Part shown: positions 1-64,000 of the stretch, one piece after another | How positions within the stretch are numbered: position 1 is the first letter of the stretch | Layout of the letters: each line of letters begins with the position of its first letter | Virus record (IMG/VR): IMGVR_UViG_3300047095_000752 | Coordinates: 1 to 64,000 of that record | Length of the DNA stretch: 64,000 nucleotides | Strand: one strand, 5' to 3' | Translations under genes and position numbers: made by a program | The notes under the pieces: model-generated | The model's database searches: none | What the model was told of the DNA's origin: nothing | The model's input: the letters and a program-made list of their open reading frames with translations, nothing else

Positions 1-348
1 CATTGAGAATATTGGAATTCTATATCCGGCGGTCCTGATATAATATCGAGACCCATTGTTTATTCTATTAAACATATCGGATGAATCAAATATACCATAA
101 TGATACGCATCTTTTATTTCGAATGTCTTTACTTCACCATCGTATAGATCATATGCTGCTACCCGATAATCTTCCATTTTAATATTATGATCTTTTACTT
201 CAATGATATATTGGTCGAAATGGACATTTAATCCAAATGATATTAATATAACTAAATAACATGTCAACTTCCAATATTTAAAATCACCATCTTTATCAAT
301 CCAATTTCCAAATATAAACTGTATAATCCCACTTAGTACTTTTTTCAT
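1..348 (-). CDS. Membrane-anchored phage protein, runs off the window edge (DUF1523-like)
   Basis: Manual translation from ATG at 348: MKKVLSGIIQFIFGNWIDK...hydrophobic stretch...TAGYRIPIFSM, open to position 1. The GxRIPxFS motif resembles DUF1523-like phage proteins. Confidence 0.5.
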   Translation of the reverse strand, partial: MKKVLSGIIQFIFGNWIDKDGDFKYWKLTCYLVILISFGLNVHFDQYIIEVKDHNIKMEDYRVAAYDLYDGEVKTFEIKDAYHYGIFDSSDMFNRINNGSRYYIRTAGYRIPIFSM

Positions 349-544
349 TTAACATTTCCTTTTTCAGTCGTATTATTCGCCGCGATATAGTTTTATGTTA
401 GATACAAGCGCAATTCTTATAAATATCAATGTTATGCTTTTTGAATATATTGTTGTATTGTAGGTAATATAACCGAACTGGTTGAAGGTTATAACTAAAC
501 TCATTGTCGCGCCTTTCTTTACACTCTTGTTAAAATATATATAG

Positions 545-1084
545 TCAGTATCGTTTCAAGTATTCTGTGAATAAATCTGGCTCGGACATTAGAGTTTGTT
601 TATAATGAATTTCTTGAAATATTTTATCTAATCCTTTAATTGTATTTGGATGTAGTCTCCCCTTCATTTTCTTTATACCATGGGTTTTCAACCAACACCA
701 ATTATAAACTTGTGCCCAGTCTTTCTCTTTACCGTAGGTTCGACTAGCCGCCATCCAATCTGCAACCATTTCTCGTATATATTTTTCGGGCATTTCGATT
801 GGGGTTTCTCGTATGGATACACCTTCGTTACCGTGCCCGGTTCTTGATAGCCAATATTCCCAGTGATGGTGATTATGATTTTGATGATTTAACCACGCGG
901 TTTCCATATCAAGTATATCAAATGATAACATCTGATGTTTTTTACGGTAACAATTAAATTCAACAGGTGTGAATTTACTCCAGTCATGAATTATTAATTG
1001 GTACAATGGTGTTTTTGTATATATAAAACCTGCAAGAAACACATACCATTTATGTTTCAGTAAAAATAGGAAAAACTTTAACAC
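545..1084 (-). CDS. HD-like phosphohydrolase (DUF5662-like)
   Basis: Motifs HKW, HDWSKF, HQNHNHHHWEYW, EMP and EMVADW. Confidence 0.7.
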   Translation of the reverse strand: MLKFFLFLLKHKWYVFLAGFIYTKTPLYQLIIHDWSKFTPVEFNCYRKKHQMLSFDILDMETAWLNHQNHNHHHWEYWLSRTGHGNEGVSIRETPIEMPEKYIREMVADWMAASRTYGKEKDWAQVYNWCWLKTHGIKKMKGRLHPNTIKGLDKIFQEIHYKQTLMSEPDLFTEYLKRY

Positions 1085-1096
1085 TATGAACTCCTT

Positions 1097-1414
1097 TTAG
1101 AATATATATTTACGGAAAAGTCTAATATCATTACGTGCGTGAAACGATTCGCTGTATAAACTTAATGAATTCATCCAATCCACAAAGAATATATGAGTAT
1201 GAGACTTTTTGAAAAATCTACATGTACCTAAACTTGGTGAATCAAATAAAATAGTAGCAAATATTTTTATATTGAATGAAGTGGGGTATTTATATATTAT
1301 GATATCAAGCCCATATCTATTATTTACTACAACGCGGGACTTCATTAATATTTTTGTTATTAATTTTTTAAAACAATATGTTGTATGTACAAATTTTTCT
1401 GGTTGGTATTTCAT
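1097..1414 (-). CDS. Small hypothetical protein
   Basis: 105 aa ORF with an ATGA overlap to the upstream ORF. Confidence 0.5.
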   Translation of the reverse strand: MKYQPEKFVHTTYCFKKLITKILMKSRVVVNNRYGLDIIIYKYPTSFNIKIFATILFDSPSLGTCRFFKKSHTHIFFVDWMNSLSLYSESFHARNDIRLFRKYIF

Positions 1415-1659
1415 GCGGATTTCCGTTTAAGTCTATATAATTCAGTGTATTCACCGATATACCACTTACTCGCACTACACACACCTACCCGCCGTAGTTT
1501 ATCTATTAGATCTTCGGGTCGATCTGATGGGTTGCTGCCACGCCAATGTGACCAGTAAAATACATATAGAATATTAGGTGCCAACCTTTGTATAAAATAT
1601 TCAATTGAATTTAAAATATTGTATATAGTATCGTATATTAATTTTTTGAAACTAACCAT
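1411..1659 (-). CDS. Small hypothetical protein
   Basis: 82 aa ORF in an overlapping chain. Confidence 0.5.
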   Translation of the reverse strand: MVSFKKLIYDTIYNILNSIEYFIQRLAPNILYVFYWSHWRGSNPSDRPEDLIDKLRRVGVCSASKWYIGEYTELYRLKRKSA

Positions 1660-1936
1660 CGTTCACCTTTGTAAACCATATACATTTTACCGTATACTTT
1701 GATGACCGAAGTCGGTCGACTATAAATTCAATTTTACGCCCAACATTATTTCCAAGTTCATCAGAAATGTCCGTTGTATAAAATAAATAAAATAAAGTCT
1801 TCGCAAATTTTAGAATTAATTGTTCAAGACTACAACATAGTTCGTATATAATAACACTGAGTTTATAATTACACTGCGTCATAACTTGTTTTAAACCATA
1901 TACCATCAAAATTTTCGTTATAAGTAGGTATTTCAA
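1652..1936 (-). CDS. Small hypothetical protein (true start probably near 1882)
   Basis: ORF in an overlapping chain; the internal Met in MTQCNYK lies near the stop of the upstream gene. Confidence 0.45.
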   Translation of the reverse strand: MKYLLITKILMVYGLKQVMTQCNYKLSVIIYELCCSLEQLILKFAKTLFYLFYTTDISDELGNNVGRKIEFIVDRLRSSKYTVKCIWFTKVNDG

Positions 1937-3101
1937 TTCTTTTCATAATCTTGAATGTTTCTTCACCTACCGTGTGATCGGTTCGATTACGGTCGTTGAG
2001 TTTACACGTATCTTCATTTAAAATTATAAATGTACATCCTATAGTTACATCTCGATATCTATTCTTCAAATAATTTAAAATGACTCTTCTATTATCTTTT
2101 TTAAGGTTAGTATTACAAACTGCTATTTTATTCCTAAACCCATTTATACTTATTTCGTTATTTATATCTTCAATTAGTAATTGCTCTAATGGTGTATTTT
2201 TCGACAGGCAGTACTCAAATGCTTGTTTGGCGACCTCTTTAGGGTCGTTGAGTATAACTCTTGAGTTTAAATCTGATGATAAATTGTCTTTGAATACTCG
2301 CTCCCGAATTATATCGAATGAAAATATTTTACGGTCAGCCTGAGTTGCTCGGAAATCCTTACCAGATCCGGGTAGACCACAGTAGAACATGATATCTACA
2401 TCGTCCGACGTCAGATTACTTTTAGTATATTTACGTCCGGTGAAATTTATATTAACAACATGTTTAGATTTATGGGAATCGGAGTCTTTGGAAGCTACAC
2501 TTCCCAACTCATCAATTTCTTTGAATAATTTGAATTTATTGTATAGGGAACTCTCATACCTAACCATCTTAGCCAACTTATCGGGTATATTAATTAGATC
2601 GTAGAACACCATATGATTTGACACTAAATCACAAACGTCAACTATAATAGAAGATTGTTTATCGGTATCAACACAGAATTCAGCCAACACATCATACACA
2701 ACATTTGAGGCGTGTTTTGTACTCATAAATGCATGGTTATAGAATGTAACTTTATTATCATCTTTTATTTTTCTGGTAAATACTTTTCCGTAATCGTGAG
2801 TTAAAATTGCAACAGTCATTGTCATCAAATCTTCAACGGATTCAATCTTGATTGTGTTATAACTAAGGTATGCTTTATACGCCCCTAGCATGGCGGTGAC
2901 ATGTGCCCATACATCACCCTCACCGTGCCATGGGTTGTGGTTCACTATAGTTTGACCATCGTATAAATGATGTGAAGTGACTCTCATTTCTTGAACTTCG
3001 GATTCATATTTTTTGCAATAAAAAGAAATTATTTTATTCATATATTTTATGTTTTGTGCGTTTGATGTTGCCACGAAAAACTCCTTAAAGGTTGGATACA
3101 C
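1869..3101 (-). CDS. HD-Pnk-like RNA end-healing enzyme (HD phosphoesterase plus P-loop kinase)
   Basis: HGEGDVWAH...HDYGK...H...HM HD motifs, followed by Walker A GLPGSGKD, a SFDIIR motif and an NTN..K..R kinase-type motif. Confidence 0.8.
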   Translation of the reverse strand: MYPTFKEFFVATSNAQNIKYMNKIISFYCKKYESEVQEMRVTSHHLYDGQTIVNHNPWHGEGDVWAHVTAMLGAYKAYLSYNTIKIESVEDLMTMTVAILTHDYGKVFTRKIKDDNKVTFYNHAFMSTKHASNVVYDVLAEFCVDTDKQSSIIVDVCDLVSNHMVFYDLINIPDKLAKMVRYESSLYNKFKLFKEIDELGSVASKDSDSHKSKHVVNINFTGRKYTKSNLTSDDVDIMFYCGLPGSGKDFRATQADRKIFSFDIIRERVFKDNLSSDLNSRVILNDPKEVAKQAFEYCLSKNTPLEQLLIEDINNEISINGFRNKIAVCNTNLKKDNRRVILNYLKNRYRDVTIGCTFIILNEDTCKLNDRNRTDHTVGEETFKIMKRIEIPTYNENFDGIWFKTSYDAV

Positions 3102-3119
3102 TATTCAATATATATAATG

Positions 3120-4433
3120 CTAATGAGATTCCGTTTGTTCACCAGATCGAATTATGTAAAATACTGATATCAATTTAAATATTTTTCGCATCAAATGTGT
3201 CTTATTGGTTACTGGATCTATATGTTCATATAAGTCATTTTCCAAAGAGCGAACCACAATTCCTTCCCGACCTTTGAATTGATTCTTGTTCAACATACTA
3301 TGGTGCACTAAGGTGGTCGGACCATCTACATATTCTTCAAGGACACCTTCGTAGTACGGACCTTTATATAGACACTTCACACATGGTAAATTAAATGCTT
3401 TTGTATACGATTCTAATATATCGATGTGTTGATATTTACCATTAATTGTAATATCGAAGAATTTATATTCTTTAGCTGTACAACCATAATTCATATCTTG
3501 AACGCCGTTACCATATATTTCACCATATAGAACAATGTCATCACCCCCAGATCCGCCATGTCCCTGTGATATAGATTCTGCGAATCCCCTATTATTATTC
3601 CTAAGATTATACAATAGATCTTTAACTCGTGAATCTAATATCGGTAGTAAATATAGATCGACGTATGGTGTTTCGGCTATGTTAAAAATAGTATTGAAAT
3701 AGGGCACATTATTATATAGAGAATTTATAATTTTACTTTTCCAGCAGTTATTAAATATATTGGTATGGTATTTGAATAAGGTTTTCTTTTTAAATTTTAC
3801 ACTGAATTCTCTAACAATCTTTAACTGAGTGGTATGACTTCCTGCAACAAATTCAAATTTACCTTTAGGGTTCTTAACATACCCCGCCCGGAAGTTTGTA
3901 CCGTGTATTTTCTCAGTTATATAAATCGTTTCACCTCCACTAAAAGCTCCGGGATAATTTCTATAATTTTCAATACCAGTGTAATTCGTGAACGTACCAT
4001 ATTGATTTACGATATACACATTAGAGTCGTACCCAGCAGTTTCATAATTATATGCGTTATAATATTTAGTTTTATCATCACCTACCTTGTCACCGGCTTC
4101 AATGTGTATGGCAAATCCAAAACTGGGTTCCGCCCTTATATTCGCCGCCATTATTCTAACGTGTGTATCAGCCATAACATGCCCCGAAGGGAGTGTCCCA
4201 CAATATTTGGTTATCTCCCATTTATCCGTCCATTCTCTTGGGACTAGACTGTTCGGTGGGAAATATATAATTGGATCATTTACTTTATACTTACCTTTTG
4301 GTACAATTACCCACCACCCATTGATTCGGATCTTCTCTAATAAATCCGCATTTGGGTGTTTTTGTACATCTGATATAGTTTCTACTTTTACAGCAAAAGT
4401 TGACATGAAGTTCCTTTCTTTACCGATATCCAT
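3120..4433 (-). CDS. RNA ligase, DRB0094/Rnl5 family (start probably near 4406)
   Basis: N-terminal HPNADLLE OB-type module, motif I TEKIHGTN, YGEIYG, FFDI, EGIVVR and the C-terminal KIFK. Confidence 0.88.
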   Translation of the reverse strand: MDIGKERNFMSTFAVKVETISDVQKHPNADLLEKIRINGWWVIVPKGKYKVNDPIIYFPPNSLVPREWTDKWEITKYCGTLPSGHVMADTHVRIMAANIRAEPSFGFAIHIEAGDKVGDDKTKYYNAYNYETAGYDSNVYIVNQYGTFTNYTGIENYRNYPGAFSGGETIYITEKIHGTNFRAGYVKNPKGKFEFVAGSHTTQLKIVREFSVKFKKKTLFKYHTNIFNNCWKSKIINSLYNNVPYFNTIFNIAETPYVDLYLLPILDSRVKDLLYNLRNNNRGFAESISQGHGGSGGDDIVLYGEIYGNGVQDMNYGCTAKEYKFFDITINGKYQHIDILESYTKAFNLPCVKCLYKGPYYEGVLEEYVDGPTTLVHHSMLNKNQFKGREGIVVRSLENDLYEHIDPVTNKTHLMRKIFKLISVFYIIRSGEQTESH

Positions 4434-4731
4434 GATTTTGAGTATAAATTTGAGCTACACTTTTCCGGCGAGTATATAACACTTGTGCAATCGGACCTGC
4501 TATATTAGCACTATATGTAACCCCGAGTATTATACTACGAGTGAAATAATTTAATTTTAAAAAACTTAATGTAAATATACGATTTTTATATTTTCGGCGA
4601 CTATTACATCTTGATGTTATACACATATCATTTTTAGATTTTGTTATAACTTTAGACATGAGAAATATTAATTTACGAATTGAACTCAAACATAAGTTTT
4701 TGTCAACCTGCGATAAAATGGATTTATTCAT
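4420..4731 (-). CDS. Small hypothetical protein
   Basis: 103 aa ORF with a GGAG-type RBS upstream. Confidence 0.45.
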   Translation of the reverse strand: MNKSILSQVDKNLCLSSIRKLIFLMSKVITKSKNDMCITSRCNSRRKYKNRIFTLSFLKLNYFTRSIILGVTYSANIAGPIAQVLYTRRKSVAQIYTQNHGYR

Positions 4732-4742
4732 GAGTTCTCCTA

Positions 4743-4774
4743 TGGGCGCGGATCTAATATTGATCCGCGCCCAT
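4743..4774. terminator. GC-rich hairpin after the Hen1-ligase gene
   Basis: Inverted repeat atgggcgcggatc-taatatt-gatccgcgcccat. Confidence 0.5.
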
Positions 4775-4783
4775 CTATTTATA

Positions 4784-6988
4784 TTACAACGTTTTATCGA
4801 CTACACCAACAGAACTCATTCCGAGAAATGCAGCCACATACTTGAGTCTAGTCTCATGCCGATTATTCAAGAATGCATCTAATATTATTTTAGAGCATTC
4901 AAATTCTTGAATAGCAAGTCCACGCTTTTTAGCGACTTGGCGATGTGTTATATTTTTGAAATATTCTTCATTTTCATATAGAGGGAGTCCGTAAGTCAAA
5001 TTTAAATACTTATGTCCCCGGACTTTAAGAGCGGGTTGGATATAATATCCGGATGGTAATACACTTGAAAAATTATTCAATGGTTTATATACAAACCCTT
5101 CGAGTAAAGGTAGATCTGGATATGTATTGAAGGTAAGAGTTTCAGAAGGAGAACTACCGCAACGAGAGAGCCAGTCCAGTGTATTGTTTGCCATATCGTG
5201 TTCATCCGTTATAACGGTATATTTGCATGGCTTTAGTATTTTACAATCATCTGATATGATATCTATGTATTTCATCATATCCAAATTAGACATTGTATAA
5301 CCGTGTATAAGAGATCTTTTATGCTTGGTACCGATAGCAAGTACATGAAATGGTCGAATTTCAATATCAGTTTCTTTAGTAAATTCGTTGAGTGTATTCA
5401 ACACGGTCTCAACATACGCCGTATCCTTACCAGAATGTATATTGGATAGATATTGGGATTCGATTGCTGCGTAGAATTGCTCGTTAAGCATTGTTTTTGC
5501 AGCGTACGACCAAGGTAGAAGCTCAGCATCCAGAATAATAAAGGACACTTCCATCCCGATTTTTTCTTCAAGGGCGCTTATATTTTTTGATATTTCTGAA
5601 TGTAGGACGAGCTTTATATTTTGTTCATCTTCATTCTTGAAAAATTCAAATCCACCACGAGAATTTATTATAAGGGTTTTATCGTACCCTTTTTCTTGAG
5701 CAGCTTCAAAATTCTTAAACCACAATATTTGAGTTCGAGAACCCATATACTTAGTCTGTTGAATTAATTTAGTTACGCCACGCTCTCTGTAGTATTTAAA
5801 CGCACCCAGAGGATGTTCAATATAAGAGTCGAATTGTCCGTATAAAGTTCTATAATAGTCGAGTTTATTTTCTGGAAGTAGATGCTCCTTAAGAGTCTCA
5901 ACCGGAGACACTGTAGGTGCCATGTAAAATATATTCTTCGAGTTACTTATGAATGCACGTGACGTATACCCACGCCCAATTTCCTTCTGAGATACAGAGT
6001 AATCAGACACAGGGAGGTATATGTTACCTTGCATTTTATTCAAATTTTTAAGAGATTTAAAGTCGATCTGTCGTTCAATTTTATTTTTTCGAGGTTTTCT
6101 ATAATCGGTTGTGTCAAGAGTCCATTCGAGAATTCGCTCAGGACTCCATTCGGTTGGATCAACTTGTATTGAAAATATCCTATCTTCAACTTCACCTTCT
6201 TTTGGCGGATATGGTTTTGATATTGTTATCTTGTTATCTATAAGAGATTTATGTGTAGCGAATATACAGAAGGAGGGCTGCATATTCTCAAATTCTTCAG
6301 TCGGTTCTATTATATCAATATATTCAATATTGTATAAGTCGGATAGATAACTAACCACTTCGCGGCTAAATTGGTCTTTTGTGTATTCGACGCAATGGTC
6401 TCGCCGACGGAGGCTACCCGGCTCTATCGAATAGAATTTATTGAATTCAATATTAGGGGTAGTTAGATATAAATACTTCGGTACAAATATGTTTTTAATT
6501 AAATCTAAAATTTTAATACGATCACCATATTCAAAGTGCTCAATAGCTTCCACACAAGTCAATAGATCGGGGAGACAATCGCTTATAGTTATATTTGGGT
6601 ATAGTATATTACTTTCAATTACACGAACTTTATCAGTTGTTTTTATCTTTTTTATTTTATAAAAATCCTTTTCAATTCCAAGGATTCTAAGTTTCGGATG
6701 TTCTTTTACCAACATCTCCAACAGTTTACCTTCGGAAGTACACAGGTCCACCATGTACTCAATTTCAGGCATATCATTGAGTTTATTACATATCAATTCA
6801 TGTCTTTTCTGATGTAACGATATCTTCTTATCAACCAGTTCAGCTACAGATACTGGTGGGGTATATCCAAATTCTTGCTTAAATTTTTGCTTTAATGTTT
6901 TGTTATCTTGACAGAATTTGTTCATAATCATAGAGAAGTTTTTAGAATATCTTCTAACCGTAGTTGAATCGTTATCCGACATCTTCAT
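4784..6988 (-). CDS. Fusion of Hen1 RNA 2'-O-methyltransferase domain and Pnkp adenylyltransferase (RNA ligase) domain
   Basis: Hen1 MTase motifs DLCTSEG, VEAIEH, TTPNIEFN and RRDHCVEYT. Pnkp-ligase motifs YMAPTVSP, IEHP..AF.YY, KYMGSR, LDAELLPW, EGFVYKP, QPALKVRG..YL..TYG, KR.LA..EF and terminal DKTL. Confidence 0.85.
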   Translation of the reverse strand: MKMSDNDSTTVRRYSKNFSMIMNKFCQDNKTLKQKFKQEFGYTPPVSVAELVDKKISLHQKRHELICNKLNDMPEIEYMVDLCTSEGKLLEMLVKEHPKLRILGIEKDFYKIKKIKTTDKVRVIESNILYPNITISDCLPDLLTCVEAIEHFEYGDRIKILDLIKNIFVPKYLYLTTPNIEFNKFYSIEPGSLRRRDHCVEYTKDQFSREVVSYLSDLYNIEYIDIIEPTEEFENMQPSFCIFATHKSLIDNKITISKPYPPKEGEVEDRIFSIQVDPTEWSPERILEWTLDTTDYRKPRKNKIERQIDFKSLKNLNKMQGNIYLPVSDYSVSQKEIGRGYTSRAFISNSKNIFYMAPTVSPVETLKEHLLPENKLDYYRTLYGQFDSYIEHPLGAFKYYRERGVTKLIQQTKYMGSRTQILWFKNFEAAQEKGYDKTLIINSRGGFEFFKNEDEQNIKLVLHSEISKNISALEEKIGMEVSFIILDAELLPWSYAAKTMLNEQFYAAIESQYLSNIHSGKDTAYVETVLNTLNEFTKETDIEIRPFHVLAIGTKHKRSLIHGYTMSNLDMMKYIDIISDDCKILKPCKYTVITDEHDMANNTLDWLSRCGSSPSETLTFNTYPDLPLLEGFVYKPLNNFSSVLPSGYYIQPALKVRGHKYLNLTYGLPLYENEEYFKNITHRQVAKKRGLAIQEFECSKIILDAFLNNRHETRLKYVAAFLGMSSVGVVDKTL

Positions 6989-7610
6989 TTCCTTCGTCGA
7001 GCCAAGTTTTAGAGATTGTAATTAATTTATCAACAAATGCTTCATGTGCTGTATATATTCCACCGCGCCGGATAGTCAAAAATAACGATAATACATATGC
7101 CTTCTGTATGAATTCCGATGTCGTCATAGCTTCTTTTGGATTTAATTTCAACATAAAGCACGAACGCATTTCAATCGTCGATTCAACACTTGATGCATTA
7201 ATGTTGTAATCATCAAATAGCTTTACCGAGAATTCTAAGTCGTTCACAATCGGACCAATTATTATTTCTTGATTTTGCGTTTTTTGAAAAAATTGTTCGT
7301 CGGTTATATCACCTTTCGGTGGTCGTCCCGCGATGCAAGACCGTAGGGTTTCCCATAGTGCTTTTAGATGATACGGACATGCTGCAGCAACTTCTGAATT
7401 CAAATAGAAATCTAAATTCAATTGTCGTGCAACTTTTAAGAATTGCATATCATCTAATTCGGTTTTAATTTCATATTGCGTATCTACCCCGTTGACGAAT
7501 TGACCCGTGAATTTAAGTCCACGCAGGTCCTGTTCAAATGGGGGAGAATTTGGATTCTTAACTAATATATAAGATAAATGTGGTATATCACTTTTTATTG
7601 AAAAATACAT
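6972..7610 (-). CDS. Hen1 N-terminal (ligase-activating, Hen1_L-like) domain
   Basis: LSYILVKNP resembles DLGYLLHKHP; AYVL...VDKL....WL matches the end of the Hen1 N-domain; it lies directly upstream of the Hen1 MTase. Confidence 0.72.
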   Translation of the reverse strand: MYFSIKSDIPHLSYILVKNPNSPPFEQDLRGLKFTGQFVNGVDTQYEIKTELDDMQFLKVARQLNLDFYLNSEVAAACPYHLKALWETLRSCIAGRPPKGDITDEQFFQKTQNQEIIIGPIVNDLEFSVKLFDDYNINASSVESTIEMRSCFMLKLNPKEAMTTSEFIQKAYVLSLFLTIRRGGIYTAHEAFVDKLITISKTWLDEGNEDVG

Positions 7611-7611
7611 A

Positions 7612-9603
7612 TCAACCCTTTCCTATTCGTTCCAAAAATTCATCTTCAGATATAATTGTAATACCCTTAGATGCGGCTTTGGCTAACTTTGCCCCGGCAT
7701 TCTCACCGACTACAAGAAGAGTAGTCTTTGACGTTACCGATTTATCAACTTTACCACCGTTCTCCAAAATGAGTTCGTGGATACGGGGGCGGGGAGTGAA
7801 CAAGACCCCTGTCACACAAACCAGTTCACCAGCGAAGGCGTCCGATTTTGCTACAGTATTCATAGTCTCATTTTCATCAACTTTCATGTTAAATCCATAA
7901 GATACAAGATCTAATATAAGCTTTTCATTTTTATATTCTCTAAACCAATTATAAATACTATTTGCAACAACATCACCAATTCCATCTATAGACTTTAAAT
8001 CTTCTACTTTCTGAGATCTTAATGTTTGAATATCCTTGAATGTATTTGCAAGAAGAGAAGATGTTGTTTTACCAGTATTGGGAATTTGTAACCCAGCTAA
8101 TACTTTTTCAAATGGCATATTTTTTGATTTTTGAATGCTATTATATATATTTTTAGAAGACTTTTCAGCCATACCGTCGAGTTGGCAAATATCATCCGGT
8201 GTCATATCATATAGATCTATTATGTTATGAATCATATTTGCATCATACATTTTATCAACTATAGCGTCACCAAGACCATCAATGTCCATCACATCTTTGG
8301 ATGCCCAGTATAACACTTTACCTACGATTTTTCCAAGACAATCTGGATTCTGACATATAAGAGCTACATTATCATTATCATTAGCAACATCAAAACAACA
8401 TACCGGACATAATTCTGGTCGTTCAAATTTTTCCAAATTTTTCCCAATACGATTTTCCATGTTAACATATAATATCTGAGGGATAATTTCACCGGCTTTT
8501 TTAATACCGACAATATCTCCGATTCTTATATCCAGTTTCTCTACTTGATCAAAATTGTGGAGAGAAGCCTTAGCTACAACGGATCCACATATCTCAACAG
8601 GTTCAAGTATAGCTACCGGAGTCAGTGCGCCGGACTTACCAACCTGAACATCTATGTTCAATACTTTAGTTTCTTCAATTTCTTCTGCATATTTATAAGC
8701 GACTAACCATTTCGGGTGACTTGATGTATCTTTGAATTTAGAGCGACTTGCTATATCATTTATCTTAACGACAACACCATCAACCGGGTACGGAAGTGTA
8801 GTTTTATTTGCACCAAATTTATCAATAACAGATTTTAAGTTATCACCACCATTTACAATTTCATACTCGGGAGTCTTAAACCCAAGATCTTTTATTGTGC
8901 TTAATACTTGAAATTGATTTGTTAAGCCATGTTGTAACGGATCAACGATATCATATGCTATCATTGATAATTTACTTTGTTTCGATATTTTTGAATCTTT
9001 TCTTTTCAATGCTCCGGCGGCTGCATTTCTTGGATTTGCTAATAATTGTTCACCATTCAATTTTTTGTTACGATTTAATCCTTCAAATACTTTAAATGAC
9101 ATATATACTTCACCACGAATTTCAACGATATTATTCATACTATTAGGAATACTTAATGGAACTCCATTAATAACTTTTACATTTTCAATAACATTTTCAC
9201 CGATAGTTCCATTACCCCGAGTGAGAGCTTTAGTCAAAATTGAATTTTCATATATCAATGATATAGCCAACCCATCGATTTTATACTCAACCGAATATTC
9301 ATCTGATACTAATTTTGATTTTTTAGTAAATGAGTCCAATTCTTTAACCGAATATACCTTTTCTATACTCATCATCTTTTTAGAATGTTTTATTTTTTCG
9401 AATTCACTTACAGGGTCAGAGCCAATTCGTTGGGATGGAGAATCTGATATATAAGCACTGGGGTTATTTCTCTCATATTCAAGTAATTGATTGAACTTTT
9501 TATCATATTCTTCATCTGATATAATTGGATTAGAATCGTTATAGTATAAACAACTGTGTTTGTTCAACTCACTCTTAAGACTGCAGTACTCTTGGTTTGT
9601 CAT
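7612..9603 (-). CDS. ligA: NAD-dependent DNA ligase
   Basis: YY..SNP.ISDEEYD, KIDG adenylation motif, TRGNG, EIRGE, NPRNAAAG, C4 zinc finger, HhH repeats and BRCT domain. Start moved to MTNQEY at 9603. Confidence 0.96.
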   Translation of the reverse strand: MTNQEYCSLKSELNKHSCLYYNDSNPIISDEEYDKKFNQLLEYERNNPSAYISDSPSQRIGSDPVSEFEKIKHSKKMMSIEKVYSVKELDSFTKKSKLVSDEYSVEYKIDGLAISLIYENSILTKALTRGNGTIGENVIENVKVINGVPLSIPNSMNNIVEIRGEVYMSFKVFEGLNRNKKLNGEQLLANPRNAAAGALKRKDSKISKQSKLSMIAYDIVDPLQHGLTNQFQVLSTIKDLGFKTPEYEIVNGGDNLKSVIDKFGANKTTLPYPVDGVVVKINDIASRSKFKDTSSHPKWLVAYKYAEEIEETKVLNIDVQVGKSGALTPVAILEPVEICGSVVAKASLHNFDQVEKLDIRIGDIVGIKKAGEIIPQILYVNMENRIGKNLEKFERPELCPVCCFDVANDNDNVALICQNPDCLGKIVGKVLYWASKDVMDIDGLGDAIVDKMYDANMIHNIIDLYDMTPDDICQLDGMAEKSSKNIYNSIQKSKNMPFEKVLAGLQIPNTGKTTSSLLANTFKDIQTLRSQKVEDLKSIDGIGDVVANSIYNWFREYKNEKLILDLVSYGFNMKVDENETMNTVAKSDAFAGELVCVTGVLFTPRPRIHELILENGGKVDKSVTSKTTLLVVGENAGAKLAKAASKGITIISEDEFLERIGKG

Positions 9604-9626
9604 ACATTTTTTCCTTAAAAAAATAA

Positions 9627-9660
9627 GGAGGGAGTAATAGCAAAATGCTATCACTCCCTC
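9627..9660 (-). terminator. Hairpin terminator downstream of the GC-rich gene
   Basis: gagggagtaatagca-aaa-tgctatcactccctc with an A-run on its left (U-tract on the minus strand). Confidence 0.55.
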
Positions 9661-9738
9661 TATATCACAGGGGATGCTGCTGATGTTTATATTTTGTTTT
9701 TATTTTTGGGATATATGTATCAAAGACTGTATGGGATG

Positions 9739-10773
9739 TCAGTCTTCGGCATTCAACTTTTTATGTTGCCCGATCTTGGGGACGTTGAAACCCAAGTCGG
9801 TCAGGAGGGCACCCATCGCGGAGTGTCCCTCGTAGCGAGATGCACCCTTCGCGACCGCGCCCTCATCCATGCGGGTCGCAATCATGCGACGCCACACGGC
9901 GAACATCGCAGCCAGTTGCTGCGACTGGGCGGTGACAAATACCCCGGTGTCCACCACAATGCTGGTGGTGTGGTGGTAATTGCCCTCCAGCCATGGACGC
10001 GAACGCCATGCGTTGGGATCGAGATCCCAGCCGCAGTTACTGTACATGGCGGGCACGTACCCTGCCGCCTTCATGAACGCATCCGAGCCGTGCTGCTCGT
10101 ATGCCTTCAAGACCCAACCCGCGTGACCGGAGATGACAGACATCTCCTCAACATGGTGAGCCATGTTGCGGTGGTCATTGAACGACTTCATGATGTTGAG
10201 GCGTTCCTTCCAGTTCGCCTTGATGGCGACTTGGTACGTGCAGTGCGCTGCACAGCGCACTCGGAAGGACATGACCTGCCCATCCGCGCTGAACTCTCCC
10301 CGCATGATGGGGGAAGACAACGTCCGCTGGGCGTTGTCCGGTTTCGTGTAGACCACACGCATCTGCTGCTGCAGATGCCCCGCACCGGCGGGGATGGACT
10401 CGGGAAAGCGAGACCGGTGCGGATCAAGCTGCCACCCGTTCGCTTCCACGAACTCGTGGAGCTTCCTGTCGTATTGACACGACAGCAACTCCGCCGGGAT
10501 GATGGGGTAGTTCTTCAGAACCACCTCTTCCGCCACAGCGTTGAACTCTTTCTTGGTCAGCTTGTACTGACCATCACTGTTGTGCGCCACCTTTCGAATG
10601 GCATGGCTGGACACCGGGTCCAACGCCACGTTGTCGAAGGCGAGCACCGTATCCGACAACGGGCTGAACGTCAGTCCGTGGTGGGCGATGTCTGCTTCGG
10701 GCGTGTTGTTGATTGCGTCCATCAGATTGTTGAATTGCATGCTTAACATCTCCTGTAAAGATTTTACCGACAC
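9739..10773 (-). CDS. GC-rich hypothetical protein, probable early gene
   Basis: 344 aa ORF; a sampled 60-nt line is 62% GC against about 25% in flanking genes; motif A promoter directly upstream. Confidence 0.75.
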   Translation of the reverse strand: MSVKSLQEMLSMQFNNLMDAINNTPEADIAHHGLTFSPLSDTVLAFDNVALDPVSSHAIRKVAHNSDGQYKLTKKEFNAVAEEVVLKNYPIIPAELLSCQYDRKLHEFVEANGWQLDPHRSRFPESIPAGAGHLQQQMRVVYTKPDNAQRTLSSPIMRGEFSADGQVMSFRVRCAAHCTYQVAIKANWKERLNIMKSFNDHRNMAHHVEEMSVISGHAGWVLKAYEQHGSDAFMKAAGYVPAMYSNCGWDLDPNAWRSRPWLEGNYHHTTSIVVDTGVFVTAQSQQLAAMFAVWRRMIATRMDEGAVAKGASRYEGHSAMGALLTDLGFNVPKIGQHKKLNAED

Positions 10774-10801
10774 ATAGAATCTATCCCATAAGATTCTTTT
10801 A

Positions 10802-10821
10802 CAATAATTTATATATATAAT
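10802..10821 (-). promoter_or_regulatory. Phage promoter motif A (minus strand A(T/C)TATATATAT(A/T)AA(T/A)TATTG)
   Basis: caataatttatatatataat; about ten near-identical copies, almost all intergenic. Confidence 0.7.
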
Positions 10822-10845
10822 AGAATCAAAAATACTATATATATT

Positions 10846-11229
10846 TTAAAAAGATAATTTCAAAATCTCATCCAAACTTAACTTCGAGAAGTCATCCAGT
10901 GTTGGAATTTTAATCTTAGTTTCACTTTTCGAATTATATTCATTTGCAATTTGACTCAATTCATTATGTTTTAATCCAATCTGTGCTATATATTGTTGCT
11001 GTATTTTTATATTAGTTTCGGACTTATACGATTCCATAAGACTTTTTAATTCGGAGCATGATTGTGTATACGTATTTATAATACCATTTAATTCTAAAGA
11101 CACATGACCTTTATCAGTTGGAGTTGGAGTGTCTGAATGATATACGTAATAAAATACACCCAATCCAATTATAAGTATAACCAATACAATATTTACACGG
11201 ACAGATCTACTTTGCAAGAACTTACGCAT
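10846..11229 (-). CDS. Membrane-anchored hypothetical protein
   Basis: N-terminal TM helix VNIVLVILIIGLGVFYYVY followed by coiled coil. Confidence 0.65.
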   Translation of the reverse strand: MRKFLQSRSVRVNIVLVILIIGLGVFYYVYHSDTPTPTDKGHVSLELNGIINTYTQSCSELKSLMESYKSETNIKIQQQYIAQIGLKHNELSQIANEYNSKSETKIKIPTLDDFSKLSLDEILKLSF

Positions 11230-11579
11230 GGGGGTTCTCCTACTGTGGTTTTTGGATTTTGTTTTACGTCAAATGTGAGAATGCCATCAACATATGTATG
11301 TGTTATGATGGGTTTATAATGGAATATTGGAGATAATGGTAAATAGACTTTTTCGATTGTATGTTGGTACGAATATATAGTAGTAATGTCTTCATTATCA
11401 ACAACTTTATACAATACAATGCTACCATCAAAGTACTCATATAAAATCTTGCTCACACCGGGGTATATGTATTTCACTGTACAACTGTATGTACCGTCGC
11501 CACCACATTTACTATATACCCTTGCCCCATATGGTATCGGGTATTGTCCGAATAAAAACTTAAAAATTTTATTTAACAT
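11193..11579 (-). CDS. Hypothetical protein
   Basis: 128 aa ORF with an AAGGAA RBS. Confidence 0.55.
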   Translation of the reverse strand: MLNKIFKFLFGQYPIPYGARVYSKCGGDGTYSCTVKYIYPGVSKILYEYFDGSIVLYKVVDNEDITTIYSYQHTIEKVYLPLSPIFHYKPIITHTYVDGILTFDVKQNPKTTVGEPPCVSSCKVDLSV

Positions 11580-11619
11580 AGAATTCCTTTCATGTTGAAG
11601 TTGTTGATAATTTTTTACT

Positions 11620-11650
11620 AAAAAATGGGGGACCGAAATCCCCCATAAAA
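11620..11650 (-). terminator. Rho-independent terminator
   Basis: aaaaaa-tggggga-ccgaaa-tcccca type hairpin just after the stop of the 11652 ORF. Confidence 0.65.
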
Positions 11651-11651
11651 C

Positions 11652-11837
11652 TTACTTCTTGGCGCTGTGTTTGGGGCAGTAGTACAACTTACCCTCATTC
11701 GTCCACCCAGCCGGTGCCGCCTTCAGGAACGCCGCCTGTTCCGACGCCGCCCTCCCCGACTTTTGTCCGCATTTCTTATTGGACTTTGGATCTCGGTGGG
11801 AACAGTTGATTGCTACTTTCTTTGCGGTTACTGCCAT
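11652..11837 (-). CDS. Small basic zinc-finger protein
   Basis: C..(10)..C ... GW ... CPKH; AGGAG RBS; followed by a terminator. Confidence 0.7.
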   Translation of the reverse strand: MAVTAKKVAINCSHRDPKSNKKCGQKSGRAASEQAAFLKAAPAGWTNEGKLYYCPKHSAKK

Positions 11838-11883
11838 TTTTATTCTCCTTGTTAATGTAAATCCACATAATGTGGGTGCAGGG

Positions 11884-12408
11884 TCAATGTTCCTTGTACA
11901 GTATTTTCAACTTATTTATATTCTTCAGCGGGACATCCACCCCACGCGAAGTCTTCGTAGACCCAATCTGCTCGTCCTCTACACTCATGATCAAGTCCTT
12001 CAAGGTCTTCGAAGAAATTTGACCATGATACAGGGATATTTTCTTGGGTTTGGATTTGCTGATGAATTTCTTCATTTTGGTTGCTGTGTTCAATATATAT
12101 TTGTAGAGATACAAGCAGGGTAGCCTTTCCGATTGTATCATCCGGTAGTGGTTCGAGAAGATGCTAGACTTCGATACCGAATCGACTATATTCCCAAGGG
12201 AATCGCCTCTTGGTATAATGTTGTTTATAATCTTTAGTTGATTGTCAACATATTCGACGAGACTTTTATTCGAAGTCTTATCCCGGTTATTCACAATGAG
12301 ATTAACCGTTAGCTTCGGGTCGTTATGAAGGAGTTGATTTAGTATGAAGAATTTCGGATTCCCAGCAAACTTGATAAATAACACATCCAACTTAGCAACT
12401 GTGTTCAA
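11884..12408 (-). CDS. Hypothetical protein
   Basis: 174 aa ORF with a GAGGAG RBS. Confidence 0.6.
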   Translation of the reverse strand: MNTVAKLDVLFIKFAGNPKFFILNQLLHNDPKLTVNLIVNNRDKTSNKSLVEYVDNQLKIINNIIPRGDSLGNIVDSVSKSSIFSNHYRMIQSERLPCLYLYKYILNTATKMKKFISKSKPKKISLYHGQISSKTLKDLIMSVEDEQIGSTKTSRGVDVPLKNINKLKILYKEH

Positions 12409-12424
12409 TCTATGATTCTCCTCG

Positions 12425-12454
12425 AAAAAAAGCGCCCTCGGAATTGAGGGCGCT
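12425..12454 (-). terminator. Rho-independent terminator
   Basis: aaaaaa-agcgccctc-ggaatt-gagggcgct. Confidence 0.75.
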
Positions 12455-12465
12455 ACGGCTGGTGG

Positions 12466-12579
12466 TTAGATTAAGGCATTCTCGCCGTCATCGCGAGCAC
12501 GAGACCGGAACTTGTTATAGTTACGATCCATTTTCCGCCCATATATTAGATTATACAACCAATAACTTACGTACCGCAT
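12466..12579 (-). CDS. 37-aa peptide MRYVSYWLYNLIYGRKMDRNYNKFRSRARDDGENALI (absent from the ORF track)
   Basis: AGGAG RBS 8 nt before the ATG; terminator directly after the stop. Confidence 0.55.
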   Translation of the reverse strand: MRYVSYWLYNLIYGRKMDRNYNKFRSRARDDGENALI

Positions 12580-12603
12580 TTTCAATCTCCTACGAGTTTG
12601 AAT

Positions 12604-12746
12604 TGGTCCCCGGTGAGAAACTCAGGTACTTGCGAAACCTGTTTCTTCTTTTCCCATGAATTCGTGTACTTGTACACACCGAAGCCCAAGCTTACCACCC
12701 GCCCTAGAAGGACTCACGAAGTGGAATGTGTCATACAAGCGGGACC
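12604..12746 (-). ncRNA. Candidate structured RNA or 5' leader, about 140 nt
   Basis: The ends pair (GGUCCC/GGGACC); internal hairpin GAAA-CAGGU...ACCUG-AG-UUUC; lies below a motif A promoter with no long minus-strand ORF. Confidence 0.4.
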
Positions 12747-12805
12747 TCAAATTCATGCTCTGGTGGATTATCCAGTTGGACCGGAGTTAGTACATAGTCC
12801 AGATT

Positions 12806-12825
12806 CAATAATTAATATATATAGT
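12806..12825 (-). promoter_or_regulatory. Phage promoter motif A
   Basis: caataattaatatatatagt. Confidence 0.7.
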
Positions 12826-12855
12826 TTAAAATGTTATTTTGAAAGGGTTATTAAG

Positions 12856-13494
12856 TTAAAGTCCACGGCTCATAATATCACTTAAACGTTTGTAGCAAGT
12901 GATTGTAGTCTTAACATCATCCAACGCACTGTGTGCATTTTCATTCACTACACCACAAAATTGAGCTATTGTTCCTAATTGATTATTTTCCAGAGTTTTA
13001 TAATGCCTCTGTTCGGTTTGGAATTTTAATTCATTTATCGGTCGAATCCAGTTTGTAAAGTCCATAGCTTTCCAACGTAAATCTATAGTCTGTCGCAATA
13101 AATGTCGATTAAACAAAGACTTCTCCGGAGTTCGATCAAAGTCTAGAAATGGCTCCATAAACTTTGTATCAAACCCATAGTAGTTTTGACCGAATGGATC
13201 TATAATTTGACAGACCGGAGAAATCTTTTTAATCCAATCTACAAACAAATCTCGAACTACACTTTGGGGTGGATATTGAGTTAACATCTCAGGTGTAATT
13301 TTTGTTACGTTTTGAGCTTCTTGGGTGAATCTATCTGGATACTGGATAGAAATGTAATGTTGAAATATATCTTCAGTTGCGTTGAAATTTTCATCTACTC
13401 TTATAGCTGCAATTTGAAATATTTCGTTATATCCAGCTTTTAATCCTGTTGTTTCGAAATCAATACATACAAGAGGTATATTTAAATCTGACAT
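12856..13494 (-). CDS. DEDDh 3'-5' exonuclease (DnaQ/epsilon-like)
   Basis: DFETTG, QNYYGFD and HSALDD motifs. Confidence 0.88.
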   Translation of the reverse strand: MSDLNIPLVCIDFETTGLKAGYNEIFQIAAIRVDENFNATEDIFQHYISIQYPDRFTQEAQNVTKITPEMLTQYPPQSVVRDLFVDWIKKISPVCQIIDPFGQNYYGFDTKFMEPFLDFDRTPEKSLFNRHLLRQTIDLRWKAMDFTNWIRPINELKFQTEQRHYKTLENNQLGTIAQFCGVVNENAHSALDDVKTTITCYKRLSDIMSRGL

Positions 13495-13571
13495 TTACGG
13501 TGGTCCTTTTGGTTGTAATATTTATATATAAAAAAATAACCTAATCTTTTGGATTTGGTTATTGAATTTGT

Positions 13572-13647
13572 TGGTACGAACGGTGTGAATCGAACACACG
13601 ACTCAGAGTATATAAGACTCCGCTTCTCACCACTGAATTACGTTCGC
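13572..13647 (-). tRNA. tRNA-Ile(UAU)
   Basis: Cloverleaf GCGAACG...GGAGT-CT TAT AT-ACTCT...GTGTG TTCGATT CACAC CGTTCGT ACCA. Confidence 0.88.
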
Positions 13648-13690
13648 ATAAAAATAGGTGGGGAGGCTATCCTTTATGACAGACTCCCCA

Positions 13691-13767
13691 TGGTGATCGC
13701 GGTGGAATTCGAATCCACACTGTAAGATTTTTAAGATCTTTGCCTCGACCAGTTGGGCTACGCGACC
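13691..13767 (-). tRNA. tRNA-Leu(UAA) with a short variable loop
   Basis: GGTCGCG...AAGAT-CT TAA AA-ATCTT ACAGT GTGGA TTCGAAT TCCAC CGCGATC ACCA. Confidence 0.85.
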
Positions 13768-13786
13768 ATTATTAAACTTTCTAAAA

Positions 13787-13860
13787 TAACCCGACAGGAC
13801 TTTCACCTGCAGTTCGTAACCATTTAGTAGGAGTGTGTTTAATATTTTCACCACGGGTTA
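13787..13860 (-). ncRNA. tRNA-like element with an unpaired anticodon arm (pseudo-tRNA)
   Basis: Acceptor stem TAACCCG/CGGGTTA and T arm GCAGG-TGAAAGT-CCTGT are intact; no anticodon stem; no CCA. Confidence 0.5.
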
Positions 13861-13864
13861 TTCT

Positions 13865-13937
13865 TGAGAATGACTGGATTTGAACCAGCGACACGACGAT
13901 GACTTTCGTCTGCTCTACCAGACTGAGCTACAATCTC
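13865..13937 (-). ncRNA. tRNA-like element with an aberrant 6-nt anticodon loop
   Basis: GAGATTG TA GCTC..GAGC A GACGA-AAGTCA-TCGTC GTGTC GCTGG TTCAAAT CCAGT CATTCTC. Confidence 0.65.
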
Positions 13938-13973
13938 AATAGTTTTAATAGAGAATTAACTCTATGTTTTTGA

Positions 13974-14048
13974 TGGCTCTAGGGATTCGAGTCGAACGAA
14001 TAACGGGGAATTTAACAGATTCCTGCTCTCCCATTGAGCTACCCTAGA
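13974..14048 (-). tRNA. tRNA-Asn(GUU)
   Basis: TCTAGGG...GGAAT-CT GTT AA-ATTCC...CCCTAGA GCCA. Confidence 0.9.
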
Positions 14049-14058
14049 AAAGTTTTAT

Positions 14059-14760
14059 TCAAATATGAGACCACGTTTTTCTTTGAATTATTTTTTTAAT
14101 GTTATTATCGCTAACATTAAACATTTCACCTAATTTAACATAATTCTTTATTTCTGGGTATAACTTACGTATTTCTAATACTTGTTGTTTGGTGAGTTTG
14201 TTTGATATATAATTTGGATTGCCTTTTCTAGAGATTTTTTCTTTCGGCGGTATAGGTTCCCAGTGTAAATGTTTCCATCTTCTATTGTTAACAACTTCAC
14301 ATATAGTGCGTTGACCGACACCAAATAATTTACTTAATTTTTTCTGTGATATGTTATTGTTATTGTATATTTTTCTTATTTCTAATACTTGGTTATCGGT
14401 TAATCTAGAGCTTTTGCTATCTATACCTACGGCGTGGGTAATTAAATTATTTTTATGCGCATGTGTATTATTTTCTTTGACCGTACACCATTCTAGATTT
14501 TTGAGATCATTATTTGATTTATTACAATCCATATGATTTACAACGGCATCTTCGAACCAAGAGTCTGGATTAAAAGCGAACATTAGTAACCGATGGACCC
14601 GTAATTTTCTTCTTTTTGGTTTTAATGCTAAATGAACTGTATAATATCCACTATCTAAACTTGCTTTAACAAATTTACCACTATCATTATTCCGAACTCG
14701 ACCTAAATTACTAATAGAATATTTATCGGTTAAATGACAATCTCTCCAAATTTCTTCCAT
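14059..14760 (-). mobile_element. Free-standing NUMOD4-HNH homing endonuclease within the tRNA cluster
   Basis: EIWR...YSISNLGRVR, VHRL, VNHMDCNKSNN...NLEW...EN..HA, and two SxLTxxQVLEIRKxY HTH-like repeats. Confidence 0.88.
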
Positions 14761-14789
14761 ATATGATCCAATGCTACAATAAAAAATAA

Positions 14790-14866
14790 TGGTGCCAACA
14801 ACTGGATTTAAACCAGTAACTTACGATTTAGAAGATCGTTTCTCTATTCAATTGAGATATGCTGGC
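14790..14866 (-). tRNA. tRNA-Arg(UCU)
   Basis: GCCAGCA...ACGAT-CT TCT AA-ATCGT...TGTTGGC ACCA. Confidence 0.88.
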
Positions 14867-14881
14867 ATAGAAAACTTAAAA

Positions 14882-14958
14882 AGATATGGTGGTATGAATT
14901 ACACATACCGTCACACGGACCCGATGTCCGGTGTTTTATCCTTAAACTAACCATATCT
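14882..14958 (-). ncRNA. tRNA-like element with extended acceptor stem, 6-bp T stem and non-canonical anticodon loop
   Basis: AGATATGGT/ACCATATCT; D arm GTTT..AAAC; CGGAC-ATCGG-GTCCG; GGTATG-TGTAATT-CATACC. Confidence 0.55.
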
Positions 14959-14964
14959 AAAATT

Positions 14965-15042
14965 TGGAGCAGCGCCACTGACTTGCACAATGGATCATCC
15001 AACTGGAGTGCTGGATGGTTTTACTATTAAACTACGATCTGC
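14965..15042 (-). ncRNA. tRNA-like element ending in CCA, with long anticodon stem and 6-bp T stem
   Basis: GCAG..CG/CGCTGC TCCA; D arm GTTT..AAAC; ATCCAGC-ACTCCA-GTTGGAT; CCATTG-TGCAAGT-CAGTGG. Confidence 0.55.
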
Positions 15043-15059
15043 ATTGTAGATTCAATTGT

Positions 15060-15470
15060 TTCGGTCCCTGAAGACTTCTGGACCGACTTCACCATATGAC
15101 CGGGTAACTACGATGTCGGTATGTTAGCGACTCCGTCTACGCGACCGTCTTCGTGTGTATAAATAGTAGCATACCTCAAAAGCCCAAGTCAAGAGGTTTC
15201 TAAAATTTCACTTACACTGGTGAATCCGAACTGAGTTATAAATGGGAAAAAGCATCCGAAACCCGTTTACACACACTCAGCCATAATTTATAAGAGTACC
15301 GGTAAACGCAAGGCATTTACATCCCCGGTACTCCAAACCAAGCCACGTAGCTCAGTAAAGTCAAATAAAACATCGGGTATACCATAAAGTATACCCGATG
15401 GCTTCGCACCGATAGGGTACGAAAAATCCCACCAAGCCCACATGCGCTCCATGATGTTTATGATGGGATC
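15060..15470. ncRNA. Hairpin-dense non-coding tract, candidate ncRNA(s)
   Basis: Stems tcggtcc/ggaccga, ctgagt/actcag, gagtaccgg/ccggtactc and catcgggtatac/gtatacccgatg; no ORF in the track. Confidence 0.45.
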
Positions 15471-15475
15471 AAAAA

Positions 15476-15640
15476 GGTACCCGGATATCGGATTTGAACC
15501 GACGATCCACCTCTATCTATAGTTCGAGGTGACCCCTAGCTTCTATCAACACCTCATGTGACTAGCAAGGGTGTCTTCAAGATTCTTGTCTGACGTTCGG
15601 GAAGTCACTCCTTATATCAGACTCCTTTAGGACCGGGATA
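15476..15640 (-). ncRNA. Expanded tRNA-like RNA of about 165 nt
   Basis: Canonical T arm GTCGG-TTCAAAT-CCGAT; acceptor CCCGG/CCGGG; extra hairpins GTCTGA/TCAGAC and CACCTC/GAGGTG; directly below a motif A promoter. Confidence 0.55.
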
Positions 15641-15660
15641 GTTTAAACTTAAACTGTATA

Positions 15661-15680
15661 CAATATTTAATATATATAAT
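15661..15680 (-). promoter_or_regulatory. Phage promoter motif A driving the tRNA cluster
   Basis: caatatttaatatatataat. Confidence 0.7.
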
Positions 15681-15681
15681 A

Positions 15682-16263
15682 CTAAGCTCGTAAAGAAGCT
15701 ACACTAGCACTCATACTAGCGTATGCCGAGCGGGTTCCAACAGATGTAGGATCGTACTGTACAGTGTTATGAGTTTTGATCCCAAGACCACTACCAACGG
15801 CAAATGCGTCGATATTTGCGCCGGAGAAAATAAATTGCCAGTTGTATACTTCTTCTTGATGTGTGATTTTATTTTTAATATCATTCAATGTGAAATGACG
15901 ACTTGCATTTTCGTCACCATCTGTAATAATACAAATGATAACTTTTTCAGGTCTCTCTGGTTCCGGTAGTTTATTCAAATATACACCAATGTGATCTACA
16001 GTCTTTCCAATAGCATCGAATAAAGCTGTATACCCATTAGGTTGATAATTTTCTTTACTTAATAGTTCACAACTATTTAGATTTTCTACTTCACCGATAT
16101 CAACTTGAGTATCAAATATAGTTTTAATAATTTGAGCGGTTCCGGGTATTTTTCTTTGATCTTCAATAAGTGAATTATACCCGCCAATCGCATCATCTGT
16201 TAAAGAATGCATTGATCCGGACTTATCAACAATCATTCCAATTAGAGTATGGTCTTTCTTCAT
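15682..16263 (-). CDS. VWA-domain protein
   Basis: MIDAS motif DKSGSM, TALFDAIG, ITDGDENAS and WQFIFSGAN. Confidence 0.88.
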   Translation of the reverse strand: MKKDHTLIGMIVDKSGSMHSLTDDAIGGYNSLIEDQRKIPGTAQIIKTIFDTQVDIGEVENLNSCELLSKENYQPNGYTALFDAIGKTVDHIGVYLNKLPEPERPEKVIICIITDGDENASRHFTLNDIKNKITHQEEVYNWQFIFSGANIDAFAVGSGLGIKTHNTVQYDPTSVGTRSAYASMSASVASLRA

Positions 16264-16448
16264 TGTGTTGTTCCTTGTGTGTTTTGTTGTTAGTTGCTTA
16301 TATGGATTGTATCACATGATTTGTAGATTTGCAAGTGGATTAAAATAACTTTACTATAATTTTCATTATTATTTACTACAAAAAAGAATGGCTTTGCTAG
16401 AGCCATTCTTCCAACCATTCTTTCTAACCTAACTATACAACCGGCGAA

Positions 16449-16610
16449 CTACAACCGGCGACCCTTCTCCAGCGCCTTCTCCAGTTCTTTTTCGCGATTA
16501 GACCCCCATTTTTCCTCCCTCAAATTCCTGCAAAAGGCGTCGCGCTGCGCCTTTTCTTCGTCCCGCCGCTGTTCGTTCCGCGCCTTTTCTTCATCTGCAC
16601 GCTCTGACAT
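16449..16610 (-). CDS. 53-aa highly charged GC-rich peptide (absent from the ORF track)
   Basis: MSERADEEKARNEQRRDEEKAQRDAFCRNLREEKWGSNREKELEKALEKGRRL; sits between a motif A promoter and a terminator-like hairpin. Confidence 0.55.
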   Translation of the reverse strand: MSERADEEKARNEQRRDEEKAQRDAFCRNLREEKWGSNREKELEKALEKGRRL

Positions 16611-16685
16611 TTTTATACCCTTTCATCGTTTGTTTATAATATCTCAGTTCACATGAGCCGAGGATATCGAATAACTTCATGATAG

Positions 16686-16705
16686 CACTAATTAATATAT
16701 ATAAT
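16686..16705 (-). promoter_or_regulatory. Phage promoter motif A (variant)
   Basis: cactaattaatatatataat. Confidence 0.6.
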
Positions 16706-16744
16706 TAAATACTATATAATATAAACTAAAAATAGATCAAAAAA

Positions 16745-16779
16745 TAAACCATTATAACTTGTTAGGTTATAATGGTTTA
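16745..16779 (-). terminator. Terminator after the second tRNA-Ile
   Basis: taaaccattataac-ttgttag-gttataatggttta with an A-run to the left. Confidence 0.65.
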
Positions 16780-16786
16780 CGAGTAT

Positions 16787-16862
16787 TGGTAGACCGTGTA
16801 AGAATTGAACTTACGACTCCGTGTATATAAGACGCGGCTTCTAACCACTGAATTAACGGTCC
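16787..16862 (-). tRNA. tRNA-Ile(UAU), second diverged copy
   Basis: GGACCGT...CGCGT-CT TAT AT-ACACG...GTAAG TTCAATT CTTAC ACGGTCT ACCA. Confidence 0.85.
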
Positions 16863-16874
16863 ATCGAATGGTTG

Positions 16875-17460
16875 TAAAACCCTGAGTGCTATCCGGCGAA
16901 GGCTAGCACTCAGGGGGTCTGACTACACATTCCTATGCACTGGGAGTCGCACATAGGTCTTTCGTAGGAGCCCTCGCCAAAGAGCCTACTAGTGTAGAAA
17001 TATCATAGCCCGGTGAGTAGGCGGGGATAGACGCTACTCACCGGGTGGTGCTCTTGGACTTAGTCTGTGTGGACTTAGTCACTGAGCAAGATTTTAAAGA
17101 CTTTCGTCTTGAGTTGAAATTTACGACTTCTTGAAATCTTAGAGAAGTCGTAGTATCGTATACCATCTCGTGCACCGTCGAATCCAAAGGGCTGCATTCC
17201 CCTTTGCGGAAGGATTCGATGGTATGGTGATTTCCGGAACACTGTTCCGCGATACCGTTGTGTGGATTCGCGTGGAGTCAGTCACGCTGGTAGTGCGGCT
17301 GGGGGACAGCCGATGAGGGGAAAAGAAAGTCCAGCCAAGGAGTTATGTGCAGGGCTTTGGCAAACCCTTTGGGAGACTCCTTGGCTGGATAATTAAAAAG
17401 CTTCAACCCAGACAATGACTCTGAACCCAAGTGGAAGGAAATGGGTTATGCGACCAGAAT
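16875..17460. ncRNA. Large, highly structured non-coding element of about 600 nt
   Basis: GC-rich, no ORF in the track, many long stems: cctgagtgcta/tagcactcagg, cccggtgagtag/ctactcaccggg, tacgacttct/agaagtcgta, tcgaatcc/ggattcga, tccagccaaggagt/actccttggctgga. Confidence 0.6.
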
Positions 17461-17481
17461 CTTTAATCTAAGTTTTGCTTT

Positions 17482-17501
17482 CAATAATTTATATATATAG
17501 T
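17482..17501 (-). promoter_or_regulatory. Phage promoter motif A
   Basis: caataatttatatatatagt. Confidence 0.7.
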
Positions 17502-17505
17502 GGAT

Positions 17506-17772
17506 TTAATTATCTTTACAATTATTAGTTTCCATACACATATAAGATAACCACATGTTAAATTCATTACAAGCCCTGAGACTATTTATTAATACTTTCT
17601 TTTTTATACTAGATATCTCAACCGTAAAGTCCGGATGATCTTTTAACCTGACTTTATATGCTGGTATTAAATTTCGTGTTATAGGAAGTATGTCTATGTG
17701 ATCATAAATATTATCTAAAATGTTATTATATCGAGTTAAGTATGCTGAGTGTAAATTAGATGAGAGATTCAA
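17506..17772 (-). CDS. Hypothetical protein
   Basis: 88 aa ORF overlapping the upstream stop. Confidence 0.5.
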   Translation of the reverse strand: MNLSSNLHSAYLTRYNNILDNIYDHIDILPITRNLIPAYKVRLKDHPDFTVEISSIKKKVLINSLRACNEFNMWLSYMCMETNNCKDN

Positions 17773-18517
17773 GTTCTTGTTTAAACTCCTTTAATAGTAA
17801 TTGTTTATTTACATTTTTTTGTCTTATTTTTTTAAGAGTTGGTCGGTTTAGACAATCATCGGACGGGAACTCGTACTGAGTTCTTATACCGGGTGTATTT
17901 GAATTTATATATAATGTAATCAACCCATCGTTATAATTACTGTGTTTATTACGAACTGTAAATAAAAACTTTACTGTATATATACTTTCTATAAACTTTA
18001 ACAATTTGCTATAAGAACTACCATAAGCATACACAAATAACTTCATGTGGGTTTTTATATAATTTTTACTTATTTCAACCTTATTTGAATTTCTATACAA
18101 TATTATATTAATTAGACTGTACCCAATAGGTGTTATACTTGCTAATGTTAAATTTCGGGTGGTCCATCGAGTTCCCATATATGGATTTAGTACAGCATAC
18201 ATACCATTATGTTCATCGTTTTTTATAAAATAATTTTCGAAAAACCCATATGATATGGATATTATATTCCTAGATCTTTCTTTTAAAAAATCAATAGGTT
18301 TAGTCCAGAGCCAAGAATTATCTAAATCAACCTTTGTGAATAACGTGTGATTAATTGTATCTACATATAATAACTGTTTTATAAAAGATATAGTGAGAAC
18401 TTTTTGTTCATAATTTTTACTATATGTGGAAACCTGAGCTAGATTCGAAAGAGTTTTTATGCAGGTATGTATCAAGCTCATGTATTTCTGAGGCGAAGTT
18501 ACTATTATATGTTTCAA
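17756..18517 (-). CDS. Hypothetical protein
   Basis: 253 aa ORF. Confidence 0.6.
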   Translation of the reverse strand: MKHIIVTSPQKYMSLIHTCIKTLSNLAQVSTYSKNYEQKVLTISFIKQLLYVDTINHTLFTKVDLDNSWLWTKPIDFLKERSRNIISISYGFFENYFIKNDEHNGMYAVLNPYMGTRWTTRNLTLASITPIGYSLINIILYRNSNKVEISKNYIKTHMKLFVYAYGSSYSKLLKFIESIYTVKFLFTVRNKHSNYNDGLITLYINSNTPGIRTQYEFPSDDCLNRPTLKKIRQKNVNKQLLLKEFKQELESLI

Positions 18518-18525
18518 TGTAAATA

Positions 18526-18891
18526 TTATTTCATAGTTTTAATGTGGTCTTCATAATAAGCCAATGCTTCATCGAACTCAGTAAATACTTGTATTTCCAG
18601 TTGAGTGTGGGTCAACGATAATTTAACGGTACTATCAACCATAATTTCAACGTATGATGTTTTTTCTTTTTCATTGTGTCGAAAGCTCATGCTACGAATC
18701 GTATACGGACCTGAAAGGGAATAAACCTTTTTACCTTCAATCATGCTGTTTGATATTTTATAGCAATTGTACATGGGAAAAGATTCTATAGTAAGTTCTT
18801 TTACACACTTGTTAATATGCATTTGGAGGTCCTTGTCTTTTGTTGGTTTTGTGGAAGTTGTGGGTATAACGCATTGCAGTGTCATAACCAA
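18526..18891 (-). CDS. Hypothetical protein (start probably near 18822)
   Basis: ORF; internal MHINK start lies near the upstream stop. Confidence 0.55.
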   Translation of the reverse strand: MVMTLQCVIPTTSTKPTKDKDLQMHINKCVKELTIESFPMYNCYKISNSMIEGKKVYSLSGPYTIRSMSFRHNEKEKTSYVEIMVDSTVKLSLTHTQLEIQVFTEFDEALAYYEDHIKTMK

Positions 18892-19102
18892 CGACTAAAG
18901 GAAATAAACTTATGCGAAGTACCATTTCTAGTACGGGTGTTTGAATTATTAATCTTCTATAGTAATTATAAGGTGAGCCGGTTCCGGGGCGTAGAGATAC
19001 ATACACAACAGCCCCTGATAACCCAATTACGGATATTAGATACGTGATAAATAAAAATAGGCTTACATAATAGAAGCCCATAAATAAAATGTTAAATATC
19101 AT
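18812..19102 (-). CDS. Small membrane protein
   Basis: Long hydrophobic N-terminus. Confidence 0.55.
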   Translation of the reverse strand: MIFNILFMGFYYVSLFLFITYLISVIGLSGAVVYVSLRPGTGSPYNYYRRLIIQTPVLEMVLRISLFPLVVGYDTAMRYTHNFHKTNKRQGPPNAY

Positions 19103-19103
19103 A

Positions 19104-19496
19104 CTAATCTTCGTCTAAACCGAACTCCTCACCCAATGTAATACTTTCTTCTAGATTATCGCTTTCATCGTATGGTTCGGAGTCTGCAATATCAGCTTCA
19201 ATGTCTTGGTCTAGATTCTGAATAAATTTGGTCATATATTCAATATATTTTTCTTTGATGATACATACCGAACATAGCTTATCAGATAGTTCAAAAATAT
19301 TAGTTTGTTCGTTTATACTCTTAACAACATCATTATCTTTAAATTCATCCATAGTTTTTGCAATGTCGATAACATATTGTAGTGGCATTAGAGTGTCAAG
19401 AATAATTCGGATTTCATCTACCTTTTCAATCAGTAGGTCGGAATTATTTTCATATAGTGCTAAGATTTGTTCAATGTTTTGATTTGTTGCGGGCAT
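19104..19496 (-). CDS. Acidic hypothetical protein
   Basis: 130 aa, D/E-rich C-terminus, AAGGAA RBS. Confidence 0.7.
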   Translation of the reverse strand: MPATNQNIEQILALYENNSDLLIEKVDEIRIILDTLMPLQYVIDIAKTMDEFKDNDVVKSINEQTNIFELSDKLCSVCIIKEKYIEYMTKFIQNLDQDIEADIADSEPYDESDNLEESITLGEEFGLDED

Positions 19497-19578
19497 TCGT
19501 ATATTCCTTTCAAATAGATGGTGTTATTTGTAATTTGGAAATAGACACTACTATTCCAATTCAAATAATTTTATCAAC

Positions 19579-19594
19579 GGACAAATAATAGTAC
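19579..19594 (+). promoter_or_regulatory. Phage promoter motif B (variant) upstream of the putative tail tube gene
   Basis: ggacaaataatagtac shares the GGACAAAT core. Confidence 0.4.
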
Positions 19595-19725
19595 ATTTCA
19601 TATTTATCCTTGTGTGCTAATGAAAATTTAAATCACGCTTTGATGTGTGATCTTCTTTACTCTCACTAACAATCCAATTTTACCATATACGTTTTATAAA
19701 TGCAAATATAGGAGATAGAATTACT

Positions 19726-20484
19726 ATGGCAAAAAACTCTTTCGCCGCCATGGCAAATGGTAGCAATAAATTCACTAGAAAGTTCGGCACTGAAGCCGGT
19801 GAGGTCATGCCTTATATTTCAGGTAGAGGCTTCGTACACTTTTCAACAATTCCCGCAAATTTATATCAAGTTGTAAACTATCACAAGGGTGATGTTCTTA
19901 TTTCAAACAATGATGAAATTAAGAATATTCTTGAATCCGCTGTTATTTCAACCAACGTTCCCGGTAAGCAGGTAAACACCGCCGAGTTCACTGGTTTAGG
20001 TGGTATTACATGGTCCGTACCTACAAGTGTAACCAGCGACAACACCCTCAACATGAGATTCATTGAAACCAGTGGACTTCCCATTCTTTCAATTTTCCAT
20101 GCATGGGTTCGTATGATTCAAGATAACCGTGCTGGTGTGTCTCTCTTAGTTGGTGATAACTATTCTAAGAGCAACTACGCATCAAACGTTTACTACTGGA
20201 CCACAAAGCCCGATGGTGTAACCGTCGAATATGCCGCGTGTTATACCGGCGTTTTCCCAACCAAAGACCCCGCAGATCTATACGGCTACGACTTAGCTTC
20301 ACTTGATAAGGTCGAAGTTGATATGGACTTCCGTTGTGACTGGGTATGGGAAGAAGATTGGGTTTATACCCGTTGTCGCGATCTTGCCCAAGTACGTAAA
20401 GCCAATGCATTCCCTGTGGCTATGGGTCAGCTTAGTTCTACTGCTGGTGAAATCAATACCGCCTACAGACCTAGTGACGCATAA
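19726..20484 (+). CDS. Putative tail tube or major structural protein
   Basis: Strong RBS, codon usage typical of high expression, tube-like W...I.D...G and Y.GVFP....L.Y pattern; terminator follows. Confidence 0.55.
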   Translation: MAKNSFAAMANGSNKFTRKFGTEAGEVMPYISGRGFVHFSTIPANLYQVVNYHKGDVLISNNDEIKNILESAVISTNVPGKQVNTAEFTGLGGITWSVPTSVTSDNTLNMRFIETSGLPILSIFHAWVRMIQDNRAGVSLLVGDNYSKSNYASNVYYWTTKPDGVTVEYAACYTGVFPTKDPADLYGYDLASLDKVEVDMDFRCDWVWEEDWVYTRCRDLAQVRKANAFPVAMGQLSSTAGEINTAYRPSDA

Positions 20485-20507
20485 TTAATAAATACAATAT
20501 ATAATGG

Positions 20508-20542
20508 AAATCTCCCACCAACTAAATGGTGGGAGATTTTTT
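20508..20542. terminator. Terminator between convergent genes
   Basis: aaatctcccacca-actaaa-tggtgggagattttt. Confidence 0.8.
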
Positions 20543-20991
20543 TATTTGTTATAAATTTCGTCGGGATTCTTGACTTCGTGAGCCTTGAATAGATCGTATA
20601 ACAACTTTATACCATGCTTTAATTGTCGAATCCGGAATTCTTTACATCGCTCACCGAATGTATCAATAATTTGATCCCTTAAATTTTCATCATAGTAATA
20701 CTCTCGCAACTCCGCTTGTAGTACAACGAGTTCTTCTTTGAGTTCCTCATTTGTTTCCTTGTCGGATTCATCCATAGTGCTGAAGTCATCGTTAGTCTCT
20801 TTGTCAAAGACATCCTGAATGGTGTTGGGGGCTACGAATACCTGCTTTACATGTTCCTCCAGTGGGATCAAGTCCATCTTAGCAAGCTGTTCGGATTGAA
20901 TGCTTTCTAAAGTTTTATTCGGCATATCGAAAAAAATAGACAATCGTTCTAATACAATATCTTTAACATTTGGGTTTTTTTCTACATCCAT
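20542..20991 (-). CDS. Acidic hypothetical protein
   Basis: 149 aa ORF with an AAGGAA RBS. Confidence 0.7.
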   Translation of the reverse strand: MDVEKNPNVKDIVLERLSIFFDMPNKTLESIQSEQLAKMDLIPLEEHVKQVFVAPNTIQDVFDKETNDDFSTMDESDKETNEELKEELVVLQAELREYYYDENLRDQIIDTFGERCKEFRIRQLKHGIKLLYDLFKAHEVKNPDEIYNK

Positions 20992-20992
20992 T

Positions 20993-23753
20993 TTAAATTC
21001 CTTGTAGGTAGTAATATTTGTAGTTAAGGTCGTCTATCATAAAATACTTAGGTCCGTGTAAAATACATAATATAAATGCCACGGCGCGATTAAATATGAT
21101 AGAGAATATTCTTTTATTATCAGAGATATATGATTTTGTAGTATATTTAGACCAATAATTAGCTTCAATGAAATCATACAATATTGTACTGTATATAAAT
21201 CTATTTCGAAATAAATATGGGTATGATATCTGTTCACTCGACCATAATGATATATTCATAACTTTATTTAAATACTTGACTCGACCGTCTGATTTATTTC
21301 GAAGTGTAAACATAATACTCCTTAGACATAGGCGCTCGGATCTCGGTTTAAATACCGTATAATATCATAAAATAAATAAGAGGTCTTTGTCCACACATCC
21401 AGAAATATCTTCACATGAGATCTAAGTTCAAAATAATTTCTAAGTACAATTCCACTCAAAACAGTTCGTAACATTAAATCGTTTTTAATATTCAATTTGT
21501 ATTGGATATATTTTATAACGAAAAAATCATTATTTGATAAGCATTTGTTTTTTACTAAAATTAAATAGCAATCTCTCATAGGTAATCCTCATTTAAACAT
21601 CACCATTATATATGAAATCGTATTGTATCTGCAATATTAAGATTCTTAAATCTGACAGAGCACATAAGTATAATCGAAAGAATTTTCCTATATTTGATAA
21701 ATTTTGGTTTTCAACAAAATAACGCCAAGTTAAATACTTTGTTCGTATATGAAAATCTTTTGTACTTAACTTTATTTTAAATCTTGGGGCATCGATTATA
21801 ATATAATGTGATTGTAACGAATAAATATCAAATACACCGGGAACCCAGCAACTTATATGATGTGATATTATTTCTTCTAGACGTTGTACGGATTGGAAAT
21901 AATTATTATACATATAATAATTTCTCATTTTATTTATTGGTGCCATGGGTAACCTCCGTTAGGTTTAAACATGTAGTTTTCATATGCGTCTGTCATTATA
22001 CATCTAACAAACAATCGGAATATATAATGTAGAGTATACATATAACCAGTCATGCTAATACCCATGGAGTATGGGCTTGATGGTATTCGTGGTAATATAA
22101 TTTTAGAACCAAATCTATATATGGTTACCATAGTATATTCCATTAAATCATGCCTGTAATTATATGGTAGAAATGTATATTTTCTAAAGTCACATCGAGT
22201 TTTTACTTCTACATACATTTTACGATCCTACGATTTTCAAGCATAAGTTTCCTCTTTTTTGTTATCTGAATATTTGTTTTATATTGAAAACCATTAATAA
22301 TATTAAAAAACTATATTTTATACAAATATTAATATAGTGATAAATCCATGGTACATGGCTTGGTATAATAGATACTAATGCAGCCCTGATAGTCCAAAGA
22401 CTTCCTTTGGTGAGTCGAGGTAATGCAAATAGGCTATATGTTAGATTTAAATAATTGTAACCATATATATTTCTGTACAAAATTTCTCTGGAGTATATAG
22501 TCACGTTATATCTTATCTCGCTTAATTGCTCTATTCTCACCTGAAAACTCCAATTATGTTACCAATGAAACTAGATTTAGGATATTTCCTAACATAGAAA
22601 AGTACACTTTGTATCAACCGTACTAGGAAATGTCCAATCCGCCGCAAGATGTGATTATAATTTAAAAGAGCATTAAATACTCTATAACACACAACCCTCG
22701 ATGCTTGTACGTGTAGTGTGTTTATGTTATATATTATTTCTTTGTTAAATACAATGGGTGCAATCAATTGAAACTTAATTCCTTGGGCGATCATCTGTTG
22801 TATATCAAGAGCATGGCGATGTTTCTAATGAATGATATTAGAATTAATGATGCTACATCGGCGGTTGTGTCTGTAAATTTACCCCCCGAATATATTATTA
22901 ATTTTATACCCATCACACCGTAATATAAAACATTAAAATCTCGTACATATAGTTTTTCACAAATTTCAACGGGTAATAGGTATAAATTTTGAGTTAAAAA
23001 TCCAGATTCGTATATCCCGTGCCCACTCACATTACGTCTTATAATTTTTATCATGGAATCTTTGTCTCCACAAGTCTCGTATAAGGGACCGCAGTTTGTT
23101 CACGGACAGTCTAATATAAGTATCAGAAATAGATAGAATAAATGATGTAAATCTAGCTGACATTATATAATCGATAAAAGTAATATACAAATTAAAGGTA
23201 TAACTTTTAGTATAAACGGTGTATGAATCGAATCTCAATTGTAGTTTATGAATCCACATTTAAATTACCCCATATAAGTATATCGTCGGCGCACCCGGTT
23301 ATATAACATATCAGCATAATTATAGGAGCCAATATATATGATTGTCGAACCGGACCCAAGCGGATCATTTTGAAGTATGTTTTCAAATAATGTTCTCTGC
23401 TATTGAATGTTGATGTCGGTTCATATCTACCCATTACTTTTCGGATTTTATTACGTTTATACATTTTAGATAGAATTCTAATCGGATAAGTATATATAAC
23501 AAAATTTTCAACGAACATAAGTAAGTTCCTTTTTAGGATTTTGTTTATAATGCCTCCAAACCCAGAATATACATGATATGATGTGGCGAATACAGCTTGT
23601 GGATGTCCTAAATAGTTTTGTTGTAGACCCATATAAGTTTATATGAGTTATGCTCGCCCACATGTAATATTTAGGAGATGTTCGACCGAATATAAAAGAT
23701 ATCTCTTTTTTATATAATAATTGACTTACGTAGTCTGATGAGAATTCTTCCAC
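20993..23753 (-). other. Array of about ten short overlapping hypothetical ORFs (20993-21313, 21322-21579, 21593-21946, 21934-22218, 22262-22540, 22537-22794, 22791-23054, 23032-23259, 23246-~23517, 23508-23753)
   Basis: 75-128 aa, Y/I/F/L/R-rich ORFs with stop/start overlaps and RBS sequences at the end of the preceding gene; headed by a motif A promoter. Confidence 0.55.
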
Positions 23754-23810
23754 GCTACAACCTCCAATTTCAATATTCTAAACTAAAAAATCATGTTCAT
23801 GATTTATATA

Positions 23811-23830
23811 CAATATTTAATATATATAAT
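23811..23830 (-). promoter_or_regulatory. Phage promoter motif A
   Basis: caatatttaatatatataat. Confidence 0.7.
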
Positions 23831-23864
23831 ACTTGCGTTCCATGGTATAAGCCGTGTAAAATAA

Positions 23865-23880
23865 GGACAAATTTATATAA
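23865..23880 (+). promoter_or_regulatory. Phage promoter motif B (GGACAAATTTATATAA), probably late
   Basis: An identical copy lies upstream of the 44654 gene and a 1-mismatch copy upstream of the 37736 gene. Confidence 0.65.
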
Positions 23881-23921
23881 ATTAATTTCATTAGCTAAAC
23901 ACACAATTAGGAGGATATCCA

Positions 23922-25073
23922 ATGGCTAACAAGCGTTTTTCCGGTTTTAAGACTTATAAGGCACCTGTTTTTACAGTGACTTGCCCCCAATCTGGGAATC
24001 AATATGAAGTACGGAGCCTTAACGTAGGTGAAGTAACTCGTATTAAAGAAAGTCTAATCACCCAGAATAGAATTTCAGAAACTATCAATGACATTTTATG
24101 GGATGCCGTCCAGAAGGAAACCCTACCCAATTACATTCGGGATAAGGAAGATTTCGAGAACTATACAACCCTAAATGACCGTACGGCACTGGTTTACGGA
24201 CTTTACACAATCACATTCGGATCATCTAAAGAGTATGAGTTGATGTGTGGTCATTGTTCACAGAAGTCACTCAATAAAATTGATTATTCGAATTTCATCT
24301 CCATCCTACAATATCCAAAGTCTTCAAATGTAGTTGATTCATATATCGCATCTACTGTAAATAATGAAGCTAATGTTAACCCCGAGATGGAAGAAATTGT
24401 TGATACCATAAGTATCGATTCTATTCTGAGTGAGTACTCCGGACCAATCCCATCATCGGGTCAACCCGAAGGTATAGCTAGATCTGAGCAGGAATTTAAT
24501 AATTTCTTCGAATTTATTGATTCTAAGAAGGATGAAATTAAGCTTCCATATGTAGATGTAGTTCAACTTATTTCAAATCTTGAGAAAAATAAGAAAAATC
24601 TTAAGAAAAGTAAGAAAGCCGCAATTCCAAAGGATGTTACGGTACTATCAAATCCCAATGACATCCTTAATAAGAGAGTTGAAGTTACCTTACCTGAAAC
24701 TAAGATTCTTGTCATCATGAAGGCTCCTGTTATGATTGAGGAAATTAAGCTCAATAACAGACTTATCATGAACGACGCTGAGCAGCTTTCTATTGCCACT
24801 GACATCATTTTCATTGATCGTATTGAAGAGTATGAAGCTGGTAGTAAAAGCCCCGTACAGGTCATCTCAGACCCCGTAGACATCCTTAGCGCCTACTATT
24901 CCCTTCCAATCGAAGACCGTAAGTACCTTGTTGCTCAATATGAAGAAGAGTTCGGTAAGTATGGTATTACTATTAATATTAACTGGAAATGTCCTGACGC
25001 TCACTGTGGACAAAACAATGAGTTGGAGGTGGACATTCTCCATCAGTTTTTTCGCACCGTTACATCAACATAA
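23922..25073 (+). CDS. Baseplate hub / tail assembly chaperone-like protein (T4 gp26-like)
   Basis: P.F.VT.PQSG....VR.L.V.E N-terminus, CGHC and CPDAHC zinc motifs, FF near the C-terminus; first gene of the baseplate operon. Confidence 0.6.
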   Translation: MANKRFSGFKTYKAPVFTVTCPQSGNQYEVRSLNVGEVTRIKESLITQNRISETINDILWDAVQKETLPNYIRDKEDFENYTTLNDRTALVYGLYTITFGSSKEYELMCGHCSQKSLNKIDYSNFISILQYPKSSNVVDSYIASTVNNEANVNPEMEEIVDTISIDSILSEYSGPIPSSGQPEGIARSEQEFNNFFEFIDSKKDEIKLPYVDVVQLISNLEKNKKNLKKSKKAAIPKDVTVLSNPNDILNKRVEVTLPETKILVIMKAPVMIEEIKLNNRLIMNDAEQLSIATDIIFIDRIEEYEAGSKSPVQVISDPVDILSAYYSLPIEDRKYLVAQYEEEFGKYGITININWKCPDAHCGQNNELEVDILHQFFRTVTST

Positions 25074-25122
25074 CTTAGTTGACTCTTTTTACGAAGACCG
25101 TAAGGCTAGAATATTCACTCTT

Positions 25123-25356
25123 ATGGAATTGACAGGGCAGTCGTACGACACTTTCATGGAAATGCCTTGGCTATTTTTTGAAGACTTTTATAAATGGAAA
25201 GTCGACATGGAAAAAGAAAAAAATAAGAGAAATAAAGCCGAACTTGAAAATCAACAAAGTTTACAGCGAAAAATTAAAGCAGAACAATCACAAAGAAATA
25301 CAAGGCAGCGATTACACGCGGAGGCTGCATCCAAAAATAGTCCACGCAGGAGATAA
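25123..25356 (+). CDS. Small baseplate/tail assembly protein (gp51-like or frameshift extension of the upstream gene)
   Basis: MELTGQSYDTFMEMPW resembles the SLTEIENMxPW pattern that follows gp26-like genes. Confidence 0.5.
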   Translation: MELTGQSYDTFMEMPWLFFEDFYKWKVDMEKEKNKRNKAELENQQSLQRKIKAEQSQRNTRQRLHAEAASKNSPRRR

Positions 25357-25358
25357 TT

Positions 25359-25781
25359 ATGTCATACAACAAAACATCCGAGTTTTATGCTAGCGTCCCC
25401 GGATCGAACTATCAATTAAAAGATATTGATAGTTCTATTAACGGATACGGCGATCTAACTGAACTATTCGATGTCGATGTTATTGTTAATAGTATTAATA
25501 AAATCCTACGTATTAATCGCGGTACCTATTTAGACGATCCACAATTTGGGTTAGGTCTTGAAAAGTATTTATTCGAACCATCAGATCGAATAACACAAGA
25601 AGCCATAACTCAAGATGTCCGACATGCAATAGCCAGCTACGAAAAAAGAGCTAGAATTGCTGTTGAGGTTGCTTTTTATAGCGATATGAAAGGATTTGAA
25701 ATAAAAATATTTATTGAAAAAGATGGTGTAAAAAAAGAAACTCGGGTTAAAGTTACCGAAAATTTAATAAAAAATTTATAA
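25359..25781 (+). CDS. Baseplate wedge protein, gp25-like
   Basis: NSI..IL....GT...DPQFG..L..YLFEP....YEKR. Confidence 0.82.
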   Translation: MSYNKTSEFYASVPGSNYQLKDIDSSINGYGDLTELFDVDVIVNSINKILRINRGTYLDDPQFGLGLEKYLFEPSDRITQEAITQDVRHAIASYEKRARIAVEVAFYSDMKGFEIKIFIEKDGVKKETRVKVTENLIKNL

Positions 25782-25791
25782 GGTATTTAAC

Positions 25792-26475
25792 ATGTCAGAT
25801 TCGTATTTTCAAAGTTATGTAAGAAAATATAACTATATACAGGATTATTTTCATACCGTTTACGAACGGTACATAACAACATATCCTGCCTACCCAGTCA
25901 ACTATTATGCGGTTGATAGAGATAATACGATATGGCACGACACTGAGTTTCGAGGGGGTACATATGATAAAAATGGAGTGGGTGAATTATCGGGTAAGAA
26001 GTTTAAAAAAATATTAGAACTTCCGGTATTTCAATTAACATCAATTCAACCTACTACAGATTCTGCTGAGTTTGGTATAACAACTAAAGCGTCTTTACAA
26101 GGATCATTATGTATCCCGCAAGCGTATAACCTAAAGCCAACCATGGAGGATGTGATCGATATAAACTCCGGTCTCAAAAATACAGGAAATCCGAGTAAGG
26201 TATTATATATAATATCAAATATCGATTATGCTCACTATGGGGATGAATTTAATATTTATAAGTGTACAATACAAGTTGCATCATTTGATAAAGTAGATAT
26301 TGAAACTCAGTTGTCTAGTATATGGAGATTCTACGGACCATCCAAAACTATAATACCAGCGAGTAACGCAGCAACTCTATATAAAATGATAGGGCGGGCT
26401 GAGAAAATATCAACTGATGTTAAAGCTATGTATCACTGCAACTCAAGTTTATATTTAGATAAATTATACATATAA
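25792..26475 (+). CDS. Putative virion structural protein
   Basis: 227 aa ORF within the baseplate operon. Confidence 0.55.
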   Translation: MSDSYFQSYVRKYNYIQDYFHTVYERYITTYPAYPVNYYAVDRDNTIWHDTEFRGGTYDKNGVGELSGKKFKKILELPVFQLTSIQPTTDSAEFGITTKASLQGSLCIPQAYNLKPTMEDVIDINSGLKNTGNPSKVLYIISNIDYAHYGDEFNIYKCTIQVASFDKVDIETQLSSIWRFYGPSKTIIPASNAATLYKMIGRAEKISTDVKAMYHCNSSLYLDKLYI

Positions 26476-26487
26476 GGAAAATACATT

Positions 26488-26946
26488 GTGTTAGATGAAA
26501 AATCAATTGAAATTTACTCATCCAGAGATAAGATAAGAGAACAATTAATTTCTCTAAGTAAAGACTATTTACAATTAGACAACTTTGATTTTAGTAAATC
26601 TTCATATTTATCATACATCGTAAATATGCTGGCTTCCTTAGATTCTAATTTATTGTATTATATAAGTTCGGTGTATAGAGAACAGTTTTTAACCAAAGCT
26701 GTGCAGCGCGAGTCTGTTCTAAACTTGGCTAATATCATCGGGTATAAACCATTACTTGCCATCCCCGCCCGTTGTAAGATTTTGATCGAATTCCCTCTAG
26801 CATCCACAGCTACCCGTACAGATCGCCTATTGGAGCTAATAGGTCGAAATAATGATAACTCAAATGATGAAGAAGGTGTTGAAAAAACTGTTTTAAAGTT
26901 TATTCATCTGATAACGTATTATTTTCCCTTGAGAATTCTGTTGTAA
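26488..26946 (+). CDS. Baseplate wedge protein gp6-like, N-terminal part
   Basis: REQFLTKAVQRESVLNLANIIGYKP gp6/J-like motif; the reading frame shifts near 26895. Confidence 0.7.
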   Translation: MLDEKSIEIYSSRDKIREQLISLSKDYLQLDNFDFSKSSYLSYIVNMLASLDSNLLYYISSVYREQFLTKAVQRESVLNLANIIGYKPLLAIPARCKILIEFPLASTATRTDRLLELIGRNNDNSNDEEGVEKTVLKFIHLITYYFPLRILL

Positions 26947-26951
26947 TCACA

Positions 26952-29240
26952 GTGAGTCCCCAAGATATAGTACAAGTTAAACAACAAGTTTACGTGTCAA
27001 ATGGAGGATCTACAAGTGTCGGTTGGAAAACTATCGAACACAGAGTTAGTAATGGAAACGTACAATTCTTTGCAGATTTTATTCAATTAGTCGATATTTC
27101 AGAAACCTTTACAGTCCCGGAACTCCTACCGAATGAATTCCATTCGATCAATTATAATTTTAATAAAACTGGTAGTATCGCCGATGTTGATTTATTTACA
27201 ATCACAACTACTACCAATGGAGTTCTTGATAAGTGGCTTCGTAAGGAGTCTATTTTCGGAATCGGTCCGGATGAAAAAGCCTTTACATATCGCGAGACCG
27301 AAAAAGGAATTACAATATCTTTTGGTAACGGAGTAATAGGTAAACAACCACGTAAGGGGACGAATGTCATCGTTACCGTTGGGTTAACCAGAGGTGACAA
27401 AGGAAATGTGATATCAGGTAACATCAAACGGTCGGATGCTGCTAGAATGTTAGTTACTTTCGCCAACGGTCAGACCGGTGTTAAGTTTGTTAATTTAAAA
27501 GTAATTAATAAAGAGCCATCACAGTTTGGTGTAAATCCACCCACAATCGACGAAGTTAGATCCAATGCTATAAACAGTGTGTCTGCAAACTCACGGCTAG
27601 TAAGTCAACGAGATTTTCAAAATGCTGATATTATTGTACAAGGACTTCCGATTAAAAATGTATTTCAAGTATTAAAAAGAAGTGATCTTAAAAGAAATGA
27701 AATAACATTATTCACTGAACTGGTTTATAATAATGTTGTCGTTCCAACCCGCAATGCCACCTTGACGATAGAAGCCAGTGATATTGAAAATTCATCATCA
27801 TATCAAATTAAATCTGAAGAGACGGTAGTTACAATCGATAACGAACAATACATAACTATATTCGACTTGTTCTTGAATCAATATACAAATGAAGTTGGGT
27901 ATTATTATTTTATATCCGAAACCGAATTACCAGTGACTCTACTCACCCAAGAACCTTCGCTCGACCCTACGAAGATTTTTCCTGTATTCTCATATTACTC
28001 AAGTGATAGGACTTCAGATCCGGAACAACTTAAAGTTGAACTTCACTGTAATATATTAGATACCACATCCAATTTTTCATGCAAGGTATCCGTTGACTGG
28101 CCGAGTATAAACGGTGTATCAGAATATATGTTATTCGATACAACTTCACAATTAAGTTCGGAATTCTCATCAGTCAAGATATTTTCCACCCATCCAGATC
28201 CCGGTGAAACACAGATTGATACCATGGATTTGACTTATGTCCCCGATGGTAAGCCAGTTGAATTCACATATACTATCTATAAGAACCCCGCAAATTCCGC
28301 CCCAATTGAAATATGTACTTGTAGGAATTCAATTATACTCAAGCGGGATCTTTCCGATTTCATGTACAGTCAAGTTACACCAAACTCCAGCGGGGATGAT
28401 ATAACAACATATACGCTATATGATGTACCTGTTATTAAAAAGGATTATTTTGATAATTTATTAAATAAGAGTTTATTCACATCAAGTGTACTTCAAAAAA
28501 TAATTGAATTTGATGTATATGATTATAAAATGGTTACGGATTATGTAAATCTAAAATTTGCAAATACTACTGGATTTTCAACTAATATGAAATATAGAGA
28601 TATTAGTCGGACCCCGGTGATTGATTTAAACCCGTCCATATCCAATATAAATGCGGTTACGGTCGCCGTACATGGCACTCGCTATGTAATAACAGATGCC
28701 AACAACCCGTGGAACGAAGAGACCGGATATCCGGGCACTGGGTGTATAGCCTATTTCTCAGATGGTAATAATAAATGGAACTTTGAAAAATTAAAAGTTA
28801 ACGATATTATTGAAGTCACAAACCTTAATAATATAAACTCTGGGGTTGCTCTCCAAAATCGTGTAACTACGAAAATGATTTACACTGGTATTGAACTTAT
28901 AGAGCCAAGATTTTCAATTCCACTTCAAATTCGTATGACTATTATACCGAGCGATTCAATAACAATTACAAACCAAGTATTAATAAGAAATATCAAAGAT
29001 ACGCTTATAAATAAGTTAGCGCCATCATTTGGATATAATAAGAGTTTGTTAAGATCCGTTATTGTTAAAGTCGTTCAAGATATACCCGGTGTTGAACATT
29101 GTGAATTGCTGGAGCCGTCGTTCAATATTAAATTTGAATTCGATCCTTATAAAAATATGACTCAAGATCAACTACTTAGATATACCCCGGAACTTATATT
29201 CTTTTCCTCCGAAAACATTATTATTGATGTGAAAGATTAA
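26952..29240 (+). CDS. Baseplate wedge protein gp6-like, C-terminal part
   Basis: ISFGNGVIGKQP, TRG.KGN and RLVSQRDF motifs; the -1 frame is open from about 26883. Confidence 0.75.
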   Translation: MSPQDIVQVKQQVYVSNGGSTSVGWKTIEHRVSNGNVQFFADFIQLVDISETFTVPELLPNEFHSINYNFNKTGSIADVDLFTITTTTNGVLDKWLRKESIFGIGPDEKAFTYRETEKGITISFGNGVIGKQPRKGTNVIVTVGLTRGDKGNVISGNIKRSDAARMLVTFANGQTGVKFVNLKVINKEPSQFGVNPPTIDEVRSNAINSVSANSRLVSQRDFQNADIIVQGLPIKNVFQVLKRSDLKRNEITLFTELVYNNVVVPTRNATLTIEASDIENSSSYQIKSEETVVTIDNEQYITIFDLFLNQYTNEVGYYYFISETELPVTLLTQEPSLDPTKIFPVFSYYSSDRTSDPEQLKVELHCNILDTTSNFSCKVSVDWPSINGVSEYMLFDTTSQLSSEFSSVKIFSTHPDPGETQIDTMDLTYVPDGKPVEFTYTIYKNPANSAPIEICTCRNSIILKRDLSDFMYSQVTPNSSGDDITTYTLYDVPVIKKDYFDNLLNKSLFTSSVLQKIIEFDVYDYKMVTDYVNLKFANTTGFSTNMKYRDISRTPVIDLNPSISNINAVTVAVHGTRYVITDANNPWNEETGYPGTGCIAYFSDGNNKWNFEKLKVNDIIEVTNLNNINSGVALQNRVTTKMIYTGIELIEPRFSIPLQIRMTIIPSDSITITNQVLIRNIKDTLINKLAPSFGYNKSLLRSVIVKVVQDIPGVEHCELLEPSFNIKFEFDPYKNMTQDQLLRYTPELIFFSSENIIIDVKD

Positions 29241-29242
29241 CT

Positions 29243-30316
29243 ATGATTGTAATTCCCAATAAACTCAAAGATAGCCCTCCTGAACTGAAGGAACTTAATA
29301 ACTTCTTGGTTCGCACCAATGGTAAAGAGTTAACTTCAATTCATACCCCGTGTTATCAACCGACCATGATCAAATACCATGTCGATTTAAAGCGGCTTAC
29401 TGGGGTTGAAAAATATGAGATGGATTCGTTTTTTAAGAATTTAACAGCACAGTATATGTCTAGCTTTAAAATCCTTCAAAATGACATCACATCAATTCTT
29501 GTTATTGGTATTATATATTATTCTCGTCATAAAAGATATGATATTGCCGAGTCACTTTATATATTATTGGCTATTCGATTTTACACTAACCGAGCGAGCT
29601 TACACTGGAAAAAGTATTGTAAAAATGACGTATGGGATTTAGCATTAAGAAATTTATCGCAAAAACATTTATTCAAAGTCAAGAATGGTATATCTAATTC
29701 AATTTATTATTTAGCTATAACGGAATACAATAAACATAAACTTAAGTTAGGGTCAAATCGAATTACCGATAAGGAAGTGTTAGATCTGGTATATGCGTTA
29801 CGACACAGAATTGCACAATCTGTACGTTCATTTGCGAATAGATATTTTGACATCGAGCAAGGTGGTAATACATCAGTTGAAGATTCTAAAGAACAAACCG
29901 GTGAAGTTGAGAATGTCAATCAATTAGCGAATGTAATATCAGAACGTATATGCACATATTCACAGGTCGATAAAGAATCTCTGGATGAATCAATACTTAA
30001 ATCTAGAATTAAGCGAGATATAGCAACATCCATTATAGCGGAACTTTCAACAATACAATATAAAGATAATATAAGATTTATGATTGTATTATTATTTAAA
30101 GTTAATAATTTAAAAGACATATGTACTAAACAAAGTTACATGTTAAGAAAAATAATAACCAACACAATGAAGGTTGGTGGTTACTCAATTAAAGGTGAAT
30201 TATTAAAAATTGCAGATGAGATGAAAAATCCATTAATTAAAAATATGAATAAAGATCAAATTGTTCTTTTACTTGCCGCCTACATCACAACCTACATACG
30301 TCGTAAAGTTTGTTAA
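29243..30316 (+). CDS. Hypothetical protein, probably virion-associated
   Basis: 357 aa ORF at the end of the baseplate operon. Confidence 0.6.
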   Translation: MIVIPNKLKDSPPELKELNNFLVRTNGKELTSIHTPCYQPTMIKYHVDLKRLTGVEKYEMDSFFKNLTAQYMSSFKILQNDITSILVIGIIYYSRHKRYDIAESLYILLAIRFYTNRASLHWKKYCKNDVWDLALRNLSQKHLFKVKNGISNSIYYLAITEYNKHKLKLGSNRITDKEVLDLVYALRHRIAQSVRSFANRYFDIEQGGNTSVEDSKEQTGEVENVNQLANVISERICTYSQVDKESLDESILKSRIKRDIATSIIAELSTIQYKDNIRFMIVLLFKVNNLKDICTKQSYMLRKIITNTMKVGGYSIKGELLKIADEMKNPLIKNMNKDQIVLLLAAYITTYIRRKVC

Positions 30317-30333
30317 ATCAATAGCTTACACTT

Positions 30334-30377
30334 AAAAATTGTCCCGAAAGTATATAGCTTTTCGGGACAATTTTTTT
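30334..30377. terminator. Bidirectional terminator between convergent operons
   Basis: aaaaattgtcccgaaag-tatatag-cttttcgggacaattttttt. Confidence 0.8.
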
Positions 30378-30386
30378 CGTTTATTT

Positions 30387-32198
30387 TTAGAATGTAGATG
30401 TTTGTATTGCGGGTACTTTACTCGATAATGTGTAATTACTTTGAAATAACCCCATATCAAAATTATTACCTGCTGTTTTGGGTTCAATTCCGGGTTCTTC
30501 TAATTCTTTAACCAGACCTTTAGTTAATGTATCAAAGGTATCGATATTATTCCAGAACCAGTTTGACAATTCTCTTGGGACTGGAAGTCCGGTTTTAAGT
30601 TTTAGTGCTACACGGTCTTGTATAGACACACCTATTTCAGACAGTTCTCTTTCCAGCTTTAAAGATTCGTACTCATTTTTATATTTACCCATAATATCAA
30701 TATTAAAGTCGGTTAGTAATTCATTTGCGCCCATTATTGATGTTATAAGTGGATCTGAAAATGCATCTAATGTGTCGAGACCCGTTCGCACAGTATTAAG
30801 CCCCGTATCAATTAGATCTAGTGAACTTGTAAATATAGAGTCTCTAGAGAATCCGGGGGATTTGATATTATTTCTAATAAGGCTAATATCCCCTAGATTT
30901 ACGATTGGATTATTCCCCGATGAGTTGCCGCCGCTAGGACCTTCACTTATTGTAGATGGTATTTCTGTAGTTCCTCTTAAATCACGGATGTAGGTATCCA
31001 GTGCTGGGCGCTCTTCCGTCACATCTTCGTTACCACGAGCTACCATCGAATTGTATAGAGATGTTATTGTGAATCGAACATCGATCGTTCCGGGTCTCTG
31101 CGTATACGATATATCGGAACTTTCACCGGAACCACCTTTAATAACATCAATTTGTTGAACGTAGGCAGCGTCCAGCCCAGCAATACCCGGACATTTCATA
31201 CGACATAACAATGGGAATCCGAATGTAAAGTTAGAGTCAGAAGCAGGGCAAACAAACAGTAGCAAGTGAGCAAGTGGCGTTAAAACGTAAGTCTCATATG
31301 CTTTATTATCATTGGGATATGGGTTGTATAATCTAAGTGTGAATTGATACGATGGTGAAAACTCACAGCCTTGCCATATTTGTGGAAAGTCAATCTTACT
31401 ACCGGCGGCAGCTTTAATTAAACCTTTACCTAAAGGTGAACTTCCTTCTATTCCATTTTCAAGCCTCTTACCTGTCTCTGCCATTTGTGTGGCACCAGAG
31501 TTCATGACATTGGCTGCAGTCTCCCCAAATAACATCCCACCAACTTCACCTAAGTCTTTCATTATTTCACCGAGACCTTCGGAAATTGAATTTTTACCGC
31601 TTATAAATCTAATTTCTTGACCCAAAGAAGATCCAACGTTTGCTACAGATTCTGACTTAGATTCGCCGAACTGGTTTGACCAAGATTCCGTGAAGTTCGA
31701 TTCGTTTTGTACTGCTAACTTTAGAGGCATAGTCAGTGGTTTAATACCTGTACCTTCAAGTAAATTTGATAAGCTACCTTGCCCTGACGTTGGAATATCT
31801 TGAAGCTTATATAGGTCAAGTCCAACGTCACCATCAATACCCTGATATGCTGGAATACAAGGTTCTAGGGTTACAACTAACATTGTTTGTAGTATTTTAT
31901 TAACGGTATACTTTAACGATTCATCATCTTGACCTTCCAAATATACGAAAGGAGGTAACCCCCATATATTTGTAATTTCAGTTTTACTTCCTTGGGGTGC
32001 TTGTTTTACTTTTGTCTTTGTTCCGGGTGCCGTAATATTACCACCCCCGTTACCCTTAGTGAATATACTAAAAGACGACTTAGCTTCATCTATGAAATCT
32101 GAGACCATAGATTTACCATCTTGAGCCATCTTATTGATGTCCCCTAAACTACTTTTAGCAGTTTCAACATAATTTTTTATATCTCCAGGAATTGGCAT
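30387..32198 (-). CDS. Putative tail/baseplate structural protein
   Basis: 603 aa, directly downstream of the tape-measure-like gene; PQIW....FSPSYQFTLRLYNP segment. Confidence 0.55.
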   Translation of the reverse strand: MPIPGDIKNYVETAKSSLGDINKMAQDGKSMVSDFIDEAKSSFSIFTKGNGGGNITAPGTKTKVKQAPQGSKTEITNIWGLPPFVYLEGQDDESLKYTVNKILQTMLVVTLEPCIPAYQGIDGDVGLDLYKLQDIPTSGQGSLSNLLEGTGIKPLTMPLKLAVQNESNFTESWSNQFGESKSESVANVGSSLGQEIRFISGKNSISEGLGEIMKDLGEVGGMLFGETAANVMNSGATQMAETGKRLENGIEGSSPLGKGLIKAAAGSKIDFPQIWQGCEFSPSYQFTLRLYNPYPNDNKAYETYVLTPLAHLLLFVCPASDSNFTFGFPLLCRMKCPGIAGLDAAYVQQIDVIKGGSGESSDISYTQRPGTIDVRFTITSLYNSMVARGNEDVTEERPALDTYIRDLRGTTEIPSTISEGPSGGNSSGNNPIVNLGDISLIRNNIKSPGFSRDSIFTSSLDLIDTGLNTVRTGLDTLDAFSDPLITSIMGANELLTDFNIDIMGKYKNEYESLKLERELSEIGVSIQDRVALKLKTGLPVPRELSNWFWNNIDTFDTLTKGLVKELEEPGIEPKTAGNNFDMGLFQSNYTLSSKVPAIQTSTF

Positions 32199-32210
32199 AT
32201 TTTAAATCCT

Positions 32211-35200
32211 TTAGTCAAACTGACCAAAAAGTAAGTCTTGTAGTGATGCTGGTAAATCTCCAAGTCCAGCGTCCTTGGCGTCCGCAGCATTAGCTGTATT
32301 AGCAGCAATTGAAGAAGCAGACTTGGATACACTGGTGCTCATTTGTGCTACGTTAGATACAATTGAACCGATTTGATTTCCTAAGTTATCCATACCATCG
32401 CCCATTTTACCAGCCATACCAGCAACGGAATTAGATACTCCATTTGAAGTCATTAATGAACCTAATTTGGATGTTACTTCTTGAGAACTTATTAAATCAT
32501 CTATACTCATCCCGGATGCTTTTTCCATTTTCTCTTGGAGTCCGGGAACTGCTAATATCTTTTCTTTTAATTCACTTTTCAATGTATCCATTGATGTTAT
32601 ACCACTAGTGGCACTTTTAATTGAAGTTCCTATGGTTTCCATCCCACCCATGGCGGTCTCAGTGGCTGCTGCAACGTCAATTCCCTTTACAGCGTCCGAT
32701 ACCATACCTGCAGCATTTGATGCCTTTACAGCCGTCTCAGCACCTATTTGTTTTGCTGTTGTTACTGCGTTATGTGCTGAGATACCAGCGGAACGAGCAG
32801 TTGAAGTGGAACCGCCCAACCAACCCATAATCTTTGCGACGTATTTTTCAGTTTCGCCATTTTGGGGAATTTGACCAGCTTGGATTGTTTTATTGTATGG
32901 TCCTGCGTTATACGAAGCTAAAGCAAGCGGAAGATTTCCGTTTCTCATTGCAAGCACTTTAGCAAAATACGCGGTACCACCCATGATTGCCTTTTCAGGA
33001 TCTGTCCGCTCATGAGGTTGTACATTAACGTCCTTACCGGTACCCGGCATCAATTGCATAAGACCAACTGCCCCGGCTGGTGATTTTGCATTTGGATTGA
33101 AATTACTTTCAGCCTTAATAATAGCAGCAACTACGTTTGGATCTAATCCATTTAGTTTAGAATATTTTTCAATTAATGGTTTTAAGTTATCGGGAGCTTG
33201 ATCGAATATCGCGCCGCCACCGGCACCAGTATAACCACCAGCCGCTTGATTGTACATTTCCGCCCCGCTTGCTGCAGCACCGGTAGCCCAATCATACGCC
33301 TTTGTACCATACGAACCAACCGTACCCATAAAGCCAGTAGCAGGAGGCGGTGCTGGGGCTGATTCTATGGTTGCTTCTGTGGCTTTTTCCTTAAAACCGT
33401 CTTTGGTGTAATCCATTTCACGCATTTCGCCAAGGGCGGTTCTTTGGTCTTCATAATATTTTACATTATCTTCTTTCTTTTTGGACCATGCTCCGCGAGC
33501 CTTAGAATCTTCTGCAACTCTACTGTATGCACGATCTGAGGCGGCCGCCGTAAAACTTTGGGCGGGGGCACCGGCTCCACCGGCTAGAGCCTCGACGATA
33601 GACCTGAAGTCTGTTAGTCCCGGTATATAATCCCTTACCAACTCCGGCGTTTTATCTATCATCATAAGAATACCCGATGCAATCATAGGGATAACACCAA
33701 TAATACAATCGAACAACCCAGCGAACATGAAATCCATTTTATTTACACCGGCTGTTATACCTTCCCATACAGACAACCAAATACCTTCAATTCCCGTCAT
33801 CATCCCGGTGAAATTTTCTCGAATTGCAAGTCCCATTTCATCTACATAAAATGCAATAGTACTTGTTAGTTGTTTACCATAAAATGAATCTAATAATACA
33901 CTACCAAGAGCACCGACCACACTACCAATTATACCACCTATAGCAGTACCAACAATTGGAAATACAGAACCGAGGGCAGCACCAATTGCACCACCTGATG
34001 CACCACCGGCTAAAGCGAGTCCGGCGGTAGTCGCGGATTCACCCATGTCTTTACCACTATAAATGTCATACGCAAGACCACCGGCAGACATAAGGGCACC
34101 GGTTGCCCCACCGACAACTTTGGTCGCGCCACTCATTGCGGCACCACCCATTTTACCGACTACACCGGGAGTAGCCTTAGCCATACCACTAGCAAGTCCG
34201 CCCGCCTTAGACATAAATCCTTTACCAAGCCCTTTTGCAAATTGACCCCAAGATTGATCTGGTATAGCACCGGTAACATCGTCACCAATAGATGATAGAA
34301 TTCCATGGGCGCTAGTACCCGGATGGGCAGCAGCCCGTTGTGCTATAGATTTACCCTCTGCCGCCATCACTTCATCACCCATCAGCCCGAATGCATTGGC
34401 TGCTTTTGGGTAGAATGTTGTGCGCCCCATAGTTTGTCTATTACCGACGTTACCCGCCATATCTCTCAATCCACCAAACATACCTTTAGCAGAACTACCA
34501 ATACGACTCCCAAATCCCTTCATAGCATCTAAGCCGCCTTTAAAGGATCTTTGCTTTCTCATAAATCCCATGAAGCCGCCACTTTGTACTATATTCTTAG
34601 CGGCACCTTTGGTTAACATTTTAAGACCTAATAAGGCACCCAGCCCACCTAAAGTTTTACCCATTAGTCCGGTTATTGCCGTAACTCCAGTCTGGACCGT
34701 GTCACTTATAACTTGAATACCAGTTTGTAAAGCAGGAATAGCAACACCAGCGAGTCCGCCCATGGCATCAGTGAAATAATCCCACTTTCTCCACCATGAA
34801 GCTTCTTTAGCTTCTTTCTTCTGAATCATTAACGCTTCTTTATCCATATCGTAAGTTAATCGTTCAGTCTTGCGAGATTTTACTGTAATATCAATAATTT
34901 CATTTTGATGCTTTTTATCTCTGGTATTAGATATAATTAATTCTTGTACCATTTTTTCCATTAATGATACTTTACGATCTTGATATTTATCATCTCGACC
35001 GGTATTCATTTTAAGCTGATTTAATATTTCAGTTAATTTTTCTACAGTGGGTTCACAACAATCCCCCATCGTAGTTTTTCTAGAGCCACCACCCCCACCA
35101 GTAGATCCATCATCGTCATCAGTCATCATATATTTTTTTCTAAATCCACTTAAACTATTATGGATGGATCCTAATTTCGATTGTTGATACCATTTACCAG

Positions 35201-36752
35201 CTTTGGTGTCTTTTAATTTACCTTCTCTTAAACTACGGGCAAGCATTGAACCACCCTTGAGAGCACCCGCACCCATTACCAAACCACCAAGTGGTCCGGG
35301 TCCCATAGTCATAGCTTTCAGACCAAGTTTACCAGCGCCCATCATCATACTAAGTGGGCTAACGCCCATCATTGCACCCAATGGACCACCAGACAGTAAA
35401 CTACCGGCAGCGCCCGCCGCCATCTTACCCGCACCTAAAATAGTCATCGGGTCAACACCAAGAGCTAATGCGGCAAGGAGTCCGATTCCACCCATCTTAG
35501 CACCTTTACCAACGGCGGATTTAATTGGTGAAAAAAGTTCACCAGTTGTCTTCATTCTACGACCGGGTGGCTGTTTAGATTTACCACCTCCCCCGCCACG
35601 GCCATTTCTTTTTAGTAAATCTAAAATACCAGCATTTCTAACATCATCCTCAGACGAAAATCCAATAATATTTGAAAGTAAAGCCTTCGCCCCCGTATAT
35701 GGGGATTTGGCTATCGTTTTAAGCTTACCCGCAATAAATTCGGAAGCGGCCGTAACGTCAGTCGGTGGTTTTATTTTAAGTTTAGTCCCCAGTCCGGTTT
35801 GCGTTACTCTGATAAGATCGTACATCAATCTATTTGTTTCACTAGACGTAGCACGACCTGCTGTATAAATCATACCAAGGGTAGTATTCATAGCGGCAAA
35901 TACACCAACCTTTTTAGGATTAGGTAGCTGAGATGAATAACGACCTGCGTTAAATACACGCATTGCTGGGATGATAAGGTTTACTGCAGTTTCCCCAAAG
36001 AATCTTAGCGTACTATTTGTAAATCGCGTTGAAAATTTCTTTTCTTCATTATGTTCTAACTTAGCGGCAATACTTTTAGATAAGTGAGTTATAAATGAAA
36101 GATCTTTTTTACTCAATTGATCCTTAGACCCACCATAACGAGCACTATCATTTAAACTGTTCTTATTAACCGAACTTGCAAATTCAGTATTTCCAGAATA
36201 ACCACCACTACGGATAAGTGAATTACTGGAGGACGATCTACGACCATTACCTTTATGGCTTATAGTCTTCTCTGTATATTCAATAGTTTGCTTTTTACCA
36301 GAACGTCTTACTCTTGCTCTACGCTTTACAGTACCCGCATCATCGGATTTAAATATTTCTTCAATCTCTTCAATCCCATCACCAATTCCGCGCATCCCCT
36401 TACCGTCAGATTGAGCATTTGATACATCATAACCACCACCCATTGAATAAGGACTCATACCACCCTTAATACCACTGAGTTTATTACCAACAGCCCCTGC
36501 CGCCTTACCCAACAGAGGTTTTAAGAACATTGAACCTAAAGGACCGCCTAAAAGTAACGAGGCGGCATCTCTGTGGGACTTTACTAATTCCGGGGAATCC
36601 TCACCAAGCGCAAAGTTATAAGCACCTCGCCCAGCACCCATAGCAGCACGACCCGCCATAGCAGGTGCCGCTTGCATTCTATTAATAATCGAATTTCGTC
36701 TGGATGAAGTTGAAGAAATCTCTCCACTACCGTACATTGCCTTGGGATCCAT
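32211..36752 (-). CDS. Tape-measure-like tail protein with a lytic transglycosylase (SLT) domain
   Basis: 1513 aa, G/A-rich with hydrophobic segments; AIIKAESNFNPNAKSPAGAVGLMQLMP...ALASYNAG...ETEKYV. Confidence 0.85.
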   Translation of the reverse strand: MDPKAMYGSGEISSTSSRRNSIINRMQAAPAMAGRAAMGAGRGAYNFALGEDSPELVKSHRDAASLLLGGPLGSMFLKPLLGKAAGAVGNKLSGIKGGMSPYSMGGGYDVSNAQSDGKGMRGIGDGIEEIEEIFKSDDAGTVKRRARVRRSGKKQTIEYTEKTISHKGNGRRSSSSNSLIRSGGYSGNTEFASSVNKNSLNDSARYGGSKDQLSKKDLSFITHLSKSIAAKLEHNEEKKFSTRFTNSTLRFFGETAVNLIIPAMRVFNAGRYSSQLPNPKKVGVFAAMNTTLGMIYTAGRATSSETNRLMYDLIRVTQTGLGTKLKIKPPTDVTAASEFIAGKLKTIAKSPYTGAKALLSNIIGFSSEDDVRNAGILDLLKRNGRGGGGGKSKQPPGRRMKTTGELFSPIKSAVGKGAKMGGIGLLAALALGVDPMTILGAGKMAAGAAGSLLSGGPLGAMMGVSPLSMMMGAGKLGLKAMTMGPGPLGGLVMGAGALKGGSMLARSLREGKLKDTKAGKWYQQSKLGSIHNSLSGFRKKYMMTDDDDGSTGGGGGSRKTTMGDCCEPTVEKLTEILNQLKMNTGRDDKYQDRKVSLMEKMVQELIISNTRDKKHQNEIIDITVKSRKTERLTYDMDKEALMIQKKEAKEASWWRKWDYFTDAMGGLAGVAIPALQTGIQVISDTVQTGVTAITGLMGKTLGGLGALLGLKMLTKGAAKNIVQSGGFMGFMRKQRSFKGGLDAMKGFGSRIGSSAKGMFGGLRDMAGNVGNRQTMGRTTFYPKAANAFGLMGDEVMAAEGKSIAQRAAAHPGTSAHGILSSIGDDVTGAIPDQSWGQFAKGLGKGFMSKAGGLASGMAKATPGVVGKMGGAAMSGATKVVGGATGALMSAGGLAYDIYSGKDMGESATTAGLALAGGASGGAIGAALGSVFPIVGTAIGGIIGSVVGALGSVLLDSFYGKQLTSTIAFYVDEMGLAIRENFTGMMTGIEGIWLSVWEGITAGVNKMDFMFAGLFDCIIGVIPMIASGILMMIDKTPELVRDYIPGLTDFRSIVEALAGGAGAPAQSFTAAASDRAYSRVAEDSKARGAWSKKKEDNVKYYEDQRTALGEMREMDYTKDGFKEKATEATIESAPAPPPATGFMGTVGSYGTKAYDWATGAAASGAEMYNQAAGGYTGAGGGAIFDQAPDNLKPLIEKYSKLNGLDPNVVAAIIKAESNFNPNAKSPAGAVGLMQLMPGTGKDVNVQPHERTDPEKAIMGGTAYFAKVLAMRNGNLPLALASYNAGPYNKTIQAGQIPQNGETEKYVAKIMGWLGGSTSTARSAGISAHNAVTTAKQIGAETAVKASNAAGMVSDAVKGIDVAAATETAMGGMETIGTSIKSATSGITSMDTLKSELKEKILAVPGLQEKMEKASGMSIDDLISSQEVTSKLGSLMTSNGVSNSVAGMAGKMGDGMDNLGNQIGSIVSNVAQMSTSVSKSASSIAANTANAADAKDAGLGDLPASLQDLLFGQFD

Positions 36753-36758
36753 ACTTTA

Positions 36759-37736
36759 TTACCTCGTCATCTTTAATTTATTAATACTAGATACAATATT
36801 CGAATGCAATCCGTTTTGATTAGTTATACATACAATTTCACTTGGATATATAACTTCTTGTCCGGGCAATGTAGTTACATTTTTAAATCCAATTTTTTCA
36901 TACGCTTTTATTATTGAATTTCCAATCATATTAACATTTAATCTAACTGGATTTCCAAGAAAGTTTTTATCATATACCCCAGTTACATGCTCCGTTAAAT
37001 TCATAACCGATTCTAAAGGTAGATCTTCAAATAATTTTCTAAAAAATGCACCCCATACCACTTTGGCTGTTTTTACCTTCATATGGTTATAATGTAACTC
37101 TTTATTAATATCAAATTTTACAGTCATATCTTGAAATAATTCAGTTAGGGTATTTACATTATTTTTTAATATATTATTAACTTTTTCTTTGGGGTATAAC
37201 TTTAAACCATCTTCAGATACAATATGTGATATAAAGTTACTATAAAATGGTAAATAATATTCTGATATAGCAGGTCTTATAAATCCTGTTGTTTTAGTAT
37301 GTCTTGCTGCCATATGGCAAATTTCATGTGCAACAACACTGGATATATCATATCTGGAGTTACCAAGAATACCTATATTATCGTCTAAGATTATGTAGAC
37401 AGTATCGTCTAAATGGTCGTAAAACCCAAGTGCCCATTCTTTCTTTATTCCGAATGAATGTTTAATCTTAGTATATAAAAATTGAAATTTAGATGGATTT
37501 ACATAACCTATGATTATTTTCTTATTATCTATACCTTTGTAAACAGTGGATTTGATTGGCTTTAGTACAGACGATTCATCGATTTGTTTTTTAAACTTAT
37601 TTTCAATATTTTCGCTTGAGTATATTTCAAATGGAGCGATGTCAAAACTGTCCATTTTCGTATATGGTATAAGACCAACTGGAGAAAATCGAAATTCATT
37701 TATATTATATTTATCAGCGGCTATCTCAAAATCCAT
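36759..37736 (-). CDS. Putative zincin metalloprotease-like virion protein
   Basis: VVAHEICH (HExxH) preceded by a GFY...VYI strand. Confidence 0.55.
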   Translation of the reverse strand: MDFEIAADKYNINEFRFSPVGLIPYTKMDSFDIAPFEIYSSENIENKFKKQIDESSVLKPIKSTVYKGIDNKKIIIGYVNPSKFQFLYTKIKHSFGIKKEWALGFYDHLDDTVYIILDDNIGILGNSRYDISSVVAHEICHMAARHTKTTGFIRPAISEYYLPFYSNFISHIVSEDGLKLYPKEKVNNILKNNVNTLTELFQDMTVKFDINKELHYNHMKVKTAKVVWGAFFRKLFEDLPLESVMNLTEHVTGVYDKNFLGNPVRLNVNMIGNSIIKAYEKIGFKNVTTLPGQEVIYPSEIVCITNQNGLHSNIVSSINKLKMTR

Positions 37737-37751
37737 CTATAAATCCTTATT

Positions 37752-37767
37752 TTATATACATTTGTCC
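37752..37767 (-). promoter_or_regulatory. Phage promoter motif B
   Basis: Minus strand GGACAAATGTATATAA, heading the 37736-30387 operon. Confidence 0.6.
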
Positions 37768-37772
37768 TCAGT

Positions 37773-39593
37773 TTAAAGGTCTGCCATCATGTCTATGAAG
37801 TCCATTATATCTTCTTCTTTATCATTATCATAGTCATTTCCAATAATTATATCAAATGCGTCATCTGTAAAATCTTTTTCTGCATTTTTTGGTTTTAATG
37901 CGTATTGCATTTGATTATATTCTTGAGTCGTTATTCCGTATTTATAATGATCTGGATATGTATTTGTAACGTCCATACTCATGGCTGCAGCAAATTCATC
38001 AGCGTCTTCGTTGCCGGGGCTTCGTAGATAATCTACCATACTTTGCCCCTTCTTTAAGTTACCTAAAATATCTTGATATGATTCCGGTGAATATTTTCGA
38101 ACATAAAAACAAAATGCGAAGGCCATGACTAAGTCGTCTGTGTTACCAACGGACGCCTGAACTTTACCATTCTTGTTAGTTAGGGCTAACAATTCAGATG
38201 CCAGTCTAGGCGATTTAATTAGATCTAAGTTACTTTTAACATGATCATACATAGATTCAATTATAAGTGGGCGTGTCTTTGAAGAAGTTGTTATCCCGGC
38301 TACAAACTTCATTCTCTTTTTAGTGCCTACCCCAGTCATGCGAGTTTCACCATAAATATTAAAATTGGAGTCATCATTATTTAATATATTCAGAATCGCC
38401 AATCCAAACCCACCTGTATTTTCAATTATAAGAAGGTTATTGGGAAACATTATGGCGATGTCTTTTACAATTTGTGTGAATTTTAATATTTCTAATTTAC
38501 CTACATATTCTGCGATTTGTTCACAAGTTTCAAAATCAATTACCTGAATAACGCTATTATCGGATCCGTTTTCACTTGCGATATCAACTCCGATTAAATA
38601 AAACTTAGTAACATCGAAATTGAATTTAAATAGGGTTAGTCGCCCACCATCCATATAATCGATTACTTTTGTGGCTGGGTCCGGCTCTGAGTTCATAAGA
38701 TTATTTAAAGCGATCTGAACTTCATCCGACCAGAAAGATCCATCACTAGAAATAAATGCCATCTCCATTTCTTGCTGAATTCGTTTTGGATCATTATCCA
38801 TAGCATCACATTGGATCTTGTACCACGCATCGTCAAGCCCCGGTATATCGCGCCAGTGGATCTTGCATGCTTTATATGCAGATTTCTCGGTTTTAGCTTT
38901 TGACCATTGTTTATAGTACCATTCGCCGCGACCGCGCATTCCGTTGGGTGTTGAAATTATGAAATTACCATATGGGATATTATTATCGGCTGCATATTTC
39001 TGTGCTATCGATGTGGCGGGCGTTAAGGCTGTAAAGGCAGTATCGATATGGTCAATGAAAGCCGTTTCATCGATGATTAAACAGACTATACTGTTACCCC
39101 GCAAGATCCCTTCCGGCTTTTGTTGGGAGACGGCTTGACTGATCAATTTAGATCCGGTAGTTTTTAATGTAAATGATTGTTGATTTCTTTCAGCATAATC
39201 CCAACCTGCAGGTCTTAAGAAATCCTGTGGGATCACGTCAAGAATGTCTAAAACTTTTTTGTTATAGGAGCTTGATTCCGGTCCGGATCTACTAACTACA
39301 CCGATTACATAGTTATCTTGAAATAATACAAGCCAGGCGCATAGTGCTTGTGTTGTGAACGATGCACCTGTTTGTCTTGACTTATTCAGTATCAAAAAAT
39401 GATGATCCATGAAAGTTTGGACAATATGTTTTTGTGGCTCATATAAAGTTACATGCGCATAGCCCCCAACAGTCGGTGCTAAAACGCAGTTCTCTATGAA
39501 GAAATTTGGATCTTCTTTGCACCGGATGTAGAAGTATGCTTTTTCTTCATTGCTCATCGCGTTATATTCTTCGTTTGAATTTTTATATCTCAT
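37773..39593 (-). CDS. Terminase large subunit
   Basis: LYEPQ, KSRQTGAS, IIDETAF, ISTPNG, GVDIA..G.D.S and DDLVMA (T4 gp17-like). Confidence 0.93.
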   Translation of the reverse strand: MRYKNSNEEYNAMSNEEKAYFYIRCKEDPNFFIENCVLAPTVGGYAHVTLYEPQKHIVQTFMDHHFLILNKSRQTGASFTTQALCAWLVLFQDNYVIGVVSRSGPESSSYNKKVLDILDVIPQDFLRPAGWDYAERNQQSFTLKTTGSKLISQAVSQQKPEGILRGNSIVCLIIDETAFIDHIDTAFTALTPATSIAQKYAADNNIPYGNFIISTPNGMRGRGEWYYKQWSKAKTEKSAYKACKIHWRDIPGLDDAWYKIQCDAMDNDPKRIQQEMEMAFISSDGSFWSDEVQIALNNLMNSEPDPATKVIDYMDGGRLTLFKFNFDVTKFYLIGVDIASENGSDNSVIQVIDFETCEQIAEYVGKLEILKFTQIVKDIAIMFPNNLLIIENTGGFGLAILNILNNDDSNFNIYGETRMTGVGTKKRMKFVAGITTSSKTRPLIIESMYDHVKSNLDLIKSPRLASELLALTNKNGKVQASVGNTDDLVMAFAFCFYVRKYSPESYQDILGNLKKGQSMVDYLRSPGNEDADEFAAAMSMDVTNTYPDHYKYGITTQEYNQMQYALKPKNAEKDFTDDAFDIIIGNDYDNDKEEDIMDFIDMMADL

Positions 39594-40584
39594 TTTTAAG
39601 TCTCTCTATTTCATCTAAGTATCCATTTTCTTTCATGTATAGATTGAATTTATTTTTGTTATATTTATGCCACTTATTTCGATTACGAGATCGATCCATT
39701 AGTTGTAGATTTGATATTTGGTTTACAACATTTTCTCGCAGATACATGTGTACATTTTCATTTTCTATTAGATTATTTTCTTCTAAAAATGTAACAAAGG
39801 CGGCCACTGGGTATATATGATCGACCCCGTATCGACTCGGATCTGAAATCCAGTTATTATAATTCTTATCTATATTTAAATGTTTATTGATAAAATTATG
39901 TGTACCTGTAGATTTCCGTAACATTAAAAATAAATGTTTATTTGAATTCCAACGTGGGTGTTCAGGTCCCCTGTTCCTAGATAACCAACATTCTCTGCAT
40001 CGTTTATTTTTGTTTACAAAATTATCATAATTGGACCACAATATGTGATCATCTTTACATTTAATTTTCAAAGGGGATCTAACATTTAGATTGGCGTTTT
40101 TATATTCGACCTCAGATGTCAATAATGTGAACCCATCGACTTCGATTTTTAATTTTATATCCGAGTACATTTTCTTAAAATTCAAACTACATTCATAACA
40201 GCCTCGTCGCCTGAGTTGGTTATATGATTTTACCACTTTATGACCTATTGGGCAGAACATGGATATCTTTTTCATAGTATTTAGATTTTTTTCATCCCAT
40301 TCGATTTCAGATGTGTTTAGTTTATATCCCATATTTTCTATATCATTGCGTATGGTTTCATACGATTTAGTTTTATTTTTAGCACACTCACCACATCGCC
40401 TACCATGATTTTTAAAATTATGAAAATTCATTTTTATATTATGATCTTTAGGACAGATCATAGGAAATTTATCTATGACTTTAATGTTTTGTTTTACAAA
40501 TTCTTCCTCGGTTATATCTAAAATATACCCAGAACCTTCAACATAATTTTTAATGTCTTCATAACTAGTTCTTTTCATATCCAA
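39583..40584 (-). mobile_element. Zn-repeat HNH endonuclease (putative homing endonuclease)
   Basis: Three C.x2.H...RC.xC repeats; C-terminal YGVDHIYP...NLQ...N..K. Confidence 0.7.
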
Positions 40585-40615
40585 AATCTCTTTTTAAAAT
40601 ATATATAGTCAACTT

Positions 40616-40777
40616 TCAATAATCATCCGAATCGCCATAAGATTGTACTTCAAGTCTATCTGTAGTGCTTTTCAATTCCTTCAACTCCGACTCCAATGTA
40701 TTTATTTTTGTAGTTAATTTGGCTACTTCATTTTGAAGTTCTGTGAATGCGATTGACGCCGAAAGGGTGTATTGCAT
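40616..40777 (-). CDS. 53-aa coiled-coil peptide (absent from the ORF track)
   Basis: MQYTLSASIAFTELQNEVAKLTTKINTLESELKELKSTTDRLEVQSYGDSDDY. Confidence 0.5.
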   Translation of the reverse strand: MQYTLSASIAFTELQNEVAKLTTKINTLESELKELKSTTDRLEVQSYGDSDDY

Positions 40778-40848
40778 GATCTAAATCCAGTTTAAAGTTA
40801 AAGTTGAACAAAAAAAGAAAGGGAGTGTATAAACTCCCAGTTAAAATA

Positions 40849-42738
40849 TCACGTTATATAACTTACACACGATTTATATTTAAAGTTTACTCCGAATGTG
40901 TATATATCAGTTCCGTTATTTATATTATACGATCCCACATCCATATATTCTATTACAAATAATTTTCGAGAATAGTAATCAAACGGTTGTGAAAAGTTTC
41001 TTCTAATGTGATTGGGTGGATTGTATAATATACGAATAAATACTTTAGTTAATGTAAGTGAAATTCGTCTAAACGTATTTGAAAGTTTTTTATAAACTGG
41101 ATCTGAATTACTATAAATAATTGTAAATGCTAATGATGTAGGTGAGTATTCCATCAGCAGCATCGCTCCAAGTATTCTATTCTTTTTAGATTTACACCGA
41201 CGACCAATCGCTTTTGCTGGGGTCTAAATGTAGTATATAGAGTATATATTTCAGAGTCGTGCCGTTGGTACTCACCAGTATATGCTGGAATTCCGAATCT
41301 ATATAAAATAGAATTTAGTATTGCACTTAAATTTTGAATTTCTTTTAATATAAGACTGTAAAGTTTATTACTCGAATAAAAGTTTATTAATATATAGTGT
41401 AATTGTATCATGGTCGATAATACCTAAATGTATATGTGCTGGATGGATTTAGGTGACCACTATAATATGATATATAATTATTCAATACAAATTGTTGGAA
41501 GTGCTTTATTACATTATCAGTATAAAGTATAAATGTTAAGTTCATTGGTTGGTTATTTCTTCCCCAATGGTGAACTATTTGCGGAGTTTTAGTTATACAA
41601 TTAATCAAATATACAATAGAATTTGCTACGTTATATAAAGATGAGTCTACGTCATATGCGCCCCTGACTGCTTGTAATTTAAAACTCAATTTAAAACACC
41701 TTTGAAGTTGAAGTTTTATGTATTGAATTATTTCTTTGAGCGATTATTGCGGCGTGCTTTCTTTTGCATCTTTGCATTTTGTTTATACTTCTTGGAACGC
41801 TTGATGATGTCAGACCGTGTATGGCAGTTATACTTAAACGAATTATCAGGTTTATCTTCGGTTGGCGCTGGAGATGATGTAATACGTTCTTCTGTTGCTA
41901 ATTGTTTCGCGTATGGGACGAGAGAATTCGTTGCGTTTTTTGTTGTTTCTACCATTGTGTTTTAAACTCCGTTGTAGTAAAGTAATGCAATTTTCTTATT
42001 ATTGGTGTATTGTCCATCGTAATTTAAGATAATAGTATATCTAAAGTATGTGGTCATTAGTCTAAAATAAGTTGTGTAACCACCAACCATTCGTTTTCTA
42101 GCTTTTATTTGATATAACCTAACATGTATACCATAATGTACTCTGGACAGTATTCTTTCTATTATATTATACACGGTTATGACTAGATTCTGCAAATGTT
42201 CTTTGGAGTCCATTATACCATATCGACTATAATTGGTATAGCTAAATGCATTGGGCTATTAAAGCTTGAATCATTATACCACCCTTCAGTTATATACCAA
42301 CGTTGCTTTTTAAATTGTATGATATTGTAGTGGGTAGGGTGTTCGAACATAAATTTTTTTAATTCCGATGATATATTTTCAAATCTGGCGCGAATAAATA
42401 ATATTGTAATTGGATTGGAGTATAGTTTGAATATATTTTCTAATATGTATTTTATATTTCGTATTGCTTCCTTAAACTTAAAATCAATTTTTTGTTGAAA
42501 CTCTGACCACTTAGACATACGATCTTTTCGTCCTTCTTATTTCGAATAATGGTACGAATTTCCAATTGTCATAATATGATAAAGTATAACTATTATTACT
42601 CGGGTAGTTTGTATATGTTAGTGAACCAAATTCGAAATGATATCCCCATTTGTTATTTAAGTTGTATAACAAATTTAATATATCCTTCATTATGCTATAT
42701 ACTATCCTAATTTCAACTAAGGTTTGAGTAGCACTCAT
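40849..42738 (-). other. Second array of short hypothetical ORFs (40849-41163, 41154-41411, 41408-41689, 41728-41955, 41962-42213, 42213-42518, 42511-42738)
   Basis: 75-104 aa ORFs, mostly overlapping and Y/I/F-rich; 41728-41955 has a very basic C-terminus. Confidence 0.55.
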
Positions 42739-44654
42739 TAAGACTCCAAGCTTTCCCTAAAGCAAGTTACTTCGACGGAACATGAATAGTGACCAGTTTC
42801 TTCTCTGGATAATTTAAGGGCGGATGATCCTACTATATACTTCCCGCTATATTTTAGGTATTCAGTGATATGAGGGATCAATTCAACACATGCTCCAACT
42901 TTACATAATTTCTTTATAGGTAATTTATTACCATTTAATTTGAATGTGAAAGTAGAACATGAAGCAATATATGATGCTAACTTTGAAGTCATGTATGCAT
43001 CATCCGAATCGTCTTCACTTGAGTAGCCGGTTGTATTTGAAATAATCTTATTCTTTTTAGCTACCTCATTACATATAAGTGCGGGATTTTGTATGATCTT
43101 AAACCCTTTCGCTACATCATCGAGAGTTTTCTTAACCGTCTCTGTAAATTTATTTCTTGGTTTTTTAATTAATATATGTTCAAACCCAGCTTTCATCATA
43201 CTGGCATTTGTATTATTCTTAACCTTCAATGGGTTGTATGTGTAAAACTTATTATCACCTTCGATAGTCTTTTTCATGATTTCAGATGCATCTGCACCTA
43301 TCGCCAAGAAATCTACCGTATATAAAACTTCTTGTTCACTCGCTTTTGTTATATCCCAAATGTTAACACTATTTTCAAGATCACAAAATACCATCATGGG
43401 ACCTTTGAATAGACCGTACTTGTCATTAATGTGCCGAACACAACCAATGAATGAGCGTGGAGGTATAACAGCTTGTTTAATTTCAATTGGGTTACAATTA
43501 TTAAAATCTATGTTCTTTTTAATTTCGCCTGATGTTACATATTTATCGAACAGTGTGGATACCATATTAATCGGGGTATTTTTTCCACCAGATCCACCAT
43601 CGGCACCCTGTCCTGCGGGTTTGTTGTTTTTATTATTTAACTTTTTGGTTTGACCTGATATTTCATTAAAAGATCCATTACCGATTGTCCCTAATCCAAA
43701 CCCACTACCGGTGTCTATAGTCGTTTCCATTCCACCTATATCAGTCGGAGAACTCACTTGACTTCCATCGGCGTTATATGACGTTTTATACGGAGAATCT
43801 GTAACGGGGCCGCCGCCCGGATAACCAAATGTTGGATTGTCTTTTATAAATTGTTCCTGTCCCGGACTATAGCCGGTAGGTGCTGCGACTACGGGATCGG
43901 CTGTCGGCACACTGAATGTTGGGTTGTCTATTAAAAATTGTTCTTGCCCCGGACTATAGCCAGTAGACTTCGCCCCTGCTGTTGCTTTTTTAGGAGCGGT
44001 ACCGGGATATCCAAATGATGGATTATCTCTTATAAATTGTTCTTGACCCGGACTAAAACCGACCGGCGCGGGAGCGGGGGGAGGATCTGGGGTCGCCACT
44101 CTAAATGTCGGATTATCTATCAGAAATTGATCGTAGCCCGGTGGGTTCGGTGGTGCTATTGTAGTACCGACCGGTTTAAATCCACCGTTGACAGTTTCTG
44201 TTATTTTTTTCTGCTCTCCGGAATTGGATTTACTTTCTGTGAATAAAAAATTAACAGTTTTGGAAAATGCCAGATAAGGTTCTTTCATGAGTGCGATTAC
44301 ATTCACTGTATCTTCAAGTTGGTTCGTTTCATTGTTGGTGTCTGAATTCTTTTGAGATGACACTTTATTATCCATATGGACAACAATTAAATCGACTTCC
44401 GTAGTTTCTGTCGCTTGAGAATCTTCATTGGTTACAACGATTTGTATGCGAGCATCTTCTTGCCCATATAACTGTTCCAAAAAATAATCCTTAGATGATA
44501 ATAAAATCTTAATTAAAAATACAGGATATATCGTTTTAATCGAATTTATTATAATAATATTCTGGACACGCATGGTTAAGTCAATCTTTCCTATGAAAAA
44601 TTGAATAGTGTACTGTGGTCTAATTACACGAGTCGATGGTTTTGCCATATTCAT
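42738..44654 (-). CDS. Putative baseplate hub-like virion protein with an internal Pro/Gly repeat insertion
   Basis: Motif B promoter upstream; C-terminal YSGKYIV..S.L.L.R pattern resembles hub (gp27/gpD-like) proteins. Confidence 0.5.
   Translation of the reverse strand: MNMAKPSTRVIRPQYTIQFFIGKIDLTMRVQNIIIINSIKTIYPVFLIKILLSSKDYFLEQLYGQEDARIQIVVTNEDSQATETTEVDLIVVHMDNKVSSQKNSDTNNETNQLEDTVNVIALMKEPYLAFSKTVNFLFTESKSNSGEQKKITETVNGGFKPVGTTIAPPNPPGYDQFLIDNPTFRVATPDPPPAPAPVGFSPGQEQFIRDNPSFGYPGTAPKKATAGAKSTGYSPGQEQFLIDNPTFSVPTADPVVAAPTGYSPGQEQFIKDNPTFGYPGGGPVTDSPYKTSYNADGSQVSSPTDIGGMETTIDTGSGFGLGTIGNGSFNEISGQTKKLNNKNNKPAGQGADGGSGGKNTPINMVSTLFDKYVTSGEIKKNIDFNNCNPIEIKQAVIPPRSFIGCVRHINDKYGLFKGPMMVFCDLENSVNIWDITKASEQEVLYTVDFLAIGADASEIMKKTIEGDNKFYTYNPLKVKNNTNASMMKAGFEHILIKKPRNKFTETVKKTLDDVAKGFKIIQNPALICNEVAKKNKIISNTTGYSSEDDSDDAYMTSKLASYIASCSTFTFKLNGNKLPIKKLCKVGACVELIPHITEYLKYSGKYIVGSSALKLSREETGHYSCSVEVTCFRESLES
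43818..44145 (-). repeat. Four coding repeats PG(Q/Y)(E/D)QFxxDNP(T/S)F in an ABAB arrangement
   Basis: Visible in both protein and DNA (for example cccggactatagcc twice). Confidence 0.85.
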
Positions 44655-44662
44655 ATCCTTTT

Positions 44663-44678
44663 TTATATAAATTTGTCC
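44663..44678 (-). promoter_or_regulatory. Phage promoter motif B
   Basis: Minus strand GGACAAATTTATATAA. Confidence 0.65.
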
Positions 44679-44741
44679 TAAAAAATAGGGTTGGTGTATA
44701 ATCCAAACCCTTGCAAATGCTTATTTTATCTTAAATTTGTG

Positions 44742-45173
44742 TTATTTTAGGACTGATAAAACAATGGATCCTAAAGTACACGCAAGTGCTAGGATTGCAA
44801 AGAATGTTAATATAATCACGAACAATACACCCCATGTGATGGCATACACTATATCCCCTGTTAATCCGATAAAGTTAGCTGCTATTTTATCGGACAACTC
44901 GGATATAAACTCAATGGCTGACTCAAACGAATTTAATAATTTTGAGATCCAGCTAAATGTAAACCCTTCTGTGTGCGCCTTCTCTTCTTTGGTTGGTTCT
45001 TCCATTGGTTCATCTTCAATGAAAGTATACAGTGCTTCGTTTAGTTTTACAATATTTTCGTTTTCATCTATACACTTGGATATACCTTCCTTAATGGCTT
45101 CCCTCTCATCGGACGTGTATAAAGTACTTCCATCTTCACTATGGTATTCGAGGGGTTCTTCGGTTCCAAACAT
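44742..45173 (-). CDS. Membrane protein with a C-terminal hydrophobic region
   Basis: AGGAG RBS and a motif A copy upstream of MFGTEE; C-terminal TM segment. Confidence 0.6.
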   Translation of the reverse strand: MFGTEEPLEYHSEDGSTLYTSDEREAIKEGISKCIDENENIVKLNEALYTFIEDEPMEEPTKEEKAHTEGFTFSWISKLLNSFESAIEFISELSDKIAANFIGLTGDIVYAITWGVLFVIILTFFAILALACTLGSIVLSVLK

Positions 45174-45191
45174 GTATACATAGTCTCCTTT

Positions 45192-45211
45192 CAATATTAA
45201 ATATATATAGT
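45192..45211 (-). promoter_or_regulatory. Phage promoter motif A (variant)
   Basis: caatattaaatatatatagt. Confidence 0.6.
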
Positions 45212-45265
45212 ATTTACAAAAAAATAACTCACCGATAATCACGGTGAGTTACAAATATATTTTAA

Positions 45266-47140
45266 TTATGCTTTCGTTTTACTTATGTTTACCGTAAAGG
45301 TCGGGTACGGAATATCAACTTGGAACTTATCGCTCCGCCCATTGATGCACCATATTGTTTCCATATGTTTAAAGAACTCGTAGTTACCGCAGAGTTCTTC
45401 AACATCGGATTCATAGTCGGTAAAGAACATCACAGTGCTGAGAATATTGTTTTCAAACAAATCTTGAATTTGCTCAAACACTTCTCGGTGTGATGTGCCG
45501 CCGCGCCCTTTTATATTTTTTATCTTTTGAAAGATTTCGTCTTTTGACGTTGCTTCTTCAATTATGATAGTGTCCACAACTACATAGTCATGAACAAATA
45601 CATATATTTTATCGTACTTACCATGAGAATCACATATGATAGAAACTGCAGTATTCAAATCTTCGTCGGGCATTGAACCCGATGAGTCAATGGCTACACA
45701 TAACAATTCGGGGACCAATCGAGTTGGTGTACCCGGAATTGCTATATTCATTTCTTGCATTAAGTGACCCATGTATTTATTGTATGTCGCGAATGATTTT
45801 TCTTCTGATTTTTGAGTCTTGGTGGCAATGGCATTCTTCAGAAGATAATCCCAAGGATACTTCACTTCGAAGAACTTATCGAATAACGTTCCACCCTCAC
45901 CACCGCCAGTGCCTTTACTCAATACCGAAGATAAAGCTTGAGAGTAATTCTGATAGACGAAGGGTGCTTGCTCGCCTATCCCTTTACCACCGGATGAATT
46001 ATTACCCAAGTCATAAATCGATTCATAACTTTTATGTGATACTTTATCGTATACTTGAATGATGATTACCGTCAAAGTCGGCAGCGCATCCTCTGGGATT
46101 TCCTGAAGGTTTTGTTTGGTATCATCATATTCTTCTTCATCTTCGTCGGATTCGGTGTGAGCATCCGGATCTTCGGGTATATGTATCTTAGCATTTATGT
46201 CGGCTACTTTTGAATTTGTGATAAGTGAATCGATCATCGGATTTACATCATCGACATAATCCGGATCATTCTTATCGAAATCCGCAGCTTTATTAGATTT
46301 TGTGAATTTAGGATTTGAGGATTTTATATAATCATCATCAGTGATAGTAGCATCGTTTACGGCGGACTCAATGGCGTCAGACCCATCGAGTAGGAACTCC
46401 ATGTCGCCAGTTTCGATTGCCTTTTTCACTGCGTTCATTTCAATCGCTAATTTTTGACTAAAATCTTTTTGGGTCAGTATATCTTCAACCGTTATTGGTG
46501 GGGGTTGAAGTCCATTTTGTATGAACATTTGTGGTGGTAATAGTGGTATTTTAATTTTCTTTGCTGATATATCAAACTCATTATTAGTTTCAATTCTATA
46601 TGCTAGCGACTCTACAGATTCGAGAGTGTCTTTATCGTGATATCGGTCGATAAAGATTGACTCTTTTGGAAAATGCATTATGTTTGTCGATTTACTATTT
46701 TTATGAAGATCGTGTAATATACTGTTGACTGTATGATCCGCCGCTACGTTAAACACGAGTGCGGATTTCAAGTCTTCCGGTATTCTATCATTATGTCTGA
46801 ATATGTGGTGGATGATTTCATGTATGATTTTGAATAACAGTTTAAAGGCAAAGAACTCGTCGTTCAAGGCTTTTGGGTCTGCTATTATATTTAGGGTGTT
46901 ATCTTCTATGTATACCATACCCGAGACAAGTTCTTGGAGTTTGGTGGATATTTGTTTCATGTACGAGTTATCTACGAATACCAATTTTCGTTCGAGACCC
47001 ATATAGAAGTGTCCGAAGAACTTCAATTTGGATGCAGGATTTATCAATACAGCTTGGATTATCTCTAAATCTTCTTCATACTTTTTTACTAAATTCGAAG
47101 TAAGATCTAGACGTTCGAATTTCTCTAAATCGAATTTCAT
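45266..47140 (-). CDS. Metallopeptidase-like plus VWA domain protein (DUF2201-like)
   Basis: HEIIH..F.H..R, N.AAD..VN, DSSGSM, GRGGT and FFTD motifs. Confidence 0.85.
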   Translation of the reverse strand: MKFDLEKFERLDLTSNLVKKYEEDLEIIQAVLINPASKLKFFGHFYMGLERKLVFVDNSYMKQISTKLQELVSGMVYIEDNTLNIIADPKALNDEFFAFKLLFKIIHEIIHHIFRHNDRIPEDLKSALVFNVAADHTVNSILHDLHKNSKSTNIMHFPKESIFIDRYHDKDTLESVESLAYRIETNNEFDISAKKIKIPLLPPQMFIQNGLQPPPITVEDILTQKDFSQKLAIEMNAVKKAIETGDMEFLLDGSDAIESAVNDATITDDDYIKSSNPKFTKSNKAADFDKNDPDYVDDVNPMIDSLITNSKVADINAKIHIPEDPDAHTESDEDEEEYDDTKQNLQEIPEDALPTLTVIIIQVYDKVSHKSYESIYDLGNNSSGGKGIGEQAPFVYQNYSQALSSVLSKGTGGGEGGTLFDKFFEVKYPWDYLLKNAIATKTQKSEEKSFATYNKYMGHLMQEMNIAIPGTPTRLVPELLCVAIDSSGSMPDEDLNTAVSIICDSHGKYDKIYVFVHDYVVVDTIIIEEATSKDEIFQKIKNIKGRGGTSHREVFEQIQDLFENNILSTVMFFTDYESDVEELCGNYEFFKHMETIWCINGRSDKFQVDIPYPTFTVNISKTKA

Positions 47141-47147
47141 GTTATAT

Positions 47148-48497
47148 CTATTTGTTGTTGACTTTGTTGTATCGTTCGGAGAGATTGGAGACGGTGCGAG
47201 TCTTACCCGTCATATCTTGCGTGATGTAGTGAAGAATGCTGTTCGGGATGAGATTGTTGTTTGCCCACTGGCTGATGACATCGAACATGGTAACAGAATC
47301 CGCGCCAATTTGGACCCGGTTGTGTTTGGATGCCAGAGTCATGATTGCGAGTGACGCCAATTCCGTGAGACCGGATTCTTTATAATCCATAACAATCTTG
47401 GTGTAAATGTCGATGATGCGCTTGATTTCTTTGAGTTGCTTAATGTTATCTTGTTCCGAAGGCTTGGATACCTGTCGGGGATCATTATTCTTCTCGATGA
47501 AATCCATGATCTTGGACTTCACATATTCCGTGCAAGCGATGATAACGGGATAACGGTCAGCATTCGAACTGGAGCGAGGCATTTTCCCGCTCTTCTCGAA
47601 AATCTCAACGACCGGAACTTTGGAATATACAAGATAGAAATTGGTCAACTGGGCTGCTGCTTGGTGGGATACTGCACCTTCGGCGAGCGCGGTGAATATG
47701 TCGGTATTCTTGGACAGATCAATATAGTCCGAAATTGCAGTGAATGTGTTTGCAAGTCCTGCCCATGACCGGGGAGTACCATGGGGTGTGCTCGCTTCAG
47801 CTTCGAGAAAGAAGCCATCATTCGCGGAATTGCGGAGAAATGAAAGAACGATGGGATTCAGCCGGTTTGGCTCAGCATATTGGTTGATCCACTCATGGCG
47901 ATTCGGGCGGACATTGATAATCTGCATGCGATTCATGATTGCCGACATGGACTGCTTCGCGCCCGCAAGAGTGGATGCGTTACCAGCAGCACAGAAGCGA
48001 ACATTATTCGGCATCTTATATCCGTGAATCTTGTGATCTGTGAACAATTCGAAACCATAGGACTGAACACTGGCGGGTGCGAGGTGCCAATCGTCAAACA
48101 ATACGATGCTGAATTCATGGTCCTTGGAAAGCTGCTGAATCTGATAGAAAAGTTCAGGAGCAAGCCAATGTGTGTATTTATTCTTCACCTCCTCCCACGT
48201 ACCGTCTTCACGTTCGACCGATGTGAGTGAATCGCTGATGGTCGGGAGACCGGAAAGCTGCTCAATGGGAAGCAGACCAATCGTAACCGAAAATCCGCCG
48301 AATCCGTATTTCTTGAGTACATCCTTGAAGATAGAAGATTTACCGGTACCGGGCTGAGACACGATATACGGAATCAAATAGTCGTTGGTATTTTCCGTAA
48401 AGCGGCGGTGGGCAAGCTTAACCGCCATTTCAAATCCCATGTCGATGTAGATGGGGCTTTTCGGACGGGACAGTTCTTCAGTGGTTTTGGAAGCCAT
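47148..48497 (-). CDS. MoxR-like AAA+ ATPase
   Basis: QPGTGKS, LSGLP, LFDD, AAGN, MNR and TPRSW motifs; paired with the DUF2201-like gene. Confidence 0.85.
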   Translation of the reverse strand: MASKTTEELSRPKSPIYIDMGFEMAVKLAHRRFTENTNDYLIPYIVSQPGTGKSSIFKDVLKKYGFGGFSVTIGLLPIEQLSGLPTISDSLTSVEREDGTWEEVKNKYTHWLAPELFYQIQQLSKDHEFSIVLFDDWHLAPASVQSYGFELFTDHKIHGYKMPNNVRFCAAGNASTLAGAKQSMSAIMNRMQIINVRPNRHEWINQYAEPNRLNPIVLSFLRNSANDGFFLEAEASTPHGTPRSWAGLANTFTAISDYIDLSKNTDIFTALAEGAVSHQAAAQLTNFYLVYSKVPVVEIFEKSGKMPRSSSNADRYPVIIACTEYVKSKIMDFIEKNNDPRQVSKPSEQDNIKQLKEIKRIIDIYTKIVMDYKESGLTELASLAIMTLASKHNRVQIGADSVTMFDVISQWANNNLIPNSILHYITQDMTGKTRTVSNLSERYNKVNNK

Positions 48498-49228
48498 TAA
48501 TAGCGTCTTTCTCTTTCGTTGTACTGAATAAGTAAAGTTTGTACAAAAGGGTAAATATAATTACTATATATCACAAACTTGTCAACATCAGATGAATCTA
48601 TATTAGATAGCATTGATTTACTTATCTTTAATAATGTATCTCCTTTCATTGGGATTGTTATGACCCCATCTTTAGACTCTCTTGCAAACCAGTTCATATT
48701 GTTAGATGCTAAAAAGGTTTTACGTAAATACTCACACCCTTCTAGAATCTTTTTTCGATTAGAAAAATCAATATTGAACATTAGTTTGTAAAAGGATGTA
48801 TCAAGAGGTTTATGGATCATACCTTTAATTGCTACGGTATTATCCATGTATAGTATCAACAACTTTTTATTATCCATTGATTTTATAAGTTTAGTTATAT
48901 TTTTTCTAAATAACAATTTAAATGATATATCCGTTGACTCTAATACCTTATCAACTATGAATCCATCTTTTTGTCTCCATACGAGGTTTTCCTCTTTTAA
49001 ATTATTTTCTTTTACATATAGTCGAATTAATCTTTTCATCCCATCGGACAAAACGTGTTTTAATACTGGATTTTCTTTTTGCATTTGCCCGATTTGTATA
49101 TTTCTTAATTCCTTATTATCATAGTCGATATGAGATAAATCACACTGAATATTATTGAGGAGGTTATATACGCAAGCCTCAAAGTCATACTCGTATAAAT
49201 TATCAAATACTTTTCTATTATCTTTCAC
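48497..49228 (-). CDS. Putative divergent DNA-polymerase palm-like protein
   Basis: YEYDF (motif A-like), RNIQIG, QKDGFI (motif C-like) and IKG. Confidence 0.45.
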   Translation of the reverse strand: MKDNRKVFDNLYEYDFEACVYNLLNNIQCDLSHIDYDNKELRNIQIGQMQKENPVLKHVLSDGMKRLIRLYVKENNLKEENLVWRQKDGFIVDKVLESTDISFKLLFRKNITKLIKSMDNKKLLILYMDNTVAIKGMIHKPLDTSFYKLMFNIDFSNRKKILEGCEYLRKTFLASNNMNWFARESKDGVITIPMKGDTLLKISKSMLSNIDSSDVDKFVIYSNYIYPFVQTLLIQYNERERRY

Positions 49229-49251
49229 TGTATCCTCCAGTTGACTCCACG

Positions 49252-49656
49252 TTATTTTTTATATTTCATAATTTTCTTTCGTCCAAAAGAATAATTGGGT
49301 AAAAAGTCTATTATCCGAGCATTATATGATTTATTGTGTAAAACGCCAAATATCAATTGAGCGCAGTATTGAATTAATTCGTAAAATGTTTTAACTCTTT
49401 CTTCATGCATGGGGTAATTCATACGTTCATAGAATTCCCATTTAAATTTCGAACACCATCCTTTTGTAAATTCCATCCTTGAATTATATTTTTTATAATT
49501 ATATCTTACGACTTCCCCGTTTAATCGCATAACAGAGTCTGTCCACGCACAGTCTGGCCATCGCCGCGATGACCCACCAACTCTTCTATAAAGATACCCC
49601 CTGAACGGGTAAAATAAAATCTTATATTTTCTATCTATTTTAGGTAGTTTTTTCAT
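49252..49656 (-). CDS. Basic hypothetical protein
   Basis: 134 aa ORF. Confidence 0.5.
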   Translation of the reverse strand: MKKLPKIDRKYKILFYPFRGYLYRRVGGSSRRWPDCAWTDSVMRLNGEVVRYNYKKYNSRMEFTKGWCSKFKWEFYERMNYPMHEERVKTFYELIQYCAQLIFGVLHNKSYNARIIDFLPNYSFGRKKIMKYKK

Positions 49657-49782
49657 CGTGATACCTTACATATATAATCAAAAAGTTTAGTTTTCATATA
49701 GGTCAATTCCTTTACCGGAAATTCATTCCATTACTTCACACTCCCATTTTAGACGAATAAAAAATAAGTGAAACTATAATTT

Positions 49783-49802
49783 CAATAATTTATATATATA
49801 AT
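49783..49802 (-). promoter_or_regulatory. Phage promoter motif A
   Basis: caataatttatatatataat. Confidence 0.7.
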
Positions 49803-49821
49803 AAACCTTTATACTGACAAT

Positions 49822-50268
49822 TTAATACGAACTGTAGACGTACGGATCTAATGGTTTAATTAATAGATCTTTTTTCCCAAATATTGATCCTAAAAGTTTA
49901 ACTATTTTAAATACAAAATCAAATCTTAGCTTAGGTAACACTAAAGCCCGTTCATAACTGCTATCGTCTAAATGTGATAAAAATATTTCATGGTGTATAG
50001 ACTTTGGTATAAATTTTATAAAATTCTCAAATATATCTTTATGTATATGGGATGTTCTTATAGCTCGCCCAAACCCTCTTGATGCACTTATACTTAGATC
50101 AATACAATCTATTATAAAGTCAAAATATGATATGCTATGAAGATATACATCATAAGTGATTGTGCGGGGATTATATGTATTTGGTTTATGTGTTTTGGAT
50201 GTATTATAGAATTTATTGAAATTATACTCAAATGATTTTATGGCTGACTTTTTGTTTATTATGAACAC
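49822..50268 (-). CDS. Hypothetical protein
   Basis: 148 aa ORF with a GGGAG RBS. Confidence 0.55.
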   Translation of the reverse strand: MFIINKKSAIKSFEYNFNKFYNTSKTHKPNTYNPRTITYDVYLHSISYFDFIIDCIDLSISASRGFGRAIRTSHIHKDIFENFIKFIPKSIHHEIFLSHLDDSSYERALVLPKLRFDFVFKIVKLLGSIFGKKDLLIKPLDPYVYSSY

Positions 50269-50286
50269 ATAAACTCCCTTAAAGTA

Positions 50287-50319
50287 AAAATCCCGATCCT
50301 ATAATTAAGATCGGGATTT
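50287..50319 (-). terminator. Terminator of the RNAP operon
   Basis: aaatcccgatc-ctataattaa-gatcgggattt. Confidence 0.7.
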
Positions 50320-50335
50320 GAAATGGGTTTGGTGG

Positions 50336-51244
50336 TTAGTCCTCTAATTGTATGCCGTGTTCTAATAAGAATTGTTTGGCTTCTTTCAGGGAACCTTTTG
50401 AACCTTTGGCTGAGTTATCTTTCCAAGTTAATAATTGTATATTTTTTCTTTTGTTGATGGCTGATTTAACTTCAACTTCATTTAGATTGTATTTTACAGT
50501 TAACTTTGAAAATAATTTAACCGGAATTATATGATCTACTACATAAGAATCGGGATCTTTTATAAAGTTATTGTAGTTTGGATCTGATTTCATATGGTTT
50601 TGGATCCATTTTTTAGAATGTGGATTTCTCAATCTTAAATTTAAAGGAATTTCTTCTCGATTTGGGTTCCACCTTGAGTGGGTTTCACCAAAATTTTTTT
50701 CTAACCAGCATTGTTTACATCGATATCCTTGTTGAAAATTATTAAATGAACTAATAGATTCACAACCACATTTACATCTATATTTCATTTTAGTGTAATT
50801 ATTAATATACTCGGTTTCTAATAGTTCATACCCTTCACCTTTGAAGTGATTACAAACTTGTTCATATGTTAATTTTTCGTTACCACCACATTTTGCGCAT
50901 CTTCTATCTCTTTGAAAATTACTAAATGATGTTAAACTTTTGTTACCGCAATTGCATTTATATCGCATTGGAGTTATATTGTTAATATATTCAGTTTCTA
51001 ACAATTCACAGCCTTGTTCTTTGAAAGAATTGTAGACATACTCGAAATTATGTTTCTCATTACCACCACATTTTGCGCATCGGTGACCTCTTTTAAAAGT
51101 ATCGAGTCGTATTTCACTTTTATTACCACAACTACAACGATATTTCATCGAGGTTTTATTATTAATATATTTGGACTCTAACAGTTCACACCCTTCATCA
51201 AAAAAGATCTTTTCAACTTCTTGTTGTGTTAATTTTGTAGACAT
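50336..51244 (-). mobile_element. Zn-repeat HNH endonuclease
   Basis: Three GCELLETEYINN..MKYRCxCG...RCAKC repeats plus YVVDHIIP...NIQ...N..K. Confidence 0.75.
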
Positions 51245-51247
51245 ATA

Positions 51248-54200
51248 TCAGTCCTCTAATTCAAGTCCAATTGTTTTAAACATCGCATTCAGGAGGCTCA
51301 ATGTGCGGGGTTTATCCGGCGCATCGTTCTCAAGAAGGATCTCTTCGTTTTGAAGGATATCTGATAATACTCGGAGCTTCTTTCCGGGCGAATCCGAATG
51401 CGTCGTCAGAAATTCCTCAATTGTGATCTCAGCGCCCTGTGCGCACAATGCCCAGATTTCCATTTCGCCAAGTTTGTGCCCACCAGATAATTTCTTACCA
51501 CCAACCGGTTGGAGTGTTGTATTGACGTATGGTCCAACGGATCGACTGATAATTTTATCTTCACTGCGGTGGATCAGCTTCTGAAAATATATTGATCCAA
51601 CAGCAATTGGATTCTTAAAGCATTTTTTATCGTCTATATACAAGGACTGTTTATATTCAGATCCGGTTAACTTCATGATCTGATCCAATTGTTGTGGAGT
51701 TATGCTGTTAAATGGAGGCTGCACAATCTGTATATCATCCAGAGCTTCGCAGATATCCTTCTCATAGAGAATGTTTTGAAAACGTTTGTAGGTTGTAGCT
51801 GCATAAATCTTATCGTCTGAGTTATCAAACAATTCTAAAAACTTTTGTAACTTCTTGTTCGCTTTATCGGAAAGTTTTCCATTCTTGTGATGATCAGACA
51901 TAAGATAAGTTTTCATATTATACAAGGCTTCGGTGGAATGTAGCTCGTATAACTGCCCACAGTTCATGCGGCTGATAATACCAAGGGGATTCACAATGAT
52001 CTCAACGTGACGACCGTCCGCCAGTTGAGGCATCTGATCCTTTGGGATGATCTTGGATATAATTCCTTTTGCCCCATGCCTGTTCGATACTTTATCCCCA
52101 ACAGAGATCTTAGATTTATGGATCCCTTTTAGGATGATCTTGATCCCTTCGATGTTCTTGCCCTTCTCGCTGTATTTAGCCGATTTCTTTGGGGGCGGTG
52201 CGTCGCTTACATGTAACTTGGACAATTCATAAAAATCAAGAATATTATCAATCTTTTCATTACTCATATATTCGGACAGTTGCTTACGAATTTCATTTAA
52301 CCGACCATTCTGATTTTTGATCAAAGTTTTAATGAAATTATGGAACTGAGGAATTTGTTTGTTCCAAGTATTAGGGTAAAGTTCAATACTAGTTATTTCA
52401 CAATCAATCGGAATTACCATATTATTTGGTTCGGTATTTATACTTTCAATACCGTCATGTCCGATATGCTTTAATTTAGCGTAAATCTCACCCTTTTTTA
52501 GCTTATCTCCAACCGAAGGTAAAGGCTTATAAGAATCATCGAGTAAACTTAGAAGGATCTGACCACCTTCAATTTCAAATGATAATTCTACAGTGTGTAA
52601 CGATGTGTAACGATCCACCACATCTTCTGAAATGACGATACCATCCTCGTAATTATAACCTTCCCAGATCGCGACCGCTGTCGTCAGATTATGCCCCAAT
52701 GTCAAATCGCCATCTTTGAAAAATTTGGAAATAGCAATAACATCATCTTTCTCGAATTTATCACCAACTTGCAAATCAGAATACATATAATCAGCACTAT
52801 TCAAATACATTGGACGATATGACAGCTTAAAAATATCAATATTACCAGACTCGTATTTAATAACAATGAATTCGTGAGATTTATAGGCGACCTCACCATC
52901 TTCCTTGGCAATTTGCTTGAAAGATGTATATTCAAAATATTTATCTTCCCAACCAGTTTTGATGAATGGCTTCGTTGCATTTTCAAGTAAAATTGACTGT
53001 TTCATCTGACCTGATGCCATTTGAAGTCTGGTTTGATCGTTGTTACTTAAAAATGGAACTAAGGTTATAGGATGACTACAGACCATATCCAAATCAGACT
53101 CCGTCATGCGCCCAGTCTCATCAATTTTAGCGCCGGGACAGAAATTTAAAATAACACCACAACCATCTCGATCTGGGGTGTCAGCAGGGCAGAAGATCCC
53201 ATAATGTGATGGATCCAAGTTCTTTAGGTGGCTTGGAGTTTTGCTCTTAGTGAAACTTCCGGGTCCAATAATTGTACTCTGTGTTAATGCTGAGATTTCG
53301 CCAAGTGGATTATAAGGGAAATTATGGTGAATGATTGAACTTACATTACAAGAGTCGAGAAGTATAGTAGTCGGAATTTTGAACTTAACACGCTTATTAT
53401 CATTGAGGATACAGATCATATCAAATACAGATCGGATTAAATTATATAAGACATACTCGGAAAACCGAATTCTTTTATTTTCTAAGGATGTATCAGACTT
53501 TGTACCCTCACTCAGAGAATATAGTAACTCCAGAACTGGAGAATTGGTTTTCATGTATGATTTGGAGAATGTATCAATCTCAACTGAATTTGAGATCGCA
53601 AAAAGAATTGATCTTCCCTTCTTGAGATTATCTGTGATCGCCACATTACTAGTACGGTAAGCTCCGAGTAATTCGATCAGTTTGGATTCTTTATTACCCT
53701 TCCAGAGTGTATTACACCGAGCTACTAACTGCTCGATAGCGGGGTTCTCGTTTGGAAGAGAATCTACGAAGGTTTGAAATTCTTCTCGCTTATACATCGC
53801 ACAAATGATATTTTCAATAGGAATATCTTTATAAAATTTCATATGGTTGAGAAAGATCTTGACAAGAAACGAATCGTCTTTATCAATTCCAGCACGCATG
53901 GAGATTACATTATTCTTGAAATTAAGAATCGTTTTATTCCGAACCACACGGTGAATGACAGGTTCGTCGATTAGCTGGAATACAGGGACTTTTAGTAGAC
54001 CGCCAATATAAAAGAATTGATCTTGGAGGAGTTCTGGTACTTGGATCGTATATACATGTTCTTTTTTAATAGTTTTCTTTTGAGTCAATTCATTTACATG
54101 GATCTTTAAAGTACGATAAATGCTCTTTTTAATTTCTTCCTTGCGCTTGCGCTTATTCTTCGCCCATGTGATTTTTACGAATTTCCAATTTTCTAAGAGA

Positions 54201-54286
54201 TCAATGTTTTGGAATAATCCTCCGATTGCGCCCTTGACTCGATCATAGTCCCATTCGTAACTTCTCTGCTCAAATGTAGTTTTCAT
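51248..54286 (-). CDS. rpoB: Phage DNA-directed RNA polymerase beta subunit
   Basis: CPADTPD, GQMKQS, GYNYEDGI, GDKVSNRHGAKG, SRMNCGQ, KLIH and GGHKLGEME. Confidence 0.93.
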   Translation of the reverse strand: MKTTFEQRSYEWDYDRVKGAIGGLFQNIDLLENWKFVKITWAKNKRKRKEEIKKSIYRTLKIHVNELTQKKTIKKEHVYTIQVPELLQDQFFYIGGLLKVPVFQLIDEPVIHRVVRNKTILNFKNNVISMRAGIDKDDSFLVKIFLNHMKFYKDIPIENIICAMYKREEFQTFVDSLPNENPAIEQLVARCNTLWKGNKESKLIELLGAYRTSNVAITDNLKKGRSILFAISNSVEIDTFSKSYMKTNSPVLELLYSLSEGTKSDTSLENKRIRFSEYVLYNLIRSVFDMICILNDNKRVKFKIPTTILLDSCNVSSIIHHNFPYNPLGEISALTQSTIIGPGSFTKSKTPSHLKNLDPSHYGIFCPADTPDRDGCGVILNFCPGAKIDETGRMTESDLDMVCSHPITLVPFLSNNDQTRLQMASGQMKQSILLENATKPFIKTGWEDKYFEYTSFKQIAKEDGEVAYKSHEFIVIKYESGNIDIFKLSYRPMYLNSADYMYSDLQVGDKFEKDDVIAISKFFKDGDLTLGHNLTTAVAIWEGYNYEDGIVISEDVVDRYTSLHTVELSFEIEGGQILLSLLDDSYKPLPSVGDKLKKGEIYAKLKHIGHDGIESINTEPNNMVIPIDCEITSIELYPNTWNKQIPQFHNFIKTLIKNQNGRLNEIRKQLSEYMSNEKIDNILDFYELSKLHVSDAPPPKKSAKYSEKGKNIEGIKIILKGIHKSKISVGDKVSNRHGAKGIISKIIPKDQMPQLADGRHVEIIVNPLGIISRMNCGQLYELHSTEALYNMKTYLMSDHHKNGKLSDKANKKLQKFLELFDNSDDKIYAATTYKRFQNILYEKDICEALDDIQIVQPPFNSITPQQLDQIMKLTGSEYKQSLYIDDKKCFKNPIAVGSIYFQKLIHRSEDKIISRSVGPYVNTTLQPVGGKKLSGGHKLGEMEIWALCAQGAEITIEEFLTTHSDSPGKKLRVLSDILQNEEILLENDAPDKPRTLSLLNAMFKTIGLELED

Positions 54287-54325
54287 ATTGATATATTTCC
54301 TCGTGTGCTAAGATGAGTGATTATA

Positions 54326-55270
54326 TCAAATAGTATGGTAAACTGTCAATTTTTCGTTGAACCAAGCCATGAATTCTTCTTGGATGTATTTTCCGCCTTT
54401 AGATCCATTTTCTTTTTGAGGTATTATTCTTAAGTTTTCCCGGAGGTTACATATTTCTTTAACAATTGTTTGCCCGTAGATATTATCAAGATCATTATCG
54501 ATAAAAGCTATTCTCGGATAAATATGATCTACCGTATAATCAGATTTATTCCATCGATTTCCCGTTGCCTTGGCTGTTTTTTGTGATTGGGTATAATCCG
54601 TGTATTTTGGATCATCCGATAAAATGTAAAGTTTTTTAAGATCAAACCTTAAATATCCAGCCCTAGCCAGACGTGTTCTATCTTGTTGGAATCTAAAATG
54701 GTTTTTACCGGTATTTTTTTTATATCCACATTCTCTACATCGTTGATCATTTTGAAAATTATTATATGTTATTAAACTTTCCTCCCCACACTCACATCTA
54801 TATTTCATTTTAGTATGATTATTAATGTACTTAGTTTCTAAAAGTTCACAACCTTCATTTTTAAAGATCTTATATACAGTTTCATATGTTAACTTTTCTT
54901 TACCCGAACATTTTCTACACCGTTGTTCCAAATGTTTAAAATTACTATATTCTATCACGCTTATGTTATCACATGAACATCTATACCTCATTTTAGTATG
55001 GGCATTTATATACTCTGTTTCTAGTAGTTCGCAGCCTTTGTCTTTAAAAGAATTGTAAACATCTTCAAATTTAAGTTTTTCAGATCCGCCACATTTAGCG
55101 CATCTTCGATTGTGACTTTTAAAATTATTAAATATTATTTCACTTTTATTACCACATGAACACTGATACCTCATTTTAGTTGCATTATTAATATATTCAG
55201 TTTCTAATAATTCGCAGCCTTGTTCTTTGAAATAATTATAAACAACATCATATGTTAATTTAACCGGCAT
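54326..55270 (-). mobile_element. Zn-repeat HNH endonuclease
   Basis: Paralogue of 50336-51244; three repeats plus YTVDHIYP...NLR...N..K. Confidence 0.75.
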
Positions 55271-55284
55271 ATCTACAGTCCTAA

Positions 55285-57993
55285 TTAAAGTCTAAACAAT
55301 TTTGAAATAGCGCTCGGGGTGTCTGCACTGGAGCTTGTAACACCATCGAGTAATCGATTCTTTAGTCGGGCGAATGAAATACCCAATAACCATGATGAGA
55401 TCGATGGGATCTTCAAGATACTCTCAAATTTGTATGGAAAGTTATTTCGATTCGGGATCGTGCGCCACATCTTCTTGTCGGACCACATCATCGCGCTTGC
55501 AATCGTCTCGTAATGTACAAGCATTATATTTCCGTACTGACTAAAAATACTATTTAGAGCCAATACGAGATCAATTGGTTCATTCACTTCCTTCAAATCG
55601 GTCGGCTTGTGAAATAACTTATTTACAAGACTCATTCCAGAAATAATATCTTGGTTCTGGTTATTTTCACCAGATCCTTGCGCAACTCCAGAGGTGTGAA
55701 ATGAGCGCAATACTAACTGCGTGATACGTTCACCGATACACTGGGTAGCAACAATGCCAATCTGAGTGCTGTGTAGGATGTTCGACACATTCCCATAACA
55801 CTTCTTGCAAATGTGTTTACTCTTACAATAAATGGGGCTGCGAAGTTGAATTTTACGTCCAATCAGAGCTTTATAATTATCACGAGTTATTAAGAATAAA
55901 GACCCATCCTTACCGACGATATAGCGCCAAATTAAAGTTCTGGCCAAAGCTTCGCTTTTACTATCGTCAATTCGACCAGTCTTATCACGAACAATGACCT
56001 CCAAATTCATGTATTCCGTAGTTTTGCAGTCGTCCACATCTCCCAGTTCCATATTTACGGTACTGTAGATCAATTGGCGGGTGATATAGCCACTGCTTGA
56101 AGTTGAGAGTGCCGTGTCGAGCAGACCCTTACGAGTACCCCAAGCACTGTTGAAATAATCTTTCTGCTTCATACCACGTACAAGACTTGCACGAATGAGA
56201 TCTGGACGAAGCTTGTTAGTCACGTCCGCTACGTACCCACGAGCCACTGTAAGCTGTAGAAGCTGGTCCATCGACCCACGAGCACCAGACTCAGTGAAAA
56301 TGTAATATGGCTTCTTCTTGATCTTAGCGTGAATCTTTTTATTGGTGGATATTTTTAACATATCTTTTTGGATATCACCAGTAAGTGAGTCTGAAAATGC
56401 ATCGAACTCTGGATCATGAAGATCATCAATCGAAAGAGTGTAACCGTATTTTGTCGAAAGTCGAAACCCGAGTTCTTTAACTGCATCTAAAACTTTCATG
56501 CTGACCAATGGACTATACTTAAGAACAATATCATTCAAAATAGTTTTTAGAAGTTTATTGTCAACTGTCTCATTAATAACATGATAATCTTCGGGTAAAC
56601 ATTGATTGAAAAGGAGTCTTTCCTTTGACATGACGACGTTCTTATATTCATATCTTTTATTGGTGTTATTTTTTGTAGCAGTGTAGATCACTAAAATAAG
56701 GTCCTGATTTGGCTTTGGAACGATCTCGCCATCGGCAGGAGATAAAAGATTATTCCAAATTCCGATCTTTTCATTAATATCTTTGGCGCATCGGTCGGTT
56801 ACAGCTATATAAATAGCCATCTGATCGCCGTCAAAATCTGCGTTATAAGCTCCGCAAATAAGGGGGTGAATCATGATAGTATTGCCGGGGTTAATCTTAA
56901 TATGAAATGCCAGTACAGACATTCGGTGGAGTGTCGGTTGGCGATTTAATATGCATACTCGATTCTTAACGAAGTCTTCTAAATAAGTCATTAATTGTGT
57001 GTCATTTTCAACAATACATTTATCAATTAATTCTGAAGCCTTATTATGTCTATTCACAACCTTCCGGTTTACAAGATAAGTAATAAGTTTTGGTTTAAAC
57101 ATTTCAAGCAAGATTAAATATGGGATCCGACATTCATCCAAATGTAATGTCGGATCCGGGCTAATTACCGCGCGACCGGAGAAGTCCACGCGCTTACCAA
57201 GGATATTTCCTCGAATGAGTCCATTCTTCTTGCTTAGCTTATCCATAATATATTCATAAATTTCAATAGCATGGGTTTGAATAGCTCTAAAATATATAAT
57301 ATGAATATCACTATTTTCTTTTATTTCAAAGTTCATATCCCGAATTCGAGATGTTCTCATTAATAACTCTCTATAATTTCGGTTTAAAGCATCGGTTGTA
57401 TAACTACCATTATTATTTTTATTTATATTTCTAAATGCTGGAGGCATAACAATAACATTATTGCAAATCATTATGTCTTCATTATCAGTTATGAATTTAA
57501 GTTCTGGCTTTTCAGAATCTTTACATAGATAAAGTATGTATGATTTTGTACCTTCGACCCCGACCAACTTTTTGGCTGGATCGTCAACATTAGGATCGAA
57601 TTCCACCAGTTCCGCTTCATCATTAAAAATATATTCAACTTTATAAAACAACATATTATAAAGGACTTTTTTAATTCCGGGCTTAGCCTTGAGGATAATC
57701 ATATAAATCAAAGGATTTAGGATAGGAAAAGGTAGTGCAATCTTAGCGTAACGCTTCGCTCGCTCTTCTGAGGACGTTATCTCGACGTTACATACTTTAC
57801 ATACATCCTCGTCACCATGAGGTCCACGGTATATGGATCTTGAACATCCACACTTATAGGATCGAAGTGGACCAAAAATCTGTTGGGAGAACAGACCTGC
57901 GGGTGTAAGCTTACAATTTTCATCGATCTTATCCGCTGTAATTTCTGGTAAATCTTGTGTAAATTCATCGATATTGAAGTGTTTTAGTTTCAC
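55285..57993 (-). CDS. rpoC: Phage DNA-directed RNA polymerase beta-prime subunit
   Basis: GLFSQQIFG, zinc finger, GKRVDFSGRAVI, NRQPTLH, catalytic NADFDGD, SGARG and TQLVLRSFH. Confidence 0.95.
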   Translation of the reverse strand: MKLKHFNIDEFTQDLPEITADKIDENCKLTPAGLFSQQIFGPLRSYKCGCSRSIYRGPHGDEDVCKVCNVEITSSEERAKRYAKIALPFPILNPLIYMIILKAKPGIKKVLYNMLFYKVEYIFNDEAELVEFDPNVDDPAKKLVGVEGTKSYILYLCKDSEKPELKFITDNEDIMICNNVIVMPPAFRNINKNNNGSYTTDALNRNYRELLMRTSRIRDMNFEIKENSDIHIIYFRAIQTHAIEIYEYIMDKLSKKNGLIRGNILGKRVDFSGRAVISPDPTLHLDECRIPYLILLEMFKPKLITYLVNRKVVNRHNKASELIDKCIVENDTQLMTYLEDFVKNRVCILNRQPTLHRMSVLAFHIKINPGNTIMIHPLICGAYNADFDGDQMAIYIAVTDRCAKDINEKIGIWNNLLSPADGEIVPKPNQDLILVIYTATKNNTNKRYEYKNVVMSKERLLFNQCLPEDYHVINETVDNKLLKTILNDIVLKYSPLVSMKVLDAVKELGFRLSTKYGYTLSIDDLHDPEFDAFSDSLTGDIQKDMLKISTNKKIHAKIKKKPYYIFTESGARGSMDQLLQLTVARGYVADVTNKLRPDLIRASLVRGMKQKDYFNSAWGTRKGLLDTALSTSSSGYITRQLIYSTVNMELGDVDDCKTTEYMNLEVIVRDKTGRIDDSKSEALARTLIWRYIVGKDGSLFLITRDNYKALIGRKIQLRSPIYCKSKHICKKCYGNVSNILHSTQIGIVATQCIGERITQLVLRSFHTSGVAQGSGENNQNQDIISGMSLVNKLFHKPTDLKEVNEPIDLVLALNSIFSQYGNIMLVHYETIASAMMWSDKKMWRTIPNRNNFPYKFESILKIPSISSWLLGISFARLKNRLLDGVTSSSADTPSAISKLFRL

Positions 57994-58053
57994 TAGAGAA
58001 TTCTCCTAAGAATATATATAAATTATACCACCTTCTACCGTTAGATTTCAATA

Positions 58054-58776
58054 CTATATCAAAACATACTTGTCATCGACTTTAAATGGTATCTTAGATG
58101 TACAATCTATAACTTCATGTTTATTAGCTTTTATTACGATATTATTGGTGTAACTAGAGATGCTATCCCATTTACCTAATGTTGGTGCTGGAATTTCATT
58201 TGAAATTATTGCTGTATACGAATCTGTTAATACAGGCTTTGCTTTAACATATACAAATTCTTTAAACAAATCATACATTTTACACATTTCATTCGAATCA
58301 TCATAAACTAAAATATATTCTCTAACATTGAAATGTGATTTATAAACTAATCTTACAGAGTAATCACTAAATATTAGATTATATCTTTCTTTCATATATA
58401 ATCTACTATTTATAAAATCGTGTATAATATTACTTGTGCCCCCTAATATGACATATGAACTAATTTTTTTAGGAGAATATTGTGTGGCACTTATATGAGC
58501 ATTGTGTTCTCTGTCCAAATCTATAAAACAATTGAAGAAATATTTTTTAGGGTATGACATATTGTGTCTTAGTTTATTAGAGGGATTGGTCTTTCTCCCC
58601 ACTGAAGTAAACATATAATGATTTTCAAAAAATATATAACTGGATATGTAAAGTTTAGGGTACACGTCTTTTATATGTTGGTTATTGTTATTTATAAATA
58701 TTGAGTACGATAACATTTGTATATTGTACATAGCCTTTGATATTAAACGACCATTCATAAAATCTGAGACTTGCAT
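58054..58776 (-). CDS. Hypothetical protein
   Basis: 240 aa ORF with a GAGGAGG RBS. Confidence 0.6.
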   Translation of the reverse strand: MQVSDFMNGRLISKAMYNIQMLSYSIFINNNNQHIKDVYPKLYISSYIFFENHYMFTSVGRKTNPSNKLRHNMSYPKKYFFNCFIDLDREHNAHISATQYSPKKISSYVILGGTSNIIHDFINSRLYMKERYNLIFSDYSVRLVYKSHFNVREYILVYDDSNEMCKMYDLFKEFVYVKAKPVLTDSYTAIISNEIPAPTLGKWDSISSYTNNIVIKANKHEVIDCTSKIPFKVDDKYVLI

Positions 58777-58781
58777 TATAG

Positions 58782-59417
58782 CTACGAGACCTCCTCACCG
58801 TTTATAAACATATTTGAATAACTAGACGAATCCCACCATTTCATATCAAATAACTTTATTTCTTTATATTTTTTAATATATTTTGTTGTACTTTTCATAT
58901 TTTTTGATGTAAATATATGTTCATGTATTCTATTTTTCGAAAAATGAATTCCATAATACAACGAACCTCCATTTGATTTTACTAATTTATTTTTTTGAGG
59001 CGGAGTATTATCATTCGAATGTGTTGTATATTCACAATTAAATTCAGCATATGTTTTAATTTTAACATTTTTAATATTAGACTTTCTAATATCTATTTTA
59101 CAAAAATGAGGACCTTTATAATTATTATCGTACATCATGGTCGAAAATAGGTAGTCACTCATATCGTAACTATGTAAACCACAGTATAAAGAATAAAATC
59201 TTAACTTTATATTCAAATCTCTAACAAATGAATGCGAAAGAATTCGGTTTAACACAATCGATTTACTTTTATGTTCACCCTTAACGTATATATGTTCAAT
59301 ATAATATTTAATTGAAGGTTTTACTATCCGATTGGATATCCTATCAAAAAATCTATATAAAGCAAGTATTGTATTATCTAATTCCCATATCGTATCTTCG
59401 TTAGTTGGAAGTTGCAT
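58782..59417 (-). CDS. Hypothetical protein
   Basis: 211 aa ORF overlapping the upstream stop. Confidence 0.55.
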   Translation of the reverse strand: MQLPTNEDTIWELDNTILALYRFFDRISNRIVKPSIKYYIEHIYVKGEHKSKSIVLNRILSHSFVRDLNIKLRFYSLYCGLHSYDMSDYLFSTMMYDNNYKGPHFCKIDIRKSNIKNVKIKTYAEFNCEYTTHSNDNTPPQKNKLVKSNGGSLYYGIHFSKNRIHEHIFTSKNMKSTTKYIKKYKEIKLFDMKWWDSSSYSNMFINGEEVS

Positions 59418-60189
59418 TTAAAAGCGCCTTCAGTGATGGGTCCAGTTTATAATAATTCGTTAAATTGTATATCTTCATAGTTTCTATGACATCTTCAATT
59501 ATTTGCGAATCTATTTTTTTATGTATAAAATTCCCTATACAGTATTTATTGTTTTCATAATTTATATTTGGGTGTATGTTTTTATTTGTAAATGCTTTTA
59601 CCTCAACTAATAGATTCGAGCTATTTGTAGTAAATCTTATCTCACCCACCATAGTCCTTAATTTGACGGGTAGCCGTTTTATCATTCCAGATTCTGACTT
59701 GTACAAGTCGCATTCTATCTTATTATGTATTGTTATATTATTCCTATCAAATATAACTAAATCGTACTTGTATGAAAGTTCTTCGTTAAATGTATTATTT
59801 ACCGTTATGTTTAAAACATAATATAGATGTGTTAATATATTTCTTTTTTCGGGAATACTTATATTAATCTTACTAAACATATCTTTATAATTGTAACAAA
59901 ACTCGTCCAGTGTAGTTATCTCATTTAAAAGACTTGGGGTTATTATGATATGTTTGTTTTCTGATTTGTAAAAGATATAAAAAAAATACAAGTTATTTAA
60001 AACAATAGGGGTGATACTATATTCTTTAATTTCGGATAATATTTGATTTAAGTGTATTGTTTTATATTCGTATATTTCAATATTATGTTCTTTTTTTACA
60101 CAAATTTTATTACAGTTAAATTTATTTAAAAACGCCTTTACATTCAAGTTATTTTGTTTTGGTCTAAATAAGTTCAATAAGTTAATCAT
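59401..60189 (-). CDS. Protein with a C-terminal prokaryotic E2/UBC-like motif
   Basis: IHPNINYENNKYCIG...YN resembles the UBC HPN(x7-8)C signature. Confidence 0.45.
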   Translation of the reverse strand: MINLLNLFRPKQNNLNVKAFLNKFNCNKICVKKEHNIEIYEYKTIHLNQILSEIKEYSITPIVLNNLYFFYIFYKSENKHIIITPSLLNEITTLDEFCYNYKDMFSKINISIPEKRNILTHLYYVLNITVNNTFNEELSYKYDLVIFDRNNITIHNKIECDLYKSESGMIKRLPVKLRTMVGEIRFTTNSSNLLVEVKAFTNKNIHPNINYENNKYCIGNFIHKKIDSQIIEDVIETMKIYNLTNYYKLDPSLKALLNATSN

Positions 60190-60293
60190 AAAATACCTCG
60201 CTGTTGATTAACTTGATTAGAGTCAGTTAACTTTTCCTTATAGATCAAATACTAATCAGATCCATCCTAAATTATATCAATTATCTCAATTAC

Positions 60294-60323
60294 TCCCCTA
60301 CCCCCATATAAGGGGGTAGGGGA
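60294..60323. other. Perfect 12-bp GC-rich hairpin without a U-tract
   Basis: tcccctaccccc-atataa-gggggtagggga. Confidence 0.6.
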
Positions 60324-60331
60324 TATAATAT

Positions 60332-60625
60332 TTAAGCTGAAATTACAATAGGAGTTATATAAATTTTAATTATAGATTCATCTTTACATACCTCATATAA
60401 TAAGGTATAGTCTAAATTATTAGTACAATATCTTTTCAATTTATTATAGAAATTTGACGGTTTAATTTTGATATAATCTTCACCACCAACTACGAATAAA
60501 TAAATTTCAAATGTTGGGTAAGTTGAAAAATACAATTCTGCTTCATTGGTGTTATGAATTTTAATGTTTGTAGTAGGATTCAATATAATATGCTCTTCCG
60601 TATTCAATACAGATTGCTTACTCAT
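60332..60625 (-). CDS. Small hypothetical protein coupled to the ThiF-like gene
   Basis: 97 aa, ATGA overlap. Confidence 0.55.
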   Translation of the reverse strand: MSKQSVLNTEEHIILNPTTNIKIHNTNEAELYFSTYPTFEIYLFVVGGEDYIKIKPSNFYNKLKRYCTNNLDYTLLYEVCKDESIIKIYITPIVISA

Positions 60626-61179
60626 AGGCTGGACATCAGATGATTTAACACAATCTGAGTTTCTTTTCCTTTAACTATAGGAAATTTTATACTAATAATA
60701 TCCTCTATTACATAGGATACGGTTAGTAATGAATAGTAATCTGAATTCTTAATGGAATAACTATGAGGTTCATTCAAGTCATTATTTTTAGGAAATTTTA
60801 TTATATGACCATATGGACCGTCTGACGATATCTTCATATAAAATATATCCGACTGATTTTTATTATCCCTACAATCTATATATACCGTGTTGTTAATTTC
60901 ATTATTGGAGTAATCTTTTAAAAATTCTGGGAATTTATTATTAACCGGTCGTAATCCAAGGAGAGGATTTATCTGATATAACTCATCCTCTAAATGATAT
61001 GATTTAGGATATCCAATTTTATTGTGACCGTCTTCCGTAATTACGTCAGGATCTATAAACTCTAATAATTCAAATTTACATTTGGTTTCTAAACTTCTAG
61101 ATGCAAATAGACGTAATAGAGCAGATCCCACAGTCCCACATCCAACTACACTAAGTTTTTTCATTTGCGCATCCAACAA
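60622..61179 (-). CDS. Minimal ThiF/E1-like adenylation-domain protein
   Basis: VVGCGTVGS, FIDPD.I, IGYPK...L...INP and IDCRDN. Confidence 0.7.
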   Translation of the reverse strand: MLDAQMKKLSVVGCGTVGSALLRLFASRSLETKCKFELLEFIDPDVITEDGHNKIGYPKSYHLEDELYQINPLLGLRPVNNKFPEFLKDYSNNEINNTVYIDCRDNKNQSDIFYMKISSDGPYGHIIKFPKNNDLNEPHSYSIKNSDYYSLLTVSYVIEDIISIKFPIVKGKETQIVLNHLMSSL

Positions 61180-61199
61180 CTTAGCTGGGGGATGTTATA

Positions 61200-62507
61200 T
61201 TAGACTGTTTGAAGTTTTTTGGAATTATAGGCGATAAGGGATTTCGCGATGATCTTACCCGTTACTTGGGTTAGACCACTATGTTCAGCCGCAGTATAAT
61301 TGTCGTTAAGAATTCCGGAGAGGCAGAGAAGATTGTAGTACAGGTTGTTGTATGATTCCGGGAAGTTTTCAAGGATATCATCAAACTTGTTACGATTTTC
61401 TTTGCACATTTTGGACTTGATCTTTTTGATATCACTTTCGGTCAGCTTATATTCTTTCATTGCATGTACAGACTTGATAACTTTTTCTTCTTCGATGCGA
61501 TGGATAGAGTCCTTGATGTCGGCGATTTGAAGACCCTTGTGGATATACTTTGTGGCGAATTGATTGATGGTAAAGAAGTCGCGAATAGACTTATCACCCT
61601 GTTTGAAATGGAAGTTAAAGCTGATATGGAAGGAATTCTTGCCGTCATATGAATTTGAGATACACATTTCAATTACGGTCTTATTTGCGCTGAATACTTC
61701 TTCGGATTTGAATCCGGATACAATGTAGAATAGATCTTTCTGGACTTGAGATTCAATTGTGCGGAGGGTCTTTTCAGTCTCAGCAATCCATTCGATAACG
61801 AAGGGTGATATTTTCAGGTCGATCTGGTCGATTGACATTTCAGACTGGATTTTCTTGATAAGATCGTCCATGTGAATGACAACATAATTGTGGGATAGGA
61901 GGGTATTTGAGGTATGGTAGGTGTCAGATCCCGGTACACGGCTATGGGTGGAATAATAATTACTGGGGTTACCGCTTGGGTCCAGAATCTGCTTATATGT
62001 GACTTCAAGCTTATCGAATTCGTTGAATGAATATTCGTTATTTGAATGTTCCACGTTGCGGAGCTTGCTGGCGAAGTCCGGGAGCGTGGCGAGATTACGC
62101 TGCACTTTCTCCCGTGGTGGAGCCTTGGGCTTGGCGGTTGTGTTTGCGTTTGTAGAACCCTTGGGACGACCGCGACCACGCTTCACCGTAACAACAGGGG
62201 CTTCATGTTGCACTGTTGGTGAAGTGATGGGTTGTGTGGGTTCGGGATCTGATGTGTCGGAATTAATATTGAAGATACCGAGAGCTTTGCTATATTCGAC
62301 ATCGTCGTCGTCTTCTTCTTCGATGTCTTCATCTTCATCTTCGTCAATATCTTCGTCGGGTTCGTATGATATAATCGTGCGGGGTTCAAGAAATGGGTTC
62401 GTATTGTCTTCGACACTATCAAAATTGAATGCGTCGTTGATGTTTGAAATAAGTGAATCGGTATCATTAACTTGGTCTACGTGTTCTGACATGAAAGTCA
62501 ACTCCAA
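61200..62507 (-). CDS. Acidic N-terminus, AT-hook and DUF932-like domain protein
   Basis: Poly-D/E tract, KRGRGRPKGS AT-hook and SNSYDG motif. Confidence 0.55.
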   Translation of the reverse strand: MELTFMSEHVDQVNDTDSLISNINDAFNFDSVEDNTNPFLEPRTIISYEPDEDIDEDEDEDIEEEDDDDVEYSKALGIFNINSDTSDPEPTQPITSPTVQHEAPVVTVKRGRGRPKGSTNANTTAKPKAPPREKVQRNLATLPDFASKLRNVEHSNNEYSFNEFDKLEVTYKQILDPSGNPSNYYSTHSRVPGSDTYHTSNTLLSHNYVVIHMDDLIKKIQSEMSIDQIDLKISPFVIEWIAETEKTLRTIESQVQKDLFYIVSGFKSEEVFSANKTVIEMCISNSYDGKNSFHISFNFHFKQGDKSIRDFFTINQFATKYIHKGLQIADIKDSIHRIEEEKVIKSVHAMKEYKLTESDIKKIKSKMCKENRNKFDDILENFPESYNNLYYNLLCLSGILNDNYTAAEHSGLTQVTGKIIAKSLIAYNSKKLQTV

Positions 62508-62513
62508 TAACCA

Positions 62514-62906
62514 TTACGAGAATGGCTTAATGTTTGGTGAGAAGTGTTTCTTGGCGTGTAGTTCAAACGATTCAAACTTCGCCTTTGCGATATTACTTAG
62601 ATCTCTTATGCTGTCTATGTCATTTAATTCATCACTTACAAATATAATAATTTCATCTGGAATTAATTTTTGTACTTTTAATACAGCTTTACGGTATGAG
62701 TATGGATTTGGTTTAAATACCTTCCCGCCCGTATATATTTTCACTGGATATATCCCGTGTTTAAAGCACCACCACATTATTTTAAACCGTGAGAATATAG
62801 TCCTATTGGTCACCAAATAATAGTCTATATCGTACTCGTACAATATATTATTTTTTGGATCGAAATTCTTTTGCAATGTTTCGAACGATAGTATTATATT
62901 CTTCAT
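62514..62906 (-). CDS. Hypothetical protein (possibly a degenerate HAD-like fold)
   Basis: 130 aa; KPNP...IIFVSD..NDI resembles the C-terminal half of HAD proteins. Confidence 0.45.
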   Translation of the reverse strand: MKNIILSFETLQKNFDPKNNILYEYDIDYYLVTNRTIFSRFKIMWWCFKHGIYPVKIYTGGKVFKPNPYSYRKAVLKVQKLIPDEIIIFVSDELNDIDSIRDLSNIAKAKFESFELHAKKHFSPNIKPFS

Positions 62907-63009
62907 AATAATTCCAACAATAAAAATATAGGTTTCATATTATAACAACTATAGACCTTTAAGTAAAGTTGACCCCATCTTTGTAAAAAAGATGAATGAG
63001 ACTTAAGGT

Positions 63010-63029
63010 CAATAATTAATATATATAAT
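63010..63029 (-). promoter_or_regulatory. Phage promoter motif A
   Basis: caataattaatatatataat. Confidence 0.7.
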
Positions 63030-63043
63030 AGCATTGGATTCGT

Positions 63044-64000
63044 TTACATCCGGAGTTCTTCGTCAGCTTGAATCCATTCCTTTTGAGTATGTGTTATTAA
63101 TAATACGAGGTAGTCTTTGGATAGCATTTCAAATATACTCACCACTATAGACGAATTCTCTTCATCGAGGGAATCTAATAATTCGTCAAGTAAAAGTATA
63201 TTAGTTTTATACCCAGACATATATTCTAACAGATATCGTATACACAGTAGAATAATAATATTAGCAAGTTTAGTCTCACCGGCAGATAGGTCGGCGTATT
63301 CGGATAGTTTTGTATTATGTACAACATTTATACTGAATTTATTGTTACTCTTACCAGACTTTAGTGTCTTCTGGCTTGAGAACGTGACACGTAAAACGCC
63401 TATGAACTCCGATAGTTCTCTGGCTTTTTTATTGAGAATTGGAATGGACTCATCCATGAGAACAGACTTTATGCCTACATCCCCGAAAGCCTTCTTCCAA
63501 AATTTAACGATTTCAAGCTCTTCGTTTACGGCTTCGACTGCGGTGTAAAGATTTGCTTTTTCCGCACCCAATATTTTTATATTATCTTTTGTAGTTTTAA
63601 TAAATTCTTTTGTATTTTTCTTTACCGCTAATGTTGTTGATGTGATCACTTCCATCTTTTTAGTTATATCCGACAATTCTTCATTTTTAGAATTTATTGT
63701 ATCTTGTCGCTCATTGAGGGATCTGAGGTCGATATTGATATTCGATTTATCGATTTCGCATTGGTGTATTTGTTGTTCATACGCCTGTATAGATGATATG
63801 TGTCCGCCCTTAAACTCCGCTACTTTAGCTTGAAAGTCTGTATTGAATTTAGTCTTAAGTTTGGTAATTTCATTCTTTATATGATCACCTTTAGTATCCA
63901 ATTGAATTTTTAACTGGTCTAGTTTATTCTTAAGTGTTTCAGTTGATAGTGTGAGTGTAGATTTGAATCCAGTTATATCACCATTAAGTTTAGCTATTTC
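63044..64000 (-). CDS. SbcC/Rad50/gp46-like recombination ATPase, C-terminal part (start lies beyond the window)
   Basis: Coiled coil, signature LSAGE, Walker B LLLDE, D-loop SLD and ITH. Confidence 0.88.
   Translation of the reverse strand, partial: EIAKLNGDITGFKSTLTLSTETLKNKLDQLKIQLDTKGDHIKNEITKLKTKFNTDFQAKVAEFKGGHISSIQAYEQQIHQCEIDKSNINIDLRSLNERQDTINSKNEELSDITKKMEVITSTTLAVKKNTKEFIKTTKDNIKILGAEKANLYTAVEAVNEELEIVKFWKKAFGDVGIKSVLMDESIPILNKKARELSEFIGVLRVTFSSQKTLKSGKSNNKFSINVVHNTKLSEYADLSAGETKLANIIILLCIRYLLEYMSGYKTNILLLDELLDSLDEENSSIVVSIFEMLSKDYLVLLITHTQKEWIQADEELRM

What the first reader, a model, noticed from the sequence alone, without database searches (positions are those of the whole stretch)
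51248..57993. Compact, unsplit beta-prime and beta RNAP genes in reversed order with T4-like virion genes
Established: phiKZ/AR9-type RNAPs have beta and beta-prime split into several polypeptides, and T4-like phages use the host RNAP. Seen: single-chain 902-aa and 1012-aa subunits, much shorter than bacterial ones, with beta-prime upstream and no alpha or sigma gene recognised in the window. Inference: a distinct minimal two-barrel RNAP lineage whose specificity factor may be among the co-oriented unknown ORFs at 58054-62507.
Basis: partly seen in the sequence, partly recalled or inferred. Interest (0 to 1): 0.6.

Follow-up and report, generated by a model that had tools for sequence, protein, structure and literature searches.

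The report
Known-lineage phage RNA polymerase gene pair
The two genes encode an intact, compact RNA polymerase of an uncultured lake-water jumbo phage; this polymerase lineage ("mReC") was already described from metagenomes in 2020, and the same genome carries a second polymerase, split into five pieces, outside the window.

Summary
ORFs 55285-57993(-) (902 aa) and 51248-54286(-) (1012 aa) are intact beta' and beta subunits. Beta' lies upstream, and no alpha or sigma gene was found.

The lineage is not new. The pair belongs to the mReC lineage (Weinheimer & Aylward 2020). It has full-length relatives on at least 301 IMG/VR contigs, all with beta' next to and upstream of beta. Two of those contigs are listed as mReC in that paper, with the same subunit sizes.

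- A homing-endonuclease gene sits between the two subunit genes, and another sits after beta.
- The window is the first 64 kb of a 245-kb jumbo-phage record.
- That record also encodes a second, paralogous polymerase ("B-type"), split into five ORFs.

ORFs 58054-62507 are not conserved polymerase partners. They are ORFans plus ubiquitin-like E1/E2-type genes.

Sigma70-like promoters precede the A-type genes, a helicase gene and a thymidylate synthase gene. A separate motif, GGACAAAT..TATAAA, precedes virion genes and the B-type pieces. I infer that A is made early and is not packaged, while B is made late and may be packaged.

Verdict: a new member of a known kind, of moderate interest.

The parts
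55285..57993 (-). A-type RNA polymerase beta' subunit, 902 aa, unsplit
   Evidence: Pfam Rpb1 domains 1-5. Closest solved structures are bacterial beta', E 5e-86. 37-45% identity over its full length on at least 301 IMG/VR contigs. Falls in the set A clade.
56824..56844 (-). Catalytic NADFDGD motif (residues 384-390)
57790..57852 (-). Beta' zinc-binding element CxC..CxxC (residues 48-68). Kept in A-type beta', absent from B-type.
   Evidence: Alignment with E. coli and other bacteria.
58022..58051 (-). Sigma70-like promoter TTGAAA-N18-(TG)TATAAT, 29 nt upstream of the beta' start
   Evidence: Matches 11 of 12 positions and has an extended -10 element.
54326..55270 (-). Free-standing homing-endonuclease-like ORF (314 aa, CapR domain; phrog_559/681) inserted between beta' and beta
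   Evidence: Absent from all 80 related loci.
54320..54349 (-). Sigma70-like promoter TTGACA-N18-(TG)TATAAT, overlapping the 3' end of the endonuclease ORF, 34 nt upstream of the beta start
   Evidence: Matches 12 of 12 positions, the best match in the genome.
51248..54286 (-). A-type RNA polymerase beta subunit, 1012 aa, unsplit
   Evidence: Pfam Rpb2 domains 3, 6 and 7. Closest solved structures are bacterial beta, E 5e-72; AR9 nvRNAP beta scores only 5e-29. Present next to beta' in 80 of 80 loci. The set A clade has 100* support.
50336..51244 (-). Second homing-endonuclease-like ORF (302 aa) directly after beta
   Evidence: phrog_559/681. Absent from all relatives.
48497..49228 (-). Conserved 243-aa neighbour with a family-B DNA-polymerase-like fold. 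Not a polymerase-specificity candidate.
   Evidence: Found in 53 of 80 loci. Model pLDDT 90.9. Foldseek best hits are PolB enzymes.
58054..59417 (-). Two ORFans (240 and 211 aa) in a 26% GC stretch, absent from the nearest relative L007
59401..62507 (-). Genes shared with L007: a 262-aa ORF (weak E2-like lead), a 185-aa ThiF/E1-like ORF (60622-61179) and a 435-aa ORF of unknown function. Together these look like the remnant of the ubiquitin-like module that flanks the polymerase in relatives.
44662..44678 (-). P1 motif GGACAAATTTATATAAA, 24 nt upstream of ORF 42738-44654. It heads the gene string that runs to the terminase gene.
37751..37767 (-). P1 motif heading the string 36759-37736 / 1513-aa tail lysin / 603-aa virion protein
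23865..23881 (+). P1 motif heading the plus-strand baseplate module (23922-30316)

Best explanation
[quoted passage not shown] This one is a lake-water jumbo phage.

Shown here:
- Both proteins keep the catalytic residues.
- The compact size and the beta'->beta order are traits of the whole lineage.
- The genes sit on a phage record that also encodes a paralogous B-type polymerase. In this genome the B-type enzyme is broken into five ORFs, and two of the break points have homing-endonuclease-like genes beside them.
- No alpha or sigma homologue is detectable.

Inferred:
- The A pair is an early, non-virion enzyme. It has sigma70-like promoters, like the helicase and thymidylate synthase genes.
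- It works as a minimal beta-beta' core with an unidentified phage factor.
- It transcribes late genes from the GGACAAAT-N2-3-T[AG]TAAA motif (P1).
- The B-type pieces all lie in P1-headed gene strings together with virion genes. They would therefore be made late and are candidates for packaging into the virion, as in phiKZ and AR9.
For: Identity and family:
- Pfam and PDB matches.
- At least 301 IMG/VR contigs with full-length relatives.
- A large set of ~890-930-aa, metagenome-only homologues at 38-70% identity.
- L014 (277,131 bp) and L015 (29,248 bp) are contigs named in the mReC tables. Those tables list beta 999-1033 aa and beta' 902-915 aa, plus a second type of about 1362 and 1005 aa on the same contigs.
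- In both trees the window pair falls inside set A. Set B and bacteria each form their own clade.

Synteny: beta'->beta in 80 of 80 loci.

Second polymerase.

Endonuclease-like genes at the break points.

No alpha or sigma. The weak r4 hits are HTH tails of HNH endonucleases.

Promoters:
- 36 sigma70-like sites against 13.5 +/- 3.5 in shuffles. The two best sit in front of beta and beta'. Others precede the helicase and thymidylate synthase genes.
- 20 P1 sites, all oriented with the gene, 18 of them 8-83 nt upstream of a start. They precede tail-tube, virion and baseplate genes and B-type beta'N and betaC.
Against: - No expression data exist: no RNA run holds the stretch. Promoter classes and timing are therefore read from sequence alone.
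- Many P1- and sigma70-headed genes have no annotation.
- BetaC has both a P1 site and a weak sigma70-like site.
- P1 was not found enriched in the relatives' loci.
- No virion proteome is available, so which enzyme is packaged is a guess.
- The capsid gene that marks mReC phages was not found in this incomplete record.
- The set A clade has only 85% SH-aLRT support in the beta' tree.
Confidence: 0.8

Rival explanations
1. One reading: an undescribed minimal two-barrel polymerase lineage, the phage's own sole polymerase, with its specificity factor encoded among ORFs 58054-62507.
For: No close relative exists among 50,697 GenBank phage records; identities there are 32% or lower. No alpha or sigma was found. 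The ORFs are co-oriented and of unknown function.
Against: The lineage was published as mReC, and two related contigs are named in that paper. A second polymerase is present in the same record. ORFs 58054-59417 are absent even from the nearest relative. The rest are E1/E2-like or of unknown function, and were found in 0-1 of 80 loci by blastp.
Confidence: 0.04
2. The roles are the reverse of my model: the A-type enzyme is the virion-packaged early polymerase and the split B-type enzyme is the non-virion late one.
For: The A pair lies in the same long minus-strand gene array as the terminase and tail genes. In phiKZ and AR9 both enzymes are split, so the split state says nothing about role (PMC7598289).
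Against: The A genes carry the same sigma70-like promoter type as the helicase and thymidylate synthase genes, and no P1 site. All five B pieces lie in P1-headed strings, and P1 also heads virion-gene strings.
Confidence: 0.2
3. Hybrid enzyme: the phage beta and beta' assemble with host alpha, omega and sigma. The sigma70-like promoters would then be read by this hybrid rather than by the host core.
For: The A-type subunits are far closer to bacterial subunits than to AR9. They keep the beta' zinc element and a clamp coiled-coil. The genome is enriched in sigma70-like promoters. No phage alpha or sigma is found.
Against: - The flap-tip helix, which binds sigma region 4 and is near-invariant in bacteria (EEKLLRAIF), is shortened and unrecognisable.
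- The rudder loop is missing.
- The conserved clamp-helix residues have diverged.
- The C-terminal tail of beta' is missing.
Confidence: 0.08
4. These are bacterial rpoB/rpoC: either recently captured from a host or present through assembly contamination.
For: The best solved-structure matches are bacterial.
Against: - Identity to any of about 600 bacterial rpoC loci is 31% or lower.
- Bacteria form a separate clade with 99* support.
- The gene order is opposite to the bacterial one.
- The genes are flanked by phage genes on a 245-kb virus record.
- The same stretch recurs in many lake metagenomes.
Confidence: 0.01

Closest known systems
mReC polymerase (multi-subunit-RNAP-encoding Caudovirales; Weinheimer & Aylward, Nat Commun 2020, PMC7481178)
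   Same: - Unsplit beta and beta' of at least 800 aa with NADxDGD.
- The same sizes: beta about 1000 aa and beta' about 900 aa.
- Adjacent genes.
- T4-type TerL (PF03237).
- A clade apart from cellular polymerases.
- Two of the window's relatives are contigs listed in that paper.
- The paper's tables also list 'a' and 'b' sets on a single contig.
   Different: - This phage is a divergent member: 45-47% identity to the nearest IMG/VR contig and 37-40% to most. Closer homologues, at 64-70%, are seen only on short contigs in the larger protein collection.
- Its gene pair is interrupted by homing-endonuclease genes.
- Its B-type set is split into five ORFs.
- In my term searches the paper's main text does not discuss the two paralogous sets, promoters or function.
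phiKZ / AR9 virion and non-virion multisubunit polymerases
   Same: - A jumbo phage with two paralogous beta/beta' sets and no alpha, omega or sigma homologues.
- One set (B) is split into several ORFs here.
- An AR9 beta' piece and the AR9 nvRNAP beta C-terminal piece fall on the phage side of the branch that separates bacteria.
- The P1 core GACA-N6-TA loosely recalls the AR9 late consensus AACA-N6-T[A/G]. This is a lead only.
   Different: - The A-type subunits are unsplit and much nearer to bacterial sequences (E 1e-72 against 5e-29 for beta).
- The virion genes are T4-like, not phiKZ-like.
- In relatives both sets are unsplit.
- A gp68/gp226-like fifth subunit was not searched for.
- phiKZ itself could not be placed in the trees: Pfam found no phiKZ beta' and one weak beta fragment.
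Bacterial RNA polymerase core (beta, beta')
   Same: It shares the catalytic double-psi beta-barrels, NADFDGD, the beta' zinc element, the clamp coiled-coil, the flap domain, and the bridge-helix and trigger-loop regions. Bacterial subunits are the best sequence matches among solved structures.
   Different: - Gene order is beta'->beta.
- Beta' is roughly 150-500 aa shorter and beta roughly 50-350 aa shorter than most bacterial counterparts.
- The rudder loop, part of the jaw, the beta' C-terminal tail and the flap-tip helix motif are missing or unrecognisable.
- No alpha, omega or sigma genes are present.
Unsplit polymerase of the cultured Yersinia phages YerA41 / vB_Yru_GN1 (145 kb)
   Same: Adjacent unsplit genes in the order beta' (1090 aa) -> beta (925 aa), in a cultured tailed phage.
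   Different: Only about 25% identical. It sits on a long branch outside set A and set B in the trees. Only one beta' and one beta gene gave Pfam matches in that genome.

Membership tests
mReC polymerase lineage | Beta and beta' homologues, each at least 800 aa with a stop codon, on one viral contig | tested here: met
   1012 aa and 902 aa on a 245-kb IMG/VR record. The criteria are quoted from the paper's methods.
mReC polymerase lineage | NADxDGD motif in beta' | tested here: met
   NADFDGD at residues 384-390.
mReC polymerase lineage | Clusters with mReC sequences, apart from cellular polymerases | tested here: met
   Set A includes L014, an mReC contig. Its support is 85 in the beta' tree and 100* in the beta tree. 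Bacteria are separated with 99* support. L014 and L015 were matched to the paper's tables by sample id and contig length. The published alignment itself was not available.
mReC polymerase lineage | T4-type terminase (PF03237) and Gp23-type capsid (PF07068) | tested here: inconclusive
   TerL PF03237 is present (23.8 bits, cut-off 22). Gp23 was not found in this 78%-complete record but is present in 7 of 7 long relatives.
phiKZ/AR9-type phage polymerases | Beta and beta' each split into two or more polypeptides | tested here: not met
   The A pair in the window is unsplit. The B set outside the window is split into five ORFs.
phiKZ/AR9-type phage polymerases | Two paralogous sets per genome (virion and non-virion) | tested here: met
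   Two sets are present in the window's record and in 5 of 5 long relatives. Which one is packaged in the virion was not tested.
phiKZ/AR9-type phage polymerases | A gp68/gp226-like fifth, promoter-specificity subunit | not tested
   No reference sequence or profile was fetched. These proteins are too divergent for the searches I ran.
Bacterial RNA polymerase | Alpha dimer and sigma factor encoded or used; sigma-binding flap-tip helix and clamp-helix surface conserved | tested here: not met
   No PF01000 and no PF04542 above cut-off in eight records. The flap-tip motif and rudder are not conserved. Use of host subunits cannot be tested with these tools.

The most novel reading that the evidence does not exclude
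The jumbo mReC-type phages with T4-like virion genes that carry both sets may run a phiKZ-like two-polymerase programme that is independent of the host polymerase, using bacterial-like subunits: a late-made, packaged B enzyme and an early-made A enzyme that reads GGACAAAT..TATAAA promoters. This genome may also catch the fission of beta and beta' in progress. The B set is in five pieces, with homing-endonuclease-like genes at two of the junctions, while several relatives (G001, G003, G005) keep it whole. That would argue that the split phiKZ/AR9 architecture is derived, not a pre-LUCA relic.
Probability: 0.25. Interest if true: 0.65.

Novelty: new member of a known kind. Interest (0 to 1): 0.35.

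Why it matters
By itself the gene pair adds one more divergent member to a lineage published from metagenomes. No cultured member turned up in any collection searched here, and I found no biochemical study of it.

The wider picture, if confirmed, would make this group a useful comparison to phiKZ and AR9 for two questions: how phages escape dependence on the host polymerase, and whether split polymerase subunits are ancestral or derived. That picture has three parts:
- two paralogous polymerases per genome;
- two promoter classes that separate them;
- an unsplit set in relatives that is split here next to homing endonucleases.

Tried and rejected
- **Sigma and alpha search in the window's record and seven relatives.** Only sub-threshold Sigma70_r4 hits appeared. 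They turned out to be HTH tails of NUMOD4-HNH_3 homing endonucleases.
- **Conserved neighbours as candidate subunits.** Profiles of 34 neighbour families from 80 loci found only five in this genome. The best-conserved one, the 243-aa ORF, folds like a family-B DNA polymerase. The 262-aa ORF has only a weak E2-like lead. The Atlas search returned nothing for the 243-aa ORF.
- **Gp23 capsid in the window's record.** None found, by Pfam or by tblastn with a relative's capsid protein.
- **phiKZ in the trees.** Pfam-based genome searches found no beta' and one weak beta fragment, so phiKZ was left out. Only single AR9 pieces were used, and they sit on very long branches.
- **Beta tree under the mixture model.** It did not finish in two runs, so LG+G4 was used instead.
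- **P1 motif in relatives.** No enrichment; only ribosome-binding sites stood out. The regions upstream of the B genes in relatives share no obvious motif.
- **Reads.** Only metagenome contigs were available, none RNA, so there is no information on transcript ends.
- **Jobs not run.** The complex prediction was not run: beta' plus beta exceeds its size limit and no partner candidate justified it. The large representative-protein search and the second fold job were not needed.

Full report
**Observation.** The 902-aa ORF 55285-57993(-) matches Rpb1 domains 1-5. The 1012-aa ORF 51248-54286(-) matches Rpb2 domains 3, 6 and 7. Beta' carries NADFDGD at residues 384-390 and a CxC..CxxC zinc element at residues 48-68. 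Beta keeps GDKxxNRHGxKG and GEME. Both proteins therefore look catalytically intact. Beta' is upstream of beta. Both match phage HNH/homing-endonuclease families, and the first has a CapR domain. Neither is present in any of 80 related loci, so I read them as mobile insertions.

**Context.** The window is the first 64 kb of a 245,225-bp IMG/VR virus record that is estimated to be 78% complete. The window holds a T4-type large terminase, a baseplate wedge gene, a tail lysin and a tail-tube-like protein. The same stretch recurs in many lake-water metagenomes, but no RNA run holds it.

**Relatives.** GenBank phages contain nothing close; identities there are 32% or lower. IMG/VR has at least 301 contigs encoding full-length relatives of the 902-aa protein at 37-45% identity. 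The large protein collection lists 120 metagenome-only homologues of about 890-930 aa at 38-70% identity. None comes from a named cultured phage. In all 80 fetched loci, a beta gene of about 1000 aa follows the beta' gene of about 900 aa. The compact size and the "reversed" order are therefore traits of the whole lineage.

**The lineage is published.** Weinheimer & Aylward (2020, PMC7481178) defined mReC as viral contigs encoding both beta and beta' of at least 800 aa with NADxDGD. These contigs cluster apart from cellular polymerases and carry Gp23-type capsids and PF03237 terminases. Their tables list contig 3300001782_WOR52_10000459 (277,131 bp), which is my L014, and Ga0075125_10000139 (29,248 bp), which is my L015. 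They give subunit pairs of 999-1033 and 902-915 aa.

**Trees.** I built a beta' tree (67 rows, site-heterogeneous model, quick search) and a beta tree (59 rows, LG+G4). In both, the window pair falls in "set A" together with L014. Support for set A is 85 in the beta' tree and 100* in the beta tree. Bacteria are separated from the phage sequences by a 99* branch. The best bacterial rpoC is only 27-31% identical. However, this family is described, not biochemically characterised.

**A second polymerase.** The same record holds further beta' and beta homologues outside the window. Five long relatives, two of them complete with terminal repeats, each carry two adjacent pairs, both in the order beta'->beta:
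- an A-type pair;
- a "B-type" pair, with beta' of 780-1009 aa and beta of 1003-1371 aa.

The mReC tables also list "a" and "b" sets on single contigs. My term searches found no discussion of this in the main text.

In the window's genome the B set is in five ORFs:

| Piece | Coordinates |
|---|---|
| beta'N | 123579-124499 |
| beta'M | 121344-122834 |
| beta'C | within 117767-119323 |
| betaN | 86724-88364 |
| betaC | 77830-80313 |

A 572-aa homing endonuclease (phrog_3339, E 1.6e-121) sits between beta'M and beta'C. A 423-aa CapR-domain ORF directly follows betaN. Set B, including the split window set, is a 100* clade in both trees.

**What is missing compared with bacteria.** I aligned the subunits with E. 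coli and four other bacteria.
- A-type beta' lacks the lineage-specific SI3 insertion, the rudder loop (E. coli 309-325), residues 517-555, part of the jaw, and the C-terminal tail.
- A-type beta lacks SI1, parts of 581-655, and part of SI2.
- The flap-tip helix, near-invariant in bacteria, is shortened and unrecognisable.
- The clamp-helix residues have diverged.
- B-type beta' lacks the zinc element altogether.

No alpha (PF01000) and no sigma region 2 above cut-off occur in eight records. The weak region-4 hits are HTH tails of NUMOD4-HNH_3 endonucleases. This argues for a minimal beta-beta' core with a phage-specific factor, as in phiKZ and AR9, rather than use of host sigma.

**The proposed specificity factor.** By blastp, ORFs 58054-62507 are absent from 79-80 of the 80 related loci. 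A comparison with the nearest relative, L007, gives the following:
- The 435-aa, 185-aa and 262-aa ORFs are shared with L007.
- The 240-aa and 211-aa ORFs next to beta' are not shared, and they lie in the lowest-GC stretch of the window (26%).

The 185-aa ORF matches the ThiF/E1-like family that flanks the polymerase in relatives. The 262-aa ORF has only weak E2-like leads. In most relatives the block around the pair is: radical SAM, E2-like, JAB, two ThiF-like genes, beta', beta, then FolE2. None of these is a plausible polymerase subunit. The one widely conserved unknown neighbour, the 243-aa ORF 48497-49228, gives a confident model (pLDDT 90.9) that resembles family-B DNA polymerases.

**Promoters (sequence only).**
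- *Sigma70-like sites.* The two best sigma70-like sites in the 245-kb record lie 34 nt upstream of beta (TTGACA-N18-TG-TATAAT) and 29 nt upstream of beta'. Genome-wide there are 36 such sites against 13.5 +/- 3.5 in shuffles. Half of them are intergenic and 5-75 nt upstream of co-oriented starts, including a DNA helicase gene and a thymidylate synthase gene.
- *The P1 motif.* A different motif, GGACAAAT-N2-3-T[AG]TAAA, occurs at 20 sites, all oriented with the gene, and 18 of them lie 8-83 nt upstream of a start. It heads a tail-tube-like gene, a virion protein gene, the baseplate module and the strings containing the tail lysin and the terminase. It also sits directly in front of B-type beta'N and betaC, and it heads the string that contains betaN.

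**Model.** From this I infer, but have not shown, the following. The A pair is made early. It reads P1 late promoters. The B enzyme is made late with the virion proteins and may be packaged. The reverse assignment, and a hybrid enzyme using host subunits, remain possible.

**Verdict.** The pair is a divergent new member of the known mReC lineage. The two-polymerase layout, the promoter dichotomy and the endonuclease-associated splitting of the B set are the parts worth following up.

Noticed in passing
genome (G000) 77830-80313, 86724-88364, 117767-119323, 121344-122834, 123579-124499, all minus strand (outside the window): A second, B-type polymerase is split into five ORFs. Its orthologues in relatives G001, G003 and G005 are single beta' and beta genes. 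Homing-endonuclease-like genes sit at two junctions (119606-121324 and 85507-86778).
   Followed up: partly
window 19579, 23865 (+); 37767, 44678 (-); 16 more sites in the genome: Motif GGACAAAT-N2-3-T[AG]TAAA upstream of co-oriented starts (18 of 20 sites within 8-83 nt). It heads virion-gene strings and the B-type polymerase pieces. It is a candidate phage late promoter.
   Followed up: partly
L041:722-9209 and 16168-17055; the same block occurs in most of L008-L086: Relatives keep a conserved block around the polymerase pair: radical SAM, an E2-like 850-aa protein, JAB, two ThiF/E1-like proteins and FolE2 GTP cyclohydrolase. This amounts to a phage ubiquitin-like conjugation module plus possible deazaguanine chemistry.
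   Followed up: no
window 48497-49228 (-): A 243-aa protein conserved in 53 of 80 loci. The confident model resembles a family-B DNA polymerase core (TM by query 0.43-0.53). Invariant YD, KxxRN, YDG and KG motifs are present.
   Followed up: partly
window 14059-14760, 39583-40584, 50336-51244, 54326-55270; genome 188282-188812, 216128-216640: At least two families of free-standing homing endonucleases occur in many copies: a CapR/phrog_559 type and a NUMOD4-HNH_3-HTH type. Relative G002 gave 22 weak Sigma70_r4 (HTH) matches scattered through ORFs of roughly 65-300 aa, which may be the HTH tails of the second type; this was not checked.
   Followed up: partly
window 1869-9654 (-): A nucleic-acid repair cluster: an RNA ligase, a PNKP-type ligase-domain protein and an NAD-dependent DNA ligase with a BRCT domain.
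   Followed up: no
window 45266-48497 (-): A MoxR-like ATPase (phrog_1297) next to a VWA/DUF2201 protein with a metallopeptidase-like N-terminus.
   Followed up: no
window 54823-55162: In contigs from two other lake samples (X5, X7), this part of the endonuclease ORF is replaced by 26 other letters. The insertion is therefore polymorphic or decaying in the population.
   Followed up: no
proteins P0085, P0105, P0119: Some A-type beta' homologues are longer (1056-1285 aa) and carry an intein domain (PF14890).
   Followed up: no
genome 80314-80487: Similarity to the relatives' B-type beta continues about 170 nt upstream of the betaC start. It runs across a stop codon and across the P1 site, and it overlaps the part also encoded at the end of betaN. 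This may be a remnant of the fission junction.
   Followed up: no

Follow-up and report, generated by a model that had tools for sequence, protein, structure and literature searches.

Ubiquitin-like protein conjugation in prokaryotes has so far been described in bacteria, either as a weapon of the host against phages (type II CBASS Cap2, Bil) or as a presumed one (Bub; PMC11601596, PMC13276650), but not in phages. In the Bil system (BilABCD), the E1 protein BilD has an IAD-AAD-CYS architecture and a JAB peptidase is present, whereas Cap2 of the type II CBASS Cap2/Cap3 systems is an E2-E1 fusion that conjugates the CD-NTase itself; in these systems the E2 is thought to select targets without an E3. 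The Bub operons (bacterial ubiquitination-like, "6E/DUF6527"; Ye et al., PMC11601596) comprise a homodimer-type E1 with a single adenylation domain and no catalytic cysteine in the crossover loop, a separate small modifier and a UBC-fold E2, but work through oxyesters (E1 Tyr, E2 Ser/His), have E1-JAB or E2-E1 fusions and include a DUF6527 serine protease. The MoeB-MoaD and ThiF-ThiS sulfur-carrier pairs have a single-domain E1 core, with insertion of the C-terminal tail of the small partner into the nucleotide pocket; they are characterized by Gly-Gly termini, the SNLxRQ arginine loop, zinc CxxC motifs and sulfurtransferase partners and have no UBC-fold protein.

The locus analyzed here is located in a 64,000-nucleotide stretch of DNA (the window; positions 1 to 64,000 of IMG/VR record IMGVR_UViG_3300047095_000752) from the 245-kb contig (78% complete) of an uncultured freshwater jumbo phage. 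On the minus strand, an E1/ThiF-like gene (60622-61179), a 97-aa ORF (60332-60625), a GC-rich hairpin (60294-60323) and a gene for a 262-aa protein with an HPN-x8-C signature (59401-60189) precede the genes for RNA polymerase beta' (55285-57993; 902 aa, NADFDGD motif) and beta (51248-54286). A preliminary description, based on the sequence alone, had reported these features, and its observation was confirmed in all respects. Its interpretation as a phage-side conjugation system or, alternatively, a mimic that intercepts host E1/E2 defense was only partly supported, as detailed below. The genes are real: relative to the 83%-identical relative L002, dN/dS was 0.07 for the E1 gene, 0.12 for the 97-aa ORF and 0.25 for the 262-aa ORF, indicating purifying selection on all three, although dS was near saturation.

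The E1-like ORF runs from a TTG at 61179 (185 aa); as its homologs start at the internal ATG (M6, position 61164), the protein probably comprises 180 aa. It consists of a single ThiF/E1-type adenylation domain with the motifs GCGTVG, DPD, IGYPK and DCRDN. The single window sequence scored below the Pfam cut-off for ThiF (PF00899; E 0.004, 16.7 versus 28.1 bits), but a family profile matched the active adenylation domain of UBA6 at E 4.5e-8, MoeB (1jw9) at 1.1e-3 and Cap2 at 0.014; the nearest clusters in the protein atlas were short viral ThiF proteins (score 0.94), and such mini-ThiF clusters of phages hold hundreds of members there. Residues G8, C9, G10, G13, D38, D40, K54, D97-C98-R99-D100, D115, G116 and G119 were invariant; among these, K54 and the Mg/ATP-binding D97-C98-R99-D100 were invariant in 14 sequences and aligned with the corresponding UBA6/MoeB positions. 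In contrast, the SNLxRQ loop following the DxD motif is deleted relative to UBA6/MoeB in the clade of the window sequence (a gap of 8-12 residues), while distant orthologs keep ..KNLP[FY] but lack the Arg. There are no CxxC zinc motifs and no catalytic-Cys domain; the only cysteines are C9 (GCG) and C98 (DCRD), with none after residue 98. The chemistry of this E1 may therefore differ from the classical scheme.

The 97-aa ORF overlaps the stop codon of the E1 gene by 4 nt (ATGA) and is translationally coupled to it. The preliminary description had noted this ORF but stated that no ubiquitin-like modifier (Ubl) with a C-terminal Gly was visible; this caveat was wrong in substance, since the 97-aa protein is itself the likely modifier. 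All 11 orthologs (20-90% identity) end in P-[IL]-[VI]-x-S-[AG], with Ser-Ala in 10 of them and Ser-Gly in one distant ortholog; the tail as a whole is invariant and, in the window protein (TPIVISA-COOH), ends exactly at the stop codon. The terminus is thus not the Gly(-Gly) of ubiquitin-like modifiers. In a predicted 2:2 complex with the E1, tail residues 91-97 were placed in the nucleotide pocket and A97 contacted the GCGxxG and DCRD motifs (E1 residues 10-13 and 98-99). The prediction scored 0.85 against 0.00 for the best control, a mark that was reached by 58 of 80 solved complexes and 2 of 110 mismatched pairs; three runs agreed in at least 90% of contacts and the pLDDT of the partner was 86-88. 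However, this score may reflect resemblance to the solved MoeB-MoaD and ThiF-ThiS complexes, and it relied on alignments prepared for this analysis. The AF2 model of the 97-aa protein alone had a pLDDT of only 63.5 and a b-b-a-b-b-a-b-b topology; its weak fold matches were enriched in beta-grasp domains (glutamine synthetase N-domain, SUMO2, ISG15, PB1, DIX, protein L), but at Z 3-4 and Foldseek E above 0.1 none was significant, and no beta-grasp fold is claimed. PHROGs, NCBIfam and PADLOC searches gave no match for this protein.

The resemblance of the mini-E1 to the single-domain, Cys-less MoeB/ThiF type could also point to a sulfur-carrier system of the ThiS/ThiF, MoaD/MoeB or TtuB/TtuC type, in which the adenylated small protein would become a C-terminal thiocarboxylate donating sulfur for a nucleotide, DNA or cofactor modification, and the cysteine of the 262-aa protein would serve as a persulfide relay. 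Indeed, the two most distant loci (L008 and L010) carry a PP-loop/GATase enzyme (QueC E 2.5e-25, tRNA_Me_trans 2.8e-6) next to the mini-E1. In the phage investigated, however, no rhodanese, cysteine desulfurase (Aminotran_5), QueC/PP-loop or MoaE-type gene was found within the 245 kb of the incomplete contig, although a host enzyme cannot be excluded; the terminus is not Gly-Gly, and the partner protein has a predicted UBC fold with an HPN motif, which is typical of aminolysis and not of sulfur relay. This alternative is considered unlikely.

The modifier and E2-like genes are separated by a 151-nt spacer that folds with z = -3.0 against shuffled sequences. The hairpin just after the modifier gene comprises 12 bp with 9 G-C pairs; a hairpin is present at the same place in 5 relatives, each with a different sequence. 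A classic intrinsic terminator was considered, but no U-tract follows on the coding strand; a transcript-end or RNA-stability element is probable. Immediately after the hairpin lies the conserved tandem motif TTGAGATAATTGATATAA (60272-60289, minus strand; the TTGAGATA motif), a candidate promoter or operator for the E2-like gene; its core TTGAGAT was invariant in all 6 aligned spacers, and the double motif occurs only twice in the 245-kb genome. The modifier and the E2-like protein may therefore be expressed separately. A search for RNA evidence returned only a single 192-nt contig, about 94% identical to the E1 5' part, from a wastewater RNA library, which is not evidence of transcription of this phage.

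The 262-aa protein was modeled confidently (AF2 pLDDT 85.7). It comprises an N-terminal alpha/beta domain (about residues 15-87), a helical linker and a C-terminal domain with a predicted UBC fold (about residues 130-259; pLDDT 95-98 in residues 140-260) that contains H206-P207-N208 and C217. In a structural comparison with VIA-align, the top 25 of 48,161 PDB representatives (unbiased search) and the top 50 of a second look were all E2/UBC proteins, with Z 6.0-7.9 over 110-125 aligned residues; Z values below 8 can, however, reflect a common arrangement. The best matches were the eukaryotic E2 enzymes UbcH8/UBE2L6, UbcH7, UBE2S and UbcH5 (Z 6.9-7.9 over 110-120 residues), at a sequence identity of about 10-15%; the BubCD-BubB-BubA structure 9eav_D was also among the matches (Z 6.1). 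Foldseek with the whole two-domain model gave only scattered sub-threshold hits in PDB, BFVD and the protein atlas, and in AFDB clusters the best matches (E 8.5e-6 and 6.9e-4) were uncharacterized proteins; only the Foldseek-independent aligner resolved the UBC domain. H206, N208 and C217 were invariant, and P207 was present in at least 90%, among 42 diverged relatives (16-63% identity); a profile aligned the HPN..C motif with the UbcH5 active site at E 0.06 (HPNINSNGSICLD in UbcH5 versus HPNINYENNKYCIGN in the phage protein). In contrast to the eukaryotic E2 enzymes, the phage protein has an extra N-terminal region of ~130 residues and matches no UQ_con or Prok-E2 HMM: none of the 42 members hit an E2 family in Pfam, PF14460 gave no hit in the genome at E up to 10, PHROGs gave nothing for the window protein, and NCBIfam and PADLOC were likewise without an E2 match; only a language-model lead pointed to Prok-E2_D clusters (score 0.85). 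The nucleotidyltransferase-like shape of the N-terminal domain was considered as a second catalytic activity, but this was rejected because no residue there is conserved across the family.

The order E1-modifier-E2-RNAP beta' was kept in all 11 distinct phage loci examined, with the E1 and modifier genes overlapping or at most 18 nt apart and the module immediately upstream of the beta' gene, or within 1-3 genes of it, in every relative. The three findings named in advance as able to refute the initial interpretation, i.e. lack of a UBC fold, a non-conserved cysteine and unlinked genes in relatives, were thus not observed, the first on the basis of the structural model. In the window, two lineage-specific ORFs of 211 and 240 aa (58054-59417, minus strand; dN/dS 0.51 and 0.30) are inserted between the E2-like and the beta' genes; they are shared only with the closest relative and are probably not part of the module. 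Upstream of the mini-E1 lies a conserved gene for a 435-aa protein (61200-62507, minus strand) with an acidic, disordered N-terminus, an RGRGRPK AT-hook-like motif and a conserved ~290-aa C-terminal domain; the protein has no Pfam or PDB match. Its orthologs lie directly upstream of the mini-E1 in every one of the nine loci whose DNA or gene list reaches that position, whereas L008 and L010 have a Gat-QueC-type gene there instead; it could be a partner or target, but this is unproven. A conserved 130-aa protein (62514-62906, minus strand) is encoded between SbcC and the 435-aa gene; profiles of both neighbors gave no informative PDB match. As stated in the preliminary description, a JAB peptidase is absent here: searches with PF14464 and PF01398, tblastn with the JAB proteins of the relatives and a JAMM-motif scan found nothing in the 78% complete contig. 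L008 and L010, however, carry a JAMM/JAB peptidase nearby, completing the classical E1/E2/Ubl/JAB gene set. Searches of cultured-phage databases (blastn and tblastn with the region, the E1, the E2-like protein and distant orthologs) gave no match, and scans of IMG/VR and JGI metagenome contigs with E1 and E2 alignments found pattern hits but no relatives. That these are unrelated neighboring genes with fortuitous motif resemblances might be inferred from the absence of curated family hits above threshold for the window proteins; this reading is already disfavored by the synteny over deep divergence, the profile and structural matches, the invariant motifs and the docking prediction, and is regarded as a remote possibility.

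The explanation considered best, held with moderate confidence as somewhat more likely than not, is a self-contained, minimal conjugation cascade of the ubiquitin type. In this view, the 180-aa E1-like protein, probably a homodimer as in MoeB, ThiF, UBA5 and BubCD, would bind the modifier and use ATP to adenylate the carboxylate of Ala97; as the E1 lacks a cysteine in a crossover loop or inserted domain, the acyl-adenylate would most likely be attacked directly by Cys217 of the UBC-fold protein, giving an E2~modifier thioester. The HPN asparagine would then assist transfer to an amine, most likely a lysine, of a target protein, which the non-catalytic N-terminal domain of the E2-like protein may select. 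No processing peptidase would be needed, because the modifier is translated already ending at its reactive residue. While the folds, motifs, conservation, linkage and predicted E1-modifier docking rest on the computational results, adenylation, thioester formation, ATP-dependent conjugation and the nature of the target, which could be a phage or a host protein, are inferences, and the adjacency to the RNA polymerase genes is only a hint. With Bub, the phage module shares a single adenylation-domain E1 of the homodimer type without a catalytic cysteine in the crossover loop, a separate small candidate modifier and a predicted UBC-fold E2; with Bil and Cap2, it shares the proposed E1 + E2 + modifier logic; and with MoeB-MoaD and ThiF-ThiS, a single-domain E1 of similar core and the insertion, here predicted, of the small partner's C-terminal tail into the nucleotide pocket. 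Compared with Bub, the phage E2-like protein keeps the eukaryote-like HPN and Cys, the genes are unfused, and no peptidase is present; compared with Bil and Cap2, the E1 is a 180-aa protein without a Cys domain, no JAB was found and the modifier ends in Ser-Ala; in both comparisons the system is encoded on the phage side.

Since ThiF-like enzymes perform diverse carboxylate activations (PMC12596934), the Cys-less E1 might alternatively activate the terminal Ala for amidation, cyclization or nucleotidylation of the small protein, as in the MccB, PaaA or RiPP ThiF-like type, with the UBC-fold protein being a non-catalytic scaffold or having an unrelated function. The hairpin and the separate regulatory motif that split the E2-like gene from the E1-modifier pair would be compatible with this reading; however, the E2-like gene co-occurs with the pair in all 11 loci, its H/N/C triad is invariant in 42 relatives, and the substrate would be a folded protein of ~80-108 aa rather than a short peptide, so that this alternative also appears improbable. 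The decoy or mimic proposed in the preliminary description, by which the phage proteins would bind host E1/E2/Ubl defense components (type II CBASS Cap2, Bil, Bub) and block them without catalysis, could draw on the action of host Ubl systems against phages (PMC11601596, PMC13276650) and on the weak similarity of the mini-E1 to the E1 part of Cap2 (PADLOC E 0.0027; 1.4e-8 for the L008 ortholog). It is not supported: the nucleotide- and Mg-binding residues of the E1, the HPN/Cys of the E2-like protein and a cognate modifier with a predicted productive docking are all conserved under purifying selection, which a mimic would not need and which points to an active enzyme system. This reading is therefore judged very unlikely, although an active system could still be aimed at host defense proteins.

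A more far-reaching, tentative reading, considered somewhat less likely than not, is that a lineage of uncultured jumbo phages encodes its own complete conjugation system, consisting of a Cys-less E1, a ready-made ~100-aa modifier ending in Ser-Ala and an E2 that fuses a target-binding domain to a UBC core, which runs without an E3 or a peptidase and would be used to tag phage or host proteins during takeover, possibly the multisubunit RNA polymerase of the phage itself or host defense factors, given the invariant position next to the RNAP genes. This would be the first E1-E2-modifier cascade on the phage side of the phage-bacterium conflict, and the smallest one known. The family is confined to uncultured freshwater and metagenomic phages and matches no curated E2 or Ubl model, so that ordinary annotation does not see it; the three proteins are small and should be easy to reconstitute. 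The locus would also define a very small E1 (180 aa, no catalytic Cys, no arginine loop) and a modifier with a non-glycine terminus, both of which test current ideas about the minimal requirements for Ubl activation and E1-to-E2 hand-off. A phage-encoded cascade would show that viruses of bacteria use the same chemistry as their hosts, as many eukaryotic viruses do.

The window, the first 64 kb of a 245-kb IMG/VR virus contig estimated to be 78% complete, is AT-rich (about 35% G+C), and the same sequence is present in many lake-water metagenomes. Local G+C rises to 0.43-0.44 against a background of about 0.34 at positions 10001-12000 and 32001-36000, the second patch lying within the gene of a 1513-aa SLT-domain protein. 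The first 64 kb encode, besides this protein, unsplit multisubunit RNA polymerase beta' (902 aa) and beta (1012 aa), SbcCD and a T4-type terminase; a 314-aa protein with a CapR homology domain (E 1.5e-9; 54326-55270, minus strand) is positioned between the RNAP beta' and beta genes, and a 624-aa protein with DUF2201 VWA-like and putative metallopeptidase domains is encoded at 45266-47140 (minus strand). In comparison with 50,697 deposited phage records, the RNAP beta' was at most 27% identical to any entry, and the region of interest had neither a DNA nor a protein match; in consequence, the contig is regarded as that of an uncultured, deeply divergent jumbo phage.

All features listed in the preliminary description were confirmed on the minus strand: a ThiF-type ORF at 60622-61179 carrying GCGTVG, DPD, IGYPK and DCRDN, a 97-aa ORF at 60332-60625 whose start codon overlaps the preceding stop (ATGA), a 12-bp hairpin with 9 G-C pairs at 60294-60323, and a 262-aa ORF at 59401-60189 with HPN (residues 206-208) and C217. 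Homologues of the ThiF-type ORF begin at its sixth codon, so that the real protein probably comprises 180 aa and starts at 61164. In comparison with the nearest relative (locus L002), dN/dS values of 0.07, 0.12 and 0.25 were obtained for the ThiF-type, 97-aa and 262-aa genes, respectively; the three genes are therefore coding and under constraint, although dS is near saturation. A 192-nt contig from a wastewater RNA-seq library matched the 5' part of the ThiF-type gene (60989-61171) with 11 differences and thus originates from a relative; it is not evidence of transcription, since DNA carry-over is possible.

The single ThiF-type sequence reached only E 0.004 on Pfam ThiF, which is below the cut-off, whereas a profile of 14 orthologues matched the active adenylation domain of human UBA6 (E 4.5e-8), MoeB (1.1e-3), a TcdA-type dehydratase (1.3e-3) and Cap2 (0.014). 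A more canonical orthologue from the distant locus L008 matched the E1 part of CBASS Cap2 models at 1.4e-8, and the neighbours in a protein language-model comparison were short (180-215 aa) viral ThiF clusters (score 0.94). The invariant residues include the GCGxxG loop, D38/D40, K54, D97-C98-R99-D100 and the DG.YG strand; in contrast, the SNLxRQ arginine loop is replaced by a deletion of 8-12 residues, and neither a cysteine after residue 98 nor a zinc motif is present. The protein (mini-E1) is therefore a bare adenylation domain, like MoeB, ThiF or the Cys-less E1 of Bub operons (PMC11601596).

The 97-aa protein has few sequence relatives; however, a small ORF is located at the same position in every related locus. 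These ORFs are only 20-90% identical to the 97-aa protein, yet all 11 end, exactly at the stop codon, in P-[IL]-[VI]-x-S-[AG] (e.g. TPIVISA, TPIVTSA, TPIVKSA, TPLVSSA, MPIVNSA, VPIIYSA and IPLVESG): a fixed extreme C-terminus with a small last residue is what an E1 substrate needs. A 2:2 complex prediction of the mini-E1 and the 97-aa protein gave a score of 0.85 (runs 0.84, 0.85, 0.85) against 0.00 for the best of three controls, a mark that was reached by 58 of 80 solved complexes and 2 of 110 mismatched pairs; the runs agreed in at least 90% of contacts, and the pLDDT of the partner was 86-88. According to the predicted complex, tail residues 91-97 run along E1 residues 112-120 and Ala97 touches G10-G13 and C98-R99, which places the carboxylate at the nucleotide site. 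It has to be considered that alignments compiled for this analysis were used and that the score may reflect likeness to solved MoeB-MoaD-type complexes. The AF2 model of the free protein has a pLDDT of only 63.5 and the topology b-b-a-b-b-a-b-b; its weak structural neighbours are enriched in beta-grasp domains, but none is significant. The protein is therefore referred to as a functional Ubl analogue (candidate modifier) and not as a proven Ubl.

For the 262-aa protein, an exhaustive profile search yielded 44 representative relatives; in an alignment of 42 of them (16-63% identity), H206, N208 and C217 were the only invariant residues, while P207, G219 and Y247 were at least 90% conserved (consensus HPNxDxNGxYCLG). 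No member matched any Pfam E2 family, and a PDB profile search aligned the motif to HPNINSNGSICLD of UbcH5 at E 0.06 only. The AF2 model based on the 42-sequence alignment has a pLDDT of 85.7, with values of 95-98 over residues 140-260. Whole-model Foldseek searches were confused by the two domains of the protein, whereas a Foldseek-independent scan of 48,161 PDB representatives returned E2/UBC enzymes as the top 25 matches, including the bacterial Bub complex 9eav (Z 6.0-7.2; 107-125 aligned residues, 99 for the Bub chain, over model residues about 130-259); a second-look alignment gave 50 of 50 E2s, with a Z of up to 7.9 for UbcH8. The Z values are modest, but the uniformity of the matches, the near-complete coverage of the UBC core and the motif together make a UBC fold the clear reading of the predicted structure. 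The N-terminal domain (59401-59850; residues ~15-130) has the shape of a Pol-beta/RelA-type nucleotidyltransferase palm (Z about 5 to TUTases, MenT, CapRel and Tas1), the resemblance involving the N-terminal ~90 residues of the protein, but it carries no conserved residues, catalytic ones included, and is taken to be a non-catalytic, possibly target-binding, domain.

In 11 distinct loci, with mini-E1 identities from 88% down to 25%, the genes are arranged in the order SbcC, a ~130-aa protein, a ~360-436-aa acidic/AT-hook protein, mini-E1, small modifier, E2-like protein and RNAP beta', with the restriction that the acidic/AT-hook protein lies upstream of the mini-E1 in nine of the eleven loci and is lacking in the two most distant ones (L008 and L010). 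In the phage investigated this protein comprises 435 aa (61200-62507, minus strand) and consists of a long acidic, disordered N-terminus, an RGRGRPK AT-hook-like motif and a conserved ~290-aa C-terminal domain with many invariant residues; no Pfam or PDB match was found. The mini-E1 and modifier genes overlap or lie at most 18 nt apart, and the phage and its closest relative contain two or three additional fast-evolving ORFs between the E2-like gene and RNAP beta'. In another relative (L014:7670-12222), the RNAP beta' gene is split into two ORFs (443 and 467 aa) that are separated by ~1.8 kb with small ORFs, which may be an intron, an intein or a homing-element insertion. The invariant co-occurrence of the E2-like gene with the mini-E1 and modifier genes, together with the invariant H/N/C triad, weakens the alternative of an adenylation-only tailoring enzyme with an unrelated E2-like neighbour.

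Immediately upstream of the mini-E1, L008 (1-3743) and L010 (597-4277) encode a larger ThiF protein (331-345 aa), a JAMM/JAB peptidase (HKHPGGxxSFSATD; Prok-JAB E 2.7e-4) and a GATase-QueC fusion (Gat-QueC-like; QueC E 2.5e-25). The classical E1/E2/Ubl/JAB association therefore exists in the wider lineage; the arrangement could represent a second E1/JAB system or a link between Ubl-type chemistry and 7-deazaguanine or PP-loop chemistry. In contrast, no JAB, second ThiF, QueC, rhodanese or cysteine desulfurase was detected in the 245-kb contig investigated. The absence of any sulfur-transfer gene from this contig (78% complete), in addition to the UBC/HPN partner, weakens the interpretation of the genes as a sulfur-carrier system.

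In the six closer relatives whose spacer DNA could be aligned (the phage investigated and L002, L004, L005, L006 and L012), the modifier gene is followed by a strong hairpin that differs in sequence from one relative to the next, and directly thereafter by a conserved tandem motif TTGAGATAnTTGAnATAA (hairpin and motif: 60272-60323, minus strand). The double motif occurs only twice in the 245-kb genome, the second copy being located near genome coordinate 163257 on the minus strand, and may be a specialised promoter or operator. The E2-like gene thus probably has its own regulation, while the modifier transcript may be stabilised or ended at the hairpin. The hairpin, which had been raised as a caveat because it separates the genes, is a conserved part of the module rather than a sign that the genes are unlinked.

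The preliminary interpretation as either a phage-side conjugation system or a mimic that intercepts host E1/E2 defence was only partly supported: The reading as a decoy of host defence enzymes is weakened by the conservation of all catalytic-type residues and of a cognate substrate. The most economical reading is an active minimal conjugation cascade, in which Ala97 would be adenylated by a dimeric mini-E1, the adenylate would be captured directly by Cys217 of the UBC-fold protein, since the E1 has no cysteine to form a first thioester, and the modifier would be transferred with the assistance of the HPN motif to an amine of a target chosen by the extra domain of the E2-like protein. In this view, no peptidase is needed because the modifier is made in mature form. 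Folds, motifs, linkage and docking are what the in silico analysis itself demonstrates, whereas the chemistry of the cascade is deduced from them and awaits biochemical proof; as to target and biological purpose, the constant position beside the RNA polymerase genes and the conserved AT-hook protein can be regarded as leads only.

Full-text literature searches revealed phage Ubl-JAB tail-assembly proteins (PMC1779556) and ThiF homologues in Asgard viruses and archaeal elements, but no description of a bacteriophage-encoded E1-modifier-E2 set, although prior description elsewhere cannot be excluded as the literature searched was incomplete. According to the proposed mechanism, the module works like the bacterial Bil, Bub and CBASS-Cap2 systems and like eukaryotic E1-E2 cascades, but it is not a member of any of those families: It lacks the E1 architecture and the JAB of Bil, the fusion of Cap2, the oxyester residues and the DUF6527 protease of Bub, and the Gly-Gly terminus and arginine loop of the sulfur carriers.
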